A stretch of DNA of 64,000 nt from Bacteroidota bacterium (GCA_947459245.1 CANHCV010000003.1:8597-72596), one strand, 5' to 3'. Counted from the first letter of the stretch, positions 1 to 64,000 are shown. Made by a program: numbers and translations. Notes: generated from the letters alone by a model not told the origin.

Positions 1-1256
<1,256 letters not shown>

Positions 1257-1278
1257 GGTTCAGACTTTGGTGTTTGTG

Positions 1279-1304
1279 GCCCCGACGAATGTCGGGGCTT
1301 TTTT
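1279..1304 (+). terminator. rho-independent terminator of katG
   Basis: Perfect 8-bp GC-rich stem GCCCCGAC (1279-1286) / GTCGGGGC (1291-1298), loop GAAT, then TTTTTT (1299-1304), 23 nt after the katG stop. Confidence 0.75.
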
Positions 1305-1357
1305 GTTGGGGAAAGCTTCAAGGTTTAGAGTTCTTTAAATTCCCATTCTGTGGTCCA

Positions 1358-1840
1358 CTACTCCACCAAGTAAGAAATTCGGCTGCAATGTTCATCAAAA
1401 TTTCGGTGGGCAACTTCTTTCAACACCTCCAATGCTAAGGGCACATTAATGCTGTGGTGTTCTTCAAAAATAAATAGCACTTCGTGGCAATGGAAAAGCA
1501 CTCGATTATTGAATAAAACTTTTTTCATGTTTCTTTTTAACCATTCCCGGTTTTCCCAATCGTTTCTTTCCTCCGTCATTGAAACCGGGAACAAGGATAC
1601 ATTTAAAAAGGGTTGAAGGGAATGCACCTGCCCTTCTTCGTTAACGGTTTCGCAAGCCAATTCAGCTATTTCAAAATCCATCAAGGTAAATGCTTTGGTG
1701 TTGTAAGCTAAGGCACGTTTGGGCGACTCGACAAACAATCCGGTGAAAAAGGACATTTCCATGAGGGCAGGAAGCACTACATGGCAATTTTTGGGGTTAC
1801 GACCAACCGTTAAACTTTCGGTGAACAATTCTATTTCCAT
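1358..1840 (-). CDS. hypothetical protein, 160 aa (last gene of the orphan module)
   Basis: Uninterrupted ORF starting 11 nt after the upstream ORF stop. No signal peptide or TM segment. The C-terminal 45 aa are rich in His and Cys (FHCHE, EEHH, AHR, DEHC). No family motif recognised. Confidence 0.6.
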   Translation of the reverse strand: MEIELFTESLTVGRNPKNCHVVLPALMEMSFFTGLFVESPKRALAYNTKAFTLMDFEIAELACETVNEEGQVHSLQPFLNVSLFPVSMTEERNDWENREWLKRNMKKVLFNNRVLFHCHEVLFIFEEHHSINVPLALEVLKEVAHRNFDEHCSRISYLVE

Positions 1841-1851
1841 GGGACAAAAAA

Positions 1852-3132
1852 TTAGGCAGACGGTGAATTCTCATTCATTAATGAGTTATATTGGGTAGAT
1901 TCCGACAATTCTCGGGTAATGAGGAACAACGGATTATGGCAATCCATGAAGCGGCGGAATAAATCATTGGAATCGTGCTCTTCAGCACCTTGCAAAAGCA
2001 GGTACGACATCTTTTTTCTTGCAACTTTTTTCAAAATTGGTTTAGAGATTTCAGCTGGAAAATCTTCATGAACCCAATCTTCAAAGTCCTGAAGAAAATG
2101 ATAGTTTTCGTTCATTTCCATCTCCAAAAAAAATCGGGTTCCATATTCGGTAATCATTCGTTTAAATTGCAGTTGAGGAAAGAAAAAATAGGTAGGTGTT
2201 TGAATTCTAATGCCCATAGGCCCTCCCATACCTGAGGTGGCACCATCCAGTTTACTGATGAGCGTTTCAAACTTCACGCTATGAAGGACAAACTCTTTAA
2301 TCACCGCTTCATTCAATGAATGAGCAAAATAGATAATCCAGGTAATTTCTCCTTCTTGATCAATTTTGATAATTTCCATGGTAGCAATTCCCTTGTGGCC
2401 AAAATGAATCACCGTGGAAGAAATGTTTGCTCCTGGAAAGACCTCTGAGAGCTTTTCAAGGTAACTAAAATTATAATCAATGTGAACAAATACCGAATGC
2501 CTCTGAAACAAAAGATCGCCTCGCATGGCAAAAAATCGCTCCGGAGAAATATCTATCCCTGCACTTGGAATTAAAACTTTTCGAGGATCTGTTTCTAAAT
2601 AATTCTCAAGCTCTTGGCATAAATCCTGGTCGAATTCTTTTTCTTTAAAATAGGGACGAAACAAAGTAATGATATTGGTTGAAGGGGGCGTTGTTTCTTT
2701 GTATTCCAAATGTATATCTTGGTAGGATTTTGTAAAAAGTGCATCAACGTCTAATTCAGTTAAGGCAGAAACAAATTTTCTAAGAATCTCTACATCCGAC
2801 TTTTGAAGGCTTACTACTTCAGAAAATTGAACCCCATATCTTCCAAAACATCGCTGAAACAACCGATAATAAACCAACATCACCGTTCGGAATTCGGAAA
2901 TATTACCCATTTCCATTTGAGTGTTCCAAAATCCCAAAAACTTACTGGTGTAATGAAATATTTGCATAAATCGGCTGGAAAAATGAAAAGGTTCGAATTG
3001 CCTTAATTTTTGAATCAACTCTTCCTCCGTTAAACTCATTAGCCAATCTTGGGAGAGGTTTTTAAATGTGAAAAAAATAGGAAATCCTTTAATAAAATGA
3101 TTTTGCCTTGCTGTTGAAATTTGCTCGTTCAT
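1852..3132 (-). CDS. hypothetical protein, 426 aa
   Basis: Long ORF starting 12 nt downstream of the methyltransferase stop. Soluble, with no hydrophobic N-terminus. No P-loop, CxxxCxxC or HxH motifs seen. Confidence 0.7.
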   Translation of the reverse strand: MNEQISTARQNHFIKGFPIFFTFKNLSQDWLMSLTEEELIQKLRQFEPFHFSSRFMQIFHYTSKFLGFWNTQMEMGNISEFRTVMLVYYRLFQRCFGRYGVQFSEVVSLQKSDVEILRKFVSALTELDVDALFTKSYQDIHLEYKETTPPSTNIITLFRPYFKEKEFDQDLCQELENYLETDPRKVLIPSAGIDISPERFFAMRGDLLFQRHSVFVHIDYNFSYLEKLSEVFPGANISSTVIHFGHKGIATMEIIKIDQEGEITWIIYFAHSLNEAVIKEFVLHSVKFETLISKLDGATSGMGGPMGIRIQTPTYFFFPQLQFKRMITEYGTRFFLEMEMNENYHFLQDFEDWVHEDFPAEISKPILKKVARKKMSYLLLQGAEEHDSNDLFRRFMDCHNPLFLITRELSESTQYNSLMNENSPSA

Positions 3133-3144
3133 AAGTATTTAAGT

Positions 3145-3876
3145 TTAGATTGCGCGGTATAAAAAATACGTCGATCCGAATCGATCGAATTGATGAAAAG
3201 GTTGGTTGGTGGCTTCAAATCCGACTTCCGTCAACATTTGATGGATTTCCTCCATCTGCCATTGGCGAATTTTAAAAGACTCTTCGTATTCGGAAATACC
3301 CGGCTTCATCTGTCCGCTGAGTTTTTCGTAATACTTGTAAATTTGATCTCCTTGATGGGTAAGAGAGACTGTTTTTGTAATTTTTTCATTCGTGGTTGCC
3401 GTAGGAATTGCTCCTTCAAAAAGGACCTTAGAGGGTAAATCGAACATCAAACCACCACCTCTTTTTAAATACTTACGAATGTTTCTCAAGGATTCCTTCA
3501 GTTCCTCTTCGGATAGCAGGTACGCTAAAACCGTAAAAACAGCCAGCGCGAAATCGGCCACTTCTCCTTGATATTCGGATATGGAACATCGGTGGGTATG
3601 GATGGAAACATTGGCGGCTATGGCATTTTTTTCCAATTGATCCGCCATAGGGTTGCTGCGTTCAATGGCATGAACTTGGAAGCTGCGTTGGGCAAGTGGA
3701 ATGGCCACCCTACCCGTTCCGGCACCGTAATCACATATAACTGCTCGTTGAGGCACTAGCTTTACCAAGGTTGAAAGGGTGGCTTTATTAAAATCATCGT
3801 AGAGCCGGCCATAAAAGTAGTTTTGAACGAAGTCATAGGCCTGCGCATTTCTGTCGTGAGGTAATTGAGTTTTCAT
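3145..3876 (-). CDS. class I SAM-dependent methyltransferase (small-molecule type)
   Basis: Motif I VICDYGAGTGRVAIPLA is followed by an acidic end of beta2 (VHAIERS). Motif post-II/III (ADFALAVFTVLAYL) and LKRGGGLMF are also present. Length 243 aa. Confidence 0.85.
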   Translation of the reverse strand: MKTQLPHDRNAQAYDFVQNYFYGRLYDDFNKATLSTLVKLVPQRAVICDYGAGTGRVAIPLAQRSFQVHAIERSNPMADQLEKNAIAANVSIHTHRCSISEYQGEVADFALAVFTVLAYLLSEEELKESLRNIRKYLKRGGGLMFDLPSKVLFEGAIPTATTNEKITKTVSLTHQGDQIYKYYEKLSGQMKPGISEYEESFKIRQWQMEEIHQMLTEVGFEATNQPFHQFDRFGSTYFLYRAI

Positions 3877-3889
3877 GGGATTTTTTTTA

Positions 3890-3897
3890 CAAAGGTA
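3890..3897 (-). promoter_or_regulatory. candidate Bacteroidota -7 box (TAccTTTG) upstream of the methyltransferase gene
   Basis: The minus strand reads TACCTTTG, matching the TAnnTTTG consensus, 13 nt upstream of the ATG at 3876 and inside the 81-nt gap. Confidence 0.3.
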
Positions 3898-3957
3898 AGT
3901 AAGATTTTTATCTTTTCTATATTTTTTTATTTCCTTTACTTTTGCATTGGAACTTAC

Positions 3958-5106
3958 CTATCCAATACCGATGAAATCATGCGCATTGGATAGGTAGGTA
4001 TGTGTTTTCTGATCCAACTCTTGAATGGTTTGAGCGTACAACTGCCCTTGATCTTCGAGGCAATAGGGAATGATGAAAAGCGTTGCATCTATAGGCACTT
4101 CATTCGTTTCCAACCAAGTCTTCAAATTTCTAATTTGCTGATCGGCAGGCATCATTTCCTTTTCACGGATGTGAAAGGCGAAATCTTCCCAGTATATGAT
4201 CCGGCATTTAGGTTTCTTATTTTTCTCTGCGATGCTTCGAGAGCACACAATGAACTGACTTTTCTTCGACTTTGGAATGGCAAAATCGAATTTTTGATGC
4301 GTAAACGAATGCCTTTGATTTTCACTTAGGAACCCTTCCAAAACCATGGTTTCATCGATTTGTTGCTGTTTAAATGGGGTCATATAGCCCCTACAAAGTC
4401 TAACATCCGTGTGTTGGCTTTGGTAAGAAAACCCAGTCCTCCAGGTTCCGATGAAACACATCGCCGGAACCGAGAAAACACCTGCATTTTGCAATACAGG
4501 ATCTCCATTGATGAAAAAAGGACGATGGAGGGTTGGCTCGTGACCGCGTATCCACATATCCGGTTTTACCACATCTTCCCGGCTGAAGAAGCGATTCAAT
4601 ATCCCTAGGGCCAATTCCAAAGGACCCGTTTGAATGGTAGATAGAATTCGTGGGGCTATCCTACCATTGTCGCTCAAAGCGAGGTAAGAGGCCAACCCCT
4701 CCGCGGTACAAAAGACAAATCTAAATTCCCGCCCCAATGAACTTCTTCGAACTCGATATTCAATGGCGTACTGAGGCAAATCTAAAGCAGGGGAAAACTC
4801 ACCGTTATATTCTGCAAACTCGTCCCGAGATAAGAAATTTGAGTAATACAAATTCCTCCGCAAGTTGGTATGATCAACCTCAAAGTGTTTTGTTTCATCA
4901 AAATCTTGGTGAATTTGTTTCTCCAACACTTCAAAATCGAACATTTGAAAGGCCTCATCGTACCATTTCTCAACTTCATCCATTTGTAAATAAAGATTGA
5001 CGTACAAGTACTGATCTACTAGATGTGTCAATCGAAGGAGCGGCTGTAAATCGAATCCGCCACCAATGGAGTAGTAACAGTTTTGAAAATTGATTTTGGT
5101 AATCAT
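3958..5106 (-). CDS. hypothetical protein, 382 aa (first gene of the orphan module)
   Basis: Long ORF with an ATG start at 5104-5106. Soluble. The only motif-like element is the N-terminal YYSIGGGFD. No family recognised. Confidence 0.7.
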   Translation of the reverse strand: MITKINFQNCYYSIGGGFDLQPLLRLTHLVDQYLYVNLYLQMDEVEKWYDEAFQMFDFEVLEKQIHQDFDETKHFEVDHTNLRRNLYYSNFLSRDEFAEYNGEFSPALDLPQYAIEYRVRRSSLGREFRFVFCTAEGLASYLALSDNGRIAPRILSTIQTGPLELALGILNRFFSREDVVKPDMWIRGHEPTLHRPFFINGDPVLQNAGVFSVPAMCFIGTWRTGFSYQSQHTDVRLCRGYMTPFKQQQIDETMVLEGFLSENQRHSFTHQKFDFAIPKSKKSQFIVCSRSIAEKNKKPKCRIIYWEDFAFHIREKEMMPADQQIRNLKTWLETNEVPIDATLFIIPYCLEDQGQLYAQTIQELDQKTHTYLSNAHDFIGIG

Positions 5107-5144
5107 GACTTATTTTGACAAGTTTAATTGGTAAGCACAGAATG

Positions 5145-5152
5145 CAAATATA
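5145..5152 (-). promoter_or_regulatory. candidate -7 box (TAtaTTTG) for the orphan module
   Basis: The minus strand reads TATATTTG, 38 nt upstream of the ATG at 5106, in the AT-rich divergent intergenic region. Confidence 0.3.
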
Positions 5153-5312
5153 AATGCAGTTAGCCGTTTTTTGGCTTTATTTTTATAAAACTTTTTTAAT
5201 TGGTTCGTAAAGCGAAAGCATTGTGATTAGAAATATCCCCCTAAACGGTTAATTTATGCGTTTTTTTTAAAATTTCAGCTACCCATCAAGTTCAAAAAAA
5301 TTTTTCTCTCTT

Positions 5313-5340
5313 ACCCGTTTGTAAACGTTTATAAACGTTT
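5313..5340. promoter_or_regulatory. tandem AAACGTTT palindromes (possible operator)
   Basis: The sequence cccGTTTgtAAACGTTTatAAACGTTTc has two perfect 8-bp palindromes (5323-5330, 5333-5340) plus a half-site at 5316-5320. All three are on a 10-bp phase, and the last ends 42 nt upstream of the comEC start. Confidence 0.3.
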
Positions 5341-5381
5341 CATTTACGGCTATCGCCCTTTTCTCTTCCCAATTTCGCCCC

Positions 5382-6899
5382 ATGAATCGGAAAATCAGGA
5401 GCATCCACTGGGGCGAAATCCCCTTTTTTTTCATCACCCTTCCCCTTGGGATTTCCATCTGCATCGCCTATTTCTATCCGCAAAACCATTTTTCCTTTCA
5501 ATGGCTCATCGGACTTAGCATCGTTCCCGTAACAACCTTTTTCATCCCCATTTCTCCCTTCCATTTCCTCCACACTTTGCGAAACTCCATTGCCCCCCTG
5601 CTTTCTTTAACCTCCATTTTTCTTCTTTGGAACCTCTCCCAACAACCGTGGAGGAAATATGAACCTAAAACCCATCAAATCCATCACTTAACCGTTGTGG
5701 AAGTGAAAAAGAAATCGTCCTTTGCCCAATTTGATGATGGAGAAAAAATCTTTCTAAGAACGTCGCAATTCCAAGCTGGAGACCGAATCACGGCAGAGGG
5801 AACACTTCGACGAATTCGTCCGAAACCGACTTCCGACACTTCCCAATTCGATTTTTACACCTATGCCACCCGAAGAAACCTGCGCTACTCCCTCAAACCT
5901 CAACGGGTGGCCTTCGTTGGTCGCGTTCCCTGGTATCATGTGCATCTGCACGCGCTTCGTTGGCGCGACCAAATGGGAAAATCGTTAACCGAAGGTTCCC
6001 ACTATGGAGGTTGGGTAAAAGCGATTTTGTTTGGCGATGACCGAGAAATTGAGGGCGATGCCTTAACGGTTTTCCAACAAACGGGCACGCTCCACGTACT
6101 CGCAGTTTCTGGTATGCACGTTAGCGTGCTCTTTACAGTGGTGGATGCCATTTTGAAATTCCTACCCGGATTCCGGCGCTGGCCATGGATTCGTTTTTTT
6201 GCCGGAAACGTTACCCTGTGGTTGTACGCCTTGGTTTCCGGATTTTCTCCCAGCATCGCCCGCTCGGCATGGATGTTTAGCCTTGGAAGTTTAGGCAAAC
6301 TGATTCACCGAGAAGGGATAGCCATCAACCATTTGTTTGCCTCGGCTTTCTTTATTCTCATCGTTGAACCCACGAATCTATTCCACCTCGGCTTTCAACT
6401 AAGCTTTATTGCCGTTGGCTCCATCCTTCTGTTCGAACCCATTTTCACGCACTGGATGTCGTGGAATTCATGGATAGGGAACAAATTGGGCGCGGCCATG
6501 GGGGTTTCAACGGCTGCCCAATTCGGTACTGCGCCCCTCGGATTGTTCTATTTTCACACTTTCCCCATTTGGTTTCTTCCCGCCAACCTGATAGCCGTCC
6601 CCATCAGTTCATTCCTTTTGCTGGTTTACCTCATTTTACTTCCCATCCACCCGATTCTTCCTCATTCCTTTCGCGGATTCATCATCGATCAACCCATCCA
6701 TTTTTTCATTCAAATCATGTCCATTTTCCAATCCGTTCCTTTGGCTACTTTTCAAACTGAAATAACCTGGGAACAAGTGTGGATTTTCTTCCTGGGAATC
6801 CTCCTATTTCGAAATGCGATCATCCTTTCCTCCAAACCCCTTTGGACGCTTACGACCGGTACATTTCTTCTAATTTTCTTGTGGCCTATTTTTCGTTAA
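5382..6899 (+). CDS. comEC: ComEC/Rec2 family competence channel protein (no C-terminal metallo-beta-lactamase domain)
   Basis: Has an OB-like N-terminal region and the competence-domain motif FQQTGTLHVLAVSGMHVSVLF, with many TM segments. The protein ends in a TM helix at 505 aa. Confidence 0.85.
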   Translation: MNRKIRSIHWGEIPFFFITLPLGISICIAYFYPQNHFSFQWLIGLSIVPVTTFFIPISPFHFLHTLRNSIAPLLSLTSIFLLWNLSQQPWRKYEPKTHQIHHLTVVEVKKKSSFAQFDDGEKIFLRTSQFQAGDRITAEGTLRRIRPKPTSDTSQFDFYTYATRRNLRYSLKPQRVAFVGRVPWYHVHLHALRWRDQMGKSLTEGSHYGGWVKAILFGDDREIEGDALTVFQQTGTLHVLAVSGMHVSVLFTVVDAILKFLPGFRRWPWIRFFAGNVTLWLYALVSGFSPSIARSAWMFSLGSLGKLIHREGIAINHLFASAFFILIVEPTNLFHLGFQLSFIAVGSILLFEPIFTHWMSWNSWIGNKLGAAMGVSTAAQFGTAPLGLFYFHTFPIWFLPANLIAVPISSFLLLVYLILLPIHPILPHSFRGFIIDQPIHFFIQIMSIFQSVPLATFQTEITWEQVWIFFLGILLFRNAIILSSKPLWTLTTGTFLLIFLWPIFR

Positions 6900-6959
6900 A
6901 ATGATTTTTATCCATTTTGAAACTCCTTTTTTCGTTAATACTTTTAGTCACCTCAAGCC

Positions 6960-9605
6960 ATGATCAAAAAAACCATTTCCGCCCTCTTTTTTTCGTTATT
7001 CACCTTGGCCGGAATCGGCTGTTGGGACTTTGGTTTCGAAGAAAGTCAATACGTTTCTCCTTTCGATGAAAACATTTTGGTTGCTCCGGATTTGATGCCG
7101 TTTTTGTTTTCGGCCCACGATTTCCATTGGAGCTTTGACTCGCTAAGTGATGGTAATCTTCCCACTTCCGAAGACCGTTGGGTACAGCATTTCAACCATC
7201 AATATTCCAAGAAAGAACTTCAACAGTTGGTGAACGATTGGTCTGAAGAGGATTTTCAACTTGGATTGAAAAGTAAGGCCGATACCTTCAGCAACGCTTT
7301 GTTGACCGATTTTCGGAAGGGGAAACACCCCTTGGAGCGCCAATATTTAGAATTGGCCCACCAAAGTACGTCGCTTAAGCAACGGGATGAATGGGCCAAC
7401 TTCTTCAGTTGGTGGGAAATCAGCTACAAAATAGAAACCGAAGAAGATGTTCCATCCTCTGAGGATACAGCAGCCGCAGCAACGGATGGATCGGAAAATG
7501 GAATCAATACCATTGGCTTGGAGCGTGAGAGGAAAAAGGAAGCGGAAGCTGCGAGACTGCAAGATTCCCTCAGCAGTTCAAGAGGCAAATCCCGCGAAAA
7601 ATTGATCCTGCAATTCGAAAAACTTCGATCAAAAACCAACAACAAGGAATTGCTTGAGCGCATCAATTACCAAATTCTGGTGTTGAATTATTACCAACCC
7701 ATGGGAGGTAATTTTGAAAAACTCTTCCAAAAAATCTATCCTCAACCTCAACCACAATCCATTTTCTATTGGATGGCTTGCGATCATTACGCCGGTACAC
7801 CCCAACGCGAAATGCAGGAAGACAACGCTATGGACTGGGTGCGCATCTTCTTGCATGCTCCCTCCTTGCGAAAAAGTGCCATGGCCTCTTTTCCCGAGCA
7901 AGACGATGAATCGTGGGAAGGTTTGATGAATTGCTCCCAAAACAAAGAAGAAAAAGTAGGTTTATGGTTGATGTTGGCCTACCAACAACCCGAAATTACC
8001 GCTTACGCTTTCGAAAAAGCCTTTCAAATTTCGGAAAAATCTCCATCCACCGATTTATTGATGGTACGGGAAATTCAACTGTTGGAAAGTCAATTTCATC
8101 TTCATGAAAATCGACTAGAAACCTACCCCTACACCATGGGAATTACCTATGAATACGAAGGATTAGAAGTAAAGCAACAAATCAAAGAGCTGGTGTTTCG
8201 CTGGAATCAGCTATTTAGAAAGCACGAAAACCACCTCACCGAAACCCAACACTTGGGTTGGGCATACTTGCAGCACCTGGCCGGAAACGAAGACGATGCC
8301 CTCAAGACCCTTCAAAACTTCCATCCCAAAAACGAAGATATCCAGCGTTCAAAAAAGGTGTTTCAACTATTGGTCCGACAGCAAATCAGTTACCGCGACG
8401 GTTGGAACGATGCCCAAGATGCTCAAACCGTTAAAGATTTGGAATGGTTTTCTACGTTTCCCGGATTCGACCGCATTTCCAACAAAAAAGGGTGGACCAA
8501 TGCCGATTGGGATAACTTTGATGGGAAAATTGACATGAACTACGATGGCCGCATTTTCGAGTCGCATGATACCTACCGATATGCGGCCATGCGCGATGGA
8601 ATGCGGACTTATTTGTACGAATACATGCGCCACCGAAGCGAGGAGGCCGATGCATTCGCCACTCCATCTGCACCGAAGTCTCTCGCCATGTGGTTCTTAT
8701 CTCCCCTTTTTAATGTTTACGACTACCCGGAGAATTGGGATGCTGCTGGAATCGTGGAGCTTCTTCAACACCCGGAAAATCAATCCAAAACCGATCGGTG
8801 GTTTTTCAATCACCTTCCAAAATCGGTAGAACAGACCACCTACATCAAGAAGGGGGATGAATGGGGAGATACCACATTTACCATTCCCATCAATTCCGAC
8901 TTTTGGAATGAAATAGCCGGGGAATTAGCCTTTCAAAGGCGCGATTACGCTGGGGCCTTCCAATGCTTTAAAGCCATTCAGAACCTAAAACAATTCCCTC
9001 GTTTGCAATTGGAGTCCAATCCCCTTTCGCTTTCCGCCATCGATGTTTCCGAATGGGCAAAAACAACTTTTCAAATTCCCTCCATTACCAATAAAATTGA
9101 ATTGGCAGAAGCACTTTACCTTCTTTCTCAACGAACGCAAACCACAGAAATGACCGAAAAATCAGCCCTTGCAACTTGGATGCTCGGAATTTTGGAATTC
9201 AACATTTCTTATGCAGGAAACTCCTGGGAAGCCAGCCGATTCGCTTGGAGTTACAACGATCCAGATGCATTTCAATCGGATGTTTATTGGAGAAAGAAAA
9301 ATCTCCCTGATGAAAAATACTTCGACTGCACCCATCCGAAGCAGTTGATTTATCAAGCTTACCAATACTTCCAATCGCAGAAAAAAGGAAAAGAATTTGC
9401 TGCGGGTTGTGCCATCAGCCTACTTCAATTGAATACCGATGGCACCCCTTCCTATTGGTCGAATTCTCCTAATGCAGGTGCAAGTCAACAATCGGCCATT
9501 TTGATTGATTGGCTACAAACGAAGTTTTCCAAAACCAAAACCTTCCGAACCTTTGAAAAAAATTGCCCTGAATATGAAGTTTACGCCCTTACGAATTGGG
9601 ATTAA
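6960..9605 (+). CDS. large lipoprotein of unknown function, 881 aa
   Basis: Lipoprotein-type signal MIKKTISALFFSLFTLAGIGC. Contains an acidic/low-complexity segment (EEDVPSSEDTAAAATDGSENG...). No catalytic motif recognised. Confidence 0.75.
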   Translation: MIKKTISALFFSLFTLAGIGCWDFGFEESQYVSPFDENILVAPDLMPFLFSAHDFHWSFDSLSDGNLPTSEDRWVQHFNHQYSKKELQQLVNDWSEEDFQLGLKSKADTFSNALLTDFRKGKHPLERQYLELAHQSTSLKQRDEWANFFSWWEISYKIETEEDVPSSEDTAAAATDGSENGINTIGLERERKKEAEAARLQDSLSSSRGKSREKLILQFEKLRSKTNNKELLERINYQILVLNYYQPMGGNFEKLFQKIYPQPQPQSIFYWMACDHYAGTPQREMQEDNAMDWVRIFLHAPSLRKSAMASFPEQDDESWEGLMNCSQNKEEKVGLWLMLAYQQPEITAYAFEKAFQISEKSPSTDLLMVREIQLLESQFHLHENRLETYPYTMGITYEYEGLEVKQQIKELVFRWNQLFRKHENHLTETQHLGWAYLQHLAGNEDDALKTLQNFHPKNEDIQRSKKVFQLLVRQQISYRDGWNDAQDAQTVKDLEWFSTFPGFDRISNKKGWTNADWDNFDGKIDMNYDGRIFESHDTYRYAAMRDGMRTYLYEYMRHRSEEADAFATPSAPKSLAMWFLSPLFNVYDYPENWDAAGIVELLQHPENQSKTDRWFFNHLPKSVEQTTYIKKGDEWGDTTFTIPINSDFWNEIAGELAFQRRDYAGAFQCFKAIQNLKQFPRLQLESNPLSLSAIDVSEWAKTTFQIPSITNKIELAEALYLLSQRTQTTEMTEKSALATWMLGILEFNISYAGNSWEASRFAWSYNDPDAFQSDVYWRKKNLPDEKYFDCTHPKQLIYQAYQYFQSQKKGKEFAAGCAISLLQLNTDGTPSYWSNSPNAGASQQSAILIDWLQTKFSKTKTFRTFEKNCPEYEVYALTNWD

Positions 9606-11928
9606 CCTGTTCCTTTGCTTGGCCAGTTTGGCCGCTGTTTCGCAACCCCTCACTTTAGAAAAAATCATGAGCGGCCAAGATTTCACCGGATATTGGCCCG
9701 AAAATCCGCGTTGGAAACAAAACGAAACCGGATTTTTGTACGAACACCGGGTATTGGGCGATTCTGTAAGTCGAACTTGGTGCTACGATGTAAAGAGCGG
9801 AAAAACTCGGGTTGCTACCGCTTCCGATTTGGCCGAAGTCCTTCCTTTTTTGGTTTGGAATCCGTCCTTTTCCCAAGCCTTGTATTCCAAAAAAGGTAAC
9901 CTCTACCTTTGGAACGAAGCCTCCAAATCCAGTCAGATATTAATCGATTTAGAATCGCCCTGTTTTAGCCCCCAATGGGTAGAAGGCGGTTTCGCTTTTC
10001 AATCCGATCAAACCATTTACCTGTTCCAAAATCAGCAATTGCACGTTTTTGGGAAATTTGGAGACGACCGCAAGCCATCGTCCTCCAACGATTTAACCTC
10101 AAAAAACGAGTGGTTAAAAAATCAGCAAAAAGATTTATTCTTGGTTTTACAAGACCGTAACCGAAATCAAAAACTTTCAAAATCTGCTCAAATCAACGAG
10201 GTGAACGTGGGCCCAGGGCAATTCCCCTTAAACGGCAAAAACTTAGAAACGTGGAACATTTCCTGGGATGCCCAACAACTGATTTACTCGTGCAGCAGCA
10301 ATGCAACCGATGTTGATGAAACCAGCATGCCGGTTTGGATTACCGAAAGTGGTTACGTAAAAACCCAATCGGCTCGCCCCAAAGTAGGAGAAAAACCTGG
10401 AGAAGGGACCCTGAATTGGGCCTCCTTTGAACAAGGAAAATGGAGTTATTCCTCTTTGAAAGACACGCTTTCGGGCCAATGTATTCATCCGAAAGAATTG
10501 AACATCAAAGATCGAACAGCGAAAAAATCAGTCCAGTTTTTTGGGTTATTTCGCTCTCCCAACGGGAAACAATTTGTGATTGAAGCCCAATCCAACGACA
10601 ACAAAGACCGATGGATTGGCGTATGGAAAGATGGAAAATTCTTGGAATTGGATCACCAACACGACGATGCTTGGATTGGCGGACCTGGTATTTCTTCATG
10701 GAGAAGTGGGGATTCCGATTTCGGATGGTTTGATGATGGGCAAATTTATTTTCAAAGTGAAAAAACAGGGTATTCCCATCTCTACCTGCTCAATATCCAA
10801 AATAAAAACAGTACGGCATTAACGGCAGGAAACTTCGAGGTGATGAATCTTCAATTTTTCGCCAAGAAAAAAGTGTTTTTTGCCAACATGAATCGGAATG
10901 AACCGGGCAGATTTTTACCGTGTAAAATTGATCCTAAACTTCCATTGGGTTGGATTTCTTTACTGCCTCCGAAAAAATTGTTGGGAATAGAACCTGGATT
11001 CACCGAAATTTTTGTTGCTCCATCGGGAGAGCAAATGGTTTATCGATTTTCGAACATGGAAAGTCCGTGGGAATTGGCCATTCGGGAAAAAGGGAAGGTG
11101 GATTGGAAGGTCGTCACCCACTCTACTTCCCCCGAGTTTGAGAGGTACGCCTGGAATAAGGGGAAAGTGATTTCTTTTCCCGGCATGGATGGAAAATCGG
11201 TTTACGCCCGGGTGTATCAGCCGGAAAAAGAAGTGAAAAATTCGGCAGCGGTTATTTTCGTACACGGGGCCGGTTATCTGCAAAATGCCCATCATTGGTG
11301 GAGCAATTACTACCGGGAGTTCATGTTCCACCACTTTTTAACCGAGCAAGGTTACACCGTTTTGGACATCGATTACCGTGCGTCGAGCGGATACGGCCGG
11401 GATTGGAGAACGGCCATTTACCGGCACATGGGAGGTTGGGATTTGAACGACCACCTTTCCGGCCGCTCGTATTTGATCAACGAATTGAACATCAATCCTA
11501 AAAAAGTTGGAATGTACGGTGGCAGCTACGGAGGATTTATGACGTTGATGGCCTTGTTTTCGACTCCCGATTCTTTTGCCTGCGGTGCGGCGTTGCGGTC
11601 GGTTACCGATTGGGCGCATTACAACCACGGATATACGGCCAACATTCTCAATACTCCCGAAACCGACTCCTTGGCTTTCGCAAAAAGCAGTCCCATTAAC
11701 TTCGCTAAAAATTTAAAAAATCCACTTTTGATGCTGCACGGGATGGTTGACGATAACGTTCAATTTCAAGACATTGTGCGCTTGTCGCAACGCCTGATTG
11801 AACTCGAAAAAGATCAGTGGGAGTTGGCGGTTTACCCGGTAGAAAACCATGGTTTTAAGGAACGGAGTTCTTGGCTGGACGAATACAAGCGTATCTTTAA
11901 ACTTTTCGAACAACATTTATTGCATTAA
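9574..11928 (+). CDS. S9 family serine peptidase (prolyl oligopeptidase / DPP-IV-like)
   Basis: Start chosen at MKFTPLRIGINLFLCLASLAAVSQ (signal peptide). Catalytic triad context: GGSYGGFMT (Ser), HGMVDDNV (Asp), ENHGF (His). A beta-propeller-like N-terminal half precedes it. Confidence 0.9.
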   Translation: MKFTPLRIGINLFLCLASLAAVSQPLTLEKIMSGQDFTGYWPENPRWKQNETGFLYEHRVLGDSVSRTWCYDVKSGKTRVATASDLAEVLPFLVWNPSFSQALYSKKGNLYLWNEASKSSQILIDLESPCFSPQWVEGGFAFQSDQTIYLFQNQQLHVFGKFGDDRKPSSSNDLTSKNEWLKNQQKDLFLVLQDRNRNQKLSKSAQINEVNVGPGQFPLNGKNLETWNISWDAQQLIYSCSSNATDVDETSMPVWITESGYVKTQSARPKVGEKPGEGTLNWASFEQGKWSYSSLKDTLSGQCIHPKELNIKDRTAKKSVQFFGLFRSPNGKQFVIEAQSNDNKDRWIGVWKDGKFLELDHQHDDAWIGGPGISSWRSGDSDFGWFDDGQIYFQSEKTGYSHLYLLNIQNKNSTALTAGNFEVMNLQFFAKKKVFFANMNRNEPGRFLPCKIDPKLPLGWISLLPPKKLLGIEPGFTEIFVAPSGEQMVYRFSNMESPWELAIREKGKVDWKVVTHSTSPEFERYAWNKGKVISFPGMDGKSVYARVYQPEKEVKNSAAVIFVHGAGYLQNAHHWWSNYYREFMFHHFLTEQGYTVLDIDYRASSGYGRDWRTAIYRHMGGWDLNDHLSGRSYLINELNINPKKVGMYGGSYGGFMTLMALFSTPDSFACGAALRSVTDWAHYNHGYTANILNTPETDSLAFAKSSPINFAKNLKNPLLMLHGMVDDNVQFQDIVRLSQRLIELEKDQWELAVYPVENHGFKERSSWLDEYKRIFKLFEQHLLH

Positions 11929-11931
11929 ACG

Positions 11932-13131
11932 ATGAAGAAATATTTTGTATTGCTTTGGTTCTCCCTTTTAACCTGGGGAGTTATTGCTCAAGTGGTACCT
12001 CCCACTTCTTTGCGTGTTTACAACCAAAATCAAGGAAGCTGGGAACTAGGAAATTGGTATGAAATGAGGTACCATAATAATTCAGGGAAACTTGCTTCCA
12101 TCACCGAAATTGACTCCATTGCCAACGTTATTTTATCCACCCGTTTTTTTGAGTACGATAGCTTAGGTCGATTGATCTTGGATTCTACCCGTTTAATGAC
12201 TTCTGTCGGAAATTATGCCTACTACGTTAGGGCCTACGAATATGGCCCCAACAATAAAATCGTAAAGCTGCATGGAAAAAGTAACGATCCTTTCAATCCT
12301 TACCAAAATGAAAAAGAGTACTGGTATAACCCTGGGTTTCGTGGATTCAGCAGCTCCATCCGAACCATTAACTCAGCCACTTTCGATACGTTAAATCGGT
12401 ACATCCGATCACCGTTTTTCGATACCTTGTACTACTCTTCAACATCTTTAGGAATTTATCAAAAGTTCAAGGTAGAAGCATGGCGAGATTCAGCCGATTT
12501 GATTCCATCGGTTTATACCTCTTTCAATGCTCAAGGTTTACCTTTTGTTCGGGATAGCGGGATATTTAATTCAGAAAAGTTACCACTGTTTAGAAGGGTT
12601 TATACTTATCAAAACAATGTTCAAACGGGGTTTTACGATAATTTCTACAGTTTTTTCCCATCCATACCCAAGGAATTGGTGCATCAACCCAATCCAGAGC
12701 TCTCCATTCATAACATCAGTGGGTTAACCTATTTCCGGGGTGCTGTTGCTGTACAACCATCTCAAGGGAATTCAGATACAGATTTTTCACTTCAATATGG
12801 CCCAAATAATCGATTGGAATCTTACGTTCGAAGGAACAATACCCAAGGGGTTGCAACCGATACCAAAATGATTTTTGGTTATGGAAAACTTCAATCTGCT
12901 AAAGTGGAAACCCTAAATGCATTGATCTTCCCCAATCCATGTCGTGACTTCCTACAAATTCAAGCTCCGATGGGATCAAGAATTACCATAACCGATTTGG
13001 CGGGAAGAACCTTTCAACAGTTTCAATATCAGGGAGAACCCGTAAACACCGAAAGCTTTCCAACGGGAGTGCTTTTTATAACGATTCAAAAAGACCAACG
13101 AAGCCAAGCTTTCAAGCTGGTGAAGTTATAA
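11932..13131 (+). CDS. T9SS C-terminal sorting domain protein with a YD-repeat-like motif
   Basis: Signal MKKYFVLLWFSLLTWGVIAQ, a FFEYDSLGRLILDS motif, and a C-terminal tail LIFPNPCRDFLQIQ...[21 protein letters not shown]. Confidence 0.8.
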   Translation: MKKYFVLLWFSLLTWGVIAQVVPPTSLRVYNQNQGSWELGNWYEMRYHNNSGKLASITEIDSIANVILSTRFFEYDSLGRLILDSTRLMTSVGNYAYYVRAYEYGPNNKIVKLHGKSNDPFNPYQNEKEYWYNPGFRGFSSSIRTINSATFDTLNRYIRSPFFDTLYYSSTSLGIYQKFKVEAWRDSADLIPSVYTSFNAQGLPFVRDSGIFNSEKLPLFRRVYTYQNNVQTGFYDNFYSFFPSIPKELVHQPNPELSIHNISGLTYFRGAVAVQPSQGNSDTDFSLQYGPNNRLESYVRRNNTQGVATDTKMIFGYGKLQSAKVETLNALIFPNPCRDFLQIQAPMGSRITITDLAGRTFQQFQYQGEPVNTESFPTGVLFITIQKDQRSQAFKLVKL

Positions 13132-13755
13132 TTTTTTCAACGGCTGATCGGGTTTGGCGTACGACAACCTTGCGAGCTGACTCGTAACGTGGTAAGAATC
13201 CAAACCCGAAACGGTTACCGTTCCAGCTTTTTCCAAATCCAACCAGCCATCTGGCGATTGGCAATCTTCGGGATAAGAGATTTCCAGCATCTCTCCGATG
13301 ACCAAATGGGTATCGTTGATTTTTAAATCGATCACCTCCCGACACTGGGCCATCCATTTCACGCGACTCTCTTTCACCAAAGGTGCTGGGTAATCGTTCC
13401 AAAATTCGGGAGTTAACCCTACAGCATCAAATTCGGAAACTTCTCGAGCGTAGCGAGCCGAGGTTTGGTGGGCCTGCTCGTAAAAAAACTCGGTTACTTG
13501 ATTCACCGAAAAAAATCCATTAGACTGAATGTTCTCAAACGTATGCCTTTCCGATTTGTCGGGGCGAACGATGATTCCGAACAGGGGCGGATTGGCCCCA
13601 AGATGAAACAAGGAACTGAAAACGGCTAAGTTGGATTGTCCATTTATCGATTGAGTACCAATCAGCACCAAACTTTTAAATCCGCCCAACGAATTGATGA
13701 ACGCCGCTCTTTCGCGTTGATCCATGTTGGCCAATTGTTCTTTCCCGATGTTCAT
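13126..13755 (-). CDS. flavin reductase family protein (FMN-binding split barrel)
   Basis: [51 protein letters not shown] is typical of flavin-reductase-like domain proteins. ATGA overlap with the upstream photolyase gene. Confidence 0.8.
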
Positions 13756-15236
13756 GTTGATTTAGGTTTTCGTTTTTTTGCTGCTGGTCGAACGTGTTTT
13801 TCTAAAATGCGTTGTTTTTCTGTTTGCACCGACTGATTTTTCCGCCAACCCCAAATTTTTTCCCGGTGCAAAGGAAGAACATCTTCTTGAATAACGATGG
13901 GCATTGGATAATGTTTTCCCAATTCAAATCCAAGGAATCCTCCTTCCAAGGTACTGCACTTCCATGGTTCGTGGATCAGATGAGGTGGCAAAACCCGCAA
14001 CTCGGGCACCCATTTTTTGATGAACTCGCCTTGCGGGTCGTGCTCTTGAGATTGTTTTACCGGATTGTAAATTCGGATGGTATTGGTGCCCGTTACTCCG
14101 GCTTGCATTTGAAATTGGGGAAAATGAATCCCTGGTTCGTAATCCAAAAATAAGCGAGCCAAATGGTAAACGCCCAACCTCCAATCTTGAAACAAATGGT
14201 GGCAGAAAAAACTCACCAACATGGCTCGCATTCGAAAATTGATCCACCCTGTTTCTTGCAAACATCGCATGCAAGCATCCACCAAAGGATATCCAGTTGC
14301 ACCTTTTTCCCAAGCTTCCACCCAATCCAATCGCTCTTCTCGCTCAAGAAGTTCATATCCTCGATTAACGCATAAGGTTTCGTATTCTACCTCCATTTCA
14401 AATTTTTGAATGAAGTGATCGTGCCATTTCAAGCGCGTCATCGCTCCCAACAATCCCTTTTTGTTTCCGCCATTTTTGGCAGATTCGTTCATGGCTTGTA
14501 CCGCTTGTCGGATGGACAGATTTCCCCAACTGATGTAGGGAGATAATCGAGAACAGGAAATCCTGCTTTCGGCTGGTTTGGAGATGTGGTAGGAATAAAT
14601 TTTTGCGCGTTCGTTGCAGAAAGATTGCAAATACCGGTGCGCAAAATCCTCGCCCGGCGGTTGGAAAGACTGATCCAATTGCGACCATTCTTCAATTCTT
14701 TCGGGTGGTAAAGAAAAAGAATGCTCTGGAAAAATGATTTCTTGTTTCTTCAACGGAGGGTTCTGGAGGGGTGCCGACATGAATTTATACCATTGTTGGT
14801 CCCATCCTTCCCGATTTCGAGTTGCTCGAACAACTCCATCTTTCTGAAATTCTTTCCAAGGAACATTGTTTTGAGTGAGGATTTGCTGAACTTCCCGATC
14901 GCGTTTCCAGGTTTCTTCCGTTCCAGACTCTTGGTAACTGAACACTTCCTTCACTTCAAAGGTTTCTAAGATGGATTTCCACAAATCGGCAGCATTTCCG
15001 TGCATGATCCAAAGAGGGATGCCGAAAACGCTCATCTTACGTTGTACTTCCAAAGCACTATTCCACTGAAACCACCCGTGCCGGGAAGAATAATCGGGGC
15101 GCTGCAACTGAAACGGTTCAAAAAAGTAAACCAACAGCAGCGGCCATCCACTTTGGGCCGCCTCGGCCAAAGGAGCATGATCCATGGTTCGGAGATCGCG
15201 CTTCATCCAAACCACAGCGATGGGATTTTTTACCAC
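13752..15236 (-). CDS. cryptochrome/photolyase family protein, 494 aa
   Basis: N-terminal alpha/beta domain ([18 protein letters not shown]), then [13 protein letters not shown] and [33 protein letters not shown] start at 15236 overlaps the upstream stop by 7 nt. Confidence 0.85.
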
Positions 15237-16327
15237 CTAGCAATGATTTTTTCTGCTCGCTTCCAAAATCCAAAAAATGAGGGAAAGAAACCATCAATTT
15301 CCGGAAAAATCCAATCCCGTTCATCCACCTCGGTTCCCCAAAATTTCAAATGAGGATGTTCTTTTTGGTAGATTTTTTGACCTCGGCAATAGTTCACCAA
15401 TTCATCCCAACTTCCCCAAAAAATTTGCATTCCTGGGATTTTTTGCGCCCATGAAACCACAAAATCAAGGGTATGATCGGCCATAGGAAAACGTTCAAAA
15501 AACAAAGGATCGAGCAGAAGGATGCGATTGTATTCTTTTTCTTGTCGCCATTGTGGATCTAAATTATACACCGTGTACAAGCAAGTGGGTAAATGAGGAT
15601 TGATGGAAATGGCCTCGGTTTCAACGGGTGTGGTTACCAAAGATATGCCGGTTTTCGGCTTCAAAACCGCTGGAATTTCCTTCAAAGGAAACGATTCCAT
15701 ATCTTGATCGAGAAAGGTGTTCCGATCGTTGGTGTTGCAGAAATGATTGATGTTATCTTGATTGGCGAAGTATTTCCGATCGCGTGAAGCCCCCGCAACC
15801 CACTGCCACGAAATGAAATTGGAGGCAAAGTCGGCATCAAGTAAGTGATAATACATCCACTTTGCGGGCAAGCACCAATGCGCCTTCGCCACATTGGTGG
15901 TAATGGAGGCCAGGTACATGCGAACGTGGTTGTGCATCATTCCCTCTTCCATCAATTTAAGAATGCCGCGATCGATGGCGGTTATTCCTGTTTTTGCTTC
16001 TAAAATGGAAATAGGAAGTTGATGATGTGCAATGGGATCTTGCTCTGCCCGAAGCGCTTCTCGATCCAAGTTGGGGCGATGCTGCCCCACCCGTTGAAAG
16101 TAATCCCTCCACGATAGTTGTTGAACCAATGGAAGCATTTGTTGGATGGTGAATCCTCGTGAACGCAAAGCATCAACCACGGTTTTTGTACTGATGATTC
16201 CCCGAGAAATGTAGGGAGAGAGTTCGGTAACTTTCCCGTTTTCAAAATTTCGGGATTTACCATAGGCAACGGGATCAATGGATTGAATTCGTTCTAAAAT
16301 TTCGGAATAGGACTGGGCTAGTTTCAC
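15230..16327 (-). CDS. photolyase-related FAD-binding-domain protein, 365 aa, atypical domain order
   Basis: Begins directly with helical-domain motifs: [61 protein letters not shown]. There is no N-terminal alpha/beta domain. About 125 extra C-terminal residues follow. Confidence 0.8.
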
Positions 16328-16365
16328 CCATAAAAAACAGAAAAAACCTGAATTGGTTTTGGAAC

Positions 16366-18300
16366 TTATTCCCGAACCAATTGGATCATGAACTGACGGT
16401 AGGGACCCAAACTACCTGGAACCATCATGACCGATTGATTGAGTGCATTTCGAACGAGAAAGCCGATGCTCCAAGCCGAATTGAGCTGAGTTTTCAAGCG
16501 CAAATCGAGGAGAAAATCCCCGTAGGGGTGACGTTCCCGATGCGCTTGAATTCCTGGAATTGTTCCCGCCAATTGCTCCACCCAGGGCCGATCAATGCTT
16601 TCCATGAATCCGTTCCACCTGAAATTTCCACCCATCATCCATTTCCCATAAGCCAACTGCAAATCGGCCCTTCCGAGCCATTTTTGGCGGTACTTGAGGT
16701 ACTTCCACTGCGTAGATGTTACGGTATCAGTTCCGAGGTTGAGCGGTTCGGTTCGGGTTATCCCAGCCAAATAATCCAACCTCCACTTTCCTGAGCTTTG
16801 AAAACCCTTGGCTTGAACATCTACCCCGTAAATTCGGGCCTTCGAAATGTTGGTTGCTCCAAATCCGAATAGGCCAGAATTGAAATTGAATCCATAAGAG
16901 AACTCAATCATGTCGCGGTATTGCTGAAAAAACAAAGCCGCATCAAAAATAAACGACTGATTCTCCTTCTCATACCGATACCCCAATTCGGAACTGTGAG
17001 CAAATTCGGTACGTAAATTGGGATTGGGGAAAATATTGATTCCACCGGTGTTGTTGCTGGTTTTTACATACATTTCAATCAAGGTAGGAGAACGAAAACC
17101 CTGTCCCCAACTGGCCCTAAAAAAATGATTCTCCTTCCAACGGTAATTCACTCCACCCCGAAAAACGGGAGAAGAAATGGGGGTTTTGTTCAAATTGATG
17201 AATTGCTCGTAACGAACCCCGCCTTGAAACACGAACGATTTCCAGGAATAGCTCAACTGCCCAAACAACGCACGATTTACCGAATGAATGGAATCGCGGA
17301 ACAAGTTCACATTCTTCTGATGAATGGCTCCAAAAACTGCACTAAATTGATCTTTCTGATATTTGGAAGTGTATTCGTACAATTCAGATCGATTCAAATT
17401 GTAGAAAACTCGGTTTTTCAACGCGTGCCTCCAATTTTTCCCGTTGTATTGAACGTAGGGATCCAATGAAAAGTACTTCAACACCTGGCTCACCGTGGTA
17501 TCCATGTATTGACTTAGTGCCATGGAATCGCTCTTCCAAATGAAAAATACTCCCGCGGAATCGCGCATGGCATTGGCGGAAACGCCCACTTGAAATCGGC
17601 CGTTCGTGTACCGAATTTTTGCATTTCCCCGAAGCCGATTCGCAAAATCGGAATATCGGTAACTATCGTCTTTCAACGCTTGACCGCCGAAAACAAAGTC
17701 CCATTTTTTCCATTTCTGGGCAGAAACCCACGAAACGGAGTTCAGCATCCGCCGGTCGGTTTGGAAGGGATCAACGTGCTCCTTCGGCGGATCATCAAAC
17801 AACCCGTTTTGAACCCAAACCCGATGGATCGGTTTCTTTTCTGAAGCCCAAAGGGTTTGCAAATGTATCACCCCGTTCAAAGCCGAAGAACCATAAACCG
17901 CTGAAGCGGCTCCTTTCAATACTTCTACCGTTTGAACCTGCTCCATCGGTAAAAAATGCCAGCGAATATCTCCTTCGTAAGCACCCAACATCGGCAAACC
18001 ATCTACCAACAACATTACCCGACTTCCTACCCCAAACGTAAATCCGCTTCCGCCGCGAATATTGGCCTGCCCATTGGTGATGGTCACCCCAGGAACCCGG
18101 TCAATCACGTCGGAAAATTGAGTTCCACCGTTTACAAAAACATTTTTCGAATCGATTTTCTCGAGGGAAATGGTAGATTTTGCCAGCAACCCCAAGGTTC
18201 GGGAGGTCGTAATTTCAAAAGGGCGCAACAAAAGAGGGATTTCTTGGCGCTTTACCGTATCAGAAGGCGAAAGAGCAAGAAAGAGAAACGGCAGAACCAT
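16366..18300 (-). CDS. TonB-dependent receptor, 644 aa
   Basis: Plug-domain motifs DRVPGVTITNGQANIRGGSGF, VMLLVDGLPM and VEVLKGAASAVYGSSALNGVIHLQT. C-terminal beta-barrel ends ...FMIQLVRE. The start overlaps the upstream receptor stop (TAATG). Confidence 0.85.
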   Translation of the reverse strand: MVLPFLFLALSPSDTVKRQEIPLLLRPFEITTSRTLGLLAKSTISLEKIDSKNVFVNGGTQFSDVIDRVPGVTITNGQANIRGGSGFTFGVGSRVMLLVDGLPMLGAYEGDIRWHFLPMEQVQTVEVLKGAASAVYGSSALNGVIHLQTLWASEKKPIHRVWVQNGLFDDPPKEHVDPFQTDRRMLNSVSWVSAQKWKKWDFVFGGQALKDDSYRYSDFANRLRGNAKIRYTNGRFQVGVSANAMRDSAGVFFIWKSDSMALSQYMDTTVSQVLKYFSLDPYVQYNGKNWRHALKNRVFYNLNRSELYEYTSKYQKDQFSAVFGAIHQKNVNLFRDSIHSVNRALFGQLSYSWKSFVFQGGVRYEQFINLNKTPISSPVFRGGVNYRWKENHFFRASWGQGFRSPTLIEMYVKTSNNTGGINIFPNPNLRTEFAHSSELGYRYEKENQSFIFDAALFFQQYRDMIEFSYGFNFNSGLFGFGATNISKARIYGVDVQAKGFQSSGKWRLDYLAGITRTEPLNLGTDTVTSTQWKYLKYRQKWLGRADLQLAYGKWMMGGNFRWNGFMESIDRPWVEQLAGTIPGIQAHRERHPYGDFLLDLRLKTQLNSAWSIGFLVRNALNQSVMMVPGSLGPYRQFMIQLVRE

Positions 18301-20522
18301 TACATAGCAACATTTAGTTGAAGATGGAAGCTGCGGGGTTGACCGATGTTCCCAGGAATAAACAAATACTCTTCATTGAACAGGTTTTTCACCAAGGCTC
18401 CCAAGGAGTAATTTTTGTTCAACTTGCGGAACAAACGCACATCAACCACCCAATCTCCTCCAGGTTTGTTGTCACGAAACTTTTTTACATCCGGAATATT
18501 ATTCAAGAAAATATCGTCGATGCGAAGCATGAAACTGTTGTACCGAATGTTCGTTCCAACATCCCATTTCCCAACGGTTAAATTCACATCGCCTCGGAAC
18601 AAATGACGGTAACGGTACTTCAACCATTTGGCTTCCGGGGGATCACCTAAAACAGGGAAATATCCCAAATTCCGTGGATTCATGTACGTGTAACCGGGTT
18701 GAAGTGAAAGCACATTGTTCCCCCATTTTTGCTGAATACCGGCGGTAACCTCTACCCCGGTAATTCGGGAATCGGCCACTAAATTCTTGGAGGTAAAGCC
18801 CAATTCGCCATTGGCCGGATTCGTCCATGGCGTAAATTCCATCAGGTTTTTGTAGGATGTACGGAAACCGGCCACATCTACAAACCCTTGCCAATTTTTC
18901 CATTTGAACAACTGCCTTGCCCCTACTTCCAGAGAAGTTCCTCTTTCCGGATTTAGATCGGGATTGGAGAATACCACGATCGCACCAGCTCGGGTGTTGG
19001 CGTACCGTTCAGCCACCGAAGCCGTGCGGAATCCTTGACCCGCCGACGCTCTAAAGGTGGTAGCTGGATTTAACTGATAACTCACCCCACCTCGGAAAAT
19101 GGGGAAAACATTCGGCTTTTGATCTTCAATTTGAAAATACTCCAATCGGCCTCCTACCGAAGCGTTCCATTTTCCGCTGGTTTGATCCAACTGCCCATAA
19201 ACGGCATAATTGTTCGATGTTCGGTTGCCGTACATCACTTCACTGCGAACCGCATTATGAATGTACACCGAGCCCAAGTTCAAAGCTCCATCGTTGAATT
19301 TGAACAACTTGGTTTGCTTTTTAAAATTGTATTCGCTGTACATCACAGAACTGGAGGATCGGTAAAGAACATTATCACTCAAATTCGCGTTGGAGTACCA
19401 TCGATTTCGGAAGGTGTGTGTGGTGGTGTTGTTTTGATAGAAAATGAGATAAGGATCTACGTTGACCCTGCGCAAGGATTGGAGGGAAGCGGTATTGTTC
19501 GCAGGGAAATAACAGGAATCGTAATTCTGCCAGAAGATGTAATTTCCAGAGGAGTCGATGGATCCGTTAAGATTCACTCCTGCCACCCAACGATCGTTGA
19601 TGGTGTACCTCAAATTGGAGTTCAAACGAATGCGTTTGGTATTATCAAAAGCTCTGTATCCGGCCAAATCTACGGCATTCCCCCCCACTACGGCGCTCAG
19701 TTTGCCGAACTTTTTTCCGGCCGAAAAGTTCACCCCAAAATTGGGCTGATAGAAGTTGGCCGGCAAGGGATGATCGTTGCGCTGATCAAACATGGAAACA
19801 AACGAAGTTGCTTTGAAGAAGCCCTTGTTCGACTCTGGGAAGCGGGTAAGAATATTGATCACCCCACCCAAAGCCGAAGAACCGTACATGGCCGAAGATG
19901 CCCCTTTGATGACTTCAATTTGTGCTGCGTTTTCGATGGGCAAATAATCCCAAGAAACAGATCCGGCATCGGCACTCAACATCGGCAATCCATCCAACAA
20001 AATCATTACTCGTTGCCCAGCACCGTAACTAAAACCCGCATTTCCGCGAATGTTTGCTTGGGTACCAACGATAGAAACACCCGACATGCGGTTGATGGCA
20101 TCGTCGCCTGTAACGGAATTATTGCGGGTCAATTCAGCCGGTTTCATCACCATGGTGGAAATGGTTACCCGTTCCAATTGTTGCTGAAACCTTCCAGTAG
20201 ATATGGTAACTCCCGACTCTTCGTTGGCTTTTTTTGCCAAAACCAGAGCCACAAACTTGGGATGGATAGCTTGAAGAGAATCGAACCGCAAGCTCATTTT
20301 ATCATATCCCAAACAGGAAATTTGCAACTGAGCCGACGGAGGCAAGGAAATCGAAATTCGACCATCGGTGTTGGTGATTCCACCGATAGTTGTGCCCAAG
20401 GCAGAAACCGATGCGCTTCCAACGGGAAGACCCAATTCATCTTTCAAAATAATGGTGTAGGGAATTTGAGCGTTCACCGCTCCAACAACCCCTAAAAGCA
20501 AACCCAATAACCAAGTTCTCAT
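18300..20522 (-). CDS. TonB-dependent receptor with CarboxypepD_reg-like N-terminal domain, 740 aa
   Basis: Signal MRTWLLGLLLGVVGAVNAQ. N-terminal domain (ILKDELGLPVGSASVSA...TNTDGRISI). Plug motifs (MSGVSIVGTQANIRGNAGFSYG, ILLDGLPM, IEVIKGASSAMYGSSALGGVINILT). The barrel ends SFHLQLNVAM. Confidence 0.9.
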   Translation of the reverse strand: MRTWLLGLLLGVVGAVNAQIPYTIILKDELGLPVGSASVSALGTTIGGITNTDGRISISLPPSAQLQISCLGYDKMSLRFDSLQAIHPKFVALVLAKKANEESGVTISTGRFQQQLERVTISTMVMKPAELTRNNSVTGDDAINRMSGVSIVGTQANIRGNAGFSYGAGQRVMILLDGLPMLSADAGSVSWDYLPIENAAQIEVIKGASSAMYGSSALGGVINILTRFPESNKGFFKATSFVSMFDQRNDHPLPANFYQPNFGVNFSAGKKFGKLSAVVGGNAVDLAGYRAFDNTKRIRLNSNLRYTINDRWVAGVNLNGSIDSSGNYIFWQNYDSCYFPANNTASLQSLRRVNVDPYLIFYQNNTTTHTFRNRWYSNANLSDNVLYRSSSSVMYSEYNFKKQTKLFKFNDGALNLGSVYIHNAVRSEVMYGNRTSNNYAVYGQLDQTSGKWNASVGGRLEYFQIEDQKPNVFPIFRGGVSYQLNPATTFRASAGQGFRTASVAERYANTRAGAIVVFSNPDLNPERGTSLEVGARQLFKWKNWQGFVDVAGFRTSYKNLMEFTPWTNPANGELGFTSKNLVADSRITGVEVTAGIQQKWGNNVLSLQPGYTYMNPRNLGYFPVLGDPPEAKWLKYRYRHLFRGDVNLTVGKWDVGTNIRYNSFMLRIDDIFLNNIPDVKKFRDNKPGGDWVVDVRLFRKLNKNYSLGALVKNLFNEEYLFIPGNIGQPRSFHLQLNVAM

Positions 20523-20618
20523 ACCAAAAATTTATTTTCGTAGAATCTTTAAAAATTAAATATACGGAACGAATGAAAATTCAAACCCACCTTGATCATA
20601 ATGTCGACAACTTTTGTC

Positions 20619-20650
20619 AAAAAAATAGCCCCACCGGTATGGTAGGGCTA
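20619..20650 (-). terminator. rho-independent terminator after the 695-aa T9SS protein gene
   Basis: The minus strand reads ATAGCCCTACCATACCGGTGGGGCTATTTTTTT. The stem is AGCCC/GGGCT (extendable) followed by a T-run, 20 nt after the stop at 20670. Confidence 0.55.
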
Positions 20651-20669
20651 TCCTAGAAGATTAAAAAAA

Positions 20670-22754
20670 TTACTTCACCAACATCTTTTGGGTTGAAACT
20701 CGACCGTTGTTTTCCCAACGCACCAAGTACAAACCCGCTTGAAGATTCGCATTGATTTCTTGCACCGCATTGGCTACAACCGATTTTGAAACCAATACTT
20801 TTCCTTGCAAATCGCAAATGGAAAGGGTTCCCATTCCTAGCCCATCTACCTGAAGGGTAAATGAACCGTTGTTTGGATTAGGGTACAAATTCAATTTAGA
20901 ATCAGGAGTAGTTAGTTGCACCGAATTTGGAGTAACAAATCCGAAAATATCGGAACGATTGCGGGGCATCAATTTCCAGTTACCAAAACCAAAGGTGAAA
21001 ATCCCTTGAACGTAAGCCAAATTCTGACCCAAGCTCACCGAATCGGTATTGAAGTTGGCTGGAATGTCGTTTGAAACATCGTCGATGCGCAAACCGGTAG
21101 TGGATGGAATGGTTTTCGCAACCAAAAACTCACCGAAATTCGCTGGAGAATCTGGATTTTCAGAAGCAACGATGACGTTATTTACGCCCATCAACATGCC
21201 TTCGAATTGTTCCAAATAGGCATTGTTGCGGTTAACCACCGAATCAATCACCAAAGGCTGAGCCGCTGGCAAACGGTTTCCGCGAGAAACAATGGTAAAA
21301 GTTGGTGAATCCAAAGAAGTTACACCGTTGGTTTCCAAAACGCGAGCAGCTGTAATGAGTACGCTATCGCCGCGCTGCGCATTGTCGATCAATCCACGTC
21401 CGGCGAAAATTCCGGAATTTGGTGAAGTTCCATCTTGAAGAGCTACTAATCCCAAATCGTTATTTGCTGTAGTAGAGGTAACAACGGCACGAATGGACAT
21501 GTTGGAAGAAATGTATTTTCCGGCGTAAATGCTATTTCCATTAGGCAATGCATTGGTTTGAAGGAAAGAAATGGAATTGATTCCGGCATCGCGAACCAAA
21601 TAAAAACTGTTGGTTGCCAAGGTATCTGGAGAATTGGTTACGCTTCCAGAATTATCGGTTGCGCGGATGTAGAAACTTACTTTTGCTCCATTTGCTTGCG
21701 CTGGAACAGTAGCGGTCCACAAACCAGCATTCAATGCCATTGGAACAGAGGTAAAAGTAAGCGGTGCTGCACCTGTAGCGTAGAACAAAGTTGCTGATGC
21801 CACAGTACCATCAATATCAGAAATATTTGCAGAAATGGTTGCAGATTGAGATGATGTAGGAACAACTGGATTTACAGTTGGCACGGCAACAAATGGAGGC
21901 GAAGCCAACAATGGACCTAAATCTGCACTATCCAAAGGAGCCAATTGATAATTAGGTACACCGGCTAAAATAGTTTCTACAATGGTACCACGAACGTAGG
22001 CATAAACCTTTCCTTGTTGAACAAAAACAGGGGCATTCGGATTCGGAGGAGTGCTTGCAGAAGATGAAATGTTTGCAGAACCTCTGAAGAAAGAACTTAA
22101 ATCACGAATTTTAATTTTGTTACCTTGAGCATCTTGAATGCTCCAATCGATGCGTGTTCCGCCTGAAAACGTAGATACATCGGTAATGGTTACGTTGTTG
22201 AATTGAACGTACATGCCTTCGTACTGCTCACCCGTAGGGTACTGAATACGATTATTTCCTAAGGAATCACGACGCATGAATTGGTCGATGGAAACCGGAC
22301 GTGCAGGGCGTGGTGTTGCAAATCCCAAAACGCGGGTAGCAACAGTAGGAACCAAATTAATTTGAGTTTCACCTGTAATGGTATTTCCGAAATCGTCAAC
22401 AACACCTTGAACTTCTACATAGTTTCCAGGAACCATGTTGTCGAAGAAACGGGTTGTTGTTGAATCCACAACCGAAGCCAAACGAACATTCAACCCTTTC
22501 CAAGTACCTGCAGCCGTATCTTCGATGAAGGTGGCTTTCCATGCTCCGCCTGATGCGAGCATGTGGTTACGTGGATTGAATCGAACAACGCCTTGCACCT
22601 TCACGGTATCGCCAATGCGCTTGGATTTAGACCAACCATTCAACAAAGAATCGGGACGAATGTACTGAACCGAATCGATCGGAAGCTGGTACACTTGAGC
22701 TTGTAATCCGCTGTAAATCACAACAGCAAGAACAACCAAAAGAAGTTTTTTCAT
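20670..22754 (-). CDS. T9SS C-terminal sorting domain surface protein, 695 aa
   Basis: Start chosen at MKKLLLVVLAVVIYSGLQAQ (22754). C-terminal tail LNLYPNPNNGSFTLQV...AGLYLVRWENNGRVSTQKMLVK. The body is beta-rich and Ig-like. Confidence 0.8.
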   Translation of the reverse strand: MKKLLLVVLAVVIYSGLQAQVYQLPIDSVQYIRPDSLLNGWSKSKRIGDTVKVQGVVRFNPRNHMLASGGAWKATFIEDTAAGTWKGLNVRLASVVDSTTTRFFDNMVPGNYVEVQGVVDDFGNTITGETQINLVPTVATRVLGFATPRPARPVSIDQFMRRDSLGNNRIQYPTGEQYEGMYVQFNNVTITDVSTFSGGTRIDWSIQDAQGNKIKIRDLSSFFRGSANISSSASTPPNPNAPVFVQQGKVYAYVRGTIVETILAGVPNYQLAPLDSADLGPLLASPPFVAVPTVNPVVPTSSQSATISANISDIDGTVASATLFYATGAAPLTFTSVPMALNAGLWTATVPAQANGAKVSFYIRATDNSGSVTNSPDTLATNSFYLVRDAGINSISFLQTNALPNGNSIYAGKYISSNMSIRAVVTSTTANNDLGLVALQDGTSPNSGIFAGRGLIDNAQRGDSVLITAARVLETNGVTSLDSPTFTIVSRGNRLPAAQPLVIDSVVNRNNAYLEQFEGMLMGVNNVIVASENPDSPANFGEFLVAKTIPSTTGLRIDDVSNDIPANFNTDSVSLGQNLAYVQGIFTFGFGNWKLMPRNRSDIFGFVTPNSVQLTTPDSKLNLYPNPNNGSFTLQVDGLGMGTLSICDLQGKVLVSKSVVANAVQEINANLQAGLYLVRWENNGRVSTQKMLVK

Positions 22755-22773
22755 AAAGTTTTTAATTGGGTTA

Positions 22774-22781
22774 CAAAGGTA
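22774..22781 (-). promoter_or_regulatory. candidate -7 box (TAccTTTG)
   Basis: The minus strand reads TACCTTTG, 19 nt upstream of the ATG at 22754. Confidence 0.35.
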
Positions 22782-22841
22782 CGATTTTTCCCAATTGGAA
22801 AACCCCCTTTTCAAGAAATTGAAACAAACTTCTTGTCAATT

Positions 22842-24884
22842 TTACTTCACAATGGCAAACTTGCCCGTTTGAATCTTTCCTGTTTTCAAATCCTTTACCG
22901 AAAACAAATACAAACCGGTAGCAATGACCTGTTTGCTGTCGCTTAAAATGTCCCAAGAATGCTCGCCTTCGGGCATGACGGTTTGCGTTGCCGCTCCAAA
23001 CTCTTGGAACCAACCGGCATTCGATCCGTTCAACGCAGCACTGGCATCGTGATTCATGGTGGCAACTACTTCACCGGCCAGGGTGTACACCCGAATTTGG
23101 GCTTTTGCAGGCAGATTGTAGAAATTAATTTTTCGAGAACGCGACGATTGCCCGTCCCAAGCAGCACTCACCACATACGGATTGGGATAAACACCTACCT
23201 TTAAATCGGTGGAATTCGCAGGAGTTCCAACAAAAGTTCGCACTGCATTGGAAATCAACGAACTTTCCAAGGGTGGCAATTTCAATTGCACGTCTCCCTC
23301 ATCGAATGCCGTTAATAAAAACAAATACTGCCAACCGTTCAACAAATTTTCGGCATCGTACCGGTACAAATACGTGTTGGTATCTCCTTCAAACTTCACC
23401 GGCTGATCCAATTTAATGGCAGAAAATCCGTTGTTGAAGCCAATGGAATTCCCGGGTTTATCCCAAGATGCTACCAATTCTGCTTTGGCCAATAAATCAA
23501 GGGAAAATTCATCACCCGGTTTCGTTTTGTACAATCGAAATCCTTCAAAATCTTTCTTCTTGGTGATGGGATCGATGCTGCTTTCCGAATTTCCCGTCCA
23601 ATAAATTCGAACTCGGTTGGACTCTGGAACCATTTTTACTTGCGGTGTTAATGGAGGTTCTGGAAGGATAAAACGATCCAAAATTCCATCAAAATCCAAA
23701 TCTTCGCCCGGATCCAAAACCCCATTCTCGTTGGTATCTTCACCCAAATAGGTGCGCTTAGCCCAACCTAAATTTTCACGCAATTTGGTTCTCGCCAACA
23801 CTGTATTCTTGTTTCCAGGAATTGAGTTATCGTCAACCATTTTAGCAGCAACAAAAGCAATGGTAAACGTTACGGTTTCGCCCGGGTCTATGCTTACCCA
23901 AGGGCCTGTAGAGATCAGTTGAACCCGATTTCCGGGCGCCACCAACGTAGGGTCGTTGAAATTCCCCATGTTCTTCATTCGATCGTAGCGAAGCACATCG
24001 TTGGTTGGAGCTTGGGTATTGTACACCCAATACTGGGGCACCACCTGCGGACTCGGAAAGCCAGCGTTTACGAAAGTGGTGGAATTGTTGGGATGGAAAA
24101 ATTTGTTTCTCCAACTTCCTCCTAAAAATTGAATGGCTCCGTAACTGTTTGTAAATCCAACATCTCCGTTGATGTCGTAGGCGTAAACAGCTTTCAAGGA
24201 ATCTTCATATCCCACCGAACCTTTGGAGAAAAATGCAGCTCCACGATCGGTTGAAACATTCACATTGCGAACCACTAAATCGCTCCAAAAACCAATGTAT
24301 ACCGAATCCCAACGAAAACCGCTGTTATTTTTGATGGTGTAATTCGCCAAGACGAAAAAATCGGCATAGGCGAAATTCCACGCATAGGTTTCCAAACGAA
24401 CATCGGCGTTCAGAGGCAACGTATGATCTTGAATGGGCGTTTGAGTTCCAGGAACAATGGTATAAGCATCTGTGAAATGAAGCAGGTAATCTTGATGGGA
24501 AATGGCGGCGGTAGAAAAATAATTGGAGTTGGTTAAAGATGAACGGGTGGTAACGTTGCTGCCAATTTTAGGAGAGAACTCAAACCCACCCTTACCGGTT
24601 GCGTAACCCGAAGCATCGTCCAAGGAAGCCGTTGAAACGGCAATGTTTCCATTCACTTGAGCCCCAATCCATAGGCCGCCTTCGAACAAATGTTCGATTC
24701 CAGAATTGATGGGATATTCCATGCTTGGAGGGCCTTGTGGATTATTTCGAACATTGGGCAAGCCAATGGTTCCGGCATTGGTAACGTTCAAACCCATGTT
24801 TCCAACTTGAACCGTTTGCTGCGAAAATTGAGCACTTGCCTGGATGCCCAATAAGCACCCCATCAACCAACCTAACTTCTTCAT
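22842..24884 (-). CDS. T9SS C-terminal sorting domain surface protein, 680 aa, with an Asp-rich Ca-binding-like motif
   Basis: Signal MKKLGWLMGCLLGIQASAQ. Asp-rich stretch GEDTNENGVLDPGEDLDFDGILD. C-terminal tail VGVYPNPYVVSAAW...GLYLFSVKDLKTGKIQTGKFAIVK. The start overlaps the upstream stop (TAATG). Confidence 0.8.
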   Translation of the reverse strand: MKKLGWLMGCLLGIQASAQFSQQTVQVGNMGLNVTNAGTIGLPNVRNNPQGPPSMEYPINSGIEHLFEGGLWIGAQVNGNIAVSTASLDDASGYATGKGGFEFSPKIGSNVTTRSSLTNSNYFSTAAISHQDYLLHFTDAYTIVPGTQTPIQDHTLPLNADVRLETYAWNFAYADFFVLANYTIKNNSGFRWDSVYIGFWSDLVVRNVNVSTDRGAAFFSKGSVGYEDSLKAVYAYDINGDVGFTNSYGAIQFLGGSWRNKFFHPNNSTTFVNAGFPSPQVVPQYWVYNTQAPTNDVLRYDRMKNMGNFNDPTLVAPGNRVQLISTGPWVSIDPGETVTFTIAFVAAKMVDDNSIPGNKNTVLARTKLRENLGWAKRTYLGEDTNENGVLDPGEDLDFDGILDRFILPEPPLTPQVKMVPESNRVRIYWTGNSESSIDPITKKKDFEGFRLYKTKPGDEFSLDLLAKAELVASWDKPGNSIGFNNGFSAIKLDQPVKFEGDTNTYLYRYDAENLLNGWQYLFLLTAFDEGDVQLKLPPLESSLISNAVRTFVGTPANSTDLKVGVYPNPYVVSAAWDGQSSRSRKINFYNLPAKAQIRVYTLAGEVVATMNHDASAALNGSNAGWFQEFGAATQTVMPEGEHSWDILSDSKQVIATGLYLFSVKDLKTGKIQTGKFAIVK

Positions 24885-25447
24885 TAAAACTGCTTTTTGT
24901 GAGCTTGAACGGTAGAAAGGATATCTTCGAAATCCAATTCCGTTTCAAAAGTTCGCAACAATTGGTGTTCTTCGTTGTAAACCATCACCAAAGGTACTTG
25001 TACAATCCCAAAATAATTGAAAAAAAGTTGCTTGGGATCTTGGAAGAAATGCACTCCTTCTTGTTCCCACAACTTGTAATCGGTGGCGAATTTCTTGATG
25101 GCATCCGTGGCAACACGAGAAACAAAAATGAACTCCGTATTCTTCAATTCATCCTTTCGCATGCTGATCGCTAAAGCCGTTTGTTGACAATGAGCGCAAC
25201 CCGGATTGAAGTTCATCACCCAAACCGATTTCCCCTTGGGAATATCCTTTCCGGTGAATGCAAGCGAATCCATAGGAATGAAAAGAAAGTCAGGCAGTTG
25301 TTTTCCATCCTGAACCGGCAATGCCTCTGAGTTGAGCGCCTCGTATTCAGCTTTTTGGGCGATCCCGTTGCGCTCACTCGGACCGCAAGAAAAAAGTACA
25401 CTTAGAATGAAAAAAAAAGTGGAAAAGAAATGAATTTTTGATTTCAT
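24884..25447 (-). CDS. TlpA/AhpC-like thioredoxin-fold lipoprotein
   Basis: Lipoprotein signal MKSKIHFFSTFFFILSVLFSC. CxxC active site in VWVMNFNPGCAHCQQ. Confidence 0.8.
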   Translation of the reverse strand: MKSKIHFFSTFFFILSVLFSCGPSERNGIAQKAEYEALNSEALPVQDGKQLPDFLFIPMDSLAFTGKDIPKGKSVWVMNFNPGCAHCQQTALAISMRKDELKNTEFIFVSRVATDAIKKFATDYKLWEQEGVHFFQDPKQLFFNYFGIVQVPLVMVYNEEHQLLRTFETELDFEDILSTVQAHKKQF

Positions 25448-25463
25448 GCAACAAAGTTGGACT

Positions 25464-25471
25464 TATTTTTG
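25464..25471 (+). promoter_or_regulatory. candidate -7 box (TAttTTTG)
   Basis: TATTTTTG lies 19 nt upstream of the ATG at 25491, within the 43-nt divergent gap. Confidence 0.35.
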
Positions 25472-25490
25472 TCAATCCACAAATACGATT

Positions 25491-27074
25491 ATGAAAAAAG
25501 TTCTGATTTTTGCATTTGCCCTTCTGATTCACTGCGGTTTGCTAGCCCAACCGAAACCCATTGCAAAAAAATCCACTTCTTCTAATTCCATCAAAAAACC
25601 AATCCCCAAAACCCAACCCAAAACAGCTCCCCTCGCTCCAAAAATATCAACAACAGCATCTGGAAAAGAGGAATACGATATCACCGTTGTGGTAAAAGGA
25701 CTTGAAAAAGGGAAGAATGCCTACTTGGGCTACTATTTTGGCGATAAACAATATTTGATCGATACGGTACAAGTTCAAGAAAATGGAGTTGTCCGTTTCA
25801 ATCGTGCGAAAAAACTCCCGGGTGGAATGTACTTGTTCGTTACGCACGACATCCAATATTTTGAATTCATCATCGATTCCGTTCAGAAATTCACCTTGAA
25901 AACCGACACCTCCTTGGGAATGGTAGGAAACATGCAAGTGATGGGCAGCGTAGATAATGAACGCTTCTTTTCTTACCTCAAATCCATGGAGCAATTCCGA
26001 AAAGATGCGGAAGAGTTAAAAACTAACGTGGAACAAGGGAAGGGAAAAGAAAAAGAATCGGCCCAAAAACAATTGGAAGAGTTGGATTCAAAAATTAAAT
26101 CCTACCAAAAGAACTTCAAAGCGGCACGCCCCAGCGAACTTTTCGTAAAAATGCTCAACGGAAATGAAGACGTTGATATGTCGGGTTTTCCCATCAAAGC
26201 CGATGGCAGTTACGACACCGTTGCTCAGTTTTATTACTACAAAACCCATTTTTGGGACAAGGTTGATTTTCGGGACGAGCGTTTGTTGTACACTCCGGTT
26301 TACCACAAAAAAATGTCGCGCTATTTTGAGGATTTGGTTTTCCAAACTCCCGATTCCATCATCCCAGAAACCGATTGGTTCATTGGAGAAATTAGTGCGC
26401 TACCCGATCTTTTCAAATACACCGTTCATTTTTTGACCAACAAATACGAGAAATCCGAAATCATGGGAATGGACCGCGTATTCGTTCACCTCGGTAAAAA
26501 ATACTACTTAACCGGTCGCGCAACTTGGATGGATGAAACAGCCATGGCCAAATTCAAAGATCGCATTACCACCTTGGAGTACAACCTCATTGGAATCAAC
26601 GGCATGGAGTTGAACCTACCCGATAGTTCCGAAAAACTACGCTCCCTGTACGCCGTGAAGGCGCCCATTACCATCTTGGTTTTTTGGAATCCCGATTGCG
26701 GTCACTGCCAAAAAGAAATTCCCATGTTGTACAAACTTTGGAACGGAATCAAAGACAATGGCGTGGCGGTTTATTCGGTGAATACCGAATTTGATAAAAA
26801 CCTATGGACCAAGTTCATCCGAGAAAAGGGACTGAACGGTTGGACCAACGTTCACGACATCAAAGTGACCCATAATTTTAGAAAATGGTACGATGTGTAC
26901 AGCACACCTGTGGTGTATTTGATGGATGCCGATAAAAAAATCTTAGCGAAAAGAATTGCTGCTGACCAAATTGAAGGTTACTTGAAAAATTACTACAGCA
27001 AAGAACTTAAAAAGACTTGGAAAGATTCTGGAATTGACCCAAAAACTTTAAAAACTGAAGGAGGCGACCATTAA
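25491..27074 (+). CDS. thioredoxin-fold (TlpA-like) protein with a long N-terminal extension
   Basis: Start at MKKVLIFAFALLIHCGLLAQ. C-terminal Trx domain with LVFWNPDCGHCQKEIP. The N-terminal ~350 aa are of unknown function. Confidence 0.8.
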   Translation: MKKVLIFAFALLIHCGLLAQPKPIAKKSTSSNSIKKPIPKTQPKTAPLAPKISTTASGKEEYDITVVVKGLEKGKNAYLGYYFGDKQYLIDTVQVQENGVVRFNRAKKLPGGMYLFVTHDIQYFEFIIDSVQKFTLKTDTSLGMVGNMQVMGSVDNERFFSYLKSMEQFRKDAEELKTNVEQGKGKEKESAQKQLEELDSKIKSYQKNFKAARPSELFVKMLNGNEDVDMSGFPIKADGSYDTVAQFYYYKTHFWDKVDFRDERLLYTPVYHKKMSRYFEDLVFQTPDSIIPETDWFIGEISALPDLFKYTVHFLTNKYEKSEIMGMDRVFVHLGKKYYLTGRATWMDETAMAKFKDRITTLEYNLIGINGMELNLPDSSEKLRSLYAVKAPITILVFWNPDCGHCQKEIPMLYKLWNGIKDNGVAVYSVNTEFDKNLWTKFIREKGLNGWTNVHDIKVTHNFRKWYDVYSTPVVYLMDADKKILAKRIAADQIEGYLKNYYSKELKKTWKDSGIDPKTLKTEGGDH

Positions 27075-27090
27075 TTCGGTTGTTTTTTCG

Positions 27091-27417
27091 GTGAAAAAAA
27101 TTATATCCCTGGAGAAATTCGGGGATATTTTTTTGTGGATGGTTCAATTGGAAGAGGTGAAGAAACCGGCTTGGGTTGAGGCCAGTGCCGGGCAAGTTAT
27201 TCATTACTTGGAAGAGCGGAAATGGGCGGAACTTGTTCAAATGATTCAGTCTACCGATCCGCCCATCATAGAATTCGGCAAATCCGAATGGCCGCCCCTA
27301 GAAAGCGTTGATGAGATTTGGGAGTTACTGCCGAAGGGCGAGATTTACGAAAATGAGCACGGTCTTTTCACCAAAGACGAGCGGTTCATTTGGAAGAATT
27401 ATGGGCGGCCCGAGTAG
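27091..27417 (+). CDS. hypothetical small protein, 108 aa (GTG start)
   Basis: The ORF begins 16 nt after the upstream stop. No motif recognised. Its 3' end overlaps yidD convergently by 32 nt, and coding status is uncertain. Confidence 0.4.
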
Positions 27418-27634
27418 GCACCGGATCGTGGCCGCTTCCACCTCTGGGGTGACAACGACCAATGCGTTTAGCGGCCAACCAAGAACCCCGAATAGGCCCC
27501 CAAATCTGAATGGCTTCCAAGGCATACCGAGAACACGTGGGAGTGTAACGACACGCTGATGGAAGAAAGGGGGAGATGGCGATTTGGTAAAATCGTATGA
27601 GGGCAATTAGGGGAAACGAAAACAAGCGTTTCAT
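27386..27634 (-). CDS. yidD: membrane protein insertion efficiency factor YidD
   Basis: [52 protein letters not shown] is the canonical YidD sequence. Confidence 0.9.
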
Positions 27635-27921
27635 TCGATGATTGCGCTTAAACCTTGGTCCAATAAGGCCTCACAAATGGGCTTCAGGTCTTCGAAAGAC
27701 CCACCCTTTACCGAACATTTCCCATTGTAATGAATTACGTAAGCACATTGTTCGGCCTGAACAAATCCGTGACCGCAATACTTGACCAAGCAGGCAATCA
27801 CATGGTCGAAGGTATTCACGTCGTCATTGAAAACAATCAGTTGATTTTCCGACTTTACCTCTTCTAGAACATCCGTGCTTTGATCTTCTAAAGTTTTTGA
27901 GTTCCAAATACCTACCTTCAT
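27631..27921 (-). CDS. clpS: ATP-dependent Clp protease adaptor ClpS
   Basis: [51 protein letters not shown] overlaps on both sides. Confidence 0.9.
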
Positions 27922-28595
27922 GCATTTTGGGGTTTAGCTTGGAAATTGATTTTATTTTCGGTTCCTTTCAGCAATCGTTGAATGTTCTTTCGATGGGTAA
28001 TGATCAAAATAAGGGGAACAATGGTAGCAAAGACGAACATGGCTATGCGGCCTTCATCGCTTCCAAATTTCATCACTTCACCGATGATGGCACAGGCTGC
28101 AAAGGCTAAAGCACCCATCATGCTGCCCAGGGAAACGTATTTTTTCCACCAAACCAGGGCTACAAAAACCAATAATCCGGCGAGTCCTCCTCCCCAATGC
28201 ATGGCTAAAACTACACCAAATATGGTTGCAACGCCTTTACCTCCTCGGAAACCTGCAAAAATGGGGTAAATATGTCCCAGAACTGCTAGCAGCCCCAAGG
28301 CAATTTTCATCCCAATAAATGTACTGGAATGGTAATCGGGAGAATCATCAAGGAAATTGATGAGACGAACGGCCATGAAACCCTTGGCAATATCTAAAAT
28401 CAACACGGGCAATGCGGCCTTAAATCCGAAAACCCTCAATACATTGGTGGTTCCTGCATTTCCACTTCCGTGTTCGCGAACATCAATCCCGTAAAACCAC
28501 TTGCCCATCCAAATGGAAAACGGTAAGGAACCCAATAAATAGGCAACACCTGCAGCTTCTAAAAAAGCAACTTCTGTAAACTTACTCCAAATCAT
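27918..28595 (-). CDS. plsY: glycerol-3-phosphate acyltransferase PlsY
   Basis: HGSGNAGTTNVLRVFG motif, about 5 TM segments, 225 aa. Confidence 0.9.
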   Translation of the reverse strand: MIWSKFTEVAFLEAAGVAYLLGSLPFSIWMGKWFYGIDVREHGSGNAGTTNVLRVFGFKAALPVLILDIAKGFMAVRLINFLDDSPDYHSSTFIGMKIALGLLAVLGHIYPIFAGFRGGKGVATIFGVVLAMHWGGGLAGLLVFVALVWWKKYVSLGSMMGALAFAACAIIGEVMKFGSDEGRIAMFVFATIVPLILIITHRKNIQRLLKGTENKINFQAKPQNA

Positions 28596-31500
28596 TTAAC
28601 GAAATCTCAATAACAAATCATCGTAGGTGGTAGAACTTCCTTGCATAAACAACGGATTCCCTTTCTTTATTTTGGCTGCTTTTTCATTCACCAAAGTGAG
28701 GTAGGTTAAATCGGAGCTGTAAATTTCAACCGCACCTTTTCGATGCGAGAAGAGGAAGTAAAGATCGGCAGTAGGTTCCAAATCCAAGTGAAACGACGAT
28801 CCCTCTACACCAAAATTGACATCAAATTTACCGGGAGTTTTCTTGTTTACTTGTTTTCCGCCCAAATTGGCCAAACCGAAATCTCCTTTCGATTTGAAAC
28901 TGCGGTAGGTATTGTCCCAAACCAAGTTCAATTGGGTAAACACCATTTGTTTCGACAAATTACCTTTATCGGGCACGCTAGAGTACAATTTAATGTCTTC
29001 CTCTACTTTTTCCCATTTGTTGGATTCAACAATTTGGGCCAAGTTGGACAAGGTTTGATCTCCATCATTCTGTTGGTCGTCCCACTCTCCGGAATTCTCG
29101 CCCACTTTTTCCTGAACGAACTTGGTTAATTCAGAAGGAATCGAAAAATCAATGGTACCTGATGCATCTATTCCAAAAGATTTTTTCTCCATTCCGTACG
29201 TCATTTTTCCAGCTAAGCGCATGGTCAAACCGGGTTGATTGTTGTAACCCAAATCAAACGGCCCTTCAGCTACGATGGTTTTGTTAGCAAAATCGTACTT
29301 GATGTAACTTCCAATGGGGCTTTCTTCCACCAATCGGGAAACGTTTCCAATGGAATAGATTTTCTTCACCTTATCATACACAATTACTCCATTGGTGGTA
29401 AACAAAATAGAATCTCCCGGATTTCGTTTTGCTAAAATTCCGGGATATACAATTCCACCGGAAGGCGCTAAGAAAAACCCGGAAACCAAGGTGTCTTTGT
29501 TTTCACTTACAAACAAATCGGTTTTGATGTAGGTCATCAATGGGTCAACCAAGGTATTGATAACAAAAGGCTCGGCGCGTTGATCCCTTGGCAATTCTGG
29601 AAGGGTAACAACCCCTTTGAACAGCAGTTCTTTTCGACCTCCGTACAAGCTAATGGTTCCGTTAAAATTAAATCCGGGATTTAAAAAGAACGGCTTTTTC
29701 TCTCCAATGTTGGCCGTGGCTTCGGTAACGCCAGAGTCGTTGCTGGCTACCAAGTTGAAGAAAATTTTCTGAATGGAATCGGTACTGTTTTTATAGGCAT
29801 AGAAACCATCTCCTTTGTACTTCAAACGGCTGATGATTTCCACAGAAGATTTGGTGATTTTGTGTCGCTCTTCAGCGGTATCCAACACGATGAGTGCATT
29901 TTTCAAAGGTAGAATTTTACCTGATTTCCCAACGGAAAGGCGCATGGAATCTGGGTAAACGTAGGCATCGGCGGTGATGACTTTTTCAACTCCACCGGCA
30001 TCAATGGTGTAATCTTTCAGTTTGAAGCTAGCCCATTTTGCATCGAACTCAAACCCGTGTTGATCCGAATCGGTAGAAGCAAAATGGGTCTCGGCTTTCC
30101 CGGCTGTTTTTGATCCCATCAAAACCTCTTTCGTATTCAAATCCCAATAGAATTCCTTCAGAGAGGTTTTGTAACTGTTGTAGCCCATGAGCACATCGGC
30201 CGACTCTCCGTTGGCACGAAATACTCCTTTTTTACTTTCAAAGTCGATGGAAGAATTGATATCGGCCGAAGCAAATGCCAGAATTTTTTTGTCGATGGAA
30301 GCGATGCTGATTTGGGTTTCGGGTGCCGACATTTTGGTATCGGAGAATTTAAACTCTTTGGATGCCAATTCCTCCTGACCGAAGGTTACAGAACCATCGG
30401 CCGACATTCCTCCAGGCGTGATCACAATCGTTCCTTTCACACCGGCATCCGAACCGAACACGGAAATGGGTTTGATGGTTGAATGCACCAAAAGGGTATC
30501 TTCTTTAGGATACCAGTGGGCATCCACTTTTTCACCTTCCACTTTCGGGAACACCCCTACCCCAAATCTTCCTTTGGCCACATCGAATTTATCAACCATG
30601 GCGTCCATGCTATCGGGCATGAAATAAAAGTTTTTGGAAATCGAGGTTGAACTTAAATACGTTAGTTTTCCTTTTCCTTGTAATCCGCGGCTATTGAGAA
30701 TAACCGAATCGAAGTAACGTCCTTTGTTACCATAAGCGGCGTACCCTTCAACCGGCGCTTTTTTAATGAAGCCCAAAGAAGTATCCGGCTGAATCACCAA
30801 CATCTCCTTGATGTCGGGAAAAATCCCTGCCGACACCAACGTTCCAGGAAAATCATATCCTCGTTTGGTGTTCACCAAATCCAAGGAGTCCATCGTAAAT
30901 GGATCTACCTTGAAATAGAATTTATCTTTGGAATAGGCACTATCGCGCAATTCATCGCTCTCCCAATAAACAAAACATGAAGCATTGCTTTTGAAAATGG
31001 GGAACGTGGGTTTGTCTTTCAACCCAGCTTTATTGTTGGGTTCATCGATCAACAACTCTCCATTGATTTTTTCAAATACCGTTCGAAGGTCGTATTGCTG
31101 GCGACGGCCATTGATTCCAACGATATCCGTATAAACCCTAAATTTCAAGGAATCTACGTTTTTCATTTTGATCTTGAACGTTTCGTAATCAAACGTAAAT
31201 CCATCTCCATAAAAATCCAACGGCCCAGCGTGTACGTGTCCTTCGAACGACATGCTTCGGTTTTTGCCAATGGAAATTTTATTGCCACGAGGTTCAACAT
31301 ATACGGAATGGCTATCGGAAAGCAACACCCGAGTTACTCCAGAAACGATCAACTCGTTGGTAGATAGATCCAAAAAGCCATTGTCTTTTCGTTTGATCAC
31401 CGAACGAATATTGATCACGTCATAATCGATTTTTTTATCGTTCGCATCCAAATAGTTATCCAACTTCTTCTTCACATACACCATTTCCTGCTGTCGATCG

Positions 31501-32975
31501 TAGGTAATGTAGCCTTCCCGGGATAGGTTCACCAACATTTCTTTCGCAGCAACTTCTGGGAATCCAGAGAACGACACGAACAAATTGGCACTAAAGGTGG
31601 TTTGCCCGGTTGATTTGATGAAGCGACGAACCAAACGAAGTGGATGGGTAGAAGTAATCCCACCGATTGCCTCGTACTCTTGTTCCGAATAAAAATTCAC
31701 ACTTCGGAAATCGGCAATCGCTTCCGAAAGGCCCGATGTTTTCCGAAAGGCAATGAAGCTACTGTCGAGATTCCACTGCAACGATTCTGCATCGATATCA
31801 ATTTGGTGGTAAGAATCGGTAAACGTAGCACGATTCATGGCTTTTACATCTTGAAAAAGCAATAAACGGCGATTATCTACCGTGTAATTGAACGACAAAT
31901 TGGGGTGAGTGATGGAATCCAAGTTCACATAAATCACCACCGCCGCTTGATCGGAAAGGATGTTTTTTTCACTGAATGAAAAGGAGGTAGCCGAGGCCTT
32001 CAAAACCAATTTTCCAGCTCTTTTCAGGGAAAGAACTGCTGGGTTTTCACGGGTACCCAACGCCAGGTATTTGGAACCTTGAATGGAGAATTGACCCAAA
32101 TAATCGATTCCAGGATAAACATCTTTGAATACGGTTCGGGTTTCTTTGGCAAAAAACTGAGGATAATTGCTCGTTTGCGTTTTGGAAGATGAAATGACCC
32201 GATCAGAAAATCGACCCAAGGTTGACTTACCTTGTGTGATGTAAAACACGGAATCAGCATCAAATCCTGGAACATCCAGGTTGATTTTATAGTCGGTTAA
32301 ACTAACGTAAAGTGAATCTTCCGGATAACCCATTCGCCTCCAATCGATCCTTCCGTTTTTCCCAACCCATTCTTTATCGGGAAAAACCGCGTAACCGCTG
32401 GTTCCCGAAATCACCGAAGAATCTACGTTAATGCGAGCAATTAGATCGGTTTCTTTCGCAACGATTCGAATCTTTTGATCGGGCATGATTTGAAACTCGT
32501 AATCGTTGGTTGAAATCTGCCATTTGTGACGAGGGGAAAAAAAGATGGTATTGTTTTCAAACAACTCGATCGACATTTTGGTAAAATCGGAGAATTCCTT
32601 TCCTCCCTTCAACAAAATGGTATCTAAAACCAAATGCCAATCATCGAACTTGGTAGCAAAACTCGGGCTTTTGGAAAGTTGAATGTTGGCATTCATGTAG
32701 TTCATGAAATACGGAAAAACGGTCATTTTCCTTGAAAGCATTCGGTTGGTGGTGGAAATCACCTGAACCTGTTGGTCGGGCGACATGTTTTTTTGGAAAA
32801 CTTGAATGAAGGCCTTTCCCATTTCTGAGTGTTCCTTCACCTTTGCGCGATCCATGAATTCCTGCAATTGTTTGATGTATTCGGCAGGGGTTTCTGAAAA
32901 GGATTTAAGGGTTTGGCCTTGAGCAATTGCCAACCAAAAAAACGCTACAAAAAAAGTCAGTAATCTACTTTTCAT
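28596..32975 (-). CDS. very large secreted or membrane-anchored protein of unknown function, 1459 aa
   Basis: Start chosen at MKSRLLTFFVAFFWLAIAQGQ (32975), which forms an ATGA overlap with the prmA stop. Beta-rich sequence with no T9SS tail. Its stop directly abuts the plsY start. Confidence 0.8.
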   Translation of the reverse strand: MKSRLLTFFVAFFWLAIAQGQTLKSFSETPAEYIKQLQEFMDRAKVKEHSEMGKAFIQVFQKNMSPDQQVQVISTTNRMLSRKMTVFPYFMNYMNANIQLSKSPSFATKFDDWHLVLDTILLKGGKEFSDFTKMSIELFENNTIFFSPRHKWQISTNDYEFQIMPDQKIRIVAKETDLIARINVDSSVISGTSGYAVFPDKEWVGKNGRIDWRRMGYPEDSLYVSLTDYKINLDVPGFDADSVFYITQGKSTLGRFSDRVISSSKTQTSNYPQFFAKETRTVFKDVYPGIDYLGQFSIQGSKYLALGTRENPAVLSLKRAGKLVLKASATSFSFSEKNILSDQAAVVIYVNLDSITHPNLSFNYTVDNRRLLLFQDVKAMNRATFTDSYHQIDIDAESLQWNLDSSFIAFRKTSGLSEAIADFRSVNFYSEQEYEAIGGITSTHPLRLVRRFIKSTGQTTFSANLFVSFSGFPEVAAKEMLVNLSREGYITYDRQQEMVYVKKKLDNYLDANDKKIDYDVINIRSVIKRKDNGFLDLSTNELIVSGVTRVLLSDSHSVYVEPRGNKISIGKNRSMSFEGHVHAGPLDFYGDGFTFDYETFKIKMKNVDSLKFRVYTDIVGINGRRQQYDLRTVFEKINGELLIDEPNNKAGLKDKPTFPIFKSNASCFVYWESDELRDSAYSKDKFYFKVDPFTMDSLDLVNTKRGYDFPGTLVSAGIFPDIKEMLVIQPDTSLGFIKKAPVEGYAAYGNKGRYFDSVILNSRGLQGKGKLTYLSSTSISKNFYFMPDSMDAMVDKFDVAKGRFGVGVFPKVEGEKVDAHWYPKEDTLLVHSTIKPISVFGSDAGVKGTIVITPGGMSADGSVTFGQEELASKEFKFSDTKMSAPETQISIASIDKKILAFASADINSSIDFESKKGVFRANGESADVLMGYNSYKTSLKEFYWDLNTKEVLMGSKTAGKAETHFASTDSDQHGFEFDAKWASFKLKDYTIDAGGVEKVITADAYVYPDSMRLSVGKSGKILPLKNALIVLDTAEERHKITKSSVEIISRLKYKGDGFYAYKNSTDSIQKIFFNLVASNDSGVTEATANIGEKKPFFLNPGFNFNGTISLYGGRKELLFKGVVTLPELPRDQRAEPFVINTLVDPLMTYIKTDLFVSENKDTLVSGFFLAPSGGIVYPGILAKRNPGDSILFTTNGVIVYDKVKKIYSIGNVSRLVEESPIGSYIKYDFANKTIVAEGPFDLGYNNQPGLTMRLAGKMTYGMEKKSFGIDASGTIDFSIPSELTKFVQEKVGENSGEWDDQQNDGDQTLSNLAQIVESNKWEKVEEDIKLYSSVPDKGNLSKQMVFTQLNLVWDNTYRSFKSKGDFGLANLGGKQVNKKTPGKFDVNFGVEGSSFHLDLEPTADLYFLFSHRKGAVEIYSSDLTYLTLVNEKAAKIKKGNPLFMQGSSTTYDDLLLRFR

Positions 32976-33799
32976 ACGGTAAATTTTACAGCCAACCAAG
33001 GCTCATTCAATTGAAATTCAACTTTTCCATCAGGAAGTAACTTCTCCAATTCTTTCCAATCGTGTTGGTAAAAACCGCTGAAATAAATGCTTCCATTGGA
33101 TTGCAAAAGGTTAAGATACGCTGGAATTTGATCGATCAGAACGTTTCTATTGATGTTGGCGAGGATAACATCGAATTTTCCGGTAGCGGTTTCGCTTCCA
33201 CCCAAAACAATTTCAAAATCGGTAATTCCGTTTCGAAGTGCATTTTCTTTTCCATTTTCTACCGACCAAGGATCGATGTCGTACCCAAAAATGGAACCGG
33301 CACCCAACTTCCGTGCAGCAATGGCAAGAATCCCGGTGCCGGTACCAGCATCCAAAACCCGCTTACCGTTCCAATCTTCCCGCATCATCAAGGAAATAAT
33401 CCCAGCTGTGGTGGGGTGATGTCCCGTTCCAAAACTCATTTGCGGCATGATTTCCAGCATGAGCGGATAGGTTTTTTCGATCTGATGAAACGGCGCATAA
33501 ATGCAACATCGGTCATCCACCAGAACGGGTTCAAATTGAGATTCCCATTGGGCATTCCAATTTTCTTTTTCCACCTCTCTCCACGAAAAGGGCAAACCGT
33601 TAAGCAGGGGAAATTCATCGAACAACGCTTCCACATCGTTGGTTGAAATGGATTCGATGGAACCGCAGGCCACCAATTGGCCGTCTTTCTCCTCAAAAAA
33701 ATCGAAACCGAAGTCGGCCAACAAGGCTACGGCTAATTCCCGTTGTTGTTGGTTGGACGTGATGGTTAATTCTAAAAAATCAGGCATGCAAACAATCAT
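32972..33799 (-). CDS. prmA: ribosomal protein L11 methyltransferase PrmA
   Basis: FGTGHHPTT and VLDAGTGTGILAIAARKLGA motifs. 275 aa. Confidence 0.9.
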   Translation of the reverse strand: MIVCMPDFLELTITSNQQQRELAVALLADFGFDFFEEKDGQLVACGSIESISTNDVEALFDEFPLLNGLPFSWREVEKENWNAQWESQFEPVLVDDRCCIYAPFHQIEKTYPLMLEIMPQMSFGTGHHPTTAGIISLMMREDWNGKRVLDAGTGTGILAIAARKLGAGSIFGYDIDPWSVENGKENALRNGITDFEIVLGGSETATGKFDVILANINRNVLIDQIPAYLNLLQSNGSIYFSGFYQHDWKELEKLLPDGKVEFQLNEPWLAVKFTV

Positions 33800-34535
33800 C
33801 TTGAAGCTGAATAATCGTTCGGAATTCTTCCATTTTTAGGGAGGCACCTCCTACCAATCCCCCATCGATATCCGATTGGGTGAAAAGGTCTTTCGCATTT
33901 CCTGCATTAACACTCCCTCCGTAAAGAATAGAAGTGGAATCGCCTAGGCCAACCTGCATTTCATTCAAAACTGAACGAATAAACCGGTGAACTTCCACGG
34001 CCTGTTCAACCGATGCTGTTTTTCCAGTACCAATGGCCCAAACCGGCTCATAGGCCAAAATTACATCCGTTGAAATGGGAAGTAACCCTTGCAGGGATTC
34101 CAACAACTGATTTTTGATGACCTCAAAATGGCGTTCGTTTTCCCTTTCTTCCAAGGTTTCGCCGATGCACAAGATGGGAACAAGTTGGTGTTTCCACGCA
34201 GCAACGATTTTTCCTTGGAGTTGGGCCGACGTTTCTCCAAATAGCGTTCGGCGTTCGGAATGGCCCAACAAGGTAAATTGACCTCCCAAGGCATGAACAA
34301 GTTCAGCCGATGTTTCTCCGGTGAATGCGCCGGATGATTGGGAAGATATGTTTTGAGCCCCGAACATCGCGTTTCCCAATTTCCATTGCTGAATACAACC
34401 CAAAAAAGGCGATTGAGGGAAATAAATTACTTGGGTATGTTTCGGAGCCTCAACGGCTAAAGATTCAACCAATTCTTGGGCAGTTGATGGCAAAAGGTTC
34501 ATCTTCCAATTGCCTGCCATGTATTTTTTACGCAT
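33780..34535 (-). CDS. tpiA: triose-phosphate isomerase
   Basis: MRKKYMAGNWKMN, GHSERR and AYEPVWAIGTGKTAS motifs. Start at 34535 is preferred over 34562. Confidence 0.92.
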   Translation of the reverse strand: MRKKYMAGNWKMNLLPSTAQELVESLAVEAPKHTQVIYFPQSPFLGCIQQWKLGNAMFGAQNISSQSSGAFTGETSAELVHALGGQFTLLGHSERRTLFGETSAQLQGKIVAAWKHQLVPILCIGETLEERENERHFEVIKNQLLESLQGLLPISTDVILAYEPVWAIGTGKTASVEQAVEVHRFIRSVLNEMQVGLGDSTSILYGGSVNAGNAKDLFTQSDIDGGLVGGASLKMEEFRTIIQLQDDCLHA

Positions 34536-35703
34536 CTTGCTCTGTTGAAGTTTCTTCAGCAAAAATCTGCTGAAAAAGGTTAACTAAGTTTTCATCAAAT
34601 TCCATTCCTCTTCGTTGGTAAACAATTTTTGCTGTCTCCAAGAATTTTGGAAATTGGTGAAGGATAAATCCGGAAGATCCACCCCATGAAAAAGAGGGAA
34701 TGTAATTTCGCGGGAAACCGTCACCAAAAATATTGGACCCCACGCCCACCACTGTTCCGGTGTTAAACATCGTATTGATGCCCGATTTGGAATGGTCGCC
34801 CATCATCAAACCACAAAATTGAAGGCCGGTATTATCGAACCGTTTGGAGGAATAGTTCCACAGTTTAACCGGGGCATAATTATTCTTCAAATTGGAAGTA
34901 TTGGTATCTGCTCCCAAGTTGCACCATTCGCCTAAAACGGAATTCCCCAAATAACCATCGTGACCTTTGTTGGAATAACCCATGATCACTGAATTACCTA
35001 CTTCTCCGCCCACTTTTGAAAACGGACCAATGATGCAATCTTCGTAAATTTTTGCTCCCATCTTCACCTGAGACTTTTCACCCAAGGAAAATGGTCCACG
35101 AATGATGGCCCCTTCCATCACTTCAGCATTTTTTCCGAGGTAGATGGGGCCAGATGTTGTGTTGAAAATAGCGCACTCGGCCTTTGCTCCTTCCTCCAAA
35201 AACACCAATGCAGGATCTCCAATAACCCGATTGGTTGAGGAAAGAACTTGGGAGGAACGACCGCGGGTGAGGGAATGGAAATCTTGTTGAATCCAAAAAC
35301 CTGCATTCGAGAAAATCTCCCAAGGTTTGCGAAGAACCTTGGCATCGAGCACTTCAAGTTTTTCCAATTTGGAAAGATCCTGCAAAGGATTGATTTTACA
35401 CGCCAAAACTTCTTGGTTGGAACTAACCAAACATTGGGAAGGAGTTAAATCGAAAAGCAATGCAAAATCTTTATCGGTAGGCAACCAACGACCATTGATG
35501 AAAAGATCTCCATTCTCTGATTTTCCAAAAACCGGATTCAAGTAACTCCTGAATGGCAAATTGGAAATTGAGGTTGGGGATAACCCCTGCTTCCAACGCT
35601 CTACATTGGTAAGGATACCGGTACGCAAATAGGCGGAAGGTTTCGATAAAGTAAAGGGTCGTAAATGCTCCGAAGACGCATCGTCGAATAACACAACGTT
35701 CAT
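34528..35703 (-). CDS. putative sugar nucleotidyltransferase/acetyltransferase (GlmU-like, left-handed beta-helix)
   Basis: Start at MNVVLFDDASSEHLRPFTLSKP (nucleotidyltransferase N-terminus). Hexapeptide-repeat region (GAKIYEDCIIGPFSKVGGEVGNSVIMGYSNKGHDGYLGNSVLG). Confidence 0.75.
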   Translation of the reverse strand: MNVVLFDDASSEHLRPFTLSKPSAYLRTGILTNVERWKQGLSPTSISNLPFRSYLNPVFGKSENGDLFINGRWLPTDKDFALLFDLTPSQCLVSSNQEVLACKINPLQDLSKLEKLEVLDAKVLRKPWEIFSNAGFWIQQDFHSLTRGRSSQVLSSTNRVIGDPALVFLEEGAKAECAIFNTTSGPIYLGKNAEVMEGAIIRGPFSLGEKSQVKMGAKIYEDCIIGPFSKVGGEVGNSVIMGYSNKGHDGYLGNSVLGEWCNLGADTNTSNLKNNYAPVKLWNYSSKRFDNTGLQFCGLMMGDHSKSGINTMFNTGTVVGVGSNIFGDGFPRNYIPSFSWGGSSGFILHQFPKFLETAKIVYQRRGMEFDENLVNLFQQIFAEETSTEQDA

Positions 35704-35718
35704 AGCATAAAAATAAAA

Positions 35719-35744
35719 CACCCCGAGCGTAAAAACTCGGGGTG
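35719..35744 (-). terminator. rho-independent terminator of rpmE
   Basis: The minus strand reads CACCCCGAG-TTTTTACG-CTCGGGGTG followed by TTTTATTTT, 25 nt after the L31 stop. Confidence 0.7.
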
Positions 35745-35769
35745 TGTATAAAAACAAAGAAAAGTTTTC

Positions 35770-36018
35770 TTATTTCTTGTTGTACTTGTTACGGAACTTA
35801 TCGATACGACCAGCAGTATCTACGAAGGTTTGTTTACCTGTGTAGAAAGGGTGAGATTTGTGAGAAATCTCGACTTTAACCACTGGATACTCGTTTCCAT
35901 CTTCCCAAGCAGCTGTTTCTTTGGAATCAGCGCAAGACTTGGTCAAAAACATATAATCGTTAGAGATATCTTTGAAGATAACGGTTCTGTACTTTTCTGG
36001 GTGAATACCTTTTTTCAT
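35770..36018 (-). CDS. rpmE: 50S ribosomal protein L31, type B (no CxxC zinc ribbon)
   Basis: [17 protein letters not shown]...[25 protein letters not shown]. 82 aa. Confidence 0.9.
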
Positions 36019-36066
36019 GAATCGAAATTTTGGGAGTGCAAATTTAATAACAAAATCGGAGTAACC

Positions 36067-36095
36067 AAAAAAAAGCGCCTGAATTTTCAGACGCT
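36067..36095 (-). terminator. rho-independent terminator of the 1787-aa gene
   Basis: The minus strand reads AGCGTCTGAAAATTCAGGCGCT followed by TTTTTTTT, starting 8 nt after the stop at 36104. Confidence 0.6.
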
Positions 36096-36103
36096 TTTCA
36101 ATT

Positions 36104-39100
36104 TTATTTTGCGATCATTAATTTTTGTGTCGTTTTCAGGCCTTGGTACTGCAAAGTAATGAAGTAAGCACCTGCTGGAATTTGAGTGGTATTCAAATCG
36201 ATTTGATTTTGTCCTGCGGTTAGAACACCCAAATCTTTTACTTCGATCACTTTGCCGGTAAGATCCTGAATTTGGTAAACCACACGGCCAGCGAAAGGCA
36301 ATGCGAAGCTCCAGGTTGCACGATCGGAAGTAGGATTAGGATAGATTTGATTCACTACCCACGATTCGCCTTTTAGGTTGCGAACAGAAGTAGGTTTACA
36401 AGCAGAACCCGAGTACGACAAACAGAAGCTATCGATGGCCCATCCTTCTTTATCAATGGTAAAGTCGGAGGAGAATCGGAAGCGGAAAATCACGGAATAG
36501 TTTGGAAGGGTAAATTTGGTAGAATCCAAACTGAAGGTATTTTTACCACGCACCCATCCGTTGGATTTACCGGTCCATCCACCACCAAACAAATTGGGAG
36601 AAGTAGAGAAATCCCACAAGCTTGGAATGTAATATTGGTTGAACCAACCTGATCCAATGGCTCCGAATTGCTCCCACTTGGTTCCATTATCAACTGTAAA
36701 TTCCAAGGTACCTCCGTCACCGGTCGTGTCCATGTCAAATTTGTGCATGAAGGTCATGTCGTAGCAACGGCCAGGAAGAATTCCAAAAATAGGGGTGAAT
36801 AAAGCGGAACTCGTATTCTTAGAATACAACGTATCCAATTCAGTTACCCATGCATTGGTACCGTTAAAGGCAGCATCCAAGAAATTTTTCGAGGGCGCTC
36901 CTTCTTGCCAATCGTTGTTGATCGGTTGGTAGGTTTTAGCGTTCAACGTTACCCACTTTGGTTTCCCAGAATCAAAATCGTTGCAATAAGGAGTCGATAA
37001 CAAATTATTGATGGTATCAAATGCGGTAGGTGTGTAGCAAAGCGTATCGTCGAAACGGTTTTGATCAATCGAATCGTTCGGCAACAAGGTCCATACACAG
37101 ATGTCATTTAAACCAGCGATGGGTTGGAAAACAAACGGATAAACGTAATCAAAACTATCCCCTGGTTGAATGCTTAATCCGGTAATGGATTGGTTGGGCC
37201 ATGTAGTGCCATTAATTCTAGCGCCCGATTGAACTTTCGTCAGCGGAAGAACCCCGGTGTTTTTAATATTGATCTTGAGCGAATCATTATCGCCTACTTT
37301 CAACAATGGTGGAATCGTAATCACCGCATTGGCTTTTGCAGAATGTTTCAACTCGTTGTAAACGGTGATATCGTCAATTCGAGTTCCGGCTGTACCACTG
37401 AAAGTGGGTGGACTATTTTTCGATTCTAAACCGATTACCATGGGTTTGCCCAATTGATAGTATGGGGATAAATCCACATCAATCAGATTATTCATGTTCG
37501 GATCGTTGTAGCACAAATACGTTTGAGAAGCTTGTACGCCATTCGCAGTAATTCGGAATGCAGCTTGACCTCTTAAGGTACCCGTACCGGTACAAACTTG
37601 GTGCAAACGGAACTTGATATGCACGTTTGTTTTGCCTCTTGTATCAACCAAAATGGCATCTTTTGAACGATAGGCCATGTTGGTATTTCCCCAAACGTTA
37701 GCGTTGGTAACATTCGTCCACGCAGGTGACGTTGTTGCGGCAGAGTATTCTAATCCATCTGTTCCATTGAATCCAACTGCACTAGCTGGTAAGGAAGGAG
37801 AAGCAGAACCTCCTACGGTATCTTGACAGATATCTCGCTTAGGATTGGAACCGTCAAAAGTCCAAGATGTATCGGGTACAACCATTGGGGTTCCGGTGAT
37901 GGTGATATTTCCTAGGCTATTGTTGGTTGGAATTCCATCGTGCAATTGCCCAAGATTCAAATAAAAATTATTCGGACCTGGAGCAATGCGAACAAATTTT
38001 CCAGGAACACAAATCACGGTATCACGCCCAGTTGCCAAATTCATATTTGCACCCGTAGCCGGAATAACAAACGAATCCATTGCTGCTCCATTGGGCCAAA
38101 AAATAGTCAAACTATCCAAGTTAGCATGTCCGTTATTCCTTACTCGAACACACACATCCGTTTGATTGAACGCCGGAGTACAAAGTCCATACACGGGACT
38201 CACCAAATTTAAAAATTGAGCCTCACGGCGATAAATTTCTCGAATGGAACGACAAACGGTATCGTTCGACAAATCACCATCATTAGGTACATCGGTAAAG
38301 AGACAGAGGCTATAAACTCCAAAAAACGAATCCAAAGAGGTAAATCCTGTTACGTCATAAATTCCAATTGCACCGGGAGCCAATGTATCGTTTGGTTTAA
38401 CGTAATTGGTAGCTAACCATTTCGGTCCAGAACGTCGAACGTAGTTGATGGGCACTTGGTAAAGCGTATCACGTCCAAAGTTTTTCACTTGAACTTGAAT
38501 GGTTACGTTGGTTGGCTGCGCCGTTGGAGCAGCAGCTGGACTTAAAATTGAGATCACACCTGCGTCTTTTGCGGGTGGCAATTGAACCGAGAAATTATCG
38601 AATGCAAATCCCTGTCCACCTGCCGAAGAGGCTACCAAGATGAATCGGAAACGTACCGGTGCTGTCTGATAATCAAAGATGGAAGGCAAACGCAATTCAG
38701 ATTTTACCCAACCACCTGAGTTACCCGTCCAAGCAGCTTCACCGCTTTGAACGGCATTGTACCAGAACTGACCATTCGGAGGAACAACCCCAGTGGTACC
38801 AAGGTTAAACCAGTTCAACCCGTTGTTCAAGGTGTATTGCAAACGAACTGCGCCGTTGCTTCCCATTGCACGATTTTGGAAAAACGAAATTTTCGTATTA
38901 ACTGCTGTTGAAAAATCGAAATAAGGAGAATATACCGTTGATACCGCATTCGGAGAATACGCATTAGCGGTTTGAGTAACCCAACAATTGGGTGCAGTGA
39001 AGGAGGAATTCAAATTAGCCTTTACAGGAGTACCCAATTGCCATTGTGGAGCAATAGAATTTTCCGTTCTGCTCACAAACATATTGGTAACAGTATCGAA

Positions 39101-41467
39101 ATTATCGAAAAACGGAAGTGGTAATGAAGGCACACCGTAGGTTGTTACGCAAAACGAATCATTGGAAGAGTTCGGATCGTTCGGGTATTGGGTATAAACG
39201 CAGGTATTGAAACTGAATCGAGGCGCCGTAAAGGTGTCTACAAAAATGGTATCGGAAAGAGAATAAGGCAATAAAGGAGCACGGAAAGTAATGGTTTTGC
39301 TTCCAACTCGGCCCGCAGCTTTGTATCCAACTGGGGTGTTGGTAATCGGAAAGCCGCTATTGTTTCTGAAAACTGCGAAAATACTATCAACCGCTCCTTC
39401 TTTCAATTCACTTCCTGGACGCAAAATGGTGAACACACCCATATCATCAGAAACAGGACGAGTTACAGCAATATCATCAATCGCTACTCCAGCACCGTTC
39501 AACGTTGCGTTGGATTTCAATAAAAATCTCAAACGAACATTTTGCTTGTTATCCAATGGAGTAAGTAAAATCTCACTTTTGATCCAACCGTTGGTCGTTC
39601 CATCAAATCCACCAAAGCTGTACAAATTGAAGTTATTTCGGTTGTACCAATTGTTGGTTGTTCCAATGGCTGTATTATTCAAGTTCAACCAAGGACCGAA
39701 ATTCTCCGAATATTCAATGGTGAATGCATCCCCTAATCCACGTGTTGCGGTAGGATTGGTGTTGTTGTTATTCACATCGCGCCATTGGAAAAAAGATAGG
39801 GTAGCATTGGTAATTCCCAAGAAACTTAAAACGGGAGAAATCAATTCGTAATTGCTTCCGTTTCGGTAGTTCGCAGTGCTATCGGTAATATAAACCAAAT
39901 TTCCACTTCGAGCAGGTCCGTTGATGGGTGATTTTGCTGTTGCGTTGATGCTCGCACGGTGCCATCCCAAATTGGGAGCTGCGAACGACCACTGCGATGC
40001 AGAATCAACATCATCACGGAAGGGGAAACCCAACGCTTGACGAGCAATGAAATACCTCGGGGTATCGCCCGCTGGCACATTCGGCATGTAAGTAAAATAT
40101 CTTCTCGCTGAAGAATCTACAGCATAAGCCCAATACGTTACCGAATCGTTGGCATTGATCCCGGTAATGCAGGCTTCATAAATTTTTCTTCCTACTGGAT
40201 TCAACCCTTTGAACGTCATGTTCAAAGAATCCAATGGACCGTTGTTTTTGCGGTAATACAAGCGAGCAATACGCAATCCGGATGCATCGTCCATGGTTAC
40301 TTCCAAACATGGAGGTCCATTCAAATAAGCATCGCCAGTATACACAGGACCATTGGGATACTGAGTTCCTGGACCTGGCCATTCTACGAAAGGAGCACCA
40401 GAAACCCAGTATTTGTAAAATCCACCAGGAGTTGGAGCATTAACCGCTTCATTTTCACTGAAAGATGAATCTTGTGCCCACAAATAATACTCTACCGTAT
40501 CTCCGTCTTGAACTCGCGGGCGAGCAACTAAACCAGCAAAATTATCGCCGGTAACGCGGGACATGGAAACCGAATCCAAACCGCCACCGTTGATTTTGTA
40601 CAAAACGCGGGCAGCTTTCACTCCCGACTTCAAGGGAATACCACTTCGGTCGGTAATCACTGCTGGAATGTTTTGATCGATTCCAAATTGAGCACCGGTT
40701 AAAGGAAGGTGGCTGATAACCGGAGGAATAATTTCAGATAAAGAGAAGGTAACATGAACAGAATCGATCAACCATCCATAATCTGGATTGGGATTGGAAA
40801 CGTCGGATACCAAGCCAAAACGAAACTTCACGTTGTAGGCATTTGCTGCCAAACCGGAAATGTCAAACTTTTCTCTTTTGTACCAAGAAATTTGAGGATT
40901 TACGGTAACACCTGGACGCCAAACGGTTGGATATGAGGCCGAATTCACAAAATTATCGCCATTTTTGAAGGTAACCATATCATCACCATCCAAAACGTAT
41001 TGTGTATTTCCTTCAAAAATATTCGGCGTTGCAGTATTGTCACACGTAATTTTTACCCAAGGACCTCCATTGGTTGAAATTTCAATGAAACCGGTATCGA
41101 AGGGAGAAATTTTACAAATGTGCGCAAAATTCAAAAAGACTTCTTGGTTACCGTAAGTACAGAAAGTATCCGACTCGTAATAAACCTTGCCTTGAATCCC
41201 GGAAGCAGTATTGTACGTTACTTTTCCAAGAATCGCACGTCGGCCTTGAAAGGCATAGGTTGAATCAAGAATCCATTTGTTCTCAGCTGGAAGGCCAGAA
41301 CCAAGGTTCACACGGAACTTTTGTGCGCCTTCAAAATCATCAAAAAACTTGGAACAAACTTGTGTTCGAGGACAAGTAAAACATTGTGGATTGTGGAATT
41401 GCGCTTGCGAAACGGCAAAAAATCCAAATAAAAATAGGAAGGTAAGAAGTTGCTTCTTCATAGCCAT
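36104..41467 (-). CDS. giant T9SS-secreted surface protein, 1787 aa, with repeated beta-sandwich (MAM / choice-of-anchor-J-like) modules
   Basis: Signal [23 protein letters not shown]. At least 4 modules end in NGW(I/V)K...(V/I)RFRF-type strands. C-terminal tail [14 protein letters not shown]...[22 protein letters not shown]. Confidence 0.85.
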
Positions 41468-41513
41468 GGTTGGAGGTTAGGATTGGCTAAAATAACCAAT
41501 AAAATTCAGAAAA

Positions 41514-43493
41514 TCAAAAACTCAATAAATTTTCAACCGCTGAAATCAATTTTTTCTTCGGTAAAAAATTCTCTTCAAGTGAAATGGCGAACGGTATGGG
41601 CGTGTCCAAAGCTCCTAAACGAGCAACGGGAGCGTCAAGGTTTTTGAAACAACCTTCACCGATCTCGGCGGCAATTTCAGATGCAATGGACCCCGTTAAA
41701 GAATCCTCGGTAAGCACCAAAACTTTCCCTGTTTTCCGAACCGATTCGAACACCGTTTCTTTGTCCCACGGCATCAAACTGCGCAGGTCGATCAATTCAA
41801 CCTCGCCTGAAAAGGCGCCTGATTGAATCAAATCTTGCATCCAAACCACCGGGGCGCCGTACGTAACTACCGTAACATCTTGCCCTTCGGTCACCACCCT
41901 GGCTTTCCCGATTGGCACGTTGAAATATCCTTCAGGAACATCTCCTTCAATGCTGCGGTACAACGCTTTATGTTCGAAAAACATGACCGGATTCGGATCA
42001 TCGAAAGCCGAAATCAACAACCCCTTTGCATCCGCAGGGGTGGATGGATAAACCACTTTCAATCCAGGAGTATGGAAAAACCAGGCTTCATTGCTTTGGC
42101 TATGAAATGGCCCCGCTCCTACTCCTGCTCCCGTTGGCATCCGCACCACTACATCGGCGTTTTGTCCCCAACGGTAATGCATCTTTGCCAAATTATTTAC
42201 AATCTGATTAAATCCACTCGTCACAAAATCGGCAAATTGCATTTCCACCATGGCTTTGTGCTTCTTAATGGATAAACCCAATGCAGCTCCAAGGATGGCG
42301 CTTTCGCAAAGCGGCGTATTCCTCACTCGGTCCTTCCCGAATTTTTCGACAAATCCTTGGGTAATTTTAAAAACGCCACCGTATTCGGCAATATCCTGAC
42401 CCATCAATACCAAATTGGAATGCTTTTCCATGGCTTGATCCAAACCATCGGTAATGGCATCGCAAAAGCGCATCGATTTGGTGGTGGAACTTGGGGCAAC
42501 GGAGGTAAAATTCTCCGGTGCATAAACATCTTGAAGTTCTTCCTCTGAATTAGGAACCACTTCCGGCAATCCGAAAGCATAATCAATGGCCGATAAAATT
42601 TCTTCCGAGATTCCTTTTCGGTAAACGTCCACCATATCCTGGGAAAGTACTCCTTCTTCTATGAGGAATTTTTGATAATTTTCTAATGGATCTTTCTTTC
42701 CCCAAAGGTCAAACAATTCTTGAGGAACATATTTGGTACCGCTGGCCTCTTCGTGCCCACGCATGCGAAACGTGATGCATTCCAAAAGAATGGGATGCGG
42801 ATTTTCCCGCATTTCTTCGGACAGTTGTTTTACGGTTTGATAAACCTCCAACAAATTATTTCCATCAACTTGAACGGCTCGCATTCCGTATCCAATTCCT
42901 TTATCGATGAATTGCTGGAAGGCGAACTGCTCGTCGCTTGGGGTACTTAAACCGTATCCGTTGTTTTCAACCAAAAAGATCACCGGTAACTTCCAAACGG
43001 CTGCAACGTTCAACGCTTCGTGAAAATCGCCTTCGCTGGAACCACCATCGCCGGTGTACACCAATGAAATCTTCTTTTCTCCTTTTATTTTATGTGCCAA
43101 AGCAACGCCATCGGCCAATGCCATTTGCGGACCCAAGTGAGAGATCATCCCCACCACATGGTGCTCGTTGGTTCCGAAGTGGAAAGAACGTTCCCTTCCC
43201 TTGGAATACCCCTCTTTCTTTCCTTGCCATTGCGCAATGAGTTTCCCCAACGGAAGTTGGCGGCATGTGAAAACGCCCAAATTGCGGTGCATGGGGAAAA
43301 TGTATTCGTCCTCGTGCAAAGCCAAGGTCGACCCCACCGCAATCGCCTCTTGTCCGATGCCTGAAAACCATTTGGAAACACGCCCCTGACGCAATAAATT
43401 GAGCATTTTTTCCTCAATCATGCGGGGTTTTAAAATGGATTGATACAAGTGAAGAAGTTCCTCGTTCGTGAGGTTATTGCGTTCGAATTGCAT
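41514..43493 (-). CDS. 2-oxoacid dehydrogenase E1 component, fused alpha/beta subunits (TPP-dependent)
   Basis: Alpha half: YTGDGGSSEGDFHEALNVAAVWKLPVIFLVENNGYG. Beta half: MGQDIAEYGGVFKITQGF...NTPLCESAILG. 659 aa. Confidence 0.9.
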   Translation of the reverse strand: MQFERNNLTNEELLHLYQSILKPRMIEEKMLNLLRQGRVSKWFSGIGQEAIAVGSTLALHEDEYIFPMHRNLGVFTCRQLPLGKLIAQWQGKKEGYSKGRERSFHFGTNEHHVVGMISHLGPQMALADGVALAHKIKGEKKISLVYTGDGGSSEGDFHEALNVAAVWKLPVIFLVENNGYGLSTPSDEQFAFQQFIDKGIGYGMRAVQVDGNNLLEVYQTVKQLSEEMRENPHPILLECITFRMRGHEEASGTKYVPQELFDLWGKKDPLENYQKFLIEEGVLSQDMVDVYRKGISEEILSAIDYAFGLPEVVPNSEEELQDVYAPENFTSVAPSSTTKSMRFCDAITDGLDQAMEKHSNLVLMGQDIAEYGGVFKITQGFVEKFGKDRVRNTPLCESAILGAALGLSIKKHKAMVEMQFADFVTSGFNQIVNNLAKMHYRWGQNADVVVRMPTGAGVGAGPFHSQSNEAWFFHTPGLKVVYPSTPADAKGLLISAFDDPNPVMFFEHKALYRSIEGDVPEGYFNVPIGKARVVTEGQDVTVVTYGAPVVWMQDLIQSGAFSGEVELIDLRSLMPWDKETVFESVRKTGKVLVLTEDSLTGSIASEIAAEIGEGCFKNLDAPVARLGALDTPIPFAISLEENFLPKKKLISAVENLLSF

Positions 43494-43510
43494 GCCGAAT
43501 TATTTTCGAG

Positions 43511-43518
43511 CAAAGATA
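43511..43518 (-). promoter_or_regulatory. candidate -7 box (TAtcTTTG)
   Basis: The minus strand reads TATCTTTG, 17 nt upstream of the ATG at 43493. Confidence 0.35.
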
Positions 43519-43565
43519 GAAGTAAAAGAAAAGGAAACGGAAAATTAATCCTTAAAATTAGCAGC

Positions 43566-44279
43566 TCATTTGGCTTTCTTTGCCACAATAATCAGGTTGG
43601 GCGTCCAGATCTTTCCGGTTGAACCTACCCCGTAAGCCAAATGGGTGAGTTTTAATATCAGTTCGATGATGCCGCGCAAGGGAATGGATAAAAAACGTTT
43701 CCAACCGCGCGCCATGGAAAAACTTCCCAATACCACAACATCTTGAAATCCGCAACTTTGGAAGAGCTGCCTAGCGGAAGCCGCATTCAAAAACAATTCG
43801 TGGGTAACATCGCTCCACAAATACGAACCACCCACAGCAGCGTCGGCGTTAGGCACCCGAATCACCAACTTTCCTCCGGCATTGATTCTGCCACGAATTT
43901 GTTTCAACAAGGCAACCGCTTCGTCTTTTGTGAGATGCTCCAAAACATCAATGGCCAGCATGGCATCCCAATTTTCAGTTGATTCCACGAACGATTGCGC
44001 ATCTTGCAAAACCACCTGAAATCCTTCTTTTTGGGCGAGTTCTACTTGTTCCTCGCTCAAATCGCACCCCGTTAAATGCTGAAAACCGTTCTTCTTTAAA
44101 AATCGCAACAAATTCCCGTGTCCGCACCCCAACTCCCCGATGTTTTTATGTTCAAACCCGGTCAGGTGCGGCAAAATCTCTTTGGAAAATACACGATGGG
44201 TCCATGCTTCATCGGCCACGGTAGCCCGAATTTGAGTCGAAAAGTAATTGGAATAAAGGGTTTCGCGGTAATTGTTCAT
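43566..44279 (-). CDS. class I SAM-dependent methyltransferase
   Basis: Start at MNNYRETLYSNYF (ATGA overlap with the flippase stop). Motif I IGELGCGHGNLLRFLKKNGFQHLTGCDLS. Confidence 0.8.
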   Translation of the reverse strand: MNNYRETLYSNYFSTQIRATVADEAWTHRVFSKEILPHLTGFEHKNIGELGCGHGNLLRFLKKNGFQHLTGCDLSEEQVELAQKEGFQVVLQDAQSFVESTENWDAMLAIDVLEHLTKDEAVALLKQIRGRINAGGKLVIRVPNADAAVGGSYLWSDVTHELFLNAASARQLFQSCGFQDVVVLGSFSMARGWKRFLSIPLRGIIELILKLTHLAYGVGSTGKIWTPNLIIVAKKAK

Positions 44280-45718
44280 GCCGATTTTTTCAAAAATAAA
44301 GAAAAGGTTCGAAGATCCAATAACCTCAACATTACAGCGCTCAAGCCTAACATCAAGAACCAAACCCACAAACCCAATTCAAAAACCAGCGGATCCCAAT
44401 ACAAGAAGGCAAGCAGCAACGAGAGAAATATTCCAATTCTCCAGCCTTTTTTCAACAGTTCCTTTTTAAGTCCCGACTTTTTTAATACGCCCCAAAAACA
44501 ACCGATCGCCATGCAACCATGCCCAACTGCGGTTGCCCAAGCGGCTCCCAGGGCACCGTGGGTTGGAATAAGGATTACGTGAAAAAGGAGTGCCAGCACT
44601 GCAGATCCTAAAGCCCAAAAGATCAACCATTTCAATTCACCCATCGCGGTTAATGTTGCTCCATACAAGAGAACAACCGAGTGAAAGAAAAAGACCAAAC
44701 CCACCATGGGAAACAACGCTTGAATTAAATCTGAAGGCAGTGCATCTCCTTGGTAAACAACATCAAAAATTGGTTGGGGATAAGAGAAAAGTGCTCCAAC
44801 CACCCCAATAGCTGGAAGTAAGATCCACGATGCTCCGGTTTGCAAAACATCAGCAATGGAAAGGCCAGAACCTAAATGACGGGCAACGAGGGGAGTAAGG
44901 ACCCCGGCAATAAGGGTAGGAAAGATGATGCCGGCCTCGTACAACCTAAAAAAAGCAGCATAGGCGCCGGCTTCTTTCGGCAATTGGAATACCCGATCCA
45001 ACATGATTCCATCCAATCGGGCATAGAGCGACATGGCCATGACCATCACAAAAAACGGAAACGAGGATCGGAGGATTTCTTTAAAAATACCGGGATTGGA
45101 GCTGAAACTCCAACGGAATTGAAATCGGCGTAAGAGAAGAAACACCAAAAAAGCGCTGAGCGCGTAAGATGCCGCTTGAATCCACGCAAACGTCGACGCG
45201 CTGATTCGGTGATCCCACAAAAGCCAACCCACACCAAACATGGCCAATAAACGATCCAAAACCGAAAAGAAAGCATCCCAACCAAACTTTTGAATTCCCG
45301 AAAGCACCGAACGAAAAAACGATAACCAATGGCTGAACCACTGCAACATCATGCCGCCCCAAAAGAGCAGCAATGCATCTCCTTTCAAGGAAGTAAGCAA
45401 CGACAAACACAATCCCAAACCCAGGAACATCAAGGAGAAGAATCCTTTTAAAGTGAAGATGGCTTGTTGGTATTTTCTTTGTTTCGCTTCGTCGAAAGCC
45501 AACGCCCGGTTGTTCCAGTAACTCATCCCAAAATCGAGAACGATGGAAGCCAAAAAAGCTACGTTGAAGGCCGAAAAGTAGGTTCCATAATCGGCATTGC
45601 CCAAGGTAGCTTGTACTTTTCGGTCGAAAAGGAAAAGCCAAATGGGTTTCACCAACAGATTGAGGATAACCGTTAAACCGGCAAATTTGACCAACGTCTT
45701 TTTTCCTTCCAAAACCAA
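44276..45718 (-). CDS. oligosaccharide/polysaccharide flippase (MOP/Wzx-like) family membrane protein
   Basis: 480 aa with roughly 12-14 hydrophobic segments. The N-terminus KFAGLTVILNLLVKPIWLFLFDRKVQATLGNADYGTYFSAFN is typical of Wzx-type proteins. Confidence 0.7.
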   Translation of the reverse strand: MVLEGKKTLVKFAGLTVILNLLVKPIWLFLFDRKVQATLGNADYGTYFSAFNVAFLASIVLDFGMSYWNNRALAFDEAKQRKYQQAIFTLKGFFSLMFLGLGLCLSLLTSLKGDALLLFWGGMMLQWFSHWLSFFRSVLSGIQKFGWDAFFSVLDRLLAMFGVGWLLWDHRISASTFAWIQAASYALSAFLVFLLLRRFQFRWSFSSNPGIFKEILRSSFPFFVMVMAMSLYARLDGIMLDRVFQLPKEAGAYAAFFRLYEAGIIFPTLIAGVLTPLVARHLGSGLSIADVLQTGASWILLPAIGVVGALFSYPQPIFDVVYQGDALPSDLIQALFPMVGLVFFFHSVVLLYGATLTAMGELKWLIFWALGSAVLALLFHVILIPTHGALGAAWATAVGHGCMAIGCFWGVLKKSGLKKELLKKGWRIGIFLSLLLAFLYWDPLVFELGLWVWFLMLGLSAVMLRLLDLRTFSLFLKKSA

Positions 45719-45757
45719 TAATTAGGATTCAAAGATAGGAAAAATCGGGCGAAGGGC

Positions 45758-46417
45758 TTAATCCCAATACTCCACCAACAGAACTTCGCCCGATTGGTAG
45801 GAGATCTCCACCCAACCCGTTTCGGCCACCCGATTGCTGCTGCCCGTTCGCAAACCCAACTTTAAATCGATGTTTTCTACCGCCCAAACCAAGTTGGTGG
45901 CCGAAAGTCCGGAAACCTCCGGAAACGGCATCAAACCCAAGCCAACTCCTTTTTCGTAATACTTCTTGAAGGGCTGTGGAACCGGGTACAACCGATCGTG
46001 TGTGCCAATCCATTGCCAATTGATGTGGGGAATGTACTTCATGCACACACTCAAATTTTCTAACCAATGGTCGGAGCGATCGCCGGAGGCACCCAAAATA
46101 TGACAAGCCGAATGCCCATCCTTCACTAAAAATTGCAATCCTTTTTCTAAATCGTTGCAATCTTGGTCTTCCAATTTCATGATGCGAACATCGGGCTGAA
46201 GCTGCAACAACTCGCTGATTTCCGTTTCCGAGTCGAAATCGCCGATCACCCAATCGACTTTTATTCCTTGCTCCATGATTCGGCGAGCGGCTCCATCCAA
46301 GGCCACCACCGTTGGGCTCCATTCCAACAATTCAAACAGGGAATTCCAAGCAATGATTCCATCGGCAATCAAGAGTGCCGGTTCTTGTTTTTCTCTTACG
46401 GTGTGGTGGGATGACAT
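45758..46417 (-). CDS. thiN: thiamine diphosphokinase
   Basis: Motifs VALDGAARRI...DWVIGDFDS, DQDCNDLEK and GASGDRSDH match the TPK catalytic domain. Confidence 0.8.
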   Translation of the reverse strand: MSSHHTVREKQEPALLIADGIIAWNSLFELLEWSPTVVALDGAARRIMEQGIKVDWVIGDFDSETEISELLQLQPDVRIMKLEDQDCNDLEKGLQFLVKDGHSACHILGASGDRSDHWLENLSVCMKYIPHINWQWIGTHDRLYPVPQPFKKYYEKGVGLGLMPFPEVSGLSATNLVWAVENIDLKLGLRTGSSNRVAETGWVEISYQSGEVLLVEYWD

Positions 46418-47499
46418 GACTCTAAAATAATCTTCAATTGCTTTCGGTTCAATTTTCCTTGTTCATTCAAAGGGAAATTTTTCACGACGTAACTTTTCTT
46501 CAAGTTGTGGTAGGTTGGCAAGCCAACATTCACATCTTTCAATTTAACGGCGAGTTTTTGTTGGCTAACGAAAACCAAGGCCTCTCCCAAAGAATCATCT
46601 TTTACCGAGGAAACGGCAAATTCAAAGGAAGGAATACTTCTTTTTTCAAGATTGGCAAGAATCATCTTTTCCACTTGAACCGGTGAAATTTTCACTCCTC
46701 CAGAATTAATTTGATCGTCGATTCTTCCTAAAAAAGTAAGGAGATTTGATTTCAATTCCACCAAATCGTTGGTAGAAAGCCATTTGTTTTCGGTAATGGC
46801 ACCCCGAACTTGCAAACATCCCTCCTCGTTGGTTCGAGCTTCGATTCCGGGCAACAATTGAAAACCTTTAGATAGATTAGAAAGTGATTGAAGAGCAATG
46901 TGGGAAGATGTTTCGGTCATCCCAAATCCCATCCACATTTTCTCGGCAGGGAGTTGGGCAAACATCGTTTGTTGGGACTCAGAAAGTCCGGTTCCTCCCA
47001 AAAGAATGTGTTGAAAGGACGAAGTCCAAGTGCTGCCCAGTTGTTGGGTTAATTTCTCTGCCTGAAGCGGAGCCATGGCCACAAAATGATATTGATGGTT
47101 GATGGGGAAGAGTTCCGACAAATTTTGAGGCGCCACGGCATCCAAATGCAAACCGCCTTCCATGGCTCGAACCAGCATCATGGCACCACCGATGTATTGG
47201 GGATGGATGCACAGCAAAGCTCGGCTTCCGGCTTCCAGTTGAAAAAACGAAATGGTTTGCCGAGCCGAAGCCCGCATCACGTCTTTGGATAATTCGATTC
47301 GTTTGGGTTCTCCCGTGGTTCCTGAGGTAAAAAACTCCATGGTGGGGGCTTCGGAATACCACCGATTTAAGAACGCAAATAAGGCCACCTCCCAACTTTC
47401 ATCGGAAGTGGGAGTTGCTTTGGTGGCCATTTCAGGAGAAATTAAGCGACCGTTAAGAAAAATAGGGGGGAATAATTTCCAACTTCCGAATCCGTGCAT
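46396..47499 (-). CDS. AMP-binding (adenylate-forming) enzyme, probably short-form o-succinylbenzoate-CoA ligase
   Basis: FFTSGTTGEPKRIELSK (A3 motif), GFGMTET, and GRIDDQINSGGVKISP. The start at MHGFGSWKLF (47499) is uncertain; the ORF is open back to 47580. Confidence 0.7.
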   Translation of the reverse strand: MHGFGSWKLFPPIFLNGRLISPEMATKATPTSDESWEVALFAFLNRWYSEAPTMEFFTSGTTGEPKRIELSKDVMRASARQTISFFQLEAGSRALLCIHPQYIGGAMMLVRAMEGGLHLDAVAPQNLSELFPINHQYHFVAMAPLQAEKLTQQLGSTWTSSFQHILLGGTGLSESQQTMFAQLPAEKMWMGFGMTETSSHIALQSLSNLSKGFQLLPGIEARTNEEGCLQVRGAITENKWLSTNDLVELKSNLLTFLGRIDDQINSGGVKISPVQVEKMILANLEKRSIPSFEFAVSSVKDDSLGEALVFVSQQKLAVKLKDVNVGLPTYHNLKKSYVVKNFPLNEQGKLNRKQLKIILESCHPTTP

Positions 47500-47597
47500 C
47501 GTACAAAGTTCGCTGATTTTAAGCGTTATCGGGTAACAAAGAAAATTGGGTTTCTGTTTTTGGTTCAAACGTATTCCCAAGCCGCAACAAATTTTTG

Positions 47598-47605
47598 TAA
47601 CTTTG
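47598..47605 (+). promoter_or_regulatory. candidate -7 box (TAacTTTG) for pheT
   Basis: TAACTTTG lies 23 nt upstream of the ATG at 47629. Confidence 0.35.
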
Positions 47606-47628
47606 CTTTCTTAAAGGATTGTGCGTTC

Positions 47629-50025
47629 ATGAAAGTATCTCTGAATTGGTTGTTGGATTACGTTGGCGAGCCGTTAACCGCCGAAAAAGTAGCTGAAATT
47701 CTTACCCAAACCGGGTTAGAAGTAGAACATATTGAGCAAATTGGCCCCCGTTTAGACGGCCTCATTGTTGGAGAAGTAAAATCGACTACAAAGCACCCGA
47801 ATGCCGATAAATTATCGTGCACCAAGGTTGATGTTGGGACAGGTGAATTATTGGATATTGTTTGCGGGGCGCCCAACGTTGCTGAAGGTCAAAAAGTTAT
47901 TGTTGCGCCCGTGGGTTGCATCATTCATCCCAGCAAGGGCGATGCTTTTGAGATCAAAAAAGCAAAAATTAGAGGAGAAGTTTCCGAAGGCATGTTGTGT
48001 GCCGACGACGAAGTTGGTTTGGGTGAAAGCCACGACGGAATACGGGTGTTACCACCGAATACCCCCATTGGAATTTCTGTGGCTGAAGCCTTAGGAGCAA
48101 CTTCCGATGCCATTTTGGAGGTAGCCATTACGCCCAACAGAACCGATGCCATTTCTCACATGGGCGTTGCTCGAGATTTGTGCGCTTTTCTTCGCAAACC
48201 CATGGTTTTCCCTGAATATCCAGGAAAATTCCCCAATACCGATATGCTTCCGATTGCTGTTCAATTGGATGAAACCGGGAAGTGCAAAAACTACTACGGA
48301 CTTGTGGTGAAAAACGTTAAGGTAGGTCCATCTCCCTTGTGGTTGCAAAACCGTTTGAATGCCGTAGGTATCCGTCCGATCAACTCCATTGTTGATGCGA
48401 CCAACTACGTAATGTTGGAAATGGGGCAACCGCTTCATGCTTTTGATTACGACAAAACCGGTGGAAAAATTCATCTGGGAATGTCCAAGGAAAACGATGT
48501 TTTCCTTGCGCTGGACGGAAAATCATACACCTTAACCGGGCAGGAATTGATGGTTCAAAATGAATCGGAGAACTTGGCCATGGCCGGAGTTATTGGAGGA
48601 AATAGCAGTTCCATCTCAGCTGAAACCAAGAATATTTTGGTGGAAGCCGCTTGGTTTGATGCCAGCGTAGTTCGTGCTGCTTCCAAACGGTTCGAATTGA
48701 AAACCGACGCGGCCTACCGTTTTGAGCGTGGTACCGACCCGAATGGTCCGAAAAATGCCATGCTGCGGGTGGTATCTCTCATTCTTGAAATTGCTGGAGG
48801 CATGGTTGCGGGCGAACTTCACGAGTACCCTCATCCGGTTGAAGGCCCGCAAATTCACCTTTCCATGTTCCATTTGGAAAAATACCTCGGTTTTAAAGTC
48901 AATAAAACCGATCTAAAATCCATTTTGGAACATTTGGACATTCGGGTAATTCAGGACTTCAGCGATGTATTGCTGATTCAACCGCCCACGTACCGTACGG
49001 ACGTAACCCGAGAAATCGACGTGATTGAAGAATTTTTGCGGATTTATGGGTTCGAGAATATTCCTTTCACCGGGGTAGTTTCGTTTGGCGACACTTTCCC
49101 AAAAAAACAACAGAAATACCGAATCAAACAACTGACCTCCTTCCACTTGGCAGGAAATGGTTACTTTGAAATCCTCAATAATTCTCTAACTTCTAAGGAG
49201 GCTATCGAGTTCATTGACCTTCCCGAAGACGAGATCATTGCCCTAAAAAATCCTTTGAGTGAGGAGCTATCCATTCTTCGGAATAATTTGTTGTACGGTG
49301 GATTAAAAACGATTCAATACAATTTGGCGCGACAGCAGCACCACTTGAAATTTTTCGAGTTTGGGGTTAGCCACACCACCCGTATGGAGAAATATTTCGA
49401 AACGGAATTGTTGGGCATTTGGCTCACCGGGAACACCCACGAAGAACACTGGTACCAACAGCCACAAAAATCGGACTTTTACCAACTGAATGCCATTGTT
49501 CACAACATTTTCAAACGGTTGAATATTCAAACCACCGAGGTTTCTGAATTCAAAAACAAAATTTTTAACAACGGATTAAAATACAAAGTTAAAAACCGGG
49601 TTCTGTGTGAAATCGGACGGGTAAATCAGCCGTTGCTGAAGAAAATGGACATCAAACAGGATGTTTTCTATGCAAGAATCAATTGGGAAGTGGTGAAAGA
49701 AATGGCCACTCAAGAGAAGATTTCTTTCCATGAGCCCAGCAAGTTTCCGGCGATGGAACGCGATTTGGCCTTGGTTGTCGATCAAAAAGTGCTGTTTAGG
49801 GATTTGCAACATTCGATGCAAGAATTGGACTTTGCCGATTTGGAATCGATGAATGTTTTTGATGTTTATGAAGGAAAGTCGTTGGAAACGGGTAAAAAGT
49901 CCTACGGTTTGAAGTTCACCTTCCGAAATCCAACCCGAACTTTGAAGAGTGAAGAAGTTGATCAAATAATGCAGAAATTAATGGTTACCTTTGAGCAACA
50001 AAACGGAGCCATCATTCGTCAATAA
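47629..50025 (+). CDS. pheT: phenylalanine--tRNA ligase beta subunit
   Basis: Start at MKVSLNWLLDYV. tRNA-binding OB domain (HPNADKLSCTKVDVG), B3/4 and B5 domains, and a C-terminal FDX-ACB domain. Confidence 0.95.
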   Translation: MKVSLNWLLDYVGEPLTAEKVAEILTQTGLEVEHIEQIGPRLDGLIVGEVKSTTKHPNADKLSCTKVDVGTGELLDIVCGAPNVAEGQKVIVAPVGCIIHPSKGDAFEIKKAKIRGEVSEGMLCADDEVGLGESHDGIRVLPPNTPIGISVAEALGATSDAILEVAITPNRTDAISHMGVARDLCAFLRKPMVFPEYPGKFPNTDMLPIAVQLDETGKCKNYYGLVVKNVKVGPSPLWLQNRLNAVGIRPINSIVDATNYVMLEMGQPLHAFDYDKTGGKIHLGMSKENDVFLALDGKSYTLTGQELMVQNESENLAMAGVIGGNSSSISAETKNILVEAAWFDASVVRAASKRFELKTDAAYRFERGTDPNGPKNAMLRVVSLILEIAGGMVAGELHEYPHPVEGPQIHLSMFHLEKYLGFKVNKTDLKSILEHLDIRVIQDFSDVLLIQPPTYRTDVTREIDVIEEFLRIYGFENIPFTGVVSFGDTFPKKQQKYRIKQLTSFHLAGNGYFEILNNSLTSKEAIEFIDLPEDEIIALKNPLSEELSILRNNLLYGGLKTIQYNLARQQHHLKFFEFGVSHTTRMEKYFETELLGIWLTGNTHEEHWYQQPQKSDFYQLNAIVHNIFKRLNIQTTEVSEFKNKIFNNGLKYKVKNRVLCEIGRVNQPLLKKMDIKQDVFYARINWEVVKEMATQEKISFHEPSKFPAMERDLALVVDQKVLFRDLQHSMQELDFADLESMNVFDVYEGKSLETGKKSYGLKFTFRNPTRTLKSEEVDQIMQKLMVTFEQQNGAIIRQ

Positions 50026-50031
50026 CACAAC

Positions 50032-50301
50032 ATGTTGGAATCATTACTTACCACGTTAGACCGCATCTATCTCAAAGCCAATCGGTTAAGTTCTATCGTT
50101 GAACAACAACGCATTGAACTCCATTCGGTTCGAGATGAGAACCAAACCCTGGTTCGGGTCAATTTGGAATTGAATCAACGCCTTCAAGATCTGGAGCAAA
50201 AGCTTCATCAAGGAGGAAACATGGTTCCGGTGGAAAAATTTGAAGAATTAAAAAGAGAAATAGACTTAATAATCAAAAATATCGACAACAAAATCGGTTA
50301 A
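50032..50301 (+). CDS. small coiled-coil protein, 89 aa, immediately upstream of zapA
   Basis: Heptad-like, Leu/Glu/Gln-rich sequence. Tightly packed between pheT and zapA. Confidence 0.6.
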   Translation: MLESLLTTLDRIYLKANRLSSIVEQQRIELHSVRDENQTLVRVNLELNQRLQDLEQKLHQGGNMVPVEKFEELKREIDLIIKNIDNKIG

Positions 50302-50322
50302 GTATGCGCTTAGCCTCAAACT

Positions 50323-50610
50323 ATGGAAGATAAGATCAGAATAAAATTAAGCATTGGTAATCGTCAATACCCGCTATCGATAGCGCCGGAAGACGAGAAT
50401 CAGGTTCGTCAAGCTGCGGAAGCTGTGAACGAAAAGCTTCGTACATTCATGGATTCTTATTCTGTAGCCGATCCGGTTGATTTACTTTCGATGTGTGCCT
50501 TGTATTTCGCAACAGAATTTGAGCGATTGCAACAGGTTCAAAATAAAGCCCAAAGCGAAGTTTCGCAAAAATTAGTGCTGATTGAAGGATTGATCGAAAA
50601 AGGACTTTGA
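50323..50610 (+). CDS. zapA: cell division protein ZapA
   Basis: IKLSIGNRQYPLSIAPEDENQVRQAAEAVNEKL. 95 aa. Conserved position upstream of rny. Confidence 0.8.
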   Translation: MEDKIRIKLSIGNRQYPLSIAPEDENQVRQAAEAVNEKLRTFMDSYSVADPVDLLSMCALYFATEFERLQQVQNKAQSEVSQKLVLIEGLIEKGL

Positions 50611-50646
50611 GATAACCGCCTATTTAGCCATTAAATCACAGATCTA

Positions 50647-52209
50647 ATGGAAATTATAGGTTACATTATTGCCGCAGTGGTTGGTGGAGGAACAGGGTTC
50701 TTCCTAGGCCGCAACTTACTTCTCTCCATGTTTAAAGGAGAGCAAATCAAGGCAAAAGCAGAAGCTGAAGCCATCTTAAAAACAGCCGATGAAAAGGCTA
50801 AAAACATCGCTAAAGAAAAAGAATTAGAAATTCGAGAAAAATTCGATCAGCAGCGCCGAGATTACAACCAAGACGTTGAACGAAGAAATCGCGAATTGAA
50901 CGAGAAAGAGCAGAAAGCGAAACAGCGCGACCAGCAATTGTCCCAAAAAATGGAACAAGTAGCGCGCAAAGAGCAGGAATTAACCCAAGCACAATCGCAA
51001 ACTGAAAAGCTTCAAGAACAATTAACAACCCGAAAAGGAGAATTGGATAAAGCTCATCATGAAGCCGTTAGCCGATTGGAGAAAATTGCTGGAGTATCGG
51101 CCGAAGAAGCTAAAAACGAGTTGATTTCTGCACTAAAAGAAGAAGCACGTGCAAAAGCCTTGGCCCAAGTGAAAGAGGTGATCGACGAGGCAAAATCTAC
51201 CGCTGCGAAAGAAGCGAAGAAAGTAGTGATCGAAACCATTCAACGCACAGCCACCGAACACGCCATCGAGAATTCTATTTCTGTTTTCCCCATCAAATCG
51301 GATGAGGTTAAGGGTCAAATCATCGGACGTGAAGGAAGAAACATTCGTGCACTTGAAGCCGCAACGGGAGTTGAAGTGATTGTAGACGATACCCCCGATG
51401 CCGTAATTCTGTCTTGTTTCGATCCTCTTCGCAGGGAAATTGCTCGTTTGAGTTTGCACCGATTGGTAACCGATGGCCGTATTCACCCTGCTCGCATTGA
51501 AGAAGTGGTAGTCAAGGTGAAGAAGCAAATCGAAGATGAAATCATGGAAATCGGTGAGCGCACTTGCATCGATTTGGGAATTACCGGATTGCACAAAGAA
51601 TTGGTTCGATTGGTTGGAAAAATGCGCTACCGCTCTTCTTACGGTCAGAATTTATTGCAACACTCCCGTGAAGTGGCCAACCTTTGTGCCACCATGGCAG
51701 CAGAGCTGGGATTGAATCCGAAGTTGGCCAAACGCGCCGGATTGTTGCACGATATTGGTAAAGTACCCGACGATAATCCAGAATTGCCTCACGCCATTTT
51801 AGGAATGGAGTTGGCCAAGAAATACAACGAACATCCAGTGGTATGCAACGCTATTGGAGCTCACCACGATGAAATTGAAATGACCGATCCCATTTCGGCC
51901 ATCATTCAAGCGTGCGATGCTGTTTCTGGTGCAAGACCAGGCGCTCGCCGAGAAGTGGTTGAAAGCTACTTGAAGCGTTTGAAAGAATTGGAATCCATCG
52001 CAAATGGTTTCAACGGCGTTCAAAAATCCTATGCTATTCAAGCTGGACGTGAATTGAGGGTTATTGTAGAATCGGAAAAAGTAACCGATGAACAATCCGA
52101 TCTTTTGAGCGTTTCCATCTCAGAAAAAATCCAAAACGAAATGCAGTACCCTGGCCAAATCAAGGTGACCGTGATTCGTGAGAAAAGAGCAGTATCATTC
52201 GCAAAATAA
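50647..52209 (+). CDS. rny: ribonuclease Y
   Basis: N-terminal TM helix, coiled coil, KH domain ([15 protein letters not shown]) and HD domain (LLHDIGK...GAHH). 520 aa. Confidence 0.95.
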
Positions 52210-52215
52210 AAAGTT

Positions 52216-52815
52216 ATGAGTTTTGAATTACCCCAATTGCCCTACGCATACGATGCGTTAGAGCCCCATATTGATGCTCGTACCATGGAAATCCACCATT
52301 CCAAGCATCATCAAGCCTACATCACTAATTTGAACAATGCCGTAGCTGGTACCGAATTGGAAGGCAAAAGCTTGGAAGAATTGATGAACGTTTGCAAGGA
52401 TAATACCCCGGTTCGAAACAACGGTGGTGGACATTGGAACCATACTTTTTTCTGGAGTATTCTTTCGCCCAACGGTGGTGGAGAGCCAACCGGAAAAATT
52501 GGCGAAGCCATTGAAAAGACTTTCGGTTCTTACGAAAGTTTCAAAGTTGAATTCACCAAAGCTGCAACAACACGTTTTGGTTCTGGATGGGCGTGGTTGT
52601 GCTTGCATGCCGATGGCTCATTGGAAATTTGCAGCACGCCCAATCAAGACAACCCCATGATGCCCGGTTTAGGATATTGCGGTGGTCAACCAATCCTTGG
52701 TTTAGACGTTTGGGAACATGCCTATTATTTGCACTACCAAAACCGCCGTCCCGACTATATTTCGGCATTTTTCAACCTAATCAATTGGGAAAAAGTGAAC
52801 TCATTCATGGGTTAA
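52216..52815 (+). CDS. Fe/Mn superoxide dismutase
   Basis: [28 protein letters not shown] and [12 protein letters not shown]. Confidence 0.95.
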
Positions 52816-52895
52816 TCGTTTAACAATCAGCCTCCAAAAAAGAAAATATTTTTATTTTTTTTACTTGAACTTTTGGAAGTACAGATTTTTAATAT

Positions 52896-52903
52896 TACAT
52901 TTG
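52896..52903 (+). promoter_or_regulatory. candidate promoter of the ArsR-family gene (-7 TAcaTTTG, -33 TTG at 52873-52875)
   Basis: TACATTTG lies 30 nt upstream of the ATG at 52934, with a TTG 20 nt further upstream. An imperfect inverted repeat GTGTTaa-N8-ttaAACAC follows at 52902-52924. Confidence 0.35.
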
Positions 52904-52933
52904 TGTTAACCTGATATTTAAACACGAAGAAAA

Positions 52934-53245
52934 ATGGTAGAAGCTAAATCTTTGGTTAGCCAGTTAACTCTGAAAGACCTTAAAAATACAGCAAAAGTAT
53001 TCCGTGCGATCAATCACCCCTTGCGTTTGGAAATCGTTCGTTTGATCGAAACCAACGTCAGCATGAACGTAACTCGCATTTACATCAAATTACGCATCGA
53101 ACAATCAGTTGCTTCCCAGCACTTGGCCATTTTGCGTGAAGCTGAAATTTTAAACTTCAAACGCGACGGTAAAGAAATTCATTATTCGGTAAATCAAGAG
53201 CGTATCCAAATTCTTTTGGATGCCATCAAAATCTTGAAAGACTAA
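52934..53245 (+). CDS. ArsR/SmtB family winged-helix transcriptional regulator
   Basis: FRAINHPLRLEIVRLI...VTRIYIKLRIEQSVASQHLAILREAEILNFKRDGKEIHYSVN. Confidence 0.85.
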   Translation: MVEAKSLVSQLTLKDLKNTAKVFRAINHPLRLEIVRLIETNVSMNVTRIYIKLRIEQSVASQHLAILREAEILNFKRDGKEIHYSVNQERIQILLDAIKILKD

Positions 53246-53266
53246 AAAAATTCAACCCAAATCATC

Positions 53267-53295
53267 AAAACTGCCTGAACCGGCAGTTTTTTTTT
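53267..53295 (+). terminator. rho-independent terminator
   Basis: AAAACTGCC-TGAACC-GGCAGTTTTTTTTT lies 22 nt after the ArsR-family stop. The A-tract/T-tract symmetry suggests it could work in both directions. Confidence 0.6.
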
Positions 53296-53317
53296 GCAAA
53301 AAAGTGTACCTTTAATT

Positions 53318-54076
53318 ATGGGATTTTTTAGTCAGCTATTCGGCAGTAAACAGAAGAAAGAAAGCTTAACCAATTTAAGCATTCTGGGATGTGATATGCA
53401 CTCGCATTTTATTCCCGCCATCGATGATGGATCCAAGAGTTTAGAAGAAACCATGAGCATGCTTCAGTCCCTATCAGACTTGGGCATCCAAAGGTTCATT
53501 ACTACGCCTCACATCATGGGCGACTTTTACCAAAATTCTGCAGAAACCATCAATCCTGGCCTGGAAAAAATAAGAGAAGAAATCAAGAAAGAGGGAAAGC
53601 ATTGGGAGATTAGAGCAGCAGCTGAGTATTACATGGACCATGAGTTTCTATCTAAACTTGATTCAGGTCCGCTGCTAACCGTTCACAAGAATAAGGTTTT
53701 GGTGGAGTTTTCTTACATCAACCGACCTAATAACATGAAGGATATGTTGTTTGCTTTGAAGATTAACGGTTATCAGCCCATTGTTGCACACCCAGAACGT
53801 TACCCTTACCTGTATACTTCCATGAAGGAATACGAAGATCTTCTCGATTTTGAGGTTGATTTTCAATTGAACTTGGGGTCGATCTCTGGAATGTATTCCC
53901 AAGGAGCTCAAAAAATTGCACTTGAATTGATGAAACGCGGATGGATTTCTTATGTTGGAACCGATATGCACAACATGAAAAACTACCCCTTTTACGAGGC
54001 ACTCTTAAACATCCCAGAATTTGTAGATTTGGTTGACTCTGGCAAACTAAAAAATGCCGAACTATTCAAGGACTAA
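53318..54076 (+). CDS. PHP-family protein-tyrosine phosphatase (CpsB/YwqE type)
   Basis: Start at MGFFSQLFG. Motifs CDMHSHFIPAIDDGSKSLEETMSML, TPHI and VAHPERYPY. Confidence 0.8.
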   Translation: MGFFSQLFGSKQKKESLTNLSILGCDMHSHFIPAIDDGSKSLEETMSMLQSLSDLGIQRFITTPHIMGDFYQNSAETINPGLEKIREEIKKEGKHWEIRAAAEYYMDHEFLSKLDSGPLLTVHKNKVLVEFSYINRPNNMKDMLFALKINGYQPIVAHPERYPYLYTSMKEYEDLLDFEVDFQLNLGSISGMYSQGAQKIALELMKRGWISYVGTDMHNMKNYPFYEALLNIPEFVDLVDSGKLKNAELFKD

Positions 54077-55142
54077 AATCTATTCATTAGCAGGAGTTTT
54101 CTTTCTGCTATGGTTGGGATTGCATTTTTTTCCTGGAAAAATAAGCATGTTCAATTACTTTGATTGGACCGACTTTCAAGAAAAAGAGATTCCTGCTCAA
54201 AAATACCTTCAATCGGTTATCGATTATCACCGTGAGTTTCCGGCATTTGCCCGCCGGTGGTTCTCCAATTTTTGGTACGGACTTTTCCCAACATCCATTT
54301 CCGGATATGGCTTTATTTTCAGCGAATGCTTGGCCATGGTTGCTTTCGGATTTTTATGGTTAAAGCGTAATGGCCAAAATATTCTTCCCGTTTTTCTTTT
54401 CTTTTTCAGCTTTCCGGTTTTATTCGCTTGGTTTCCTTCCCAATACACCTTTGAAGAACCTTTTCTTTGGCTGTTTTTATTGGGCTTCACCACTTATTTA
54501 TCAAAGAAACAATGGGCTTCAGGTGTTTTCGCACTTCTGGCCATCCTAACTCGGGAAACAGCCCTTCTTTTCTTACTCCCATGGCTGTGGGTGGAAAATC
54601 GCTTATCCTTTCGTTGGGTCTTGGTCTTGCTCGTTGGAATGGTTCCATATTTTTTTCAAGGGAAACACCTTTCCACCGAAATGCATGACCGATGGCAGCT
54701 ATTGGTGAAATACAATTTCCAAAATCAAACCTTTTCCATTGAAACCATTCTTTACTTCTTTCTCACCTTTTTTCCAACGTTGTTTTTTCTGTTTCAGCAA
54801 CCAAAGAAAGATCGGAAGGCCTTTCTCATCCTTCTCTTCATCAACACCTTTTTGGTGATCTTTGCAGCCAAAGCTCGGGAATCCCGACTGCACCTCATTC
54901 CCTTGCTTTTCATCTTGTTACGGTGGAAACCCCACAACCTTCAACCGCCAAAACCGATCTCCATCATCCTCGGAATCCTTGGTGCGGGTTGTTGTGGTCT
55001 TTTCTTTTATTCTGGATACTGGGGTCCCTCGGGCGCCATGGTTGAAACGGTTTGGATTCGAGAATATGGAATTCTTTGGGGTGGGTTATTTGGATTAACG
55101 GCAGGAATGCTTATTTTTGGGAAATCAACAAATCAAAAATGA
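54054..55142 (+). CDS. polytopic membrane protein of unknown function, 362 aa (possibly GT-C-like)
   Basis: About 10 hydrophobic segments. The [16 protein letters not shown] loop resembles GT-C/PMT_2-type glycosyltransferases only weakly. Overlaps the phosphatase gene by 23 nt and gcvH by ATGA. Confidence 0.6.
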
Positions 55143-55519
55143 ATTTTCCAAGCGATTTAAAGTACACCAAAGAACACGAATGGGTTCGTGTTGAAGGAGA
55201 TGTTGCCACCATTGGCATTACCGAGTTTGCTCAAAGTGAATTGGGTGACATTGTTTTCATTGATATCAATACCATTGGAGACTCCATTGGCCAAGACGAA
55301 ATCTTCGGGGCTGTAGAAGCCGTAAAAACCGTTTCTGATTTGTTTATGCCCATTTCAGGTGAAGTTCTTGAAAAGAACGATGCCCTCGACTCCTCCCCAG
55401 AATCGGTAAACTCCGATCCTTACGGCGCAGGATGGATGATCAAAGTAAAAATGAGCGATCCATCGGAAATGGATGGCCTACTTTCTGCTGAAACATACCG
55501 TGAAATGGTAGGACACTAA
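55139..55519 (+). CDS. gcvH: glycine cleavage system protein H
   Basis: Start at [20 protein letters not shown]. Lipoyl-lysine motif [18 protein letters not shown]. Confidence 0.95.
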
Positions 55520-55543
55520 AACAACCAACCCTTGAATATGAAG

Positions 55544-55568
55544 CCCTCCCCCGTTGGAGGGTTTTTTT
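55544..55568 (+). terminator. rho-independent terminator of gcvH
   Basis: CCCTCC-CCCGTT-GGAGGG followed by TTTTTTT, 24 nt after the stop. Confidence 0.75.
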
Positions 55569-55600
55569 ATGCCTGAAAAATTAATTTTGCTTTATCTAGT

Positions 55601-55624
55601 ACTTGGTATTGCAAAGTACCAAGT
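55601..55624. promoter_or_regulatory. 8-bp perfect inverted repeat ACTTGGTA-N8-TACCAAGT, candidate PadR operator
   Basis: The arms are at 55601-55608 and 55617-55624. The repeat sits immediately upstream of a TAGATTTG -7 box (55632-55639) and the padR-family gene. Confidence 0.4.
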
Positions 55625-55643
55625 CATGCATTAGATTTGCAGC

Positions 55644-55973
55644 ATGAATGAAGACAATTTCCGTTCTCAAATGAAAAAAGGCATTCTCGAATTGTGCGTC
55701 CTAAAGGTTGTGCAGTTTCAAGAATGTTACGCTTCAAACATTTCAGAACGATTAAAAAAAGTCGATTTGTTGGTCGTAGAGGGAACGCTTTATCCCCTAC
55801 TTACCCGACTTAAAAATGCCGGTTGGATTGAGTACCGTTGGGAGGAGAGCAAATCGGGACCGCCGCGCAAATACTACCAAATTACCGAAGAAGGAAAAGT
55901 GATCCTTAAAAAACTTGAAAAAGAGTGGGATGCTCTCACCCAATCCATTCAATCTCTAAATCAACCGTTATGA
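55644..55973 (+). CDS. PadR family transcriptional regulator (alternative start 55671)
   Basis: MKKGILELCVLKVV...EGTLYPLLTRLKNAGWIEYRWEESKSGPPRKYYQITEEG. The -7 box at 55632-55639 fits the second ATG (55671) better. Confidence 0.85.
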   Translation: MNEDNFRSQMKKGILELCVLKVVQFQECYASNISERLKKVDLLVVEGTLYPLLTRLKNAGWIEYRWEESKSGPPRKYYQITEEGKVILKKLEKEWDALTQSIQSLNQPL

Positions 55974-57481
55974 AGAAAACCATCAATATAAACGTTAGTG
56001 GCCAACTGTTCCATGTAGACGACGATGCCTTTGATCAATTGAGTCGTTACCTAAAAAGTTTAGAGGCGTTGTTGAAGCAACAAGAAGGAGGCCAAGAAAT
56101 TTATCAAGACATCGAAGCCCGAATTGCGGAATTGTTTCAGGAAAAGCTTTCCTCCAAGAGCCAAATCGTAACCCTTGAAATGGTGCAAGACGTGATTGCA
56201 CAAATTGGAACCCCTGAAGAACTAATGGGCGACGAAAAAGAAACCGCTGAGCATGTTCATGAAGAAACGTTTACCACCTCCCGCCGACTTTATCGGGATG
56301 GAGATGACAAGATGATTGGGGGCGTGGCGGCAGGAATTGCAGCTTACTTCCAAATCGACCCCACCGTGGTTCGTGTTTTGGCAGCTATCCTCATTTTTAG
56401 CGGCGTAGGATTCGGATTCTACCTTCTGCTGTGGATTGTTATTCCCGAAGCCAAAACCCCCGCAGAACGTTTGAAAATGAAAGGAGAGCCGGTAAATCTA
56501 AAAAATCTGCAAGATCAAACCAGCAAGGAATTTAACGACATTAAAGCAAGAATGGAGAACTGGATGAACAGGGAACCGAAAAATGCTTTTGAACGGATCA
56601 TGGCTTTTTTCACCCAAATCCTTCAATTCGTTTGGAAGGTCTTTTCCAAAGTTGTTCGGTGGGTCCTACTTTCTTTCCTAATCTTTTTCTTACTCACCCT
56701 TTCAATTTTGCTGTTGGGAATTTTCTTTACGGGAATTCAAGTTGGAACCGTTCATCTTCTCCCTTCCGAAATTTCCGAAATTTTAAGCCATTTCTTACCG
56801 GAAGGGTTCGATGCCTTTTCTTTTTGGGCCATCGGCTTTTTATTGCTCCTTGCCCCCATTTACTGGGTAATCTCCATCGCCATTCGTTTGATTTTTCACT
56901 TACCGAAGTCCAATCCGATTCTAAAAAAGCTCAATACTGCTGTAGGAATTCTTTCAGGAATTGGCTGGGTATTGGGGTTTGTATTAGCGGTTCAGTTGGC
57001 TATAGAATTTCGCTCCACCGACTCGGTTGTTCAGAAAATCGACTTGCCTCTGGTGAATCAATACACCTTGGTTAATGTTAAAACCAATCCACCTTCTTCT
57101 CAGTTGGAATTCAATGAAGATGGCGTTTCTTGGACCATCCATGAAAAAAATTGGTACCAGAATTCCGTTGAGGTGGAGGTGAACGATGCACCAGATTCGA
57201 CTGCTTTTGTAAAGGTGGTTCGAATTTCAAAAGGAAAAGACCGCGAGACAGCACACGAATTCGCCGAATCCATTCAGTACTCCATCCAAATCGATTCAAC
57301 GGGAAGAATTGTTTTACCCAGCCACTTCTCCTTTCCACTTTCTCGATCTTACCGAGGACAACACGTTCGAATTCGAATTTTCTTGCCGAAATCCAAGGAA
57401 ATCATTCAACAAATCGACGATCAATGCACTTTCCCTACGGTTGACCGGAGGGAGATTTCAAACATCAAGCATTTGTATTGA
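55970..57481 (+). CDS. PspC domain-containing membrane protein
   Basis: Start at MKKTININVSGQLFHVDDDAF (ATGA overlap with padR). PspC domain RLYRDGDDKMIGGVAAGIAAYFQIDPTVVRVLAAILIF. Several TM segments and a C-terminal beta-rich domain. Confidence 0.8.
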   Translation: MKKTININVSGQLFHVDDDAFDQLSRYLKSLEALLKQQEGGQEIYQDIEARIAELFQEKLSSKSQIVTLEMVQDVIAQIGTPEELMGDEKETAEHVHEETFTTSRRLYRDGDDKMIGGVAAGIAAYFQIDPTVVRVLAAILIFSGVGFGFYLLLWIVIPEAKTPAERLKMKGEPVNLKNLQDQTSKEFNDIKARMENWMNREPKNAFERIMAFFTQILQFVWKVFSKVVRWVLLSFLIFFLLTLSILLLGIFFTGIQVGTVHLLPSEISEILSHFLPEGFDAFSFWAIGFLLLLAPIYWVISIAIRLIFHLPKSNPILKKLNTAVGILSGIGWVLGFVLAVQLAIEFRSTDSVVQKIDLPLVNQYTLVNVKTNPPSSQLEFNEDGVSWTIHEKNWYQNSVEVEVNDAPDSTAFVKVVRISKGKDRETAHEFAESIQYSIQIDSTGRIVLPSHFSFPLSRSYRGQHVRIRIFLPKSKEIIQQIDDQCTFPTVDRREISNIKHLY

Positions 57482-59030
57482 TTTCCGGCTGAAGCATGGC
57501 TTGTACCGCCGCCATTCCATCGAGGGCAGCGCTCATGATTCCGCCTGCATAACCGGGGCCTTCCCCACATGGGTAAAGGTTTCCGATTTCAAGGTGCCGC
57601 ATGGTTTCACGATCTCGCGGAATGCGAACTGGACTGCTTGTGCGGCTTTCAACTCCCACCAAAACCGCCTCGTTGGTTAGATATCCTCGCATTTTCTTAC
57701 CAAAATCGATGAGCCCGTCCCGTAAACTTTCGGCGATAAACGGAGGTAAAATTTTATTCAAATCGGCCGATACCAACCCGGGAAGGTAACTGCAATCGGG
57801 AAGGTTGGAAGAAACCCGCTGTTGGATAAAATCTTCCATGCGCTGGGCCGGCGCTGCCAAACTTTGGGTGGCTTCAAAGGCCCGCTGTTCGATTTGTTTT
57901 TGAAACTCCAAAGCCGCTAGCGGGCCAAAATCCGACACCAAGTGGACCCAGTGTTCGGGATTTACGGTTACCACCATGCCGCTGTTGGCGAATTTCCCAT
58001 TCCGCTTGCTTGGACTCCAACCGTTCACCACCATTTCTCCGTGGCTTGTTGCTGCAGGAGCAATGATTCCTCCCGGACACATGCAAAATGAGAAAACTCC
58101 GTTTCCTTTCGCTTGGGTAACCAAGCTGTAGCTGCTGGGCGGAAGATCATCGCCTCGTTCGGGTTGTTTGTATTGAATTTGATCGATGAGATTTTGGGGA
58201 TGTTCAATGCGCACTCCCAAAGCAAAGGGTTTGGCTTCAATGAAAATATTTCTGCGGTGGAACAACTCGAAAATATCCCGAGCTGAGTGTCCGGTTGCCA
58301 ACATCAACGTCTCGATTTCCTCCCACTGCCCGTGTTGATTTTGGATGCGAGTGATTTGATTTCCGTTCAATTCAAGATCCACCAGTTTGGTATCGAAATG
58401 AATTTCACCTCCGAATTGCAAAATGGTTTGTCGGATGTTTTCTATGATCCCAGGCAATTTATTGGTTCCGATGTGGGGGTGGGCATCAATGGCAATTCGG
58501 GGATCAGCACCGTGATCGATGAGACTTTGGATCACCCGTTTTACATCGCCACGTTTTTTGCTGCGGGTGTACAACTTTCCATCGGAATACGTACCGGCTC
58601 CACCTTCACCGAAGCAATAATTGCTCTCGGGATTCATTTTCTTTTCCTTATTGATGGCCGCCAAATCGCGTCGGCGTTCTTTTACGGCCTTTCCTCTTTC
58701 CCAAATGATGGGTTGAATTCCATTCTCCAACAAGGACAAGGCGGCATACATTCCAGCCGGACCAAATCCAATGATGTGAACCTTTTTCGAAAAAGATGAC
58801 GGTGAGAAATTCCATTGAACGCTTTCATCCACCGGAATTTCGCCCTTCCAAACTTGCACTTTGCACCGATAAATGATGGGTTTCTTTCGAGCATCGAGGG
58901 AACGTTTCACCATTTTGAACGACCTTCCATTCAAGGGACCAATCGCTTGTTCAATTTCACGAATTTGCGATTCGGTAGCATGCAATTCCTCGGGGAGGAG
59001 TACAATTTCAATTTCCTGGAATTCGGTCAT
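57465..59030 (-). CDS. NAD(P)/FAD-dependent oxidoreductase (COG2509-like FAD-dependent protein)
   Basis: Dinucleotide fold VHIIGFGPAGMYAALSL. 521 aa. GEGGAGTYSDGKL and CGEGPGYAGGIMSAALDG motifs. Confidence 0.8.
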   Translation of the reverse strand: MTEFQEIEIVLLPEELHATESQIREIEQAIGPLNGRSFKMVKRSLDARKKPIIYRCKVQVWKGEIPVDESVQWNFSPSSFSKKVHIIGFGPAGMYAALSLLENGIQPIIWERGKAVKERRRDLAAINKEKKMNPESNYCFGEGGAGTYSDGKLYTRSKKRGDVKRVIQSLIDHGADPRIAIDAHPHIGTNKLPGIIENIRQTILQFGGEIHFDTKLVDLELNGNQITRIQNQHGQWEEIETLMLATGHSARDIFELFHRRNIFIEAKPFALGVRIEHPQNLIDQIQYKQPERGDDLPPSSYSLVTQAKGNGVFSFCMCPGGIIAPAATSHGEMVVNGWSPSKRNGKFANSGMVVTVNPEHWVHLVSDFGPLAALEFQKQIEQRAFEATQSLAAPAQRMEDFIQQRVSSNLPDCSYLPGLVSADLNKILPPFIAESLRDGLIDFGKKMRGYLTNEAVLVGVESRTSSPVRIPRDRETMRHLEIGNLYPCGEGPGYAGGIMSAALDGMAAVQAMLQPEINTNA

Positions 59031-59515
59031 CAGTGTTTGGCGATTTTTTTGAGGACTCCACCGCTGGCTTCCTTGATGGATTCGGATACACTGGAAAGAT
59101 TTGCTGCTCCCGTATATTCTTCAATTCCACCAATCACATAACCAATGGTTTTAGAAGCAGCGAAATAGGTCAACATGGAATACAGGGCCAATTCTACTCC
59201 AAAGAAAAATCCGGCAATAACGAATAAGATAGCATTGAGCCCTAAAATGATTTCAGAAATGGTTAAACTTAATCGTTTGAGGGTATAAAAGGCAAGAACT
59301 TTAAAACCATTCATATCGGGCATCATCACATCCAACAAAATCAAATCTGGATGTGGCGAATTCTGCGCAATTTCCAAAGCTTTCTGTCCGCTTTTCGCCA
59401 CTTTCACCTGATAATCATCCTTCAGAATGGCCGATAGCACTTGTAAATTTTCAACGGAATCATCAACGGCCAGAACCAATGGGCGGGTAGAAATATTTCC
59501 AAAAAGTTTCGACAT
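59030..59515 (-). CDS. chimeric ORF: N-terminal half of a response-regulator receiver domain fused to a YitT-family membrane fragment (possible gene remnant)
   Basis: aa 11-72, LVLAVDDS...PDLILLDVMMPDMNGF, correspond to REC beta1-beta3 only. aa ~75-161, with TM segments and LYSMLTYFAASKTIGYVIGGIEEYTG, resemble the middle of YitT/DUF2179 proteins. Only 161 aa. Confidence 0.5.
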   Translation of the reverse strand: MSKLFGNISTRPLVLAVDDSVENLQVLSAILKDDYQVKVAKSGQKALEIAQNSPHPDLILLDVMMPDMNGFKVLAFYTLKRLSLTISEIILGLNAILFVIAGFFFGVELALYSMLTYFAASKTIGYVIGGIEEYTGAANLSSVSESIKEASGGVLKKIAKH

Positions 59516-59575
59516 GTTTGGGTGGTTTACGTTACAAAGGTACCATTTTTATTTTTTTTGATTTAGGTTTGCACC

Positions 59576-60160
59576 ATGCAAAAGATCCGCGTCCATATTC
59601 ACCAAATTCGCGAAAATTTCAACAGTACCCGTTCGTGTTTCATTGATCTGATTGATGATTCGAGGAAAGTTGTTCTCCCCATTTTGGTTGGTCCTTGCGA
59701 AGGACAAGTGATTCAATTGCATTTTGATGGGGCAACTCCGCCAAGGCCATTCACCCACGACTTGATTTTCAACATGGCTGGGGCCTTGGAATTCGACCTT
59801 CGTGAAGTGGTCATTCGAAAATTTGAGGAGGGAATTTTTTATGCTTCCCTGTATTGGTTGAAGGATGGAAACAGCGTTATTTCCGATTCTCGCACATCCG
59901 ATGCCATCGCTCTTGCGCAACGATTCGATATTCCCATCTATGTTTTACCGCAAGTGATTCGCGAAGCCGGCGTTAACCGGGAAGTCATTGAAGACGAGTG
60001 GGATATTCTCATGGAAGAGATGGAGGAAGACCAAGTGCCAGCAAAAGGATTAGGAATTTACACCCTGGCCGAATTGGAAGAGCAATTGGCTGAAGCCTTA
60101 GAAGACGAGGATTACGAAAAAGCCGCCCGAATTCGGGACGAAATTGAAAAGCGGAAATAA
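59576..60160 (+). CDS. bifunctional nuclease family protein (DUF151) with a C-terminal UVR motif
   Basis: VLPILVGPCEGQVIQLHFDGATPPRPFTHDLI...GIFYASLYW, and C-terminal EDEDYEKAARIRDEIEKR. Confidence 0.85.
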   Translation: MQKIRVHIHQIRENFNSTRSCFIDLIDDSRKVVLPILVGPCEGQVIQLHFDGATPPRPFTHDLIFNMAGALEFDLREVVIRKFEEGIFYASLYWLKDGNSVISDSRTSDAIALAQRFDIPIYVLPQVIREAGVNREVIEDEWDILMEEMEEDQVPAKGLGIYTLAELEEQLAEALEDEDYEKAARIRDEIEKRK

Positions 60161-60161
60161 C

Positions 60162-61388
60162 TTACATTAAAATGCCGGCCAGCGTGGCGCTCAAATACGA
60201 AGCCAAGGTGCCGGCCACCAAAGCCCGCATGCCCAACTTGGCCAATTCGGCACGACGCTCTGGAATCATTTCACCAATTCCACCAATTTGCATGCCTACC
60301 GAAGAGAAATTTGCGAATCCGCAAATGGCAATGCTCGTAACCATCAATCCTTTTTCCGAAACCATTTTAATGGCACCGGTAGTCATGTTTTGAAAAGCAA
60401 AAAACTCATTGATGGTTAATTTTTGCCCCAATAATGTAGCCGAATTGGCCACATCTTGAGAAGGAACTCCCATGGCATACGCCATCGGATAAAACAATGT
60501 CCCAAAAATTACGTCCAAACTTAATCCCGGAAAAATCCAACCCAATAGGTAATTGATCAGCGCAATGATGGCAATAAATCCAATGAGCATGGCGATAACG
60601 TTGATGGAAATTTTCATGCCTACCGAAGCGCCATGCGAAATGGCATCGATTACGTTGGCGTGATGGCTTTTCACCTCCAATTTCACCGAACCCATGGTGG
60701 CGCTTTCTTCCGTTTCCGGATAAAGAATTTTTGAAATAACCAAAGCACCTGGAGCTGCCATTAAACTAGCGGCCAACAAATATTCGGCTTTCGCACCCAT
60801 GTTCACATAAACGATGAGAATACCCCCGGCAATGCAGGCCAAACTACCGCTCATCGAAGCCAATAGTTCACTTCGAGTCATGGTTGGCAGGTAAGGACGA
60901 ATCATCATTTGAGCTTCTACTTGACCCACAAATGCTGATGCAACATTGCTCAAAGCTTCAGCTCCGGAAACAGGCATGATCTTTTTCATTCCTTTGGCGA
61001 TCAAATTCACCAATCGCTGCATCACTCCAAAAAAGTAAAAAATTTCGATCAAGGCGCACACCAAAATGATGGTTGCGGTAACGCTAAAGGCAAAAACGAA
61101 TCCGCCTTGACTGTAATCCAAAACACCGGTGGGAGTTCCCACCTGTACCCCGCGAAAAACGAAAGCAGCTCCTTCTTTGGCAAACATTTCAATTTTCTGC
61201 ATCACGCCCCCAATTTGTTGGAAAAACCAGGTCACGGGTGGGATTTTCAAAACGGAAATGGCAATGATGATTTGCAACAACAAACCGGAAACGACCAAAC
61301 GAACGTTGATTTTTTTTCGATTATTTGAAAATAAAAAGGCAATTCCGAGAATAAGAATAATGCCGAGCAGACCTTGAAATCGTTCCAT
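60162..61388 (-). CDS. nupC: NupC/NupG-family concentrative nucleoside transporter
   Basis: MERFQGLLGIILILGIAFLFSNNRKKI N-terminus and ICGFANFSSVGMQIGGIG motif. 408 aa, polytopic. Confidence 0.9.
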   Translation of the reverse strand: MERFQGLLGIILILGIAFLFSNNRKKINVRLVVSGLLLQIIIAISVLKIPPVTWFFQQIGGVMQKIEMFAKEGAAFVFRGVQVGTPTGVLDYSQGGFVFAFSVTATIILVCALIEIFYFFGVMQRLVNLIAKGMKKIMPVSGAEALSNVASAFVGQVEAQMMIRPYLPTMTRSELLASMSGSLACIAGGILIVYVNMGAKAEYLLAASLMAAPGALVISKILYPETEESATMGSVKLEVKSHHANVIDAISHGASVGMKISINVIAMLIGFIAIIALINYLLGWIFPGLSLDVIFGTLFYPMAYAMGVPSQDVANSATLLGQKLTINEFFAFQNMTTGAIKMVSEKGLMVTSIAICGFANFSSVGMQIGGIGEMIPERRAELAKLGMRALVAGTLASYLSATLAGILM

Positions 61389-61422
61389 GGGGCTAAATTA
61401 AGAAAATTAAGGTTAAGTTAAC

Positions 61423-62310
61423 TCAATCCACGATCAAATCTACAGTTCGTCCAAGCCGAACCGGCATCTGATGAGGAATATGTCCGAATGGTGCTCCGAA
61501 CGAAACCGGATAATGGTATTCGGATACGGCTTCCCAAACGACCTCTTCCACCGTTTTTCCAAACGGAACTTGATGGTCTTTCATATCGGTGAGCCCGCCC
61601 ACTACCAAACCGGCGATTTTTCTCAATCGGCCCGACCGTTTCAGGGTTTCCATCAATCGATCGATGTGGTAAATGTATTCATCCAGATCTTCGATCAATA
61701 AAATCTTATCCTTGTAATCAAACTCAGAAATGGAATCGATGTTGGATACCAAAACCGATAAGTTTCCACCAACCAAAATTCCTTTCGCTTCCCCTTTTCG
61801 GTGGAAAGATCGATTTTCCCAAGTCCATCTCCAAGATTTCCCCGACGCAATGTCTAAGGCGGGCTGAATGCCTTGCTGGATTTTTTCTTCTTTCAGGAAA
61901 TTCAAAAGCATTTCACCGTGTACTGTTGGGATACCTCTTTTGGTAGCTTTAGCAAGAATGATGGTTACATCACTGAAGCCGATTAACGGTTTGGGGCGTT
62001 TTTCCCAAAAATCCCAATCGATTTCATCAACCATTTTAATGCTGCCGTACCCGCCACGAACTGCCCACAAGGCATCAACCTCGGGATCGTGCAGCAAATC
62101 GTTGAACTCCAACGCCTTTTCTGCGCCGGTACCGGCCAATTGCCCGTATTTCTCATCGATGTTCCCGCCTAATTTCACGTTGATTCCTTGAGAATTCAAC
62201 CAATTGATGGCGGGCTGTAGGGCATCCAACTCCATCCAACGGGCTGTTGCTACTAATCCTACGGTTGTTATCGGATGAATCCGCTCCTCTTGTCCGAATA
62301 ATTGGGTCAT
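61423..62310 (-). CDS. LD-carboxypeptidase (peptidase S66)
   Basis: GFSDVT nucleophile motif, RGGYGS, and C-terminal FGHIPHQ. ATG at 62310 is preferred over the TTG at 62325. Confidence 0.8.
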   Translation of the reverse strand: MTQLFGQEERIHPITTVGLVATARWMELDALQPAINWLNSQGINVKLGGNIDEKYGQLAGTGAEKALEFNDLLHDPEVDALWAVRGGYGSIKMVDEIDWDFWEKRPKPLIGFSDVTIILAKATKRGIPTVHGEMLLNFLKEEKIQQGIQPALDIASGKSWRWTWENRSFHRKGEAKGILVGGNLSVLVSNIDSISEFDYKDKILLIEDLDEYIYHIDRLMETLKRSGRLRKIAGLVVGGLTDMKDHQVPFGKTVEEVVWEAVSEYHYPVSFGAPFGHIPHQMPVRLGRTVDLIVD

Positions 62311-62336
62311 GCACAAAGTAAACAAAAATTATCGTT

Positions 62337-62344
62337 TACCTTTG
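62337..62344 (+). promoter_or_regulatory. candidate -7 box (TAccTTTG) for ychF
   Basis: TACCTTTG lies 14 nt upstream of the ATG at 62359. It is part of a near-perfect 12-bp inverted repeat spanning 62312-62346. Confidence 0.35.
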
Positions 62345-62358
62345 TGAAAATTTTTTTT

Positions 62359-63462
62359 ATGGCTCTAAAATGCGGTATTGTAGGATTGCCCAATGTGGGG
62401 AAATCAACCTTATTCAACTGTTTATCGAATGCGAAAGCCCAAGCGGCCAACTTCCCCTTTTGTACCATCGAACCCAATTTGGGAGTCATTACCGTACCCG
62501 ATGCCCGTTTGAACGCCTTGGTGGAAATCGTAAACCCACAAAATACCCAACCGGCCACCGTTGAGATTGTGGATATTGCAGGATTGGTTCAAGGAGCATC
62601 CAGAGGAGAAGGACTTGGGAATAAGTTCTTGGCGAACATTCGCGAAACCAACGCCATTTTGCATGTTTTGCGGTGTTTCGACGATCCGAACATTGTTCAC
62701 GTTCATGGAAATGTAGATCCCATTCGCGATAAAGAAATCATCGATACCGAGCTTCAATTGAAAGATATGGAATCGGTAGAAAAGAAAATTCAGAAGGTTG
62801 AACGTGCCGCAAAATCGGGCGACAAGGATGCCAAGAAAGCGTTTGAAATCTTGACCGATTTTAAGAATACTTTGGCCCAAGGGAAATCGGCCCGCCAACT
62901 CGAAACCTCGCCAGAGGATCGCGAGCACATTGCCGATTTGTACCTACTCACCGACAAGCCTGTTTTGTACGTGTGCAACATCGATGAAAACGATTTGAAA
63001 AAAGGCGGATCCAACACGTGGGTAGAGTCGGTTAAATCCATGGCGGTGGCAGAAGGCGCTGGGGTGATGATCGTTTCTGCTGCGGTGGAAGCCGACATTG
63101 CAGAATTAGAAAGCTTCGAGGACCGTCAGGTATTTTTGGAAGAATATGGTTTAAAGGAAAGCGGAATGGAGCAGTTGATTCGCGCCGCCTACGATTTGCT
63201 CAACTTACAAACGTATTTCACGGCGGGCGAAAAAGAGGTTCGCGCTTGGACCATTCACAAAGGCTCTACCGCCCCTCAAGCTGCCGGTGAAATTCACACC
63301 GATTTCGAAAAAGGATTCATTCGTGCTGAAGTGATCAAGTACGACGATTTCATCCAATTCAAAAGTTGGTCAGCTTGTCGTGATAACGGCAAAATTTCGG
63401 TCGAAGGGAAAACGTATATTGTTCAAGATGGAGATTTGATGTTGTTCCGTTTCAATGTTTGA
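62359..63462 (+). CDS. ychF: redox-regulated ATPase YchF
   Basis: Start at [20 protein letters not shown]. The G1-G4 motifs and C-terminal TGS-like domain ([31 protein letters not shown]) are present. Confidence 0.95.
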
Positions 63463-63466
63463 TGCA

Positions 63467-64000
63467 TGAGAATGGCCCTTCTTCTGTTGGTTTTGGTTTC
63501 AACCCTAGAGGGGTGGAGTCAGTACCAACCGTGGAAAAACATTGAACCGGGCATTCACCAATTTCGCGGATTATTTCCTCCATTTCGAAATACTTTTTTG
63601 GTTGAAGTGGGGAAAGATGGGTATTTTTTGATCAATACGCCCTACAATTCGCCGGATCAAGCGGCCATGATGAATTCCATTCGAACGGACTTTCCGGGGA
63701 AGAAATTAAAGGCGCTGTTCGTTTTAGAGAACGATTATGCTTCGGCAGCGGGCGCCTTTTTGGTCACTTCCGCTTTGGGAAAAGTACCCATTTATTCCGC
63801 TACTCCCTTGGAGTTTTCCGAAGATGAAAAACAAGCCTACTTGTCTAAAAATCCGAAGAATCAAGAAAGTGGCAAACTACCTCCTACCCTCTCTTCCACA
63901 AATTCGATTGATTTTCTATTCGGAAAACTAACGTTAAAAAGTTTTGGAGAAACCTGCGGAAAACCGAGTTTCATCATTGCAGTTCAACCTTCAGAAACGA
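63467..64000 (+). CDS. secreted protein, 5' part only (runs off the window); metallo-beta-lactamase-like N-terminal pattern with a degenerate metal motif
   Basis: Not in the ORF track because there is no stop in the window. ATG at 63467 opens a 178-codon frame to nt 64000. Signal MRMALLLLVLVSTLEGWSQ. GYFLINTPYNSPDQAAMMNSI resembles the MBL beta-strand/loop pattern. Confidence 0.5.

Follow-up and report, generated by a model that had tools for sequence, protein, structure and literature searches.

The region between katG and comEC in the window (the whole 64,000-nucleotide stretch of DNA that was analysed) is an accessory islet of approximately 4.0 kb (about 1314-5312, no strand) at a variable spot of a freshwater-type Bacteroidota genome. 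All four of its genes are intact and under purifying selection, and the exchange of the block between lineages is more recent than the divergence of the flanking core genes. In our best reading, to which we assign a probability of roughly 40%, the islet is a putative conflict or defence-type accessory module composed of two units, i.e., the gene of a 382-aa protein (A382) alone and the group 243-426-160 (B243, C426 and D160).

The first-pass annotation had described four co-directional minus-strand ORFs of 382, 243, 426 and 160 aa, and the ORF listing agrees. They encode A382 (3958-5106), a soluble alpha/beta protein whose family is very rare, B243 (3145-3876), a class-I SAM-dependent methyltransferase, C426 (1852-3132), a two-domain protein, and D160 (1358-1840), an acidic soluble orphan and the last gene of the 243-426-160 operon, with intergenic gaps of 81, 12 and 11 nt in this order. 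On the left, the katG C-terminus (39-1256, plus strand) is followed by the strong intrinsic terminator that had been proposed to bound the module, a GC-rich hairpin of nine pairs (seven G-C) with a T-run (1278-1299, plus strand). Homology to a related Bacteroidota metagenome-assembled genome (L016) stops just past this terminator, near 1313, which is the left edge of the shared sequence. At the right edge of the islet, homology to L016 and to a second relative (L017) restarts at 'cccgtttgtaaacgttt...'. The spacer between A382 and comEC (5107-5381, 275 nt) is probably not the window's largest intergenic region, as had been stated, since 55143-55643 (501 nt) is longer and contains no ORF of at least 70 aa by a crude scan. 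Mobility genes (integrase, transposase) were absent from the islet in both the ORF listing and Pfam, and a repeat search around it yielded no target-site duplication, flanking direct repeats or terminal inverted repeats; the sole inverted match at its ends (19 nt, 84%; 1334-1352 and 5136-5154) is among 55 chance-level pairs. There is no tRNA anywhere in the window and no nuclease, NTPase, integrase or toxin-like domain in the islet, and the neighbouring katG and comEC do not make up a defence island.

The accessory nature of the block follows from comparison with its relatives. In L016, katG (ending at 9619) and comEC (starting at 10001) are directly adjacent and tblastn detects none of the four islet genes, so that these genes sit on an indel of ~4.0 kb. 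Each relative examined has its own version of the katG-comEC spacer: L016 shows repeat duplications there, and the L017 sequence is unrelated. The window and the close relative L002 have the same synteny, and their DNA identity amounts to 90-96% over positions ~1400-4800 compared to 56-88% in the flanks. Synonymous divergence (dS) from L002 is 0.19-0.30 for the four genes, 3-6 times below the 0.74-1.40 of katG, comEC and three further flanking genes, which indicates a recent horizontal exchange of the block. The dN/dS values against the L002 orthologues (0.03-0.20 across the four genes) show that the ORFs are real genes rather than chance ORFs. A scan of 185,579 GTDB species representatives for the 243-, 382- and 426-aa proteins gave no close relative, none were found in IMG/VR, and the islet proteins are extremely rare in collections of 5.8 and 15 billion proteins. 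Together, the missing genes in L016, the low dS and the absence of close GTDB relatives bear out the earlier proposal of an accessory, probably horizontally acquired or exchanged region. With respect to the features of a genomic island, variable presence and divergence incongruence with the flanks are observed, and mobility machinery of its own or integration scars are not. The expectation that the four genes form a conserved unit did not hold: outside the window, the arrangement occurs in one close relative only (L002), a 2.1-kb metagenomic contig probably carries part of it, and A382 homologues have another partner. The mild AT shift that had been suspected applies to the gene of C426 alone, which has the lowest GC (0.367) and GC3 (0.354) of the window (0.439 overall), while the other three genes are in the normal range and the codon usage of the islet is unremarkable, like that of the rest of the window.

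Two promoter-like boxes and a hairpin suggest how the islet may be divided. The TATATTTG box reported earlier in the spacer is indeed present (5145-5152, minus strand, read 5152-5145), 39 nt upstream of the A382 ATG, and is a candidate Bacteroidota-type -7 element, the consensus of which is established for promoters of this phylum. A pattern scan placed a second, TAnnTTTG-type box, TACCTTTG (3890-3897, minus strand), 13 nt ahead of the B243 start. This box is kept in L002 and is a possible separate promoter candidate for 243-426-160. TAnnTTTG boxes alone are weak evidence, as six of them occur on the minus strand within 4 kb. Boxes of this type are common in the AT-rich stretch here. A stable 14-bp hairpin (inverted repeat I2; 3955-3996, minus strand) spans the last codons and the stop codon of A382. 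When the surrounding fragment 3870-4010 (141 nt) was folded, the minimum free energy was -30 kcal/mol (z = -4.9) and none of 200 shuffles was as stable; the 3' arm of the hairpin is kept only partly in L002. Possibly, this hairpin is a transcript end or stabiliser that sets A382 apart from the downstream operon.

Only B243 belongs to a recognisable family. Its motif I (VICDYGAGTGR), from which a SAM methyltransferase had been deduced, is confirmed by Pfam Methyltransf_25 (50.2 bits versus a cutoff of 27; E = 4.4e-13), and Methyltransf_11, _12, _23 and _31 also score above their cutoffs. By these profiles, B243 is a bona fide generic class-I SAM methyltransferase. Among solved structures, CcbJ (4.6e-9) and CypM (4.7e-5) come closest. 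Both are N-methyltransferases of natural products and RiPPs. The best NCBIfam similarities, CpaM and the daptide RiPP methyltransferase, score 44.5 versus a cutoff of 180 and 40.6 versus 175, respectively, cover the SAM-binding core only and give no equivalog-level assignment. The DNA-methylase motif IV, (D/N/S)PP(Y/F/W), is absent from the sequence, as are Pfam matches to N6_N4_Mtase, MethyltransfD12 and DNA_methylase. A role as DNA N6/N4 amino-methyltransferase, as in restriction-modification (R-M) or MADS, was considered and rejected on the lack of motif IV and of cognate nuclease or partner genes. B243 is predicted to be of the small-molecule or protein type; an RNA substrate has also been proposed.

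A382, C426 and D160 have no match in Pfam, NCBIfam, PADLOC, PHROG or PDB sequences, in line with the initial impression of three proteins without a recognisable family. Their Kyte-Doolittle hydropathy, averaged over 19 residues, nowhere exceeds 1.6, which bears out that the proteins lack transmembrane segments and look cytoplasmic. Beyond generic methyltransferase or P-loop similarity, no component of a known anti-phage system in PADLOC-DB v2 is matched.

C426 consists of an all-helical N-domain (residues 1 to ~160; nt 2653-3132) and an alpha/beta C-domain (residues ~160-410; nt 1903-2655) of the DUF7663 type, and its AF2 model has a pLDDT of 82.5 and a pTM of 0.82. In an exhaustive HMMER search, the C-domain retrieved 49 relatives, 30 of which match Pfam DUF7663 (PF24699) at E ≤ 0.01 (best 1.7e-12). 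C426 itself has no Pfam family at E ≤ 1 and does not reach the DUF7663 gathering cutoff of 27 bits, so its C-domain would belong to this family only transitively, via its relatives. The motifs conserved in the C426 family (YPSSGxD, VFIHxD, W..F...NE and CDGITSGMGG) stand in the order conserved in DUF7663. Across the 49 sequences, P189, S190, N274 and G297 are invariant, and conservation reaches at least 90% at D194, D219, W265, E275, D296, G301 and Y315. There is no function or paper on record for DUF7663. To qualify as a class-I methyltransferase fold, a domain would need a seven-stranded beta-sheet of order 3-2-1-4-5-7-6 with a cofactor pocket, and its structural similarity to known methyltransferases would have to be significant. 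In the model, the secondary structure of the C-domain fits beta1-aA-beta2-...-beta6-beta7 in sequential order only. Its best BFVD match is a DOT1-domain protein (E = 2.2e-3; probability 0.99), followed by a 2'-O-methyltransferase, a capping enzyme, a C5-methyltransferase and SAM methyltransferases, and in the PDB CMeT, PsmD and DrdV appear at E = 0.2-0.4. No fold match of C426 or A382 reaches E < 1e-3, the TM-scores are poor, and neither protein is linked to any methyltransferase at the sequence level. The Rossmann-type hint for the 426-aa protein gains partial support: PSAGxD and VFVHID correspond to the two N-terminal motifs that are best conserved in a DUF7663-type domain, and the fold matches, though weak, are repeatedly methyltransferases. 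One mosaic allele (P0002) is 91% identical to C426 over residues 1-125 and 41% over 126-405, and its contig keeps the order ?-426-160 with unchanged spacing.

A382 has homologues in eight clusters among 5.8 billion proteins, and its conserved core is formed by the N-terminal ~200 residues with the motifs IGxGxDxxPLL, TAEGLASY and STIQTG. Its AF2 model is confident (pLDDT 84.7; pTM 0.86) but has no PDB fold match at E < 1e-3; all query-length normalised TM-scores are below 0.2, and the sole methyltransferase-type match is a type III Mod subunit (E = 0.044). An HMM of the N-domain scores 15.5 bits against the DUF7663 protein P0053, and all 9,849 shuffled or reversed controls stayed below this value (maximum 11.1); the reciprocal HMM search was negative. 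In hhalign, the first motif of A382 is in register with that of DUF7663 at a weak profile-profile P of 0.03-0.075. For the nucleotide- or SAM-binding strand suspected in the 382-aa protein, partial support comes from the alignment of IGGGFD with the first DUF7663 motif, but the profile-profile support is weak. No A382 homologue occurs together with the other three genes; elsewhere, their conserved partners are a two-DTG aspartic protease and an McrB-like ATPase.

D160 is represented in 5.8 billion proteins by only one cluster, which is 98% identical, and has no family or PDB match. It has a pI of 5.4, no transmembrane segment and a dN/dS of 0.035 against L002. The small genes that follow other C426 homologues bear no relation to D160, and the one behind the L009 homologue codes for a secreted protein.

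The neighbourhoods of homologues provide the context for a functional reading. Relatives of A382 and C426 often lie near AbiE, STAND or AAA+ NTPases, R-M genes or recombinases, or on a plasmid; this guilt-by-association comprises about ten contexts, taken without a statistical background. For A382, P0005 adjoins an integrase and a MamI-type R-M system, and the operons that begin with P0009 and P0010 also encode an AAA ATPase. Among the C426-type proteins, P0066 is part of a 2.2-kb cassette between 136-nt direct repeats (the aroC 5' end), with AbiEi and AbiEii at a distance of 2.3 kb. P0015 has a Metallophos protein on one side and a 1633-aa NACHT/TPR STAND NTPase on the other, and vWA and PP2C genes are close by. 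The neighbours of P0014 are an AAA ATPase and a further DUF7663 paralogue. A DUF7663-like gene also occurs on a Chryseobacterium plasmid beside a serine recombinase. C426 homologues have different partners at every locus. PADLOC identified AbiE in the neighbourhood of one homologue (L012) and otherwise only P-loop-level matches.

In the proposed conflict or defence-type module, A382 would stand alone with its own upstream box and 3' hairpin, and B243, C426 and D160 would form a tightly packed operon. With low to moderate confidence, we picture a cytoplasmic module built on nucleotide-cofactor-binding, Rossmann-like enzymes. B243 may methylate a protein, a small molecule or RNA, and would not act as a classical DNA amino-methylase. 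The C426 C-domain may be a highly divergent methyltransferase-like fold with a beta1-PSxGxD loop, an acidic residue ending beta2 (VFIHxD) and a conserved CDGxTSG loop following beta4; with SAM or a related nucleotide as its ligand, it would serve as effector or sensor, with the helical N-domain as a putative adaptor. D160 could be the cognate small partner of C426, i.e., a regulator or antidote. In P0002, the only diverged allele known, the N-domain remains 91% identical, whereas the C-domain has diverged along with everything downstream of it. A382 would be a separately mobile gene that shares this functional neighbourhood, and is possibly a distant relative of the DUF7663-type superfamily. 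Several of the above results weigh against this reading, namely the merely generic PADLOC similarity, the lack of a defence island around the islet and of nuclease, NTPase, integrase or toxin-like domains in it, a four-gene arrangement confined to close relatives, the unrelated small genes behind other C426 homologues, the weak fold matches and A382-DUF7663 link, and the small number of genomic contexts.

Three other explanations were weighed. The genes may have no joint function and may be independently mobile 'selfish cargo' accumulated at a recombination-prone intergenic hotspot. This would account for the separate life of A382 with its own conserved partner elsewhere, the locus-by-locus change of partners of C426, the katG-comEC spacer that differs in each relative examined, and the hairpin and separate promoter-like box between A382 and B243. 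However, all four genes share the same low dS against L002, which implies that they moved or were maintained as one block, and all are under purifying selection; the short gaps of 12 and 11 nt suggest that 243-426-160 are co-translated, and the partial P0002 contig retains their order and spacing as ?-426-160. We consider this explanation rather doubtful. A small-molecule or peptide tailoring role, in which a natural-product, RiPP or cofactor methylation cassette would use B243 to methylate a metabolite or peptide and employ A382 and C426 as novel tailoring or scaffold enzymes, seems unlikely. It draws on the nearest structures and NCBIfam similarities of B243, on its lack of motif IV, and on a second and possibly third methyltransferase-like fold in the islet, which would suit serial tailoring. 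Nonetheless, those NCBIfam scores are far under their cutoffs and restricted to the SAM-binding core, the 4 kb contain no precursor-peptide ORF, core biosynthetic enzyme, transporter or regulator, and the homologues of A382 and C426 neighbour AAA+, STAND or McrB-like NTPases, AbiE, R-M genes and recombinases, not biosynthetic clusters.

Finally, the genes could be core or housekeeping genes of the lineage, for instance of an RNA or protein modification pathway, that were lost in L016. The synteny common to the window and L002, the codon usage and the low dN/dS would agree with this, but the clean katG-comEC junction of L016, a dS well under that of the flanking genes, and the extreme rarity of the proteins, with no close relatives in GTDB representatives, have already largely refuted it, and we regard it as highly improbable.

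The islet resembles several known systems in part. As regards MADS, R-M and BREX-like systems, it is accessory and combines a methyltransferase with uncharacterised proteins, and B243 matches PADLOC mad2 at 3.9e-14; yet this match covers only the SAM-binding core (residues 43-157 versus 291-406 of the 492-position model), and further Mad components, nucleases, helicases and ATPases are missing from the islet. An McrBC-type operon in Thermodesulfobacteriota bacterium B35 (L018) is headed by a 37%-identical A382 homologue, followed in a tight arrangement by a two-DTG aspartic protease-like protein, an McrB-like AAA_5 protein (PDB McrB match 1e-10) and a 468-aa partner; the window has none of these partners, and A382 here precedes a methyltransferase operon. 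Members of DUF7663 are mostly stand-alone proteins of 250-290 aa, to which C426 adds a 160-residue helical N-domain that occurs in only ~10 clusters at 50% identity. The strand and helix order of its C-domain is compatible with class-I methyltransferases, which are repeatedly its weak structural neighbours. Unlike the proteins of polymorphic toxin/immunity cassettes, C426 carries no secretion or trafficking domain, and its C-domains remain homologous, with no replacement by unrelated toxins; what it has in common with these cassettes is a conserved N-domain (91%), a diverged C-domain (41%) and a co-diverging small downstream gene.

The islet between katG and comEC is an accessory block of about 4 kb that was recently exchanged and holds four functional genes. 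All four lie on the minus strand, A382 at 3958-5106, B243 at 3145-3876, C426 at 1852-3132 and D160 at 1358-1840, and the ORF listing reproduces the gaps of 81, 12 and 11 nt reported in the first-pass annotation. The left flank is the C-terminus of katG (39-1256, plus strand), whose terminator bounds the islet as described earlier (a strong hairpin followed by a T-run, 1278-1299). The right flank is comEC (5382-6899, plus strand), located beyond an AT-rich spacer of 275 nt that does carry the expected TATATTTG box (5152-5145, minus strand), 39 nt ahead of the A382 start. This spacer is probably not the largest gap of the window, as had been proposed, since the 501 nt of 55143-55643 contain no ORF of at least 70 aa on either strand; an Rfam and tRNA search of that stretch returned no match. 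No RNA genes or riboswitches were found across the window. The four products are acidic and soluble, and the claim that three of them lack transmembrane segments holds: none of the four contains a 19-residue stretch with a Kyte-Doolittle mean above 1.6. The mild AT shift attributed to the whole module is limited to C426 (GC of 0.367 versus 0.439 for the window); A382, B243 and D160 are ordinary in composition and in codon usage. Elsewhere in the window, a 458-aa ORF (19119-20495, plus strand) lies wholly antisense inside a 740-aa ORF (18300-20522, minus strand) and is probably a spurious shadow ORF, though an unusually long one.

By predicted folding, the A382 stop codon lies in a stable hairpin (z = -4.9), a conserved TACCTTTG box precedes B243, and DNA identity to the corresponding locus of a close relative (L002; Logan SRR6058009) falls to 73% in the A382-B243 spacer. 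Together, these features suggest two transcription units, one with A382 alone and one with B243, C426 and D160, for which minus-strand starts would be expected near 5140 and 3885.

The relative L002 has the same order as the window (comEC, A382, B243, C426, D160, katG). In the metagenome-assembled genome 'Bacteroidetes bacterium ZE-Jul18-35' (L016), all four genes are lacking between the end of katG at 9619 and the comEC start at 10001; its katG and comEC are 93% and 76% identical to those of the window. Alignment of the junctions places the indel at about 1314-5312, with its left edge directly past the katG terminator and its right edge at a conserved 'cccgtttgtaaacgtttataaacgtttcat' element upstream of comEC. 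Divergence between the window and L002 was estimated by the Nei-Gojobori method. Values of dS are 0.30 for D160, 0.19 for C426, 0.27 for B243 and 0.27 for A382 (dN/dS of 0.035, 0.20, 0.18 and 0.12, respectively), against 0.91 for katG, 1.40 for comEC, and 1.19, 0.74 and 1.06 for the flanking genes of 881, 807 and 399 aa (dN/dS of 0.032, 0.128, 0.131, 0.072 and 0.123, respectively). DNA identity is likewise 90-96% over roughly 1400-4800 and 56-88% outside. From these values it follows that the four genes are under purifying selection and that the block is 3-6 times younger than its surroundings; the simplest explanation is that it was exchanged horizontally via the homologous flanks. The absence from L016 and the low islet dS (0.19-0.30 versus 0.74-1.40) thus bear out the suggestion of an accessory, possibly horizontally acquired module. 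The surroundings themselves are uneven: over 5382-9605, comEC and the downstream 881-aa protein have 75-76% amino acid identity to L002 (dS 1.2-1.4), while katG (95%) and the 807-aa peptidase (91%) are far less diverged, a pattern that may reflect either heterogeneous evolutionary rates or recombination.

The islet is accompanied by neither an integrase nor a tRNA, target-site duplications are absent, and a repeat search at its edges gave no convincing candidate for a terminal repeat or other integration scar. A 19-nt inverted match (84% complementary) does lie near both ends, at 1334-1352 just past the D160 stop and at 5136-5154 within the A382 promoter region; as one of 55 comparable pairs in the region, it is probably due to chance. 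The katG-comEC spacer varies among related genomes, with a duplicated terminator-containing repeat in L016 and unrelated sequence in L017. The two L016 copies (9664-9735 and 9822-9890) are about 70 nt long, each includes the katG terminator hairpin (ggtcccgacgaaagtcgggac, then a T-run), and the repeat resembles a small element of the REP or MITE type, seemingly identifying the spacer as a hotspot for indels. Positions 5313-5345, about 40 nt ahead of the comEC start, hold a palindromic element in tandem, gtAAACGTTTatAAACGTTTca. This element is kept near-perfectly in L016 and L017, while the comEC protein itself is about 75% identical, and is likely an operator or promoter element for comEC.

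B243 is a canonical class-I SAM methyltransferase. The motif I noted by eye (VICDYGAGTGR) is accompanied by a Pfam Methyltransf_25 match well above threshold (50.2 bits, cutoff 27). Its nearest solved relatives are CcbJ and CypM, which are small-molecule and peptide N-methyltransferases, and all NCBIfam equivalogs score far under their cutoffs. The motif IV of DNA amino-methylases is absent, the match to PADLOC mad2 is limited to the SAM-binding core, and the PHROG scan returned one generic methyltransferase family. A classical restriction-modification or MADS system was rejected for want of both this motif IV and partner genes. B243 shows no relation to the C426 profile.

C426 belongs, by way of its relatives, to the DUF7663 superfamily (Pfam PF24699). 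Searched exhaustively with HMMER, 1.84 billion representatives yielded 49 relatives, about 10 of them full length (roughly 400 aa); most of the others are 250-290 aa long, stand alone and match residues 160-400 only. DUF7663 is matched by 30 of the 49, not by C426 itself, and a literature search on DUF7663 or PF24699 found nothing. Conserved motifs are YPSSGxDxxD, VFIHxD, W..F...NE, CDGITSGMGG and IPTxxY. The AF2 model (pLDDT 82.5, pTM 0.82) has an N-domain made of helices and a C-domain of the alpha/beta type; the strand and helix order modelled for the latter is compatible with a class-I methyltransferase with a hairpin insertion past beta2. Foldseek found no PDB match at E < 1e-3, but the weak matches are repeatedly methyltransferases, with CMeT, PsmD and DrdV in the PDB. 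Those in BFVD are a DOT1-domain protein (E of 2.2e-3, probability 0.99), followed by a 2'-O-methyltransferase, a capping enzyme, a C5-methyltransferase and SAM methyltransferases.

A382 is a member of a very rare family without structural neighbour. Its AF2 model is confident (pLDDT 84.7, pTM 0.86); here too, Foldseek gave no PDB match at E < 1e-3, and all query-length-normalised TM-scores against PDB folds are below 0.2. Matches of the A382 and C426 models to kinesin, rhodanese and gephyrin-E folds were dismissed on query-normalised scores of 0.1-0.2; the best target-normalised score among them is 0.40, for small rhodanese domains. The conserved N-terminal core of A382 (IGxGxDxxPLL, TAEGLASY, STIQTG) looks co-linear with the DUF7663 motifs. 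Motif 1 of both families is aligned by hhalign at only P = 0.03-0.075. The A382 N-domain HMM matches one DUF7663 protein (P0053, 15.5 bits), while all 9,849 controls, whether shuffled or reversed, stayed at or below 11.1 bits; the reciprocal search was negative. A common origin of both families is plausible but unproven.

D160 is conserved in L002 and is an orphan. In a collection of 5.8 billion protein clusters, C426 has two matches, A382 eight and D160 one. Among 185,579 GTDB species representatives, C426 and B243 lack close relatives, and A382 has a single homologue (37% identical) in a Thermodesulfobacteriota genome. For A382, C426 and D160, nothing was returned by Pfam, NCBIfam, PADLOC or PHROGs, nor by searching PDB sequences with either single proteins or profiles. 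No relatives of the islet proteins occur in IMG/VR, and a prophage or phage origin was rejected on this ground and on the generic nature of the only PHROG match, that of B243.

The idea of a conserved four-gene unit stands in part: the order is kept in L002, but B243, C426 and D160 are missing from every locus with a distant A382 homologue. The full-length homologues (at L018, 9992-15272; L001, 8193-10528; L003, 2727-4786) are in each case followed instead by a 223-aa protein that is conserved, with identities of about 44% across these loci. Because it carries two DTGA motifs, this partner looks like a bilobed aspartic protease; it bears no similarity to B243. The pair seems to represent a type of operon not described before. 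In L018 (Thermodesulfobacteriota bacterium B35), it heads a tight operon with an McrB-like AAA_5 protein (1e-10 against E. coli McrB) and then a 468-aa partner. Among A382-family members, P0006 has an N-terminal GGACT/AIG2-like fusion. A fragment of an integrase borders P0005, as does a restriction-modification system of the MamI type. P0009 and P0010 match the N-domain only and head operons with an AAA ATPase.

The neighbours of C426 homologues differ from locus to locus. P0066 is part of a 2.2-kb cassette (a C426-family gene and an ORF6N/pRha-type gene) between two direct repeats, 136 nt each, of the 5' end of aroC (7772-7907 and 9977-10112 of L012, 86% identical), with AbiEi/AbiEii 2.3 kb away. 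P0015 has a Metallophos protein on one side and, on the other, a NACHT/TPR STAND NTPase of 1633 aa; vWA and PP2C genes are close by. Next to P0014 are another DUF7663 paralogue and an AAA ATPase. A Chryseobacterium oryzae plasmid carries a DUF7663-like gene beside a serine recombinase and not far from a gene with a WYL domain. The 166-aa gene downstream of the C426 homologue in L009 was considered as a D160-like partner and rejected, as it is unrelated and its product secreted. A single case is informative on the unit: a 2.1-kb contig encodes the relative P0002 (409 aa) between a 76-aa fragment and a 160-aa gene, spaced as in the window. The identity between P0002 and C426 is 91% over residues 1-125 and only 41% over 126-405, and the 160-aa product was not recovered in the D160 search. 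The C-domain and the downstream gene have therefore diverged together, and the N-domain has not. Qualitatively, and with no statistical background, the relatives are biased toward mobile and defence contexts; PADLOC matched no known system.

Our preferred, still tentative reading (probability of roughly 0.4) is that of a cytoplasmic conflict or defence-type module, in which Rossmann-like, nucleotide-cofactor-binding enzymes would form the core and D160 would be a small co-varying partner. Unlikely, yet a serious contender, is that unrelated mobile cargo genes were gathered at a hotspot: the indel-prone spacer and the changing neighbours of C426 homologues fit, and the order and spacing retained on the P0002 contig speak against it. 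It is doubtful, though conceivable, that the islet is the first recognisable case of a new cytoplasmic conflict system based on a superfamily of extremely divergent methyltransferase-fold enzymes that has so far gone unnoticed. This superfamily would unite C426, through its DUF7663-type domain, with the more distant A382 family; one 4-kb cassette would combine three methyltransferase-fold proteins with D160 as co-varying antidote or regulator, and McrB-like, AAA+ and STAND NTPase modules of other phyla would incorporate the same domains. A shade less credible still is a small-molecule or peptide methylation cassette. The similarity of B243 to CcbJ, CypM and daptide methyltransferases brought a RiPP or natural-product pathway into consideration, but a precursor, core enzyme and transporter are lacking and the scores are far under the cutoffs. 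A housekeeping function is highly improbable given the absence from L016.

If the conflict reading is right, DUF7663 and A382 are enzyme families, as yet uncharacterised, that turn up repeatedly on mobile and defence-type DNA in Bacteroidota and other phyla, with confident models and no solved structural neighbour for A382 and the DUF7663-type C426. If it is wrong, the islet is a small patch of orphan genes specific to a strain, as is commonly seen, and of limited interest. As a compact, naturally present-or-absent set of four genes, it offers a test case for both families, testable because of two natural comparison points: the islet-free sister genome and the mosaic allele in which C-domain and downstream gene co-diverge. 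Among known systems, we liken the islet to the small accessory cassettes of the defence-island type.
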